DNA of 63,786 nucleotides, filler included, from Catajapyx aquilonaris (lineage: Eukaryota): NCBI GenBank assembly GCA_000934665.2. It is 3 parts of 3 records of this genome, joined end to end, with 100 filler letters (N's around TTAATTAATTAA, not from the genome) between each part and the next. Parts side by side here need not be neighbours in the genome. Positions count along the whole stretch, not along the records: positions 21,294 to 42,482 come from JYFJ02006115.1; 2 more parts are not named here. One strand, written 5' to 3'. Of the stretch, positions 1-63,786 are shown in pieces; position 1 is the first letter of the stretch; every line of letters starts with the position of its first letter. The position numbers and the translations under genes are program-made. Under the pieces are notes generated by a model. That model was not told the origin of the DNA and did no database searches. It saw nothing but the letters and a program-made list of their open reading frames with translations.

Positions 1-309
1 GTTCTCAAGATTATGCTTCAAAAGATAGTGTACATTAGAACTGCTTGTGGACTTTTAAAAGATGTGAAAAGACGCTGTGAAAAGTAGGGTTTAAAAAAAA
101 AACCTGGGGGGTCCGAAACTTTCCGTCCACCCTGTATTACACGCTTTATTCTGGACTGTTCTCTCTTTGCTACAACAAACAGGGTGACCAGAAGGGCCTC
201 TACACGTCCTTAAATCGCGACTTTTTTTTCCGCGACGGAAAAATGTACAAGTTACTCAGAAACCATGTTACATGGGTGGAAAACGCTATAGCTTCGCCAG
301 CAGAATTTT

Positions 310-582
310 TCAACGTTGCCGTGACATATATGTCACGCCCATCTTATAAGGGTTAATAGCAATTATTTGGCAACACCTGTCTGACAATATGTCTCTATAA
401 GCTGAAAATGACCTTTCGACATCACACGAAGTAACTGGATCATACTTGAAAAGTGAAATATCTTCTACAGTCAGTTCATCTGTCATGCCTACAGCTTTTT
501 CGCTATTCGCAGGTTGAAACGGGATGAGTGCCTTGAATGAAAATACGCAAAAACTCTCGAAAATCTTACAGAACGGCGTCAA
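310..582 (-). mobile_element. Degenerate hAT-type transposase remnant (C-terminal dimerisation region)
   Basis: ORF contains ISLFKYDPVTSCDVERSFSAYRDILSDR, matching the hAT C-terminal S.D.ER.FS dimerisation motif; no intact ORF around it. Confidence 0.65.
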
Positions 583-707
583 AACTGTGAAAATATTTTA
601 GTAATAGTAGACTATTTATGTCACAATATCCAAAATAGGCCATTTTAGGTTCCATAACACTACGATTTTTGGAGTTCTAGTGTTATGAAACTATATATTT
701 TGATTCC

Positions 708-942
708 ACCGAAGCAAGTTGGTGTGGTGGTTAAGGCGTCCGACTGTTAATCGGGAGGTCCTGGGTTTGAATCCCAGGGCCAGCAACCCTGACCGTGGTT
801 TTCTGTGGTTTCCCATGGTCCCCCCAGAATAATTCTGGGGTTGTTTCTGTATAATAGGCCACAGCTGCTTCCTTCCGTCCCTATCCCCTAATGGAGCGAC
901 GATTCTCCCAATTGGGTATCAATAAATAAACAAATTACAAAA
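708..942 (+). mobile_element. tRNA-derived SINE, family A
   Basis: Head ACCGAAGC...GGTGTGGTGGTTAAGGCGTCCGACTGTTAATCGGGAGGTCCTGGGTTTGAATCCC (A/B-box-like); body GGTTTTCTGTGGTTTCCC...AGGCCACAGCTGCTTCCTTCC shared with copies at 19631, 50478 and 60578; approximate TSD TTTTGATTCC. Confidence 0.85.
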
Positions 943-1185
943 TATTTTTTGATTCCGGTGTTCTGTCTACAAAATAAAAATAGGAAAAAACCTAGAAATC
1001 CGTTCTCTAGTAATTAATTATTTTTAAGAGATAGTCATTGATAATATAGAAGTAAAGCACATATGATGCAGAATTTAATTAAAAGTGAGGTGGTGGGTCA
1101 AGACATTTATAAGGCATTGACTGGACAGTTCTACAAGTAATATTTATATGTGCTTCTTTTATCAATTACTTTGCAACTTTTGCAG

Positions 1186-4100
1186 TAGTCCACAGTTCAG
1201 CCCTGCTTTCTCGGAACCACCTAGCCCGTGGCCGCCACAAGGAGAACATGAAGGAGAAGCACCATCATATAATCAACGCAGCATTTTGAAATGGGAGGCA
1301 GATGAATCTCTAGGAGCAAATGCTACAATATCAGCTGTGTTGTATGCCAATTTAAATTGCCCAGATCTCAAGAGAGAATATCCTAGTAAGTTCAAATTGC
1401 ACAGTTGGGTAGAGTCTAGGTACTAATTATTTTTGTTACAGCTTGGTCTGAACGAGTTAAACAGATTGCCAAAATTTGGCGCAGTCTGCCACCAGATAAG
1501 AGAGCTCCTTATCTGCAAAAGGCACGGGAAAACCGTGCAGCAAGTCGGATTCAGAAAGTACAGCAGGTGATGCCTTGCTTAGCATGTCTAATGAAATGGG
1601 CACATTTTAAATTATGACACATATCATTACAGGATCAAGAAAAACTGCTTCACCAAAAGAATCCAAGGGAAGTAGTAGAAGAGCGACAATGGAAACAGCT
1701 GCAAGCTATTCGTCATCAGCAGGCCCAGCAGCACCAAAGAGTCTTACAAGAACATCGCATACAAGGTGGTGGAAGTATGGATATCTTTTTTACTCTCTGT
1801 AGTGCAAGTCTAATTTCAGAATTTAATTATGACTTTCACCTTTAGGAAACATTTCCTATCTGTGTCGGTGTTGGTTGTTTGATCATACGACCACATAATC
1901 TATGATATTAAAATCCTTGCGGCGTTTGGTCGAGCCCTCTGATTAGTCTGCCCCCATATTGTTGCTGCCGCCGCTTCCGATTGGCCCGCGTTCATTGTTA
2001 CTGCCACGTATTGTTACCATGAACCTCCAATTGGCCTCGTTCCGAGCATGCGCAATGGGTGGAAGAATGCCACAGTCGCTTGCTGGACGTCAACGAGGAC
2101 ACATCTCTCCCGTGAAGACCCCTCCACATTTCCACCATCCTCCACCCATGTCTTCAAGGTGACCTCACAACAGGGGAGGGGGAGAGGAGAGGGGAAGGAG
2201 GAATGGCCGAATTGGAACTTCGTAAACAAACCGAACATAGGCTAGGTCGGGATGTTGTTTATCAGTGGTGCCAACTCCATGGACACTGAACCTGGGGATA
2301 GGCCGAGAACATCAAAAGAAAGTGTCGGAAAGAATGAAACCAGTGCTCTGATCATCTAATACAAACACTGCCGAGTTCCATGGATGTTTATAATAGGGGG
2401 GAGTTATGAGCAGTCAGAAAAACGTGGTCGGAAAGTGTGCATATAATTTAGGCACGTGCGCACGTGCATGCGAGTAGAAGCGGTAGAGGTTGTGAATTTC
2501 TGTTCATACAATAATTGGGGGCTTTAAAAATTCAAACGCTATTGGTATATTGAGGTGGGAAAATGCATATTTTCCAGCCAATGCAAAACAAAGGTGGGAT
2601 TGCAGATGGGTCGCAGGGTACGGAATCACGGACATGTGAATGCACGGAGGAACAGGTGGGGGTGTATGCATATGATTGGGAGATGGACATCATCATTGGC
2701 TCTAAGTCCGAAGCGATTAAAAATATGGTAGGCACTGCAGGCAGTAGGCCTAGAAAAAAGTGAGCGAATCGAGTGGTTTTCTACGTCGGCGCGATATAAA
2801 AATGTGAGAGTAGCGAGGGTTTTTCTAGACTGCGGACTATGTATAAGCCCTTCGATTGATCCGCCACCACTTTCCCATTGGCCTGCATTCTATGCATGCG
2901 CCATGGGGTGTAAACAGCATCTCTGGTGACTGGTGAGTTGCTTGGGAAACTGTCCTTTCCTTCTCTGTATAGGTGGAGTGGCGCTGCAGTAACGTGTGCG
3001 CCCACTGGTGGAAGGGTCCTGACCAGGGCGATTTGTAAAACAGCCTGAAATCGAAAGGTTCCCTCCTCAAGGGCCAATGTGGCCCATCACAGGGTAAATT
3101 AAATAATAATAAATAATAAATAAAAATTCACCAGAGGGAGTGGACAATCATATAGAATTATCTTGGATTATTTCATGAGTGGAATCCGCCTTTAAAAAAC
3201 CACATGCCTGTTGCAATAGGATGACATCATCATCTCGTGCATAGCGTATGAGGCGGTACATGGCTTCTCTCATGATGCAACAAAAGTTGGTATGTCTCGC
3301 AAGGATCAGCCCCATCTTGTGCATGAATTGAAAGCGAAACCGATGGTGCCTGATCCAGTGATTTTCACCTAGGGTGCTATTTTCAAACCACCACCCAAAG
3401 AGTGCAGAATCCAGCGGGAGACATAGCATTAATATCATCCAAGACTAGTGGCATCCACAAGGCAATGCACCCTCACAGGCCTTCCTCATTCAATGAGTAA
3501 CAATGAAAACATGTCAGCATGGGACCATACATTTGTAATTTTTCTTGCATCATAGAATGGTATAATGAGAGACACTTAATCCATATGTAGGGATAACTAC
3601 TTTTGGGAATTTTCACAATAAGAAGTGGAGCATGTGGCACATTTGGTGTTCAAACATACATTTTTGACCAAGTACGTCATTGTAAAATTTTGATCATCAA
3701 ATATGAGGCGCTTAGAACAAAAGTGGCTCAAGTCCAAAAATGCAATTTTCGAGATGGAACTGCCATCACATTCAGAGAACTACTCCCAAGCTGGTAAAAA
3801 AAATGGTATAAATCCTAAGTTGGATGTTTGGGCAGTAAATGACATGATGTCGTTTATGCTCCAAGGAGAGTTGCCTACCCCTTGGAGCAATCCTGGTGTA
3901 AGTCCCATACCAGCTGTTAAAAGGTGAATTCGTTTATGGCTGAGTGAAGCACTGGAGTGTAGCTCTAGCGCAGCCTGGTCACGTGTGTGATACGTCACAG
4001 TGGAAGAGGAAGGAGTAGAGCTACACCAGCCTTGCACCCTCCCGAACAAGCGTGCAGGTCGGAGCTACACTCGGGCTACACCTGACCCTTACTCTGGGAT

Positions 4101-7100
4101 AAACGAATGCAGTGCGCCAAGCCCCGCCCCTTTAGAGCAGCCCTGGTCATAAACGAATGCAGCACTCTCGCTGAGCTACAATATTGCTACACTATTGCTA
4201 CACTCAGCCATAAACGAATTCACCTAAAGATGGCCGATGAAGATCCAAGCGATATTTCTGGGGGCACCTCTATGGACAAAATAATATTGTGTATGACAAA
4301 TAATAAGTGTGTGGCTGTCAGTTTTGCCATTTTGAAAATTATGTTGTGAATTTGCGAATTTTAAATATTTGCTGAAAATTTCCTTCTCTTAAATTTTTTA
4401 TTGAAATTAATTTTTACTAAAATCGTTTTTGTTAAAATTGAGGAATGATCAAAGGAAATTTTATAAATACAGTTGAGACCAGATATAACAGCCTTGGCTA
4501 TAATGGCCTCGAAAGGACGGTCCCGGTATATTTCCATAATTATGGCTTGTGTACTCGGCTATAACAGACCTCCGTTATAACAAGACTGATTTCCACGGTC
4601 CCCTGAAGTCTATTAATTCCTGATTCAATTGTATTACACCCAGTCAACAATGGTGTAAGTCACATATGATTTTTTATCAATAAATCAGTTTTTTTTGTTA
4701 CAGTACCAATACAGTCAAATCCCTCTATAACGAAATTGAAGGGATGTATTTCCACCCACCCCTTGCTGCAATGTTGTACTGTTTCGCGATGTCTCCTTTC
4801 TTCTGCTTCGAATCCCCTTTTTTCAAAATTTGACGTTTTTCTTCCACGTTGAGACTCTTCCTCTTTGGTGCCATGCCGATAACTGCTTCTGAGTGAACTG
4901 TGCAAGAGTCGGACACTGACTGTGACTGAACAAACACCAGATGCAGGCCAAAGCCCTTCTCCTTTTCCGCTCGAGCCCTCATCCCACCTTTTAGGCAGAA
5001 ATGATAAGTCTGCGTCTGGGAATTCCGTTCCAGATGTGATTCGTTTTGCTGCTCAAATTTCCGATGAATTTTCCCAGGTTTTAACTACCTGCTTCCTTCC
5101 CTGGGGGGACCACGTGCTAGCAATAATTCAAGTGGGCATCTCTGAGTCACTGCATGACAGCCCTCCCCCCCTCCCAGAGAATCCTTTCCCTTCCATTAGG
5201 ACCCCAAATATCAACTTTTGGACGGAATGTGTGAAAAAGGTTGAATCCCGAACGCACAGATGGTGATTTATGGTCGTATTTGCCAACTTCTGCCCTTTTT
5301 TGGCCGAGAGGTGGGACTGGAGGAGCGGAATTTTTTAGTTATATGCGAACCGAAACTGAAAATCTGGTTAAAAGCGGATATTTTAAACATAGGTTTATGT
5401 GGGTCCTCAGACCGTCACAAATTTTCTTTCGTTATAAGCGGATTTTCATTATATCCGGATTCGTTATAGAGGGATTCGACTGTACATCTAAAAAAGACTG
5501 CCCTGTAAGGATTGACAATCTGACATAATATGGATGAAGACATATGAGGAGCTTGCCAGCAAATCCAGATAAATCCTATATATCGTCCCTGACAATCCAA
5601 TACCTCGTATCTCGCACTTTGGCCGACTTCCAGTTTTCCATGGTTTTGCAGTAGTCAATACAAGCCCCATCTGTTCAGTCAAGGAAACGTAATTAAGAGC
5701 TGTAAGGCTGGGGAAAAAATTAGGGATTTTCTGTTGTGTGCCAGTACTTTAAGAAATAGTTAGTATTTCCTTCTCCTGTAAAGTTGGGTTCTTCGTAGAT
5801 ACGAGATATTGGATTGCCAGCGACGATATGCAATTTTTCAGGAGTGGCAAATAAGGGATTAATCAATGCTGGTGGCAAAAGTGGCGGTGGAGTTGTCATG
5901 TACAGTATGCTATCGGGATGTTTTACTTCAATATGATTGTGATTGTTGGGTAGGGCATTGTTAAAAATGGATATATCTGATTTTGTATGGAAATCATGGC
6001 ATTTCAATAGTGGCCAACAGGTCACTAGCAGGGGAGTATCGGACCAATAATATCGATATGTCGCTCATCAAGACCGCTCTCTGATTGGTTTCCAATGGAT
6101 TCATCTGCTTTTGCTTCGGATATATCTGGGTCTGCTTGAAAGGGCAATTTTCTCATGGCTCAGATTCGGTGGAAATGCCTGGTTTTTCTTGCAACTTCAC
6201 TTGAATGGAAAGGCATTCGGTGGAGCAGGCCTCCTGCGTTGCCAGATTATTTTCGCGCCGGAGTGGATTTATCTGGATTTGCTAGCAAGCTCCTCATATG
6301 ATTTCCCTTTTTTTCTATGACCTTTCAACCTTGCAGGCATATTATCCCAACTTGAGCTTTTTGGACTTGGGCCACTTTTGTTCTAAGCGCCTCATATCTG
6401 TTATTAAAGGGTCGCAGTAGTTTTCATTAGTAGGTAATTCACCATAACCAGGACAACAATGGTGACTTTATTCCAGGTTTTTAAAAAAATCATATAGTGT
6501 TATTGGGGAGGCGAAGTGGTGTTGCGGTAACGTACACGCCCACGGATGTAAGGGTCCCGGGTTCGATACCAAGCCCGGGCATCCCCTCCTTCATCTCGTG
6601 CAGAGTTGGGTTGTCTCTGGCTTCGTCTTGGATGGGATTCCTTGAGACTAACCACCCGGGGGAGTTCACAAAATGACCGTTAGAGACATTGCACATCCCC
6701 TCCTACTCATCCCCCCTTCGCTCGCGGTACCCAGGCATTACGGAAAAGGACCACTTGTAAAGCTTGTACATCTGTAGAATAATAAAGGTACCGTGCCAGA
6801 TGCCCAAGAAGGACGGTGCACTAAACCCTAATTATTATTATATAGTGTCATTGCTTTATTAAATAAAATAATGCAATCATGATTTTAGGGAATTCCACGG
6901 TAACTGACGCAACACCTGGACAAGATTCATGCTGCATTTATGTTTATTGCAATGGCAAATGTTAATGGAAAAGGAATTTAAAATTATTCCCATGTGGCTG
7001 CCTCCTGGTAGCTTATTGCCATATTTTTGTTATTTTGCAACAGTAACTTGAATGGACTCTGTAAAATGTTAATGTAATGTAACTGATGGAACATGAAAAA

Positions 7101-10100
7101 GACAAGCTCTTTGGGGGTTGCTGTAGTGACATGAAACCCTATGCCCTGAATGTGTTTAGAAGTAATGTTACAACTGATGTCATCTACACTGGAGGAGCAA
7201 TTTTGTGATTATCTTAGACCACACCTATTCATGTTCATGTTTTCAGGAGAAATTAAGATTAACGTAACTGACGCAACAAACAGTCCAAAGTTGCGTCAGT
7301 TACAACTATTATATCTTGACTATTCCATGGTTCTGCTACTACCTGGTAGCAGGAAGTTGCTCTACCTACTTCATCTGACAAAATGACATAATGATCTGCT
7401 TTCAATAAGCGATCACACCCCACAATAAGCGATTTCATTTTTGGATCACGTCTCTGTTGCTGTCTAATTACCCTTTTCTTAACTCTTTACCTACTGCTGC
7501 TACCACCACTTGACTCATGCATAACTTAATCATATTTAAAAAATTCAATATCTCACCAAGGCGACGTGTTAGCCACATGCCGCGTATATAATTCGTACCA
7601 CACTGAATCGCTGCTCCCGCCAGATCTATTGCGCAGCTCACATAATCTAGGCAGGTCATAACATAACAGCTTGTAGCGGTGAAATTTACAGGTTCGAAGA
7701 ACGCTTATATGCAAAATATCACTTAGAATCCTATCTAAATCATTTCTAAATCATTTCTAAAGTCCCAGAATTGAGCTAGAATTCATACAATCTCTGTAGC
7801 TGCGCATAGAACTCTTTCCGATGTGGCCCCCGGAAGACGACATCATCCGAAAAAGTCCGATAAAGCACTTGAGCATGTGATTTTTGTGTTGAATTCTGTG
7901 TTTTTTGCTTGTGAATATGCCGAAAACTGCATTCATTTATGATGATAATTTTTGTTGCAAAAAATTCTCGAAATTTTTGTCGGAAATTGTCAGTTGAGGA
8001 CAGACACGGTGGTTAAAGAGTTAAGTCAAATTCTAAATTGTCAATCCTCCATTACTTAAATGTTTTGACATGAAATGACATATGTCACGGTAACCAAGGG
8101 CAGGTACCTGAGAAGACAATCATACTGCCCATGTTTGAGAATGCTGAGCCTTGCCACTGGTCTTGAAACTATTTTCTCTGTTGCCATTGCAGCCATTGTT
8201 CAAGTACAGCGGCAGCTGACGGAGGAGGGACCTGAACTCTCCGAACAAGTACCTCCTCCTGTTCTAAATCAACTTCAGGTGACAGCACCACAGGTACATT
8301 ATCACAAAAATTTTATTCTTTTACTGCATTTCAATGGACCTCTTTTATTTTCAACTTTCACTCATAAGTCTCTTAGACCTAAGCAGCATACCGTATTACC
8401 TCACATAAAGCGGCATGCCAGTGTAGCCGAGGTTGACCAGTTTTTAGAAATGCACGATCTGGTGGCTATACCGGCATGCTGGTAAAGGGCAAGGTATGCT
8501 GGTGTGTATCCCACACAACACACATGTCCGCGGGACCGCCTGCGGACGTCGCTTAAATCCCACATTCATCCCGGATAATCGGGACGTCCGCAGTACGTCC
8601 TAGGGATGAAAGACTGTGATGTCCTATGGACGTCCCCCACAAGATATCCCAGGACCATCCCGCAAGTCCCGGTCTTGTCCCGCCGGACGATTGGAACGTC
8701 CAGAGGACGTCTACAGCGAGGCTACATATACTCGCCCATTCGAATGGGCAGGTTGTATATGTAAATGGCATATGTAATCAAAATACGTTGTACACCCATT
8801 CGACATCACTGATAATATGTATACATACCACCTAATATAATATTAATAAGGGTGCTACTGATTAAGAACTGCTTTGCATATCTGAGCAGCAAATAGGATA
8901 TACAAGGTGTTTCAGAGTCATGGGTCAAGCGCACGCGAGGGGGTGGGGAAAAATCGTAGGTGATGACAACCCCTGTGGGTTTTATAAAACAATTACAAAT
9001 ACGGCAGTAATCAATTTATTTATTACGGCAGTACGGCGTGATGTCACATCCTTTCTGTATTCGAATTGACCGGTGCGGACTGGCAGATTCAGTGGTTTGA
9101 ACCTGGTTGAACAGGTTTTTAGCCTTGCGGGTTGCACTGAAAAAGGCGCTCTCATGCTACACCGGCAGGGTACTGAACACACCACGTTGTACAGTACCAT
9201 GCCGGTGTAGCATGAGAGTGCCTTTAACGCACTAACTCTGCTGGTTGCCATCCTGCCTGCACTTCATCAGGACCTATACGTACTTGCCCGTTATTAACTA
9301 TAATAACCCCCATGGTGAGTGCTTTTTGTTTCTGGTGGCCCATTCGGGGCAGTGGCAAATCAATGCACATGTCATCCCGCGGAGGTCCACAGGACGTGCG
9401 TGTGATGTCGATTCCGGTCCCCATGTCACTCAGGTGACGTACCAAATCAATGCACATGTCATCCCGCGCAAGTTCACGGGAGGTGCACGGGATGTCACAA
9501 TTTGGTCCCTATGTGATCAGGGGGATGTCCATTGGGCCATCCCAGGGACTTTCCAGGGACGTCAAAACTTTTCCAGTTCGTGATTCCTGGACTGTCCCAG
9601 GGACCTCCACATCTGGATCTTGGACCTCCCTTGGACGTCCCTTTATCCCAATGTGTCATTCCTGGGACATCCGAGGTACGTCCTTGTGTTGTATGGTTAA
9701 GGAGAGGTTTTCACTTTTTCAAATGAAACCTTTCATTTTTCAAACATGTCTGTATTATTCTTACTATAAATACCTACCAATGTGTCTGAGGCACGTCTGA
9801 AGTATACCGTAGAACCAGCTACTGAGCAATGCAAAGCGCGAAGGACTGCGAGAGTTGGCCTGGATCCATTGTGTTGGAGTAGGGGTTATCCTTCTCTAAG
9901 CAGACTGACGATGGGATTGGTCACACACTAAGCACTGTGCAACAGAACTTGCATATTCTCACAGCCCTGTGCACTCGCCCATTTTCATTGTAACATAATT
10001 TCAGTACGGTAATAGAAGCGTTCCATTAAAAAATGACAAGGATCAAAATTACGGAAATCTACCTCGGTTATTGGCAAGAATATGCCCTGGCTGATAGAGC

Positions 10101-13100
10101 AAGTCTCGACGATTCAAATGATATTTTAAATCGATAGTTTATTAGACCCCAAACCTCCTCAAGAGATTCCACCCGAAAATGAGTGTAAATGATAATTCAA
10201 TAGCTTTAAAATAAATAAATAACGTTTGTAAATGCCAATTAGCTGGTGGCAGGCCACTGCGCAACTCCCGGCTGGCCTCCGTCTGGCCTCCGTCTGGATG
10301 GAGGGGTGCATGCCCCACGGGGTTGTTGAACAGCTGTGGCGCAAGGGAGGTTTCCACTCTGGAGCGTGTGTGTGTTTATTACTGTAGCTCGCCTAGCAGG
10401 CCTGTGCCGTAATTCATGCTATGTGCTTATGTACTCCTTTGTTCAGCGGTGCCAAGGCTACATACCGATATACTTTGTGTCAAGCAGGCAGAGTGACAAA
10501 ATATTGGAGTAGGCGCGAAACATTCCCCCTGCGCCACCTTGTTGTGCATTTGAGAATTTCCACTGCGTATGGTATGAGAGGAGGGTCACAAAGATGGCCT
10601 CAGGATCAAGCCTGGACACTTAAACGAACTTATTCACTTGTGTATTTACGTCTTGTCCCCCAAGTGACAAAGCAAGCAAATTTTTTGCAGATCCTTGATA
10701 AAACGCGAAAAACCACCCGTCTAATTAAGATTAAGCAAAAAAAATGGTGCATAAGAGTAGTATTTTTTCCAACCTGAATTTTCACCTGACTACTAGTTCT
10801 TATCAGCGAACCTACCTTAAGTCATGGAATCGTTAATTGTTAAGCTTGATGGAAAAATCCATTAAAAGTGTTGAACACATTTTCCTAGCACTCATAGAAT
10901 GCCACTTCGTAAACCCAATTCTTTTTCACAAACATCTAAATTCTGTTGATGTCTTAAGAGCTTCTTCATATGTTTTTCTGTAGCTATGATGCAAATTTTG
11001 GCAGAGCATTTGCGTATAGAAACTGGTAATTTTATTCCAGGAACATTCATCACCACCGCAGTCATCTCCCCACCCACAAGCTTCCCCTGGCGCACAACCA
11101 GTCTTTACACCACCTGTCCAAGTCTCTCGTGTGTGCCCACCAACTCTGGAAGTGCCATCTGGAGCCATCTATAATTCCAACCAAAGCCAGGAATTTCACA
11201 ACGTAAATGTTGACTTGACATCTCGAACACCATGCCCTCAAGATTCTTACTCCCGAATACCCTTTACGCCACGCCCGGCAACACCACAGGAGCATTTTCC
11301 ACCCCATTCCCCAACAGTGGGTTCCCAGCTGCAGCCTCATCAACAAATCCTCTCGGAATCACAGCCGAGCAATCCACAGTTGCATGAAACGTTTCCATCG
11401 CATTGCCAGTCACCAACTTCATCGACTCCACGAGTGCAGGTGTCCTCACGGGAGTTAGACCCATATGCCAAAATGCCTGCCACTGTCCATGCAGACCATT
11501 TTAATTCTCCCACACCAGTTACGTCAGATCGGCTTGTGCACACATCTCCATCTGAGTCAAATGAAAAAATGGACATTTACAAAAGCAAATCTCCAGTGAC
11601 ATCTCCAGTCATTGTGCCACCCACTTCTTCATCTGGAGATGTCATCGACATAGCAGCGAAAGTCCACATGCCTTCTGGACAGAGTTCTGGTCCTGAGATA
11701 GCTCGTCAGCAGCTGCGGGACTTGTTGCAGAGACAGCAGTTGAAGAAGATTGAGCAGGAGCAAGTAGTAGAAGGTCATCCACGGCAATGGGAGCAAGGTT
11801 GGGAGATGTTGTGATATTATTGTTTCTAATTTTGAGTGAAATCATTTTTGTGTATAGTCTCCTCTCTACCAGACTTCTGTGTAAACCACTTAATTATTTT
11901 GTTTTTGTGATGGTGGTTTCCCATTAAACATGTAGTCCGGTCCCTAAGTGTTTTAACTTTGCACTTTGTGATAAAAAGGTGCCACTCACTTGTTAGTACA
12001 CATGTTCCCTAGGCATATAGGATTCATTTGATAGTTGGTGGCACCTGATTAGCCTAAGATTTCTGAAATTACAGTAAAACTTCTATAAGTCGAATGTCCA
12101 TGGGACCGGAAAAAAACTTCGAGTTATAGAACATTCGAGTTAGAGAAGTTTGGATTTTTTGAAGCACATAACTCTATAAGGAAGTCTATACCTTTATATC
12201 CAGCGACGAAAGGTGTTCAAAACTTAAAAATAACTGTCACTATCACACTTACAATGTTCCTCATTGTTTTGTTGAAAAAAAATCTCCGATATGTACATTT
12301 GCCAACTCTTAGATTCAAGGATTCAATTGTCACAATCGAGTCAAACACTTCTTTCGGTACGTCTGGTAGACGGAGATCAGGAAATTGAGCCTTTCTGTGC
12401 ATGTTGCCTACTCTCGACCCTTTGGCTGGGAAATGAGACATTTTCCGTACTCGCCAACATGAACTTGGACTTAGGGAGACTGAAAATGCATTGATATCCC
12501 ATCGTAAGGTCCTGCCAGAACTTCGAGTTATGGAGAACTTCGAGTTATAGAAATTCGAGTTAGGGAAGTTTATTTCCTATTCTTTTACATTGTGACCAAC
12601 CAAGCTCGTCATTTTCTTCGACTTAGGGAACTTCGACTTAGGGAACTTCGACTTAGGGAACTTCGACTTAGGGAACTTCGACTTATAGCAGTTTTACTGT
12701 ATATATATATGAAGAGCACAGGGGAAAAACGGGGAATGTCAAATTCCATTGGGGTTCCTGCCAAGTGCACAGTACAATAGTGTCATAGGTGACACTTATA
12801 CCTGGAGGCTTTCTATGGGTACAAGGGTGACAGTTGCATATAATGACGTGAAGATATCCCTATTATTCTTTAGACACGTGAAGAAATAAAGCTATTTCTT
12901 CGATTTTTCATTGACATTTTTTGTGTGACATTCCCCGTTTTTCCCCTGTGCTCTTCATATGAATTATGGATTTGATGATTCTTTACATCTTTTAAATGCT
13001 TATTTGCATTAATTTTGTAACAGACAAAGTGACTCAAGAGGAGAGCCTGCATCCTACAGTTCCAACAGCATCATACAGCCCAGGCCTTCCTCAGGCTGAA

Positions 13101-16100
13101 GGTGTCATCAAGCAAAGTCCCACTGGAGTCAACAAATTCCGCCAGCCATTACTTTCAACTGTACGTCATAGGTTAGCTCCTGGAGTCGCGCAAGGGGAAA
13201 GTATTCCCCGGGGTGCGCAGTCTGAATTACGCCATCCTGTTCCAGCCGAAGCCGCTGTTGCAGCTGCTAAGGTAATATACACTTCTATACACTTCTAGTA
13301 CTACTGGATGTAGAGGAAAGAGGGGGGGGGGGAGGAAGGAGGTGTGTGTGTGAAGGAATTTAAGTAGACCTACCTATTGGAGCATGCATGGATCTGGAAA
13401 ATGCAATCTTCTCTCCAGTCAATTTTTATTCTCGATTGTGGGATCCCAGAAAGCAGGGGGCACCAGGTTGGAGGGTTGATGGTGACATTTCTCCATCCAT
13501 CAACCCAGTTCTCTCTGCTTCTCGTGACCCCATGATCGAGAATGGAAATCTATTTGAGAGAAGCTTGCATTTTTCAGATCCATGAAATTTGTTGCAAGGG
13601 AAAAGTCAATGAAGATCTCCCAAGTGCTGTATAATACAGGATCATCAAAAAAGAATGTCCCATTTTTAAGACCCTATAACTCGGAAGTGGTGGTTCCCAA
13701 CCTTTCTTCAGGTCGCAACCCCCGTTTATGATAGTCAAGTAACCTGCGCCCCCTCCCCGAGTGTTAGTAGTTGTTGAAAAAAAACCTTCGTGATGAAATT
13801 TCCTATAAAATTAAATTATTAATTTTTTAAATTTATACAAATTACCGCAGTCTCTCACAGCCCCCCGGGACCTGCTCCTTGGTCCCCTTGGGGGGGGGTC
13901 GCGACCCCCAGGTTGGGAACCACTAGTCTAAAGTTTTGGTATTACCATAGTTTGTTTCGATATGAGCTCCTTGTGTGGCTCGAAAAGTGTAAATATGGTA
14001 ATGTGTGTCTTGCCTAACTCGCTAAGGCATGACTGGCGTTACTGTTGAAATATTTTCCCGTAGGTGATGGAGATGGTGAATCTTTCAACCCTAGGACGGT
14101 GACGTGCAAGATGTTCTTCCTTAAGTGACATGGGCACATTTTGTGACCAAGTCACGTTTTTTATTATAACTAGGGAAATATAGCACATTTGGACTTCATC
14201 TTTGAAACAATCTTGGGTTTATTTCTTCTGCGATGAATGGTATTTAGTTTATAATTTTTGAGCGGATAGTATGATCATAAAAATATCAATTATGCACTGA
14301 TGCCTATTTGGGACAATAATGTGCATGTGTCATCTAGGCCCAACCAGTTTCCTTTGGAATGCCCAAAACCAGAGATGGCTTCATGAATCACTAAGCTTTT
14401 CAGAGGGGGGACCTTAGCTTATCAGTGATATTACGAGCGGAATAATTGGCAATTAACGTATGTATCCCTGGAGATACACTGCCAAATCAGGGATATCCAA
14501 AGAGTTCTGCCCCATATATCCAGGGTGGTCAGTAAATGGCACACAAGCTTCAGGTAGCGAGATTCCTTGTGAAAAACCAGTACATGGAAGTGAAGGTCAT
14601 ATTGCTCTACGATGCCATGATAGGGCTCACGAGGCCTCCAAAGTTTGGGCCAAATCATGACGTCACATCCGCCCGCGAAATTCAAACACTACCGTATCGC
14701 TACCGTATGCGGCATTTTGCCATGTTGACATATACCACATGTTCACCAAACAATGGAACCGAATAAACTTGCCGGGACGTTGCCAGGAACTCGACGACGA
14801 TGCGGCGGTATGGCAATGCCTGGCAACGTCCCAGTCAGTTTATACCAAAGAGTTCTGCTATATTATATATACACCTAGAGGAGGCACTCGGCCTGAAATG
14901 TGAGGCAGGCAACAATGCAGGCAACAATATGACCTCCAACAAGATGGCGGACGCCTGACATTATTGAACTAATTGTCGCCCAGTTGTCATTATTGGTTGT
15001 TGTCCCAGTTGCTAAACAACCGTTAGAACAACAATATGACCTCCAACAAGATGGCGGCTGCCTCAGCCTGACTAATGGAAAAGGATAGGGAGTACCTCCT
15101 CTAGGTATTATATTATATAATAGCAGAACTCTTTGGTTTATACGGTTCCCTTGTTTGGTGAACATGTGGGGGATGTCAACATGGCAACGCCTAGCAACAC
15201 GCCCCGTACGGTAGCGATTCGGTAGTGTTTGAATTTCGCGGGTGGATGTGACGTCATGATTTGGCCAAAACTTTGGAGGCCTCGTGAGCCCTAACCAGGC
15301 CTCGTAGAGCAATATGACCTTCACTGTGTCCCCTCCCCAACCATCCCTATGCCTACCCTATATCCCTAACTATTCCTTGCACGGTGATCGAAGAAAAGTA
15401 GAAAAATTATTCTATATGGTGGTAATCCACTCCCCTATAAACCCTAATCTGGTTATCTCGGGGTAATAGAAAGAAAGAAGGGGGAAAAAAATGCTCAAAA
15501 AATGTAAACTAAACGCTATTTGTTGTAGAAGGAATCACACTATGATTGTCTCAAAGGTGAAGCCCGAATGTGCTATATTTCGCCAGATTTAACAAAAAAG
15601 ATGGCTTGGTCACAAAAAGTGCCCACGTCACCGTCCGAGGGTTAAGGCCAAAGGTGTCAGGAGCTACTAAACGTATTGATGCAGATCATTTGTACATCAT
15701 GCTCTTGGACTAGTGTCCCCCAAGTGACAAAGCAAGCGAATTTTTTGCAGAACCTTGCAATAACCCCAAAAACCAGTCTAATTAGGGTTCATATCTCTGC
15801 CCTGGCTGACGTCACCCGCAACAACAATGGGCAACAACGGATAATAAAATCGATTATATATCGAAAACTGGGAATGTGCGATGGCTGAGATGGTAACGTC
15901 TCGGCTTGCTGAGTGAAAGGTCCTTGGTTCGATCCCCACCTGGGAGTTCCCTATCACCTGGGTCGGGAGGGTCTCTGACCTGCACCAAGGAGGTGTCTGT
16001 CTACCTAGCCCCCTGGGGAACAACACATGACCCCTTTTCAGACATTGCTCTTGCACCCATGAAATTTACAGTCGATTTTCACCTCAAACTATTTATTTAT

Positions 16101-18139
16101 TTATTTATTTATTTTTATTTTTTCCTACCCCTTGCTCAGGGCTATGGCCCTGTTTTGGGGGGGACACATTTCCAGTTTCCACATTACAAAATTTCTTATA
16201 TCTCCAATTCGCTCTTCTCAATTTCACTCTTAATTTATACATTAACAACACTGACCTTTTGTTCACTTGTAGTAAAAAAAGAGAAAAAGAAAATAAAGAA
16301 GAAAAAGGACAGGAAATTTGAGTATTGGTGGACATCTCATATTTTCGCCACAAACTATATTGGCTGCTTGGATTACTGAGCCTCGGCAAAGACTTCTTCG
16401 CTCGTCAAATCGCTCACATGTAAATGCCCCTTTACGATACGATAAATGCAGTTGAAATCAAGCTAAAAATTATGTACATGTTTCATTGTTGTATTATTTA
16501 TATTTGGGCATTTCCATGATGCATCCGTTCATTCGTAACACAAGTTTTGCCTACATGCACAAGTGTATTTTATTATAACAATGCCAGGATGCATGCACTG
16601 CATGCTTAATCCATTTCATGCAATGTGTGTGTATTGTTACAATAAAATACGCTAGTACATGTCGGCAAAACCTGCGTTACGAACGGACAGTATGATCTGT
16701 GTTTGCGTGGAAATGCCCATTTGGCAGTTGGCACACAATATTTTCCTCAAACGTTTTACTGCATCTACAGAGACAAATGGTGTAATTTTAAAGGGTAAAA
16801 GGTGATGTCATCCCAACCTGGACCCCCCTCCCCCTTCTGTCATCTTGGGTCATCAGGTAACAAACCCCCTCCCCCCTCTTGAGGATGATGTAATATGTGT
16901 ACGGCCCCTTTGGGGCTTACTGAAGGGCCTCACATGCAGGATTAAGCCCAGAACAATTATTGATGCCCTCTAGCCCCGATACGGTGGGAGTTTGCTGCCA
17001 TTATAATGTCACATGAGCACATATACTGTATGCCAATATCCAGACTCACAAACAAAAGTGCTTGGATGCTGGAGAGGACCATTTTCGGTATATATTTTCT
17101 AGGCAGACCTTGTTTGTCAACATACAAAGTAAGTGCATGTCAATTTTCATTGGGAATCATACAATAGTTAAAAAGTTATTGAGGAATGATTAATTTCCTT
17201 TTGAGAGAATCACCCTGTATTTCAGCCAGTAAGAATGGGAGATTCTTAATGTATCCAGCCTGGAATAAATAATCCTGGAATAGGAGATTCATTTGTTTTT
17301 ATCCCCTCTTATTGCAGCTCCTAGATGCACGTGCTCGTCATTTTCTCCAGCGTGGAGTCCCACCTCATCTGGTTCGTTCTGCCATGGCCCAGTTGCAACG
17401 AGAACAGCAGAGAGAACTCATGGAAACATCTCACATACCTGGCCATGCCAGCAACACTGAATCACTTGATCAAACTTTACCTCAATCTGCATCCGTGGCA
17501 CTCCCAGCTGGTTTGTGAATCATTGTAATATGTGGCCCAATGTTGTAGAGGGAATAAGAATGGATGGATTATTTTGTTAATATAATCCATTTGAAGAATT
17601 GCATTAGAAATTTATCTTCGTTTCTTCTTAGATTCTTCTAGTTCTACCATTTCAACTGCTACTCCAACCACTGCGCAAGACAACCCTGTCCTGGTCCAAC
17701 AGCTGGGAACAAACTCTGTACTGAATGAGTGCCCTGAAGCCACCAGTTCCCCACAAGGGCAGGCTGTTGTAGTAATGCCACAAGCAATCAGAGTCCCTGT
17801 GCAGACTTTAGCTGTGCCAGTCGTCAGTTCTGAAAGCAGGCTTTGTAACCCGAATGGCCAAGCCACATCAACCACTACACCACATGTGCAAGGTATGAAA
17901 ATTGTCACTGGACATGCAACTTACATGTTTGACATTGTCTATAAATTCAGGAGGTGACCATGTACATAAGGAAACCAGGGAAGACCATGTAGTGAGGGAG
18001 GCTGTGTCACAGTCCGCTGCTTCACATGCACAAGAAATTGCTGAGATTCCTTCTGAGATAGAGCAGTCAACTGATGGGGGTGTGGAAGCAGAGGCAGCTG
18101 AGCTAGCTGACTTAACAGTTGATGACGACGAATTATTAG
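1186..18139 (+). CDS. KMT2C: Histone-lysine N-methyltransferase 2C/2D (MLL3/4-like), internal exons only
   Basis: Phase-consistent GT-AG exons 1186-1385, 1442-1566, 1633-1765, 8193-8293, 11041-11797, 13024-13271, 17318-17510, 17632-17892, 17951-18139. Exons 1-2 encode NQRSILKWEADESLGANATISAVLYANLNCPDLKREYPTWSERVKQIAKIWRSLPPDKRAPYLQKARENRAASRIQKVQ, the KMT2C/D HMG-box region; later ARQQLRDLLQRQQ (LxxLL) and DDDELLG. The 5' PHD exons and 3' FYR/SET exons were not found in the window. Confidence 0.88.
3922..4225. mobile_element. MITE (possibly PIF/Harbinger-like)
   Basis: 25-bp TIRs AGGTGAATTCGTTTATGGCTGAGTG / CACTCAGCCATAAACGAATTCACCT; internal ATAAACGAATGCAG repeats. Confidence 0.75.
4712..5482 (-). 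mobile_element. Internally deleted pogo/Tigger-type (Tc1/mariner) element
   Basis: TA-flanked TIRs CAGTCAAATCCCTCTATAACGAA / TTCGTTATAGAGGGATTCGACTG; minus-strand peptide MAPKRKSLNVEEKRQILKK...KKGDIAKQYNI resembles the CENP-B/pipsqueak-type HTH at the start of pogo transposases and is truncated against the TIR. Confidence 0.85.
5546..6295. mobile_element. Second Sola-like non-autonomous element nested in 3705-6393
   Basis: TIRs GAGGAGCTTGCCAGCAAATCCAGATAAATCC / GGATTTATCTGGATTTGCTAGCAAGCTCCTC; ATAT TSD. Confidence 0.8.
6504..6840 (+). mobile_element. tRNA-derived SINE, family B
   Basis: GGGGAGGCGAAGTGGTGTTGCGGTAACG...GGGTTCGATACC head; tail GGTGCACTAAACCCTA(TTA)n; homologous to 55928-56344. 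Confidence 0.8.
8510..9697. mobile_element. Non-autonomous DNA element with GGACGTCC-type subterminal repeats (CACTA/EnSpm-like, tentative)
   Basis: Imperfect terminal inverted repeats (CC.ACACAACAC...) and clusters of GG(G)ACGTCC/GGGATGTCC motifs at both ends (8525-8712, 9470-9685). Boundaries approximate. Confidence 0.5.
12072..12699. mobile_element. Tigger/pogo-like MITE with a 15-bp tandem array
   Basis: TA-flanked TIRs CAGTAAAACTTCTATAAGTCGAA / TTCGACTTATAGCAGTTTTACTG; (CTTCGACTTAGGGAA)x4+ at 12616-12684; scattered TTCGAGTTA repeats. Confidence 0.85.
13689..13925. mobile_element. hAT (Charlie-like) MITE
   Basis: Termini GTGGTTCCCAACC / GGTTGGGAACCAC with GGTCGCGACCCC subterminal motif; related copy at 22820-23045. 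Confidence 0.65.
14089..15641. mobile_element. piggyBac-like non-autonomous element containing nested fold-back elements
   Basis: TIRs CCCTAGGACGGTGACGTG / CACGTCACCGTCCGAGGG, TTAA on the right and TCAA on the left; internal ~180-bp inverted repeats 14589-14768 / 15136-15325; central element 14844-15137 with ~45-bp TIRs. Confidence 0.7.
15870..16120 (+). mobile_element. tRNA-derived SINE, family C
   Basis: TGGCTGAGATGGTAACGTC...GGTTCGATCCCC head and GGAGGGTCTCTGACCTGCACCAAGGAGGTGTCTG body shared with 56446-56800; (TTTA)n tail. Ends approximate. Confidence 0.75.
16506..16719. mobile_element. Degenerate fold-back MITE
   Basis: GGGCATTTCCA...TTCGTAAC...GTTTTGCC..CATG...GTATTTTATT mirrored by AATAAAATAC...CATGTCGGCAAAAC...GTTACGAA...TGGAAATGCCC. 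Confidence 0.6.
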
Positions 18140-19537
18140 GTAAGAGTTAGGGTATGGAATTTGTGATCAAAACGGAATGGTTTCAGAAGGGAAAAAAACT
18201 TTCATTTACAATTTATCAGTTTTATGATAATAGCAATGAGCTTGAAATGGTGGAAAACTGCAAGCAATTTGTAACAGTTTTATCTTATTGAAATCGAGGA
18301 TGAAGGTAAGTTCTTTAAGAAAATGTTCACACCACATAATCTTCATTTGAAAAAGGGGGGGGGGGGGGAAAAAAACTCCATGACAGGCTTGACCCCATAG
18401 AGGCACACAGGCATCCTTGTCCCAGTGCTCGGTTCCTGGTCTAGACCTTTGGTGCTGTCCCTTGGCCAAAGTTTTACACTTTGTTCTTTGCCTGATCCTT
18501 CAGGGTTTCCAGGTGTTTGCTATGTTGTGAGAAACAGTGATATTAAATAATAAAATATAACATTCTTATAGAAAACAATCCACTTGACAATTTAAAAGTA
18601 TGTCACCTACTTTAGATCTTTTTTACTCTTCAAGTGCAAATGTAGAGCCACCACAAGCTGAATCCTTTCAGGCCTACGGATATCATATGATGCCAGAGCA
18701 TACTTTCCCACAGGGCCTACTACATCATATCGTCGGCATTAAAGAGAAAGGGTGAATTGACAATTTTTGAAAAAATGGCTAAAATCCTAATCTTAAGTTG
18801 ACATCACCCACCACATGTTTTGGTGAAACGGCAGATGTGTAGGTGGAGCAACGTGCCTGGATGAGAAAGTGGTTCCAGCGAGTATCCAAAATCAGTGTAA
18901 GGAGAAAGGGCGACTGTCCCTGATGCTAAGGGACAAATAAAGAGGGATAAAAATAAAGAGAATTTGGGAGTTAAGTTCTCGCTAACTAACAACAGCAGAA
19001 CCGATTTTTTTTTTGTGTAAGTGTAACTGACCTCTCTCTCACACATGCGTGATGTACTTTTCCCCTATTCTTAATGCAGTATTTGAAGAAGTCATTTGCA
19101 TTCGGGAGTCAATTACGCTGTCGTAAAATTTTAAGTGATGTCGTAACAAGCACCAAAAAATGCGGAAAAATGAGGTGCTCCGGATCCGTGATGCTGATTT
19201 TTATATTTAGCTATAACCTTTTGTCAAATAATAATTTTGTCAAAATTTGACTGATCTGAGAACTACTAGAAGTTAGGGGAACCCTAATTTTCACGGTTTT
19301 TATTGTGCCTAGAGGGAATGGTCAACCTCAATCACGACCTTTCTTTTGTGTAGTGAGGGTGGGATCCATTGTCTCCTCTTTCCACCAGAGTTGGAACTTG
19401 AAGAGGTCCGGATTTTTCGTTATCCCCCCCTTAAGGAGAAAGGGCCAATGTCCATTTATTATTTTACGCTTAACCCTTTGTCTCCTGTGGCCTGATTTGG
19501 TTGTATTAAATACAACCAAACAAAATATATTTTTTAA

Positions 19538-20249
19538 CCCTGGAACCGTGCCTTGGGGTCTTTTCGGACCCCACCATATTTTTATTTTTATTAATTATTA
19601 TATAATACTTTTCAATGTATTGACTGTATATTTATTTATTTATTTGGTACCCCCTTGAGTCCTAATGGTCAATGTAGGGGGGGGGGGGNGGGGGGGGGGG
19701 GAGATCTCTTGGGAGATCTCCTCCATTTCTATGCCTTTTTCAATCTCACCGGTGCGGGGACAAGGAAGGGAGGAACAATGGTGCACTGCGTTGTCCTGTG
19801 GTGGGGGCCGTGTGCAGTCCCTCAGGGGCCCAAGCTTAAGACAACCCCCTAGGCGCGGCGGGAAGCCCCCCACCGACACCGCGCCTCCTCCACAGGGAAA
19901 GGAAGGAAGTGGCTGTGGCCTATTTAACGGTACGATTCCGGGATTTCCCTGGGGTGACTTTGGAAAACCACAGAAAACCAAGGTCAGGACCGCCGGCCTC
20001 CGGAACTCTAACCCAGGACCTCCCGATTAGCAGTGGGACACCATATCCACTACACCACTACTGCTTCGGTTCAATGTATTGACTGTATACAATCATTCTT
20101 TGAACAATGCCTAAAAGCCTCGCTAATTCAAAATAAACCCTCACTTCCTGTTATATACTGTAAAAAAATGGCAAAAGTTCATTGTAATGATCATTTTAAT
20201 GCATTTCATTCCTTGGGGTCCAAAAAGACCCCACGGCACGGTTCCACGG
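19538..20249. mobile_element. piggyBac-like MITE interrupted by a SINE
   Basis: TTAA-flanked TIRs CCCTGGAACCGTGCCTTGGGGTCTTTTCGGACCCCA / TGGGGTCCAAAAAGACCCCACGGCACGGTTCCACGG. Confidence 0.8.
19631..20070 (-). mobile_element. tRNA-derived SINE, family A (long variant)
   Basis: Same head and body as 708-942; 19-bp TSD TCAATGTATTGACTGTATA at 19612-19630 and 20071-20089. Confidence 0.9.
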
Positions 20250-20401
20250 TTAAATTCACTGGTATGACCCCGACCGAAATTTCTTTCTCCATAGCCTTAA
20301 GAAATGTTCATAGTTTCTATGTTCATTAGTATTTATGCCGCTCGCGTGATATTTTTAATGGCATGATGTCATAGGCCGAAGGTTTCATTCATTTAGGCCC
20401 C

Positions 20402-20522
20402 TAGTCTAGTGACCCAGGGTAAGCTTGCCCGGGGGCAATCACCATGGCAGCATATTATGTAAAAGGATAGCAGTAAACAACCAGTTACCCCAGGGGGCAA
20501 GCTACCCCGGGTCACCAGACTA
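20402..20522. mobile_element. Small palindromic MITE (TAG...CTA termini)
   Basis: TAGTCTAGTGACCCAGGGTAAGCTTGCCC mirrored by GGGCAAGCTACCCCGGGTCACCAGACTA. Confidence 0.55.
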
Positions 20523-21193
20523 TATACCTTAAAACAACCCAAAACAAACACTTACTGCATGAATTTAAATATGCACAGTTCCCTGCCACATATTTCCCGG
20601 TATATGGACGTGCAGCTGAAAACCATTTAAAAAATCCCGAAATTCTGTGACTTACTTTTCGTCGGGGTGAAAATCAGAACGATCTGTGAAGGGTAGGCAA
20701 TCTCCCCCGCCGCCATTTGGGTCGTAAAAAGTTTCTTGGCCCTTAATTGGCCAGCAGACTGCTAGGAGCTCTGGGCGTTGCCCACTCGCCACCTAAGTCG
20801 CCTTTTTTTGCACGTGGTGGGTCACATAACTTTTTTTTAAACCGGATCTTTAAAAATTTTTAGCAGACACTTCATGTTTTCTTAATTCATCAGAGAGACT
20901 GGGCAACCATATAGAATTATCTTGGATTTTTAAGGTGGGTGTAAGCCGACTTTAAAAAAAATGTAGATGACGCAATAGGATGATGTCACCGTTGTGCATA
21001 CTATATCCTCCTGAGACCTGAGAAGATTTTTTAACGCAATGTCAGTTCCTATTGCATTTTCTGAACATTTTCCCAATAAGAATCGAGAAAAAAAATTTAG
21101 TTTTAAAATATCGACAAAAATAGTGACACACAACCAATGAGAACATTAGGACCCAATTGGTGCTACAAAAGCAGAACGGATGAAAGCTGAAAA

Positions 21194-21293
21194 NNNNNNN
21201 NNNNNNNNNNNNNNNNNNNNNNNNNNNNNNNNNNNNNTTAATTAATTAANNNNNNNNNNNNNNNNNNNNNNNNNNNNNNNNNNNNNNNNNNNN
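21194..21293. other. Assembly gap / contig spacer
   Basis: 100-nt block of Ns with central TTAATTAATTAA (stop codons in all six frames). Confidence 0.97.
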
Positions 21294-21895
21294 TTCTTTG
21301 CACCATTGATAAGAGGACACAAAACTGCGTAACATATGTTTTTTTCATAAAATTCTCATTGAGTGACTCTAGCTTCATTTCCACCTTAATGAAGAACTTT
21401 GTTATTTGTTTGATTCAATACCCTGTGATAGGGCCAGGGGCCCTTTTAGGGGGGGAATGGGAGGTTTCCAAGGGAGGACGCTCTTAAGTAGTTCCTAGTC
21501 ATGTCAGACCCTTTTAATAAGATCTTGTCGATAGTGACAGACTTTGACAATCATGATGTCCTTCGAGTTATTGCCCATAATTTTAATATTTCCATGTAAT
21601 TACTAACCTATACTGATTATAATGATTTTATTTTACTTGTAATTTTTACATCTGACAGCATGACCATGTACAGTACAGTACTGGTATATTTGTATGATTA
21701 TTACATTTATGTCACGTTACAGTAGATGACATGATTTTCCTCTCATTCCCTTGGGATATACCTGATGGGGACATTTTTTCTGGGAACGTAATGTGTCGGG
21801 GGACGAAATTTCATAGAACCCCACCAGACACAGCTTGTGGTGTAAGGGAGCAAGGAGAGAGAATCCGATGGTTTAAATGATGGTTATTATTCTAG

Positions 21896-22154
21896 CCTAT
21901 TTCTGAACTGGAGAAGGAGATGCTGGGAGGGCAGAGGCTTCAAGGACCTTTCACTGCCGAGGAGGTCAACTTCATGCTGGCTCAGCAGAAGATGGAAGAC
22001 CGGTCAGTTTATGATTTCCTGCCTCATTTAAGCAGGCTAATGAGATTTGCTTTTCAGTTTCCCCCTCTTTACGGCTGTTCACCGCGTCTGCACCAACCAG
22101 ATTCCACCAGAGGAGATGATCAATTGCATTCGCAATCACCCAGAGCACATGTAA
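21896..22154 (+). CDS. Gpdh1: Glycerol-3-phosphate dehydrogenase (NAD+), cytosolic; last two core exons
   Basis: Exons 21896-22002 and 22058-22154 splice (CG|gtcagt...ttttcag|T) to [67 protein letters not shown], the characteristic GPD1/Gpdh C-terminus (LQGP...FPLF.AV...NHPEHM). Upstream exons were not found before the gap. Confidence 0.93.
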
Positions 22155-22629
22155 GTAATCAGTGGCTTGAATGATGTCGCAAGATATCAACTGCACGTAA
22201 TTATCAGCATTGCTCTTGGTTACATGTTTTGGTCATGATTTGGGTTTTGGGGTATTATTATTATTCTTGTTATTGCCATTATTATGATTATAATTCCTTT
22301 TTGATTTTGCTAAGTCTTAAGGCATTGTGCAATTAGTACAGGTAAATGGATGAGCCTTGCTGCTCCAGTTAGCTTGCTTGTACATCAGATATATTGGTAG
22401 TATCTATTTGCATGTTATTCCATCCCATGTAGAGCCTTTGTCAGGATAACTTTTAAGTGTAACTGACATGCCAAACATAAATTGTCAGCCAGCCATAATT
22501 TGTCAATGTGCCATGATGGGAACCATGTTTTATCCAGTCATGTACAGTGGTTGTCTTACATTAATACCAAGTCTATTTTTGTTATTGTTACATAGATTGT
22601 TACATTCATAGGTCACTCGTTGCCATGTA

Positions 22630-22789
22630 CAGTGTTGGTCATATATCGAGGCAACTGCCAGCGACATTTTCCGAAGCGGCAGAAGAAGGAATCTTGCTTG
22701 CCCGGCTTGAAGTATCCTTATCTTCGATTCCTTATTCTGCCACTTCGGAAAATGTCGCTGGCAGTTGCCTCGATATATGACCAACACTG
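22630..22789. mobile_element. Near-perfect hairpin MITE (Tc1/mariner-type ends)
   Basis: TA-flanked CAGTG...CACTG; ~64-bp arms with two mismatches around a ~33-nt spacer. Confidence 0.85.
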
Positions 22790-22819
22790 TACCCTTCTGT
22801 GCAGTTATAAAACCTATTT

Positions 22820-23045
22820 CAGTGGTTTCCAACCTTTTACCAACTGCGACCCCCTAAACATGATTCCATAAATGTGCGCCCCCCTTTCCTCCCTCCCCCG
22901 GCCCCACCTACAACTGCCCCCGTTCCATAAAACATACACCCTGTATGGCCGCAAAAATTGTTCAATTGACACAGAAATTTGAAATTTAAAAAAGTTGAAC
23001 CAAGGCTCACTACCCTCCCTGCAACCCCTGGGTTGGAAACTACTG
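22820..23045. mobile_element. hAT (Charlie-like) MITE
   Basis: CAGTGGTTTCCAACC / GGTTGGAAACTACTG termini. Confidence 0.65.
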
Positions 23046-23303
23046 TACTGCCCTATTTTGAATTGCCACTGGTATTTATTGTGCATTATTATTTTTGCAT
23101 CTTTCCCAGTGCTTTGAAGTTCCTCCTTTTGTGCAAGGAATGGGGGTTAATATGTTTCATCTCAGTTGGTGAGAATGGTGTACTTGGCATTTTGATTTAA
23201 CCTGATTGGAAATGTTGGTGCCTTAATTTCTATGATAATTTTAAAATTAAGGTGGAAATTAAGTGAATCATTAGTCAGGAGAATTTCAAGTCTACGTGTT
23301 TAA

Positions 23304-24242
23304 CTCTTTATCTACCGCCATAAGGAATTTCACTCTGGTGAGGTTATATTATATTTCAAACCATTGCCTTGTCATGGGCCATATCCGGATGAGTCAGCCG
23401 TTGTTTTTTCCCTCATGGCCAGCTGCATCAAAGCCAACCTTCAAACCACTGCTGGCTGTTGACAAGTCGCCACGGGGCGACATATTTTGTATTTTTTTAT
23501 TACTAGGGTACTTCCAATGAATCAGCTGTAAAGCCTCAAATGCACTGCCCAGAAATGTTGCGTCCGTGTTTCAAAGTCGTTCACCATCGGCCCAATGAGC
23601 CTCAAGAAATTCATGACGATTCATTACAATTTAGGAAGTAAATCTCCAAATTTAGAAATTACTTAATAAAAGTAATTGCTGGAACCTATATCAAATATGG
23701 CTGCCATGTAATTGGGTTTTTACTAATTAAGTACTTTGTCATGCCTTGTTTTTCACCATAGTGCAATGAAATGATGCCAATAATATTATTAACTTCAACT
23801 CCATTTCATGGGTAATTTTAGTGTATAGGAAGGAAATATTAGGCAATGCTGCATTGAATGGGACACGAGTGCAGTCAACCATAACCCGAACCTCAGCATC
23901 TTTTTTCACGGCTTATTACCGTCTTGTCACTGAACCTAAACATACCAAACTTGCACAATTTACTGTATATAAGAGGACCTGAATCATGCAGGAATAGTTT
24001 TTCACTTCATATGTAAGCATTATTGCACATCCGAGAGCTAGATAATGGCTCAAAATTTGAAAATACTTTTGCACATTTTCACATCAACATTTGATTGACT
24101 TAAAAATATCAAATACTTGTCAGATGAAGCTTATATTGTAACAATTCCGACGACATCTCAAGCATTAACATTGTGACCTTGACACTCGAGATACAGCGAC
24201 TTTTTTGTTATCCTGAATTTCGGGATAGCAGGAGATAAAGGG
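23304..24242. mobile_element. piggyBac-like non-autonomous element
   Basis: TTAA on both sides; imperfect TIRs CTCTTTATCTACCGC / GCAGGAGATAAAGGG. Confidence 0.6.
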
Positions 24243-25518
24243 TTAAAAGGATTCTTAAAATTCGGACTTGATCAAGTTGTGCCAAAATTTCCGTTAAACC
24301 TGATGCTTAAGCAAGAACTTCTGAGACACTCAAAGTATTGGTGTACCTGGTAAGGGGCATTCCCCTCCCCTGGCCATTATGAAGTGGTTTTTCATTCTAC
24401 TAATTCTGTAAGTCTGATGAAAATCCTAGATAGTGAAATGCATCTTATCCACCTCAAAATTTCTTAACGCTCATAAAGAAATATTTATCAAGTCAAGCTT
24501 CCCTTGCATTATTGACCAGATATTCACATAGCCACTTTCACTTTGTATCTCACGGCAAAATGGCCACAATAATATTCGGCTAATAGTCAATCTGGGTGCT
24601 TTGGAATTGTGGTTTTATAACTGCTGCAGTAAGGTATTACTAAGTCACCTGATTTCATTAGGAAGTGTTACTACAGCATAAGCATGTCCACTCTGTTGTC
24701 ACAGTATTTTTAATATTCCCTGTGGTGTTGACCTTAACCCATCAATGTACTTCATTGGTCATTGTTCTGCTAGCCACCTTCCCATCATAACTTCATGGAC
24801 TTGTCATAGAATTAAGGCTCAGGAAATATCTTACTGCCTTGGGGCAACTAAAGCCACGTGTGCCAGTGTATGTATCATGAGCAAGTGGTGACCATTGCAA
24901 TAGGTATTAATTTTATCAATGCAAGAGTGATAGTGCGGATATTGATTTGTGAAACAGTGCCATGAAATTCACTGTCACCTGCCAACAAATTCAGTGCCAC
25001 AGCTAAAATAATGTGCCTTATTAAGTTCTGTACAGAACATAGGGCCAGCTGCATCAATACAAGTTAAGAGAAAAGTTATGTAGAGGTTTTTAAAATGGAT
25101 AAACAGGATGTTGTTTCTTAATAGGAGTTGACACAACTGGCCCCAAATCTCATTGAAATATAAGTACAAGAGATAAAGGACTTTTTAATGGCATAATGTA
25201 TACTTAGGACGTAATTTGCAGTGAGAGTGTCTCATATGGCATATTTTCAAGCTACTGTTGCTTTAATTTGTGGAGTCACTATGGTGCATGCTCTGTTTGT
25301 ATAAGAGAGCATGGACATGCAAGTTGTGGGAGGACCTACCTGGGAGTACTTTTTGGGAAGATAACTGGTGCAATAACGTGTGACCTAAATTGATAGTGGC
25401 TTCTGATATTATAGAATCTGTTATAGGGGCATAATGTAGCATACTGACTGTTGAAGAGTGCATGTATGTATTGTGTATGTTATGGAATAACCTACCCCCC
25501 TTTTTTTTCTCACACCAG

Positions 25519-25534
25519 GGTCAAGGGATAACTT
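25519..25534 (+). CDS. Candidate alternative GPDH micro-exon (C-terminus ...HMVKG*)
   Basis: Acceptor CCCCCTTTTTTTTCTCACACCAG| then GGTCAAGGGATAACTT then |GTAAGT; in phase with the AT| donor it reads ATG GTC AAG GGA TAA. Confidence 0.4.
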
Positions 25535-25667
25535 GTAAGTTCACAAGCCCCTCTGTTGCAAAAAAAATTTAAAAATGAAGAGTCTAATCTAGCCAGTGAA
25601 AACAATTACAATGTGCATGGCAGCGACATGGCAGCTAGCTGACCATCACATTATTTTGCGAACTTTA

Positions 25668-25880
25668 CGTGATTTACAATGGCTCTGATTTTTACAAGCA
25701 GAGTAAGCAAATGAAATTTTGTGTAAATAAGAAGGTAACAGATATATCTGTAAAAAAATGACATTATTTTTCTAAATTTGTGATTTACAATAGCTCTGAT
25801 TTTTACTAGGCAAAGTAAGAAAATCAAATTATATTGTGTAAATAAGAAGGTATCAGATATCTATGTAAAAAAAAATGACT
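25668..25880. repeat. Two-copy tandem duplication (~110-bp unit)
   Basis: GTGATTTACAAT.GCTCTGATTTTTAC...TTGTGTAAATAAGAAGGTA.CAGATAT...TGTAAAAAAATGAC occurs twice head to tail. Confidence 0.8.
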
Positions 25881-28800
25881 AATGAACACTTTTTGGATAT
25901 ACTTTTTGTTTCATTTTGGTTTTTAAAAGTTGCTGCAGGAGCATGATATGTAATGAGTTTATCCTTATTATCAGATGTCTGGAATACTGTACCAAGCCAT
26001 AAATAGGATAAACTCGCTACGCATCAGGCATCCGCAGTAGCCCGTGATGGCAAGGTATTAGGTAAAAGTTTAAGAAGGAGATGAATAACGAAACTTGCAG
26101 AACTGTATTTATTAAAAGAAAAAAAATTAGGTCACATTTCGTAAGAAGCTGGTTAACAATAATAAGACAGGTGTTGGATACACTCCAGTAGCAGCTCTGT
26201 TGACAAAATTCAAGTGTTCTTCCACAAAATAATGTGCTTTCTCTGTGGCTTTTCGCCATCACTAGAAAACAAAGTGAAAATTTTCTAACCACATGAAGTT
26301 AACAAGAATTACCTCATAAATATGAAAACAGTAACATGATAGATCATGGGTCAGAGGACGCCACCAAACACTGCCTCTGGGGTGGGTTGCATCAAAATGT
26401 GATTGCGTTTTTTTTTTTTAATGGAAAAAAGATGAAAATGATTCCACTTCTAGCATGCACTTCAGAATGCGATGTCTCCCCGTCTAATAACAAGTCATTT
26501 ATCGACTTGTGGATTAACATGAAACAAGGACAATGTGATTTTGTCCCTTAAAACATCAATAGCACTATTTTTTTACCTGACTCCTCCCAAATTTTGCAAA
26601 AAAGTGAAATGCCACCTGACTTATTAGGGTTAACTGAGCTTCTTTGGCATTTTGTACATTTCACTAGAGGGAATGCTCAGATAAGCATTATGGATCATAT
26701 TCAGAGAACCGCAGGGTCTAACTTTTATTCCTGTCGGAATAAGCAGGTCTACAAGGAGTCTCACTTGAGAACATTGAATAGGCTTATATCCTCCTATCCC
26801 AGGGTGGAATAAAGTGTGATGTCACTCAGTATGGCAAACAGTGTCCCTGTAGCCAACTGGTGTCACTAAAGCATCTAGCAGCAGCTATCAAACTCTTCTG
26901 GCAACTTGATATATACCAGTTTTTTTATTTTCTTGCTCTAAACCCCTTGCATTGAACTTTTAATGACACCTTCAAATATAACTGCTGACATTTGTGGTAT
27001 TGCCATGTTGTGCCCAGGAATAATAGGGAACTACTTTGAAAGTGTTCGTGAATGAGCCTTGACCAGCTTATTTTGCCCTTATTCCTGGAATTCTGAATAT
27101 GAGACATTTCCCTATTCAAAAATTATGACCCTGTAAGACTAAACCCAGCCATAAAAACTGGCATTGTGCATACATTATGAATACACAATATAAGTTTTTA
27201 TGAAGACATTGTTGTGCGAATGCAGGCATGTTTTTGAACACCAATTACTTCAATCGATGTTCATAATCGAGAAACTGGGGTCACAATGAACTTTTTTAAC
27301 AAGTTACACAACAGTATTTTGAATCGCATGATTCATTCATTCATTCATTACATCACCGCATAATCCCAGAAATGGGGTAGCCAGCGACGACTAGTGTCTC
27401 GTTGGGTTGCCATGTCAAAAACTTGGTAGGGTTTTTGTTTAAGTGGGGTGGAACCAAAGCAACTAAGGCTATCTGGGGGCCTTCCAGTACTTCAATAAGG
27501 CATTGCACCATTACAAGTATTATGATAAGGGGGCATGTGGGACTCAATTTTTTTTTTAATGCAGGAATTACTGTGTTCATTGTCTATCAGTTAATTTTTA
27601 TATAAGTGGTGACAAGATAACAATTTTCTACAGGGCAAAAACAAGCTAATGAGCTGTGGGTATAATCTACCATTTACGTGCAACAAGTAAGTTGATGGAA
27701 TGTTTCAGCCCGCTTCAGGGTCTCTGTTAATGTCAGCTTTGTTCTTCTCTAAGGACTTGTTGTATGAAGGCAAATTAGGGAAAATCGCCAATACCAAATC
27801 CGACATTTGCAGATTCTTCCTTAATATGAGTTGATACAACCAGTCCTTATGGAGATGCGTAATACCATATTAACAATTGAAAGAGAACACGACTGGGTTG
27901 GAAAACTTTTTGGAGTGACAATTCCTGGTGTTGCACTTTCCTGTAACTCAAATGACAGCTTGAATTATTCCTAAGATGTTTTTACCCACTCTTTTGCCCA
28001 ATGACAGCTAGATGGTTTCAGTGCTGGGGTTTTGTTGTTGTTGTTGTTGTTGGCGTGGTTGTGGTGCAGATCCTGCACAGACTGCTATACAAAGCGGATG
28101 AGGGCTCAAAGGGAGGCATTCAAATCCACATCCATTTTTTATCGCCTGTCCTCAATTCTACAAGTGAGGTCACTAAATATGGTTTGTATGCAGACCATAA
28201 ATTTTCACTCACTGAGGTATGTAGGTTTCCACTTGACTGACTAACACTTGGGCATGATGTTCAACACTATTGCTTCAAACAACTAACAGCCTATGTTGAG
28301 GAGAGGAGTGAAATTCAACAAGAATGAAAGATATGTTACCTGGAAAATTTTTGCACTTTGAACATTGCAATGGCACAAAGATACTCCGCTAAATAAAACA
28401 AACCAGGTACGTTGGAAACCTGCATCGCACAAATTGAAATATATTTTGCTGTAAAATGCATTGGGACTACTCTGCAACATGGGCAATGTGGGACAACATT
28501 CAGTTGGACATAGGACTGCAGGAAAAAATTCAAATCTACTGGAGCACATAGCAGTTGGTCATCATGTTTGACTTGGAATTTGTTAAATTTTATATGGGCC
28601 AATGTTATTGACTACACCTGTGTCAGTAATATAACTAGGGGACTCTGCAAATAAAAACTCCACTCCAAGCATTTTTAAGGATCTAAATTGGCCAATCAGG
28701 GCAGAATTCATGGGTATAATTACTTCCTATTAGTCTTCTATGAGGAATGAGTTCCATTTGATTTTCATGCCTTACTCAATGCGCTTATTACTAACCCTGC

Positions 28801-30349
28801 GATTGTTATTAACCTGTATTACTGTAAAAGGGTTAAAGCTGAGTACTTTTCTTAAGAGGTTGATTGATGTACCGTACCTGAAATGGCAAGGTGTTTTCTT
28901 GCTTGTTGCCATGTAATCATATCAGTTGGCCTCTTACAGCAGAGGTTTTGACCCTGCAATTTGCTGACAACTGTGATGGCTAGTATGCATATATGGTTAG
29001 GTATCTGTCAAAAGTATTAGTAGTAAGAACTTCACTGGTGTGTGCACTGCCACAATTTTATTGATTCCTATATCATTAACAGTAGGTGTCATCTGAGAAA
29101 GATTAGATATCCTTTGCGTAAGAGGTGGACTGATCCCAAATGACAAGCATGGGGCATTATGCAGTACTAGATAGAGACAAGTAAAAAAATCTGACCTCTT
29201 AGGAATGGCTACTTCTTCCCTTCTGTGCAAGTAGTTAAAAGAGTGGGTTTGTGATATCACTCTTTTCCTACAGCATCAAGTTCTTTCCTCCATATCTAAG
29301 AAGTATCTGCAATTGTGGCAAGTAGCCTTTCCACTTGCTCTCTGTTGGTGGTAGTCCTCGTAGCACCTAGAAGCTCTTCATGGTTCCACTTGCGCTTCCT
29401 CTTCCTCAAATGTACATTTAGCTATGTAGTTATTAAAAATAGTTTGGCTCTTATTACTGATTATTTATTTCATTATTTTTAAATGATTTCTTCATTCAGA
29501 ACTAACATCTTTCATTTGTATGCAGCAATTGCAACCATAATCAGGATTGCATTTTGTTGCAATTCACTTTGCATGTGTGCATGTTACAAGCAATGCTTAT
29601 GGTATGGTTGTTTGCAGCATGCTTGAGTCCAACATTAATTTGGGTGGCCGACAAGATGAGTGTGATTTCTTGAGATAACATGGACTACATTTTGTCTGCT
29701 TCCAAACTGATTGGCCAGATGAAGTCACTTGAAAATTTTCTGTTAATAAATGGGTAACACTAAAGTGGTGTGATGGATCTGTTTGGTGTCACATGAAGGC
29801 CTAGGAAGCAAGGCCCAGCATAATGACCTTTAGTAACCATGCACTGGCAAAATGACAGACACTTTCGTCATTTGTGCCTACTTCCCCTGAAAAGTTCGTT
29901 TTAAAAGACCTTGCCTGATGTTCAGTGGCAATATGTCAAAGAAAACGTGTCACTGCTCAGTGTGTTAAAAGTAAGCCAATGAAGCCATTGGTGTGGGACA
30001 CAGTAAAAGCACTTGAGTGTGAAAGTAAAATTACTGATACCATCCACAGTCGTAGAGACAGTAAGAAGAAATTGATGCCAGAATTACTTGTGAGACTTGG
30101 GATGCACAATGACTTTTTCTAACAAGTTAACCTGGATTGAGGAGAGATGTGGATTCCCAAGTAGCATTTTAGCTCGAGCCAATGAGGCTGAGAGGGTGCT
30201 GATGATTCCGATTGGGGAACTGCTTCCTAGACCAGCAGGCAGAGTGGATAGCAGTCTGTTCTGTTGTGTAAGCACAGTGTAGGTTGTGAGCACGTATGAC
30301 TCACGAATAATGACAGGCTATTCCAAACCTTTATTTTCTTTCTATCCAG

Positions 30350-30365
30350 GAGGTCAAAATTATAA
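30350..30365 (+). CDS. Candidate alternative terminal exon of GPDH adding PTS1 (...HMRSKL*)
   Basis: Acceptor CCTTTATTTTCTTTCTATCCAG|G AGG TCA AAA TTA TAA completes the split codon AT|G from donor 22150/22151; AATAAA signals downstream near 31117 and 31134. Confidence 0.6.
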
Positions 30366-31359
30366 GGATGAAGAGGAAGGTTGACACCTGGACAGCAAAT
30401 CATTGGAAGACTGAGAGGGGCAGTTGTTGTGTTCCAGGAAGTATGCTTCCAGGAAATTGCAGCAATCACTGTATTATGCATATTCCTTTTTTTTCTTTTT
30501 TTTCCATTTTTGTCTCCCAGTCATTTAAATGTGTAGTTGTACTTATCTGAAGTATCTAATTGTTGTGTTATGACAAATATTACAGCAATAAGTTGACATG
30601 ATGACCACCTTTTAAGTTAGCTACTTTGGGAAACTCGGGTGCATGGGCTGATGATCAGTTTTGCATAAATTTCCAGGTGGCCTTGACTTGTGTGATGGCT
30701 TGAGTGAAGAAATTTTTAAGTGCTCCCTCTTTTTGAGGTAGCCACATTTAGTAGGGCATAGGGAGTAGGTAGTAATAGTGCAGTGATGTAAAGGATCTTG
30801 GATTGAAATGCTCAAGGCAGTTTATATTGTGGTTTTGCACAAGAGGGTATTAGGTCTGTTTCATCATGCATGCTTAGAAGTCAAAGGCATGGTAAAATGT
30901 CAACAGCAATTTTTTTGTAAATACAACAGCAGTGTTGAGGTAGTGTAATTTCCCATGTAACATTTGGATGCATATATTTTTATGGCATTGAACATACTGT
31001 ATATTACAAATCAACCACATCCGACCAACATGGTGAACTGTGCAATATTGCTGGCTCCCACCAGCAAAAAAACACCTTTGTAGTAGTCCATATTGTGATG
31101 AAACATTGATATTGAAAATAAATGTTGAGATAAAATAAAAAACTAAACTTAATTCAGTGAGAGTTCTTTCATGTCATATTTTCTCAAGCTGCTGCTGATA
31201 GTACAGCATATGACGGCAGATCAAGATAGACTGAAACATTTCCCACACTGCACTGTCTTGTTTCTCTACTTTTCTACGTAAGTCTCATGGGTTCAAATAA
31301 CTATGCACATTTATGTTGGCAGTTAACTTTTTTATGTTTTTCTGCGTGGTATCAATAGT

Positions 31360-32010
31360 AATAATTATAATAATAATTATTATTATAATAATAGATTTAT
31401 TACCCTTCTCCTACAAACATGTTCAGGGTGGGGAGGGGGACTCACCATTATTATACTAATGTATTAATTTACAGATAATGCATTTATCGTACACTGAATC
31501 AAGGGGTCATAGTATTATGTCGCAGAATTGAAGTCTTTTTGATGATGCCATAAAATAGTTGTACAGACTGAACATGTCTTTTTTCACCAAATGTTGAAAG
31601 AGTAAACTCGCTGAATAAGAGGGGAACTGGGGCAACCCAGCCAAAAATTTATCTCTATACTCTGAGAAAAAGTAACATTCATACAAAAAGTGGAAAAGGT
31701 CAAAAGCGTCTGAGTGATTACATAGTGTACAGTGGTTATCTTGATCCAAGCGGAGAATGTATCCTTTTAACCAATAAGATGTAGAGTTGTTTCTTAGATT
31801 AGCAGTCAGTCTTATAACAGGAAGAGGTATGGTAACTGGTAATCGAAGTAACTTTCTCTTAGATGGTCCGTTAATAAGTACTTATAGTGGGCATAGTTCT
31901 CTTTTAAATTAGAGCCACAAGTAATATCCTCAGTTATAGAAGATTGAATAAAAGATTCTACAATGTTCTCTAAATTAATTTTATCTAAGTTGTTGAACCA
32001 GATCACCACA
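31360..32010 (-). mobile_element. 5'-truncated degenerate LINE 3' end, related to the element at 43971-48588
   Basis: Minus-strand peptides ANLRNNSTSYWLKGYILRLDQDNHCTLCNHSDAFDLFHFLYEC parallel ANLRNESAWFYINGYKIQLDLENYCSLCNIKEEFTIHHMLYIC of the full LINE; ends in AATAAA plus a (TTA)n tail. Confidence 0.8.
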
Positions 32011-33951
32011 TAATTATCATCCTTGTATTACGTGATCCTTGTATTATTTCAGTTTGGTGAGAATGAAGGCTAAATCCTTGTAGAATTCTTCCAGGTACAC
32101 AGAATGAGAATGCCCTAGTGGTACTGATTCATTGTTGGCATCATTATGGAGCAGCATTGTTTTGAGGTTTCTTTTCGATGAGTCAATAAATAACATCCAT
32201 ACATTCACATCATACGTACATACTGTATATTAAACTTTTCCATCAGTTCAGTAAAACAAGTAAAACAGGCCACCATCTTGAGAAAAGTACAGAATAAAAT
32301 CCGGTTCTTTGTTTCTGAACCATGACAAAGACGTACCAGAAGCCAATAAGTTATTTTCCTTGAGCCTATAGGTTCGGCAGAATCTTAAGGAAGACCCAAC
32401 CTGGGAGTTGCCTGGGAGTAATAATAATATTTGTAAATCTTTTAATTCAAGCTGTGAAAAAGTTGGAATCACTACCTGAAACATTATGAAAGTCCTTATC
32501 ATAAGTATGATCTTTTTCAGAGTGTTTAGGCATGTCTTCTACTTTCTCTGGAGGTACACTACAGGTATTCCTGGACCATGAAGAAAAAGGGGTATTGCTG
32601 ACATGAGGTTTGGAAAGAAAATTCCCCTGTTATTATTTCGATTGAGCCCAGGTAAGCTACACGAACAAAAGTATCAGTCATCATGGGATTTCAGGGTTCA
32701 GGGTTCCCTCCTCTCCCGATCACAGGGACTCCAAATGTCCAAATGGTAGACTTTATCTCACCTTTTGACCTCTTATGAAGGTCTTCTACACACGTGTGAC
32801 ACTCTGTGGGGGCCATGGGTTATCATGCTCACAACCAAGGGACACTTTCCAAGTGCCACTCGTGGATTTTCATGAAATTTGGTGCATTCTCAAGGAATGA
32901 AAAACGCACCTAAAGTGACCTGCTAAAAATGACCTGTGACTCCCTTTGGAGGTCAACCTGTAATATCCGAAAACTCTCCGATTTTATTGGAATTCAGTGC
33001 ATTGGTGCAAGGGATGAAAAAGACACCTAAAATTACCTGCTCAAAATGACCATGTGACCACATTTTGAGGGGGTTAGAAGTCAACTCGTAATATTCCTAA
33101 AACTCCAAATTCCCATTTTTGATGGCGTCTTCAACTTTTAATGGTATATCATCTGTGCCCAATTTTATCACATTGTTCGGAAAAACGAACATTTCATAGC
33201 AGTTGGCTGCTGAAATGGAAGAACGTGATGCTCCTAAGGCAGCTGCAGGAAGTGCCAGAACCAGTGGAGCTGCCTCGTCCACTGCCACTACCTTCCCAGT
33301 TCGTGCTTCCGCAACACCGAAGGTGGCCAATGTGTGCAACCACTCCCCAACCAGGTACTGGCCCTTCACAAACCCCCTGTCGTCCCCAGGGGTACATGTC
33401 GCACAGGAGCAGCCAGATGAATGTGATCAGCCCCGTGGCCTGTTATATTAACGACAAGCCTCTCCCACCACTAGTGACTCAGGTAAAACCAAAGGTTAGT
33501 TGTAGGCCTAATATTTGCAAAAGAAAATGTCCACAATCAAATCAGACGAATGAAGTCAGGTTAATGGTCATTTGTCATCACACAATTTCAGGCCACCTCC
33601 CCAGGATCAACTCCAAGAAACTGCATGCCTGGTAATGGGGTCGTCGCCAGCCTTTAGAGAATGAAAATCAGCAGCCGGCCACCCCTGACCCATCCAAGGA
33701 GTAACATAAAGACATGGCTCCAATTCTTCCAGAGAAGTGGTATGAACCGCCAGCCGTAAGTGTCTTGAAGTTGTCAGAAGCAAGGGTGATGCTGTCCTCT
33801 TCCCAAGTTGACAGTTGTATAGGTTGAATGAATGAATGAAACGGAGAAAGTAACAAAAACAGAAATAACCAAAACAATTTATTAGCTTTAAGTGCCCACA
33901 TATTAGTAAACTTCGCTGTAGGATCAGCGGCATCCTTTGCCACTCACTGAC

Positions 33952-36900
33952 TCATTTATTGTCAGCGTCATCATCCGTCTCGGCATCAGCTGCATCTGAA
34001 TTATCCTCCGTGGGCAAGACGATATCGTCTTCTGACTCACCATCTTCTTCTGTCGGATCTTCCTCGTCTTCACTGCCACAACCTGAAGATCCATCCTCCA
34101 CCTTTGCAGGATGGCAGAGAAAAAATGATAAAATTGTGCTTTTCGCAACTTGCAACTACTCATAGTTTTATGTTCTCAGGGAGTCAACATATAAGACAAC
34201 ATTTCTACGCATACAACCAGAGTAATTGTTACCTCCTCCTTCTGCTGTTCTTCTTCATCTCTCTCCGTTTCTGCCTCCTCCTTCTGCTGTTGTTCTTCGT
34301 CTGTTTCTGCCTCCTCTTCCTCCCCCTCCCCCTCTTCCTCCTCCTCCTCCTCCTCCTCGGCCTTCCCCTTAAGTTTGAGTTTTCCCATGTACAGGGCCTC
34401 GCCCCAGCCACTGTCCCTGTACATCCTCTTCACAGCTTGTACCAGCTCCTCCAGTACTTTCCTCAGAGACGGGATCACGTTCAGCACCCTTCCACCTCCC
34501 AGCTCTCCCTCCTGAAATGGAAGCACCAATAATAATAATAACAACAAATCAGACATCCTTATGCTGAAGTAGGGGTCAGAAAGTACTGAGGCATATTCTT
34601 AATCTTGCATGAAAAATCGCTTGCCTTCCATCTGAAGATGGCCTTCTGCAGAAAGCGAGTCGAAGTTTGCACTTCTCGAAGGTGTTTCTCGACTGTGTCC
34701 TTCCGTGATTTAAGTATTCCCTTCAGGAAGGGGATGGCGTACTCCTTGTACTTCTGCACAAAAGCATTGCTCAGCTGCAGGAATAAAATAGTGAAGCATT
34801 GATGACCTCATTTCAAAAGTACCTTTGTCATGGCTAAAACACTAACAATTGCACTTCTACAATGGGCAATTACTCCCTTTGTATTAATGCAAATAAACAT
34901 AAAACTCTGTAGTAGGAAATTGATGTGGTTTGCTTGTCCTCTTACAGTAAAGGTCGAGTATGCCATAGTCTTGTTGAACATGTCGTGTTCGTACACGGCA
35001 GTGACTTGGTTAAAAATCTTGGTGTACTTGACCCATCTATCCATCCGATCATCCTCCGAGAGATCGTCACTGCCCGTTGCCAGTTTCTTCACAGCTTCAA
35101 CTAGAGCACTAAAAATACCCTTCTGGTACACATCAATTGACAGCCTGAAACGCATTAAAAATTTCATTCACACAGTCATAGTGCACAAAAGACAAAAAAA
35201 TGTCCCTGTTATTGTAAATGATCATTAACTTCTGTTCCCAAGAATCCAGATTTACACAATAGAGTTCAACACGTACTTGGAAAGAGTCGGGTATTCTTCT
35301 GAGGCACGCTCTCTCTTTCCTCGCACGGCTGCAACCTCAGCAACCAGATCCTGCGAAAGCTTGACCAGGACTACTGGGAGGTCAGAGCATTTGGTCAGGT
35401 ACACTCCAAGGATGAAACCCACTCCCAGGTTGAAAGCTGTGCCTTGAAGAACGTGCCCAGCGTTGTCCAGCCAGCGATGCTTCAGGTACTTGTTCGCACA
35501 CTCGCCTAAACCAACAAGTTACAGTTAACGAACTTCTTAACTGGTTTCAGCATAGCAGTAATTACACATATCAGTCATTACTTGCCTAAATCGCTGTGCA
35601 ACTGATCTGTAGGGCTTAACTTGATAACTGTTTCCAGCAGCTTAAGATGTGCAACAGCAGTGTCCAGTCGCAACACGCACTCCTGGAACCCGGCCAGGTA
35701 CTGGAAAGCTTCCGGCACCAGGCTGCTAACAGTAATGAGCTGAGAGCCACGCTGGTTTATCCGAAGGGCCATCTTGCTCAGGGTGGCTGCCACGAAAAAT
35801 AACAAAAATGAATTAATCCCAACATTCCAGAAGCAAACATTGGATCCCAGTAGATATTAGTCATTTGTAGGGGTAATTTTATGATGAAATCCAAGGGAAT
35901 TTACTCCTGAGAAGCCTCATGTTGCTCTTGCTGTGCAGGTCGTGCCATCCGAGCACTGAATTAATGGTCTGGAAGAGAAGCGAGAAGCAGGAGCCCATCC
36001 TTGCAGCCTCTTCCGTGAGCATTGCAAATGCGTCCAGCATGCCATCATTCGACTCAATCAAGTTCTGCCGAAGGAAACAAGTACACAAATGAAGTCACCA
36101 GAAACATGCTGAATGTAACGGACATTTCGTTATAGTAGGAAATCTGACTTTTGAAGAATTCAGCAAAAATACTGTTACAACAGTTTGTGTTTCACCTGGA
36201 AGTACTTGAAGACCTTTTCCAGGTGGGAGCAGAGTGACGGAAGGAGATTGATGCATTGCCTGGCTAATTCCTCTTCGGTGTAATTGGCGGTTAGGTGAGT
36301 AAAGCCAATGCTCTTTCCAGTATATCTGGACCTGCTTCGGACAGGAGCGGCCTTCTTGCCGTCATGTGCGACCAGACAATAGTCCAGCTTACATTTAAGA
36401 TCTTCAAGCAGGAATAAAAGCACCTCCGGAACTAGCAAGTCATCCTGAAAAACATGGATCAAACAGTAGCTATCTCTTTAAAAAATCACTCCAGGATGAA
36501 CCTCACCTCCCATATTGATTCGAGACAAAGCATCTCTTTCAGGAGCTCCATCACAACAAAATCCATCTCTCGCAGAAATGGAATGAGCTTAGTAGCTCCA
36601 ATCTCACCCACGCATTGCTTACTCTGCCCATGGACAGAAGCAACCTCGTCCTGGGTGGTTGGATGCTGACTCCTGCCACTTGTCAGAGACACTCCGGACG
36701 CATGGCTTGGCTGGTGGGATACGACTCGCTGAGTGGTGGATTTTCCCTTCCCCTTTCCCTTTCCTTTACCACTGAAAAAATTGAGAGGAGTAGTCCATAT
36801 GCATATTCCCATAGCGTAGGCTACTCACCTCTTCCCGGATGATTTCTTCTTCCTCCCAGCTTTGGAAGATTTTTGCAGTGCTGCACAGCTGCCTTCGTGC

Positions 36901-48515: not shown

Positions 48516-50183
48516 TCTGACAAATCAGATAACGTCAGGAGCGACTCCAAGCACGTGTATACCCGTTTAGAGCTGGGGTGCTTGTGTGTCCAAGATATCA
48601 ATACTATATTATTCTGGTTTGTTCATAAGACAAACCTCAAAATGTGGCACAATCTCACCCAGTTTAATGCTACGATACAAATTACCTGTATGTTCATTCT
48701 GCACATTAACTTCACAGAAGGAATGGTGGGGAGGGGAGGCTGCAGATGACCAACTGCCCACCCGCGAAAAAAGTGTAAATACGGCCCTCACTGCTGGTTA
48801 ATTTTTTTATGCAATAATAATTGCACCAAAATATTTAAACAGCGAATAAGTGCCTGGCAGGGTAGAGCAGGGGCCATGCCCAAAATGAAGTTCACCAGGA
48901 GGGACAAGCACATACACAGGATATCTTTCTGCCCAAGTTGATGGACCGAAGATGAGAGTGATGGGGTATTTTTCACCCTTGGTGATGTTCATAACGTTAT
49001 GAAGTGAAAAAGAAGCCCCATACCTTATGCAACTGGGACTGGAGTTCAAATAAGGACCAGGGGTGACTAGTCCATCAACTCTTGCCCACCCCCTTAGACC
49101 ACTAACTTGGTCAGAGAAACATCCTGTATGTGTATGGTGTAGACCAGTCGTCATGTGGGCCCAAGCACTGCAAAGACCACAGACTGCAGGAAGTGCTGCT
49201 TTGAAAGGGTTGTTGAACATGTTCCCTGATTTTGCAAGTTGCCTATTTCACAGTAGGGATAATTATGCTCATATCCTGCTCCCAAGGCAACCATTGTAAG
49301 GTGAGCTGGTCCATCTGCCAACAAAATGGTGTTGTGTGCATTTCAGCATGTGTCTAGGGACAAGCCAATGCATCTAGTTGCCTACCTCATCACCAGTTGG
49401 TCTCTTGACATTTTTCATCCCTATACATGTTCGACTTGTTTTGGGCCAACGAGTATGCCAGTCAGACAACATTCAAGTAAGAAACACCCTGTACTATACC
49501 AGGGACAGTTTTACCAGTGCAGTGCAGTGGTGAGGCATGCTGCAAAGATTTGTGCATGTAATTTACCCAAAATATGACTTGTGCTCCTGCCCTGAGAGTT
49601 GAAAGTTTCTCCCAATCACATAGCTACCAGTGAAAATCACCCAAGTTTTGTTGAACGTTTGTATGGATAATTTATTTTTATTACCTGCACACAAATCTTT
49701 CCTCCAGCCTTTCTTCGAAATTTATTTCAACCCTTGATCATAGACGTTTCCAACTTTTCACAGCATGTTTAAATCAGGACGAATTTTTAAACAGCCATTA
49801 TTGGAACTTACGTGAGTTGTAGAGTATGTGAGTACCCATATGGATTATTATTCTCTTGAGTTGAGAAGGGCCTCTCAACCATTGCAGTGGTTGGGGGCAT
49901 TGTCAGAGTCACTGACAGAACCCTGGTAGCTTCTGAAAGTACCACCTGCAGGCCGTCACTGCTGACTTACTGCATAATTTTCCTAAGGTTTTATTTAATT
50001 ATTAATTAATTTATATATTTATTTATTTATGCACTTGCAAGATACTTCCATCCAGGTGGACGTGCTCACCTTCAGAAACACACTATAATTATCATCTCTG
50101 AAAAGCACATGCTTGATTCATTTCCATTGCATTCTACATTTTAATTTGTTCAATGTAACAGTTTCTAATAGGTCAAAGTATAT

Positions 50184-53100
50184 TCAAGAGCCACAGGACT
50201 CAACTTGGTGTAAAGCATAAAGAAAGTCTGCCAAAGATGTGTCACACAACATCCGCATGAAAGCAGAGGGCCTACGGTCCACTGGATGTGGACCACCCAC
50301 TTCTACTACTAGTCCAGGAGGAATTGACATGCGCCTCCTGATGCCCATTTCTGTATCATGTTCTTGGGAGCTGCTTGGCTCAGGTTCAGCAACTGTTGTG
50401 CTTCTAACCCATCTTCTGAGCAATTGCCCTAGAACCTCCTCCTGCTGTCTGTCCTGAAATTATCATGAGAGCCTTAATCAATAATCATTATAAATAATTC
50501 ATACCCCGTTATCAGCCATCGACTCTTTAGGGGGGAAGTTTGTTTTGCCTGGAACTCTTTGTTTTTCATTTTACTGCGCTTTTTGGGATAGGATAGGGAC
50601 GGAAGGAAGCGGCTGTAGCCTATTAATTACGGAAGCAACTCCGGAATTTTCCTGGAAGGACCGTGGGAAACCACAGAAAACCACGGTCAGAGTTGCCGGC
50701 CCCGGGATTTGATCCCAGGACCTCCCGATTAGCAGTGGAACACCATATCCCCTCCTCCAAACTGCTTCGGTATGAGAGCCTTAAAAAGTCATGGGAAACA
50801 TTATGCAGAGAAGCAGATAAATAAATAAAATGGCATAGCTATGTTCAATGCCATGCTTAGTTTCTGGTCATAAAATTCCTTTTAGCATCTCCAAAGGAAT
50901 ACCCGCTTCTTATGGATTTGCAGATTGCTTCTTTGCAAGGAACAACAACATTAGTAGTCGTAGTAGAGGTGGTGGTGTACATTTTTACCTGGTATATCTT
51001 CAGTTATTCACATTTAAAATGTAGAGGATTTCACTTACCCCATTTCGTGGAAAGGTGGCACCCATATCAATGTTATTCAAGTCTGAATCAGAATGAGTTC
51101 TAGCAAGTACTGGTGTTGGTACAACTGCATCATTTGTTCCTGCATTAGTTATCTCAGCATTTAATTCCCTTGTGCAAGGTTGACTGGCACGTCTTCCCAC
51201 CGAATTGGCACAAGAACCTCTTTGTTTGTATACTCTCTGAAAAAATATGATCCAGTTCAGAATGTTAAGCGTGACAAAATGGAATCCCTGAGATGGAACA
51301 GTCTTCAACTGATATCACTACATGATATTCTTCCATCTGCATCACATTGTGGACAAGTCAAATTTTTTTGCATTCATTAAGCTGAATAAATCACTTTTTT
51401 GAGACCCTGTACTATTCCTGTGTCAAGCAAGTTATTGATAGGCATTCAGTCATCAGGCATACATAATTATGTAGTGTCTCCTATTCACTTCTATGTTACA
51501 CCTTCAGTTCAGTCTCATATCTTGATTATCTAAAATACCAACCCAGGTCAGAATTGGAGTGTGTGAGGTATAAAAGTGACACTCAATAATTTGGCCTAAT
51601 CCAAAATATCCAAAAAAAGGGATGGATAGTGCAAAAATCATAAGTGTAAGTCATTGAATGTTCCACTTCATGGGTCATGACTCATGAGGTAGAAGTCATA
51701 GTCACCTGCAACTTAATGACATAGAGTTCATTGAGAAATTGCCTCAATGGCATGGACGCAGTAGTTGTCAATTGAAGTCTCCTCCTGAGTTTGCGTAATC
51801 GCTTACTTCGCAGAGCCTGTGTGATGAGGCCAAGAATCATCAACAAATAGCCTAAACCAAAGACAATCCAGCAAACCAAGAGAATCTTGTAGACCCAAAG
51901 CCAGGGCCCTCCTGATGTCATGCCTGAAAATAACGATGCAATTGATATTGTTGCATTCATCCCTGTTAATTATCCTGTTACACAGTGCATTTACACAGGT
52001 TTGCCAACTATCAGGAGCGAAAGAGGAGCATCACTGCTACCAATTGTGACATGACAACCCTGGTAAGAAAATATAAATGACATATAAGGTACAGCGTGTA
52101 CTGTCTCACCTGCAACAAAATCTCCAAAGCCAATGGTTGTAAGTGATACAAAGGCAAAATATATGGCATCCAGGAAGGACCAACCTTCCAGTGCAACGAA
52201 GAGACCAGCAGGAACCAAGATGAATATCAAAAAAAGTGGTAAGAGATAAAAAATACCATCCACAAGGAGAATCATCTGAGTACTTCTAGGAGCTCCACTC
52301 TGTTGTTTCCATTTCTCTCGACGTAGTGCCAACTGCATGAAAGCCCTATGTTATTGCAAGCTATTCAATGATTTCCATAATTAAGTACAACAATAATAAC
52401 AATTTACCCTTTGTGTAAAAAACTCTGCTAAGGAGGCCAGAAGTATTCCATTAAGTGGTATTCCCAAAAGAGCAAAAGCAATGCAAAATACACGACTCCA
52501 TGGAGTTGTTGGTGATAAGTTTCCATAGCCTTGAAAAGAAATTTTGCAACACAGGTTACATCAGATAAGCCCCTTGAAATACAATGGGTATTACAATGGA
52601 GAATTTGACATATTAATTTCCTTCTTTCCAATTTTTGTGAACAATTTGTAACTCAAAAAAGAAGCCATCATCTACCACAGCCATAAAAAGTATAAGAAAG
52701 TATATGTCAGGTTTCTTGCATCTCATGCCACAGTTTTAGAGGGGAAAAATTGCAAAATTGAGAATTTCAAATGAGGATTTTTGCAACACCAAAATAGAGT
52801 TTATTTTTTTTATATCATTAGGGATTTCCACCAAAAACTGACAGTTCAAAGATAACTACTCTGGATGGCCTCCATTGCCTTCATGAAAACTTATACTGTA
52901 TAATGCCTCTTGTAAAGCAACATTAGATCTGGAAATTAAATATCACAGAACCTCTTCTACAAGCTGACTCTGCATACGCAGCATGCATTTAAAGTATGCA
53001 TATAACCCACGTTAACACTGCAACAACAAACATTGTTTCTTTGTGTGAAAATGACATTGCAGGCTCCCCGGAATGTCCAGTGAATGTTGAGTGAACATTA

Positions 53101-54090
53101 TTTCCATGCATTGCCATCATAATTATGTCGAATTTCTAGACACTCCAAATTTTCTGTGATATTGGAATATACAGTGTGTTCCAAGCATCCAAGAAGTTTG
53201 TGATAACTTAAAGGATGCAGATACTAAGAACACCCTGTACGTATTGTTATACTGCTTACACTGAGTTACTTATTTATCTGCTGTTATGTAGATCCATTGT
53301 TACACATTTTGATGAGGACATTGATAAAATAATTAACAAAAATCCTATGTCCAATGCTGAATATTCCCTTGATGTTCAATGGACATATCATTCTGTAAGT
53401 TCATGGAGCATTTTGTGTAAGTTATTACTTATTACTGATTTATCACCTGTGGTAATGCTGGATATGCATTCAACTTAGGAATGAAATATGTTATCCCTTC
53501 AAATTTCTGAGTAATGCAGTATGTTAAATTGATATTCATAGTATCTTACTAACACTAATTCAGTGTTCAAATTCATTACTCTTTCTCACTGATTGATGGG
53601 GTTTCTTCTACTTACCTATTGTAGTAACTACAGTAAATGCAAAAAAGAACGAATTATAGAGGTTCCACCTAGGTGGAGTTTCTTTGGAAGCATTCAACAG
53701 TGGCTTGCCACATACTTCTTCCACTCTAGAGAGTAGGTTTTGTCTGATTTCCATTGATTCTTGCTTCAAGCCTAAAAATACTTCTGCAACACAAATTTGA
53801 CAAGTTATTAAGGAATACCACTAATACTGGTGTGTGCCTGGTAGCCTAAAACAGATGCACTTTCTAGCAAGACAAAAGCTTCATGACTGCACATTTACAA
53901 GTGCCATTTGAATATCATAGATTGCCAAAGGTTCAAGGTCCATCTCACCATGAATGTTCAAGCGAATGTCTGCTAATTCCTCTCGTTCTTGCCTCTCCCA
54001 GGAAGACTCTAAGTGCATGAAAACTGTAGCGCCCAATAGCAGGTAAGCCAAAAAGAGTACTAACAAGGCCAACCATTGACTTCTGCTCAT
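50184..54090 (-). CDS. Two-pore-domain potassium channel (K2P/KCNK; Ork1-like)
   Basis: Exons 54090-53949, 53783-53616, 52529-52408, 52332-52110, 51923-51706, 51236-51039, 50453-50184 (3' end less certain). TM1 [20 protein letters not shown]1 [25 protein letters not shown]2 [27 protein letters not shown]4 [14 protein letters not shown] short 5' UTR intron lies at about 54101-54165. Confidence 0.92.
50478..50771 (-). mobile_element. tRNA-derived SINE, family A
   Basis: Family A head and body; 13-bp TSD ATGAGAGCCTTAA at 50465-50477 and 50772-50784. Confidence 0.9.
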
Positions 54091-54905
54091 TATCTTGACC
54101 TGACAAAAATCAAAGAGAAAAAGAAAAAAAAAACCATGCTGACACCACAGGTGAGTGTACTTACCTTATAATAAAAGAGGAAATATTGCACATCATTCCA
54201 AGTATTTTCATGCTAGTCACATGAGGCAGCACTTATGATTAAATAACAAGCGCACAAATTTGGCAGAGTTGCATAATTTGTCAAATAGGAAATACATGAT
54301 ATCAGTAAGGATTCCCGTATTCAAAAACTGAGCTCCCTAGCTAGCAGCATGTCCCACTCTAATGAAACCCTCTTTTTTAAACTTCTTCCCAAATCAAATC
54401 AAAAGGACTGTCGTGACTGCTCACCTGCACTCACTGAAGCCAAGATTCAATGTGCTACACTGGCCACCTGCCAAACTCACCACACCACTTTGCATATTAT
54501 AAATGCAAAAAAAGGTCATTTTAATGCATGCTACCTGCCACAGCATCTTCTTGTGGTACTGCTTGAGTTGGAGATAATCAATTTTAAGGCTTCCCTATAC
54601 ATGAAGCCATCGGTAACACAGGACTAAGTTAGTCTAGCCCACAGTATAGTAGATTCAGGAGTCCAGCTTAGCAATAAAAGGCGCTTTAAAGGGGAATAAA
54701 TTAAGTTTATTACAACAACTCGGAGACTTATAACAATGACAGTAAGAATGGGGTTTTGGTGAGAAACAAGGAGAGAATCAAGGAACAAAGATAAAGTGGG
54801 TGACTGTTGTTCCTAATTTACTTATTGCTGTGTCTTTGGTCCATTGCTCAAGAGGGTTTCGAAATATTGTGTGAAGGATGGAATATTGGGAATAAAGTTG
54901 ATATG

Positions 54906-55925
54906 CTAGGAAACGAGGCTGTGCGCGCTGTAAAGAGGACGAGCCTCTGCTGCAGCAGCCAAAATGGCATCACATGCACGCTGTCTCTTGCGGGTTGACA
55001 TCTGGCTCAGTCCCAAAACCTGCTGAGAGGGAAGAGCATTTACATTATTTCAAAAATCATTTTACACTTTGCAGCGCTCAGGGCAGCTTTGCTGTTGGCA
55101 CACGCTAAACCCAAGGGACACATTAGAAGATAAATTAGGAAGAACAGGCTGAGTGCATATAAAATTGTACTGACTGGTAATCTGGATGGTAATGTAGGTG
55201 CATGAGCTTCTGTCCTGAACAAGAGGCGGTCCACACTGGCAGCTTTATTCCTTTGTGCAGGTGCATAACCATTGGCCAGTGGTGTTGCCCCCGAGCCCAA
55301 AACTTCCAGGATGGCCTCATGGAAGGCACCATCCAGCCTCCTGTGGCTGTTCCCCAGTCGCTTTTTCAGGGGAAAATGGCTTACAGCAGCTTGAGCACCT
55401 GATGAATCAGAGGAGCTGAGAGAAGCCAGGCTAGACTCATCTCCTTCATCTGAATCTCGAGGACACCTTGCCCTCATACTTTCCTCTGAATCTGTTGCTT
55501 CACCTTCACGGCATGAGCCCCCAGATGACAATTCTTCATACACAGGGTTGTATACATCCTGAAATATTTCCAGAAAATACACTTCAATCCTTTAAACATT
55601 ACAATATCATATGAGCATTACCTATTCTGTCAATATTTTGAGAAACGTCACATCTGCACATAGTGGTAAGTCAATTTTCTAGGCAATCCACCCAGAAATT
55701 TGACTTGTGCTGATGTAAGGTTTTTCGAAATGAAGGCAGCAATAACCCTTAAGGAGATTCTTCATAAAAGCTTATGCCAGCCAACAGTTGTTGCTGAAAC
55801 AACTAGAAATGAGTTGATACAATTTTCATAATATAAAAGTGGACTAAAATTGTTAGCAACTCAGTGACATGCACGTGAAATGTAATATACAATGCAGCAA
55901 ATCTTAGAACAGTGAAATTCAGTGA

Positions 55926-56010
<85 letters not shown>

Positions 56011-57504
56011 GGGTTTAGTGCACCGCCCTTGATCTGGCACACTATCTTTATTTTGCTTTTAGATGTACAGGCTTTTTTGGTCCTTTTCTGTAATGACTGG
56101 GTACCACGAGCAAGGGGGGATGAGTGGGAGGGGATGTGCAATCTGCTGTGCAGTACAGTTGCTGCGGTCATTTTGTGAACTCCCCCAGGTGGTTAGTATA
56201 GCGGAAATCCCACCCGAGACGAAGCCAGAGATGACCCCGAACTCTGCACGAGATGACTGAGGGAATGCCCGGGCTTGGAATAGAATGCGGGACCCTTACA
56301 TCCGTGGGCGCATACGTTACCGCAGCGCCACTCCGTCTCCCCTAAAATTCAGTGAAAGCTGTCTCTAACAGGCTATATACACAACGAAAACTTGCCCATT
56401 ACATTTACTTTTGCTTGGTCCCTTTAGAATATTTTAAATGCACACCTTTTTTTTTTTTTTTTTTCCCGATACCCTGTGCTCGAGCCTGCGGCTCGTTTAG
56501 GGGAGGTGGCAGACCACCATACAGTTTTTCTATTTAACTTCATCTCCGTGCAAGGAATACTAGGATGTAGGGTAGGGAAAGGGATTTGTTGGGGAGGGGA
56601 CACTTTGTGCAGGTGCATTGTCCTATGGCTTTTGGGCCATGTGCAGTCCCCCAGGAGGTTAGGTTGCCAGACACCTCCTTGGTGCAGGTCAGAGACCCTC
56701 CTGACGCAGGTGAAAGGAAAGTTCCCCAGGCGGGGATCGAACCTGGGGCCTTTCACTCAGCAAGCCGTGACGTTGCCATCACGGCCACCACACCTCCCCC
56801 TTTAAATGCACACTTACTTATATCTGTCATGTGAAATGGAAATCTGCTCCAAAGAGAGTAACTCCACTAGAGACGGGTCTCAGTTTATAACATTAAACTG
56901 TGTTTTTCAGACTTTCTCACATCCATATCAGCTGAAATGTCAGAGACTCTCTTGCATCAAGTTGGTATTCCTGAGTCTCACAAATTTTAGTTGATCAGAA
57001 GAAACTATGTGCACGCCCCATGTGCAACTCCCCCCTCTTGCTTTCCTCCTCCTCAGGGCACCAACAGTACTTGAGGGCACCAACAGTACTTGTCGTCATC
57101 ATGACATTTCTGGCAATATGGACATGAGCTCAATTATGAAATACATTATTGTAGTTCTGAGGGAGGCATGGTGGTCTAGCGGTTACGCAGCTGGCCAGCC
57201 AAGCGCGGGACCGGGGTTCAAATACCGTTCCAGTCACCTCCGCTTGGCCGGGTCTTTTTCCGCTTTTCACCCGACATGCCGGGGCAGAATTGCACTCCCT
57301 ACTCTGCCCAGGGCCAAGAGAAAAGGTCTGGTATTAAAAAGAGGGTCTGCAATGACTGGAAACTACAGAGCGCCCTCCCTTGGGAACCTCCCCTTCCCCC
57401 ACGCCCGTGGGCCAGGGCGTTACGACGACATCATAGTGTATGTAATAAAAACCACAAAATAAATAAAGGTCTGTGCGATACCTAAAAAAAGGTCGGCACT
57501 ACCC

Positions 57505-57568
<64 letters not shown>

Positions 57569-58727
57569 GTAGTTCTGCAGGTCAGCTCAAAAATGGCCCA
57601 TCGACGAAGTCCATTATACACATGTAACCTAATGTTGCATTGAAATGCCTTCTCCTTGATCCTGTTTTGGTTTCTGCAACCCTCTTCCTCCATTTCTCCA
57701 TGACATGAGGTATGATGCCACACATGGGCCAAAAATCCATAATCATTGGGATTGGGAGAGTAGAACTACTTGGATCAAAAACTACTTCAGATGCCTTGCA
57801 GAGGGGTAGACCAAGTGAAAGTGAGCTATTCAGCTGTACAAAAATATGATTGCAAATAAATATAGGACTGGTTGGTTTATTATGGTGCAAAATCAGAGTC
57901 AGCTCTGCTGCATCAGTGAGTCATACAAAGACTTAGAACTTATGTTCCTGTAATTATTTTCAATCATATTTACATAGGGTTGCCTGGCTCAACTTCACTT
58001 GCTCCACTCTTGTATTAATTACCTGAGGTGCTGCCTGCTGTGCAGATGGTGGAAGTACAGCAGAAGGAGGAAGTGGCGGTGGTGGTGGTGGTGGCAGTGG
58101 AGGGGCACACACAAAGACACTGGCAGCCCCCAGCAATGGGAATCCCAATGAAGATGCTTTGCTGCAGCGCACATCTAAGAGCTGAGGATAGACAATATTC
58201 AGTAGACTATAAGGGCCATTTCTTAGGACCTCACCCAAGACTACCTCAATGGGTGGTGGTGCCAAATGTGGTGGAAGGTGACGGGGCCTGACATTAGTCA
58301 GGTCTTCATAAATGACACCATTTGATGCCAACATTCCCGAATCTGGGCATTGGTTGCCTGAGCCTTTGCAAGGAAGTAGATGCCGCTTCCTTTTGTGCCT
58401 GAAAGAACAAAGAGTCTTGAACCACCTCACCACAGGTAATAAAATCACATTGAAAACGCACTTCCAAAGTAAGAGAGCAGCAACCGCAGCACCCAGAGCC
58501 AGCAGACAAGCCAGGCAGAGTGCCAGGAGAGCAACAGACGGCAGCAACGATGAGGCTGCGCCATGATTCTGTGCGTTCACCAGTGACAGAGCATCGCAGG
58601 CATCCAACTCTCCTCTCAGAGCCTCACATTCCTTTCTGGATTCATTCAAGGAGGTAGGAGGAGGGCGTGGAGGGGGAGGCAAACGGAACTGTGGTGGTGG
58701 TGGAGCTGCACAGTCACATTCCAGAAC
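54906..58727 (-). CDS. Uncharacterised proline-rich single-pass membrane protein (start exon not located)
   Basis: Phase-consistent exons 58727-58462, 58398-58245, 58181-58023, 55558-55175, 55022-54906: VLECDCAAPPPPQFRLPPPPRPPP...; TM segment VALLALCLACLLALGAAVAALLLW followed by KHKRKR; cytoplasmic IYEDL, poly-Pro, NPVYEEL; minus-strand AATAAA near 54710. Confidence 0.7.
55928..56344 (-). mobile_element. tRNA-derived SINE, family B, with long (TTA)n tail
   Basis: Homologous to 6504-6840; TSD AAATTCAGTGAAA at 55915-55927 and 56345-56357. Confidence 0.88.
56446..56800 (-). mobile_element. tRNA-derived SINE, family C, poly(A) tail
   Basis: Homologous to 15870-16120; TSD TTTAAATGCACAC at 56433-56445 and 56801-56813. 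Confidence 0.88.
57160..57562 (+). mobile_element. tRNA-derived SINE, family D, (TTA)n tail
   Basis: TGGTGGTCTAGCGGTTA...GGTTCAAATACC head; TSD ATTATTGTAGTTCTG; a related fragment lies on the minus strand at about 21430-21525. Confidence 0.85.
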
Positions 58728-60577
58728 CTAATTGCAAACATTAATTAATATTCTTTCCATCATGACAATGATTTCTCAAGATAAGGCCTAGAACTTCTAA
58801 AAGCATCTGTTTGGCCACCTGACTGATGCTTTTAGAAGCCAAGAACACTACCCTTTCCACCATGATGCCTGCTCATGTCTGACATTGTCAATAAATTCCG
58901 AATATGATGAAGGGTTAAAATTACATCATCAACAATTAATCAACAATTTTTTAAAATATCAAAATGTAAAGACAGCTGTTGTAAAGGTCAAAGAGGCCTC
59001 AAACTGTACTACCAGGAACAAAAACATTGGGGCAGTAAAGTCTTAGCACTATCTCCCTTAGGTGGTTATGAGAGCCAACTGTGGACTATCATCTTGTGCT
59101 TTCCAATTGTATGGATATTGATATGGATATTGGCATCACCAATATTTCTGTTTTCATTTTGTATAGCCCCTAGCATAAAGTTAGAGACGCTGCAGACCTT
59201 CTCTGACCTTTGTTTATCTGACTCAAATTAATTGACTCTTTCTGGGCCGATTTAGCTGCTTTAGGTATGTGTTTGTTTATTTATTACGGTATATTTGATA
59301 CCGTAATGGCAGGAACTGACAGAGCGCCCTGCCGCAGGGGAGGGCCTGCTGTCTCCAACTTTATGCTTGGGGGTGTACATCATTGTGAATAATGCTTCAC
59401 AAAACTCTACCATTAGTTTGTGGGATGTAGTACTGGATATGTTCACCAATTTCACATATTGCTATGCTAATGCATTTATAAATACACAGATTTTTCCCAG
59501 TGATCAAACAATCCCTTAACCCCACAATAGCCGAGTAAGAGGAACGACAAGGACTCTAAACCTCTTAAGACAATACTGATTAAAACTTCCACATGCAATC
59601 TGTCTTGGCTGCTTTACTAATTCCGTAAGTAGTGCACCAATGAATGGTTTCAGTTTCAATGATACACGTACAAGCCAACAGCAGTTGCTCTTGTTGTGGA
59701 ACGGATAATTTTTGTTCAATGTGTCGAGCACACTTAATTCTTGGCCATGTAGATGGTCAAGTTTGCAAGTGCTTTAAGTAACATGAAAATTTACACATGG
59801 CCCAAAGAAACTGACATCTTTAATGGGTAAATTGGCATACTGTACTTGACTCCAAGCCATACATCAACATGATTGTGTACTTATGAGAGTTACAATATCA
59901 ATTATACACCAGGTGTATTAGAGAGTTACTTATTTTACTTATTGCTGAAATCTCATTTAACTATGAATGTAAGTTACAATTCTTGTACTCTTGGCCATCC
60001 ACATCACTCTTACTAGTTTTCTTTAGTCATTGTATATGCCTGTGAGATGCAATCACATTTTTCACTGGTGCCATAGAACTGGGGAAACTACCAGAAATAA
60101 TGAAAATGCGAATAAATATGGTTCAGGTATTCCAACTCAATGTGAAGTAGATATGGTTGAATTTGAAATGCCTGACAAGCTTGCCACACATGTGGATGTA
60201 AGTCAGCAAGTTTTAACAAAAGTATGCCACTAGGAGTCATATGATGTGGTGGTGACCATACATGATACATGCTATGGCCCCACTTGTGGAGATGCTGTAA
60301 TGTTGATAGGGTAGCAACATTAACATGGGAATATCCAATGTGTAGTAACAAAAGCACATCTGGCCAAGTCGAGCATAATTTGCTTGTACACCATCCAGAG
60401 AGAGTATGTAATGAGCAAGATTGCATGCCAACTGCTCATGTATTTTGATTGTCATAAATCATTGCAGATAGAAAAGAACTCGCCACTGCACGGCAGCATG
60501 ATTGGTTGGCATGTCAATTTCATAACCACCATTATTACTTGCGAGATTATTGGTCCCAGCATGAGAACTGAGCATAA

Positions 60578-60889
60578 TTATAATTAATAATTAATTAATT
60601 TGATACCCCATTATCAGCCTACCGGGCTTTTCTAGGGGGGGATTTCTCCCAATTTTTTGTCTGGAACTCTTCCATTTTTACTACTTTTTCTCATCGGAAT
60701 GAAGCAGGGATAGGGAAGGAAGGAAGCGGCTGTGGCCTATGATTACGGTAACGACCCCGGAATTATCCTGCAAGGACCATGGGAAACCACAGAAAACCAT
60801 GGTCAGGGTCGCCGGCCTCCGGGATTCGAATCCAGGACCTCCCGATTAGCAGTCGGACACCCTATCCACTCCACCACTACTGCTTCGGT
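60578..60889 (-). mobile_element. tRNA-derived SINE, family A
   Basis: Family A head and body; 14-bp TSD AGAACTGAGCATAA at 60564-60577 and 60890-60903. Confidence 0.9.
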
Positions 60890-63399
60890 AGAACTGAGCA
60901 TAACAACAATGNGGGGGAGGGGAAGCTTTCTTTAATCCCCAACTTCATGATTCACTGCTCTCCTGATGGATTTTTATAGTAGTAGGAAACAGGATTAGAA
61001 AAACAGAGAGAAGCCGTAGAAACTCCTTCTACATAAGGACGTCCTGTCTGATCCACGGATTGAACTTGGAGCCCCAGAGATGGAAACCCTGCCCATAAAT
61101 ACTACGCCACCATGCAGCCCAACATAACACTGTAGGACAGCTTCCTTGAACCTCATCAAGTTACCCATCGTTAATCCATTTTGTCATTTTCAGAGGGCTT
61201 CTTTCAGCCTGAAATAAAAAAATTTGAAAGAAATCTTGCAGCAACAACTGGAACGTTATGTAAGGCCCTCGCTACAAAATTTCTTTCCACATTCTTTTTT
61301 TTCCGGCAAAAAAGAGGTCATTTTGACATTTTGCCACTTATTTTCAACAAGTAGCCTAGTTTAGTCACAACACACATTGAAATATCTTTGCTAGGTTTGG
61401 CTGCTAAAGGGATGAACATTGACGCTTACTTTCTGATAATGCCCTGTGTCACCTACAGACCATGTGGAAATAAACAAGCATATAGGAAATTAGCAGCATA
61501 CTAGCCTCTTCACTATTGTTGAGTGTTCCACACAAAATTTGGTGCACCTAAGGTAGTGTTACTGTGGTTCACTTTGGCTTTGTATAGAATCAGTTGTACT
61601 AGGTCAAATACATCAGATGTTATTCATGATCAATAATTCTGGCCATCAATGAATAAGATCCCTTACATTTGGGATTATTAATGTATCTGACTTAGTGCAA
61701 TCAGCTCATTTCCCTACAAGCACATTACTATTTGCCAATAAAACTCCAAGAAAGGATTTGAATTCGTGATCAGTTCACACTTCACAGCCCACCAGGAGGA
61801 CTCATATGGCCCACTGGCAGGGTGCAGACTACACTTTGAGAAGCACTGGTGTAGGCCACAACCATTCCACCTCACACATCCCAAGTTCAATGCCTGGAAT
61901 CCTGGATCAACCAGGTTTTCTCATGCGGCAAGGGTTTGACGGGTTCGCTCTGTATTTGCTTTCAAAATCCATCCCAAATCCCCAAAATCCAGAGTAATGT
62001 TAATAAAGTCGAGCTTTTATAGGATCCCCTAAAAGGTAATAGGCCTAGCACGAGGTAACTTATTATCATTGTTGATTATTATCATTATTACTGGGTGAGG
62101 TGGAGTTGTGCTGCAGTAACATACTCATGAATGGAAGAGTATCAGATTTAATTATAAGTCTAGGCCTTCCCACTTTCCTCTCATGTAGAATTTGGGTCAC
62201 CCCCAGCTTGGTCTCGGGATTTCTGTCGACTTACCCCTAACTACCTAGGGTATGGGGGGAGGGGGGAAACCAGATTGACATTGCACTTGCATCTGCACCT
62301 TTGCTCTTAGCCACCCTACCCTGCCCGTGGTATGCCAAAGAGATTTATATCTGAATCTCTGATGAAGAAAAACAAAGGTCCATGCTGCCCATTATTTTGG
62401 TAACTATGCCTTGGAGACCCACAATACCTATCCTCACAATCTAGAACCCCTCTACCATCCCTCCAAGCGAAGGCACGTTAAATTCCCGCACCGACCATAT
62501 TGTATTCTGGTGGAGTTTGAATGATGCGTGGTACAAATTATTGGAAATGTTTTAAAATATCAAAATTAATCATCAAATATTAACCACATTATTATATGAA
62601 ACAGAGAAGTGGTCATAATTATGTCAAAATGAAAAGTCACCCATGGCAATTTTTTTTTTTTAACTGAAAAATGTCATTAACCATCTCAGACATTTTGGGA
62701 GGGTAGAGCGTTTACTTTTACATAATATTCCATGTTTCTATCCGATGCTATGCATGTATGATGAAAACCTCAGCACTGTCTACAAAATATTCCTTTGAAA
62801 ATATAAAATATTGCGAAAATATTCAATGCCAATGTGAATGAAAGTACTTCGGTAACAGTACGGCACATAAATATGAAACTCAAATTTCTTTCTAATCACA
62901 ACAAAATAATTTCAGAATTTCTAATACTCCTACACTCATATTTACTACTAGAAATGCATCAGTGGCACACATACACAGTCAAGTACCATCAATTGGCCGT
63001 GCTGTCCAATGTTGACAAGATAGTTGAAGGCCAACTACTATATTCATTTTGGCAGGATGAAAATATTCACCACACTGTCAGTGGGCTGGCTACAACATGC
63101 AGGTAAGCCCACATTGCAATTAAAACAGCAGGAAAAAATGCACGCAGGTGATGAGGTGTGAGACTAGAAGCAGGTGGTGGCAAGAGCAAACAACGATCTG
63201 CATCAGGTGCAGCAACAGCATCATTTGTCCACCTCCATTGGCGCAAAAAAAGAATAGGCATCGAGCGTCAACTCACGGAGCCTGGGTGTCCATGCCCCGT
63301 CCTCCAGAGGCCCAGGTGGCTCTTGTTTCTCATCTGGAGTCCAACTAGCTTCCTTCCTTCGTCTCCTTCCAGTCCTACCCTCCGCCCTTTAAACCGTCC

Positions 63400-63786
63400 T
63401 TTTCCCTGGGTATCTGCTTGCGTCTACCTGCCCGCCTGCCTGCTGCCCGATCGATCCCATCGATCGACTAGGCTGCCAGCCTTACCGCCTGTTCTGCGCC
63501 GACCGACACAAGAATGGACGAACCGCTTGATACTGCTGCACTCTGACGGCGTCCATTCCAACTTTCAGGCTGGCGGGAAATTTCCATTTCATGAGCTGTG
63601 TTCGCATGGATTTTCATGGGGGTTCTACTCCCACTGATGCAAATTAGGGCGTCTTTACACGTTCCACAAAGTTGAAGCCACTTGCGGGCGACGTCATGAG
63701 GGGGCGGAGCTACCTGCCTGATGAGAGGGAGGCCACCGCCTTCCCCCACCGACTCTTGCAAGATGGCGCCCGCGCTCAGAACACCA
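63400..63786. promoter_or_regulatory. CpG-enriched, promoter-like segment
   Basis: Local CpG enrichment with GGGGCGGAG (GC box), CGACGTCA (CRE-like) and AAGATGGCG (YY1-like); could equally be transposon-derived. Confidence 0.3.

What the first reader, a model, noticed from the sequence alone, without database searches (positions are those of the whole stretch)
30328..30365. Hidden terminal exon appends a canonical peroxisomal signal (SKL) to cytosolic GPDH
Seen: 8.2 kb downstream of the AT| donor a strong acceptor (CCTTTATTTTCTTTCTATCCAG) is followed by G AGG TCA AAA TTA TAA, giving ...NHPEHM-R-S-K-L-stop, with AATAAA signals about 750 nt later. Known: C-terminal SKL is the consensus PTS1 bound by Pex5 and upstream basic residues favour it. 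Cryptic PTS1 isoforms arise by alternative splicing or readthrough for fungal GAPDH/PGK and by readthrough for mammalian MDH1/LDHB, and yeast Gpd1 enters peroxisomes via PTS2. Inference: splicing produces a peroxisomal GPDH that could run a G3P/DHAP shuttle to reoxidise beta-oxidation NADH or supply DHAP for ether lipids. The 16 coding nt are invisible to ORF finders. I cannot confirm that this is unreported.
Basis: partly seen in the sequence, partly recalled or inferred. Interest (0 to 1): 0.88.

Follow-up and report, generated by a model that had tools for sequence, protein, structure and literature searches.

The report
Possible SKL tail exon of GPDH
Downstream of an arthropod glycerol-3-phosphate dehydrogenase gene lies a tiny candidate exon that would add a peroxisome address tag (SKL); many other arthropods make such a tagged form, but the only RNA data available for this animal show the site read straight through as untranslated tail of another isoform.

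Summary
The sequence is exactly as described: donor CAC AT|GTAAGT at 22150/22151, with TAA in frame if unspliced, and CCTTTATTTTCTTTCTATCCAG|G AGG TCA AAA TTA TAA at 30350, reading ...HPEHM-RSKL-stop.

The donor is a real alternative-splice donor. Contigs of the one run found (X1) join 22150 to 25519 (tail VKG) and to 27634 (tail AKTS). From there a 3'UTR intron (27686 to 29274) leads into a terminal exon that runs unbroken across 30350 to at least 31023. No contig joins 22150 to 30350, so the "hidden exon" lies inside another isoform's 3'UTR exon.

Comparison still favours a peroxisomal form. Of 120 listed animal GPDH proteins, 69 carry a short tail after HPEH[x], and 32 of these end in [SAC][KRH][LM]. 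Lobster, crayfish, shrimp, crab and scarab beetles have -SKL. The candidate acceptor ranks 3rd-4th of 509 AG sites by pyrimidine content and gives the only PTS1-like tail in the interval.

I put a real minor or tissue-restricted RSKL isoform at about 0.55 and a chance motif at about 0.4. It is a new member of a known kind, not a new mechanism.

The parts
21896..22002 (+). Penultimate coding exon of GPDH (..[35 protein letters not shown])
   Evidence: tblastn with the full-length GPDH P0187: 71% identity, E 8e-19. RNA joint 22001->22057 skips a 55-nt GT..AG intron. A loose end before 21894 encodes ..RVSEAFV.., the upstream GPDH exon, which lies off this piece.
22058..22150 (+). Last common coding exon ([30 protein letters not shown] + AT of the Met codon)
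   Evidence: 62.5% identity to P0187. 65 library proteins match it at E<=0.001.
22151..22156 (+). Donor GTAAGT overlapping the in-frame stop TAA (22152-22154). Unspliced RNA ends the protein at ...HPEHM.
   Evidence: Sequence. Two joints leave from 22150.
25519..25779 (+). Alternative 3' exon B: G GTC AAG GGA TAA gives tail VKG, stop at 25529-25531
   Evidence: Joint 22150->25519, GT..AG, and contig 25519-25779. Translation, sequence.
27634..27686 (+). Alternative exon C: G GCA AAA ACA AGC TAA gives tail AKTS, stop at 27647-27649. The rest of the exon is 3'UTR.
   Evidence: Joints 22150->27634 and 27686->29274, both GT..AG. Translation, sequence.
29274..31023 (+). Terminal exon of isoform C, all 3'UTR. 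It contains the candidate acceptor.
   Evidence: Joint 27686->29274 and an unbroken contig 29602-31023. The end shown is the contig's end, not a mapped poly(A) site.
30328..30349 (+). Candidate internal acceptor: pyrimidine tract plus CAG
   Evidence: 17/20 pyrimidines, rank 3-4 of 509 AG sites. No RNA joint seen.
30350..30365 (+). Candidate coding stretch G AGG TCA AAA TTA TAA, giving (M)RSKL-stop if joined to 22150
   Evidence: Analogous -SKL tails sit at the same junction in decapods and beetles.
31117..31139 (+). Two AATAAA hexamers (31117, 31134)
   Evidence: Contig cover stops at 31023, before them, so their use is not shown.

Best explanation
This is the 3' end of a cytosolic NAD-dependent glycerol-3-phosphate dehydrogenase gene (GPD1/Gpdh1 type). 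It chooses among alternative terminal exons from one donor that sits on top of the stop codon (CAC AT|G TAA GT).

Shown: unspliced RNA would stop at ...HPEHM. Splicing removes the TAA, and the first base of the next exon completes the Met codon. RNA contigs show two such choices: 25519 (tail VKG) and 27634 (tail AKTS). The second is followed by a 3'UTR intron and a long terminal exon from 29274 onward.

Inferred: the strong acceptor at 30350, inside that terminal exon, is a third, minor or tissue-restricted choice. It would give ...HPEHM-RSKL, the counterpart of the PTS1-tailed GPDH isoforms that many arthropods make at the same junction. Such a tail would be bound by Pex5 and carry the folded enzyme into peroxisomes. 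There it could turn DHAP plus NADH into glycerol-3-phosphate plus NAD+, acting as a redox shuttle for beta-oxidation and controlling the DHAP pool used for ether lipids.
For: Gene identity.

The donor is used with more than one acceptor: joints 22150->25519 and 22150->27634, both GT..AG.

Candidate site:
- CAG acceptor with 17/20 pyrimidines, rank 3-4 of 509 AG sites in 22200-31100.
- It gives the only PTS1-like tail in that interval.
- Its first base, G, keeps the conserved Met.

Comparative survey: of the 120 proteins listed, 69 have a tail of 1-40 aa after HPEH[x]. 32 of those 69 end [SAC][KRH][LM], against 0.29% of all tripeptides.

PTS1-type tails by group:
- -SKL: Homarus americanus isoform X3 (SLMSKL), Cherax (SFKSKL), Penaeus vannamei, P. 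indicus and a third Penaeus record (SFKSKL), Scylla olivacea (TLKSKL), Trypoxylus and Oryctes (..QSKL), and an unnamed transcript contig (YSKL).
- -CKL in Cylas, beside a VKQNQSG isoform.
- -AKL/-AHL in Bradysia, Polypedilum, Chironomus and Condylostylus.
- -CHL/-SHL/-SRL/-CRL in Hymenoptera.
- -SHL/-CHL/-CRL in ticks.

Many of these sit on transcript-sized contigs of 1.2-2.5 kb, so they are not only gene predictions. Tails that follow HPEHI rather than HPEHM fit the same split codon AT|N.
Against: - No contig of run X1 joins 22150 to 30350, although the same run shows four other joints in this gene.
- One contig reads through 30350 without a break (29602-31023). The stretch is therefore certainly present in RNA or DNA as plain exon or UTR.
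- Other isoform junctions have word depths of 27-109, so the SKL junction, if it exists, was very rare in that sample. This is my reading; the tool warns that contig depth is a poor measure.
- In other arthropods the PTS1 isoform is common enough to be assembled routinely.
- Not all arthropods show one: the four Hyalella members read (tails IPNCFKYTATS, RKSHNN, CNFDIKHVKISGVN and none), the mites and the horseshoe crabs in my sample have none.
- Pyrimidine richness is a weak predictor here: verified acceptors have 9-18/20.
- The survey query included a tick -SHL tail, which may favour similar tails in the ranking.
- No localisation, Pex5 binding or conservation of this particular exon in a close relative was tested.
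Confidence: 0.55

Rival explanations
1. Chance motif in a 3'UTR. The stretch 30328-30365 is ordinary untranslated sequence of the terminal exon (29274 onward) of the AKTS isoform. A T-rich run followed by CAG and an in-phase SKL-stop arose by chance and is never spliced to 22150. On this reading the species makes only the tail-less, VKG and AKTS forms.
For: -: an unbroken contig 29602-31023 across the site, and a joint 27686->29274 that makes the region part of a longer exon.
- no joint to 30350, although four other joints of the gene were recovered.
- 3'UTRs are T-rich; another equally pyrimidine-rich AG lies 171 nt further on at 30521.
- With 509 AG sites and a rate of about 0.3%, one or two PTS1-like tails somewhere in the interval are expected by chance.
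- Some arthropods with several annotated isoforms have no PTS1 tail, for example Hyalella.
Against: - The one PTS1-like tail falls on the 3rd-4th best acceptor of 509, which I estimate at roughly 1-3% by chance.
- It is the canonical SKL, after a 4-residue tail like the 4-6-residue SKL tails of crustaceans.
- It starts with the G that preserves Met.
- A PTS1-tailed isoform is widespread in the sample: 32 of 69 tails.
Confidence: 0.4
2. The acceptor is real but serves only the untranslated region. It would be an alternative 3' splice site for the 3'UTR intron (27686->30350 instead of 27686->29274), shortening the UTR of the AKTS isoform without changing any protein.
For: A 3'UTR intron with donor 27686 exists, and the 30350 acceptor is stronger by pyrimidine count than the one used at 29274 (17 against 14 of 20).
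Against: No such joint appears. It would leave the in-phase SKL-stop unexplained.
Confidence: 0.05

Closest known systems
Drosophila melanogaster Gpdh1 isozymes GPDH-1, -2 and -3 made by alternative 3' exons
   Same: One gene, common coding exons, and isoforms that differ only in a few C-terminal residues added by alternative terminal exons (PMC4708006, passage read). A C-terminal 'variant PTS1' on Gpdh1 is mentioned, with peroxisomal trafficking unconfirmed (PMC7477296, passages read, citing Wojtas 1997, which I could not open). Here the same layout is shown by RNA joints. Chironomus has a QNL tail beside an ..AHL tail.
   Different: The tails here are VKG, AKTS and, predicted only, RSKL. That Drosophila GPDH-1 ends in QNL and sits at flight-muscle Z-discs is recalled, not seen in a call.
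Annotated -SKL isoforms of decapod GPDH (Homarus americanus XP_042234677.1, Penaeus vannamei XP_069977173.1, P. indicus XP_063605933.1, Cherax KAK8726599.1, Scylla olivacea A0A0P4WIZ7)
   Same: A 6-residue tail ending SKL directly after HPEH[M/I], beside other alternative tails of the same gene.
   Different: Those are supported by gene models or transcripts; the exon here has no RNA joint. The decapod tails CxFDxxHT and PNCFK have no counterpart in this window, so the species need not be a decapod.
Fungal GAPDH and PGK with cryptic PTS1 by alternative splicing or readthrough; mammalian and fish MDH1x and LDHBx by readthrough
   Same: A cytosolic NAD-linked or glycolytic enzyme gains a C-terminal PTS1 in a minor isoform, giving dual cytosol and peroxisome location (PMC9549241 and PMC8919083, passages read).
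   Different: Different enzymes. The mechanism here would be terminal-exon choice at a donor that overlaps the stop codon, not readthrough.
Yeast Gpd1 (PTS2) and mammalian GPD1 in peroxisomes
   Same: The same enzyme, proposed to run a peroxisomal G3P/DHAP NADH shuttle (PMC9549241 and PMC8919083, passages read).
   Different: Yeast uses an N-terminal PTS2 controlled by phosphorylation. For mammalian and zebrafish GPD1 no targeting signal is known (PMC8919083). Here the route would be a spliced PTS1.

Membership tests
NAD-dependent glycerol-3-phosphate dehydrogenase, GPD1/Gpdh1 type (Pfam PF01210 + PF07479) | C-terminal domain sequence ending ...FPLF...NHPEHM | tested here: met
   tblastn with P0187 (a 358-aa protein carrying PF01210 and PF07479): residues 286-351 align to 21899-22003 and 22056-22151 at 71% and 62.5% identity, E 8e-19.
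NAD-dependent glycerol-3-phosphate dehydrogenase, GPD1/Gpdh1 type (Pfam PF01210 + PF07479) | N-terminal NAD-binding domain and catalytic residues | not testable with these tools
   The piece starts at 21294 (linker) and residues 1-285 are not in the window. An RNA loose end before 21894 encodes ..RVSEAFV.., which fits the upstream exon.
Arthropod GPDH alternative-3'-exon system (Drosophila Gpdh1 type) | One donor after the common exons, split codon AT|N, stop codon overlapping the donor | tested here: met
   CAC AT|GTAAGT with TAA in frame. Relatives end at HPEHM or carry tails after HPEH[M/I].
Arthropod GPDH alternative-3'-exon system (Drosophila Gpdh1 type) | Two or more alternative terminal exons used in RNA | tested here: met
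   Joints 22150->25519 and 22150->27634 in run X1.
PTS1-bearing (peroxisomal) GPDH isoform | C-terminal tripeptide fitting [SAC][KRH][LM] | tested here: met
   The predicted tail RSKL. This holds only if the junction is used.
PTS1-bearing (peroxisomal) GPDH isoform | mRNA in which the tail exon is joined in frame to the common exons | tested here: not met
   No joint 22150->30350 in the contigs of X1, and a contig reads through the site. One run kept as contigs, so rare forms can be lost.
PTS1-bearing (peroxisomal) GPDH isoform | Pex5-dependent import into peroxisomes | not testable with these tools

The most novel reading that the evidence does not exclude
Across protostomes, an alternatively spliced micro-exon puts a PTS1 (SKL, AKL, CHL, SHL and the like) on a share of cytosolic GPDH. 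That would be the missing import route for a peroxisomal glycerol-3-phosphate/DHAP NADH shuttle in animals. In this species the exon (RSKL) is nested as an internal acceptor inside another isoform's 3'UTR exon and is used only in some tissues or states, so standard annotation and a single RNA sample miss it.
Probability: 0.5. Interest if true: 0.6.

Novelty: new member of a known kind. Interest (0 to 1): 0.45.

Why it matters
How GPD1 reaches animal peroxisomes is stated to be unclear for mammals and fish (PMC8919083, passage read). For Drosophila only a 'variant PTS1' has been noted, and import has not been confirmed (PMC7477296, passage read).

The survey made here shows that PTS1-type tails on GPDH are frequent, and apparently conserved, in ticks, Hymenoptera, beetles, lower Diptera and decapods: 32 of 69 tails. 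I found no paper that discusses this (searches, open-access library only).

That makes a peroxisomal G3P shuttle in arthropods directly testable with tail fusions. The value of this particular exon is smaller. It would be one more member, notable only for hiding inside another isoform's 3'UTR exon.

Tried and rejected
- RNA runs: the look-up of sequencing runs on 21800-31300 listed no holder on record as RNA, only X1 of unknown kind. I asked with a long stretch, which can hide a small RNA, and the cap was one search.
- X1 turned out to hold spliced RNA. No further run could be laid, because the cap was one call.
- Own genome: none is held, so the upstream exons and paralogues could not be looked up.
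- Protein search with the 40-aa window stretch, lengths 'longer': 1 candidate, none scored.
- Protein search with P0033 was wasted. That record is a chimera of a bacterial penicillin-binding protein and a GPDH C-terminus. It did yield the full-length GPDH P0187.
- Decapod-type tails (CxFDxxH, NCFK) were sought in 22151-34000 and not found.
- Earlier findings of this scan: nothing near the site, by words or by sequence.
- Papers not held: Wojtas 1997 (PMC305727) and Faust 2012 (PMC3443258). A guessed id also failed. These two may bear on what is already known for Drosophila.
- An apparent upstream neighbour on the + strand (HMG-box gene, 1420-18150) was rejected as context, because it lies on a different piece joined by an artificial linker.
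- An antisense reading (the TTTATT in the tract as a poly(A) signal of the minus-strand FANCD2 gene) was considered. Its last recognisable coding exon (the acidic-tail ORF, not itself a FancD2 Pfam match) ends near 34.2 kb. Nothing ties it to 30.3 kb.

Full report
**What is in the sequence**

- The last common coding exon of a glycerol-3-phosphate dehydrogenase gene ends ...AAT CAC CCA GAG CAC AT at 22150. It is followed by GTAAGT, so an unspliced message stops at once (ATG TAA) after ...NHPEHM.
- At 30350 a pyrimidine-rich tract and CAG are followed by G AGG TCA AAA TTA TAA. Joined in phase to 22150, the G completes the Met codon and the protein would end ...HPEHM-RSKL.
- Two AATAAA hexamers lie at 31117 and 31134.

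**Context**

The window is not one stretch of chromosome.
- It is three pieces of about 21.2 kb joined by N44-TTAATTAATTAA-N44 linkers at 21194-21293 and 42483-42582.
- The GPDH piece is 21294-42482.
- A tblastn with the full-length GPDH P0187 finds only residues 286-351, at 21899-22003 and 22056-22151. The rest of the gene lies off the piece.
- The HMG-box gene 'upstream' on the + strand is on another piece and is not a neighbour.
- Downstream, on the minus strand, lies a FANCD2 homologue. Its Pfam FancD2 matches run from about 40.4 kb down to about 35.3 kb, and ORFs that seem to belong to it reach 41.0 kb and 34.2 kb.

**RNA evidence**

The one run returned for this stretch (X1, kind not on record, kept as contigs) holds spliced RNA. 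Laid on 21294-33500 it shows four GT..AG joints:

| Joint | Meaning |
|---|---|
| 22001->22057 | the 55-nt intron between the two common exons |
| 22150->25519 | alternative terminal exon, tail VKG |
| 22150->27634 | alternative exon, tail AKTS |
| 27686->29274 | intron within the 3'UTR |

- A loose end before 21894 encodes ..RVSEAFV.., the upstream GPDH exon. The gene is therefore expressed and whole in the RNA.
- Translating across the joints gives ...HPEHMVKG-stop (stop at 25529-25531) and ...HPEHMAKTS-stop (stop at 27647-27649).
- The 27686->29274 intron therefore lies in the 3'UTR, 37 nt after the stop. The exon that begins at 29274 is untranslated.
- One contig runs without a break from 29602 to 31023, straight across 30350.
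- No contig joins 22150, or 27686, to 30350.
- Contigs also cover most of the introns (24 of 30 bins have some depth), so the run holds unspliced RNA or DNA as well. Contig depth cannot be used to rank isoforms, as the tool itself warns.

Two conclusions follow:
- The 'hidden exon' sits 1076 nt inside the terminal 3'UTR exon of the AKTS isoform, and its use as an acceptor is not seen in the only RNA sample I could look at.

**Is the motif more than chance?**

- Among 509 AG sites in the transcribed interval 22200-31100, the candidate has 17 of 20 pyrimidines and a CAG. That is rank 3-4. One of the two sites above it, 25519, is a verified acceptor.
- It is the only place in the interval where a tail of 31 residues or fewer ends in a PTS1-like tripeptide, even under a relaxed pattern.
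- In 22200-40000 only one other place, 35831, gives a strict PTS1 tail. That one has a long tail and a poor acceptor.
- Strict PTS1 tripeptides are about 0.3% of tripeptides. My rough estimate for such a tail at one of the best few acceptors is therefore 1-3%.
- This is suggestive only, because verified acceptors here range from 9 to 18 pyrimidines of 20.

**Comparative evidence**

A full-library HMMER search with the 31-residue last exon returned mostly genomic fragments. It also returned a tick model with the tail NPDFDIPSHL. A search with that tick C-terminus listed 120 GPDH proteins:
- 50 end at HPEH[x].
- 69 carry a tail of 1-40 residues.
- 1 carries a longer tail.
- 32 of the 69 tails end [SAC][KRH][LM]: CHL 14, SHL 8, SKL 4, CRL 2, AKL 2, SRL 1, AKM 1.
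- 4 more fit only a relaxed pattern.
- 33 do not fit.

Cluster look-ups show that the PTS1 tail coexists with other tails in the same species:

| Species or group | Alternative tails after HPEH[x] |
|---|---|
| Homarus | PPNCFK.., CGFDEQ.., SLMSKL |
| Cherax | CGFDEH.., PPNCYK.., SFKSKL |
| Three Penaeus records | CTFDKEH.., EPNCFK.., KQNKKYML, SFKSKL |
| Scylla | CTFDQQ.., PPNCFK.., TLKSKL |
| Cylas | VKQNQSG, ..ACKL |
| Chironomus | none, QNL, ..FAHL |
| Bradysia | QNFGK, ..SAKL |
| Condylostylus | QKF, SESLAKL |

- Oysters have ..PRL, ..HRL and ..PHL.
- Counter-examples: the four Hyalella members read carry the tails IPNCFKYTATS, RKSHNN, CNFDIKHVKISGVN and none, with no PTS1 among them. The mites and horseshoe crabs listed show none either.
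- Many PTS1-tailed proteins come from transcript-sized contigs, so they are not only predictions.
- A bias should be noted: the query carried a -SHL tail, which can lift similar tails in the ranking.

**Weighing**

- The prior that a pancrustacean or arthropod has a PTS1-tailed GPDH isoform is high.
- The candidate is the only place in this locus that could encode one, and it sits on one of the best acceptors.
- Against this stand the missing junction in a run that recovered four other junctions of the gene, and the read-through contig.
- I put a real but minor or tissue-restricted RSKL isoform at about 0.55, a chance motif in the UTR at about 0.40, and a UTR-only alternative acceptor at about 0.05.
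- If the isoform is made, import by Pex5 is likely. -SKL is the canonical PTS1, and a basic residue just upstream is said to help (recalled). It is untested for any arthropod GPDH as far as my searches show.

**What is known**

- Alternative 3' exons giving GPDH-1, -2 and -3 in Drosophila are textbook (PMC4708006, passage read).
- A review notes a 'variant PTS1' on fly Gpdh1 and says that trafficking to peroxisomes is unconfirmed (PMC7477296, passages read).
- For vertebrate GPD1 the route into peroxisomes is called unclear (PMC8919083, passage read).
- Yeast Gpd1 uses a PTS2. Fungal GAPDH and PGK and mammalian MDH1 and LDHB gain a PTS1 by splicing or readthrough (PMC9549241, passages read).
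- Seven full-text searches found no paper that describes PTS1-tailed GPDH isoforms in arthropods. The library holds open-access papers only, and Wojtas 1997 and Faust 2012 could not be opened.
- The -SKL isoforms of lobster and shrimps are already in RefSeq.

**Verdict**

The gene, the donor and the general idea (a spliced PTS1 on GPDH) are sound and have many parallels. This specific exon is unproven and lies inside another isoform's 3'UTR exon.
- If real, it is a new member of a known kind.
- The broader pattern of PTS1 tails across arthropod GPDH deserves a bench test more than this one site does.

Noticed in passing
window 21194-21293 and 42483-42582: N44-TTAATTAATTAA-N44 linkers. The window is three unrelated pieces of about 21.2 kb joined artificially, so genes on either side of a linker are not neighbours.
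   Followed up: yes
window 27647-29274: The AKTS isoform has an intron in its 3'UTR (27687-29273). It starts 37 nt after the stop codon, close enough that it should not trigger nonsense-mediated decay (the decay rule is recalled).
   Followed up: partly
window 34179-41069, minus strand: A FANCD2 homologue. Seven ORFs match Pfam FancD2 (PF14631), from profile position 156 to 1232. It ends in an acidic tail and converges on the GPDH 3' end.
   Followed up: partly
window 1420-18150, plus strand (another piece): A gene with an HMG-box fragment (PF00505, E 5e-05) followed by long Gln/Pro/Ser-rich ORFs. It recalls KMT2C/Lpt-type proteins; that likeness is recalled, not tested.
   Followed up: no
window 44229-48524, minus strand: A non-LTR retrotransposon with endonuclease (PF14529, PF03372) and reverse transcriptase (PF00078, E 7e-35) in long open frames.
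   Followed up: no
window 51685-54165, minus strand: Exons of a two-pore-domain potassium channel (Ion_trans_2, PF07885, E 4e-12 and 9.5e-05).
   Followed up: no
window 22645-22654: Four clustered A>G differences in one contig of run X1, next to several loose ends at 22655-22765. This is either another copy of a repeat or A-to-I editing of a repeat in the retained 3' region.
   Followed up: no
window 25660-25860: A tandem duplication of about 120 nt just after alternative exon B. The contig of X1 stops inside it at 25779, so that end may be an assembly break rather than a poly(A) site.
   Followed up: no
proteins P0001 and P0004 (closest matches to the last exon, 81% and 77%): In these unnamed relatives the frame runs on after HPEHM (WV...) with no stop over the donor. 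There, splicing to a downstream exon, or a longer read-on tail, is needed to end the protein.
   Followed up: no
protein P0033: A public 1204-nt contig encodes a chimera of a bacterial penicillin-binding protein and a eukaryotic GPDH C-terminus ending VELDAHL. This is most likely an assembly artefact.
   Followed up: partly
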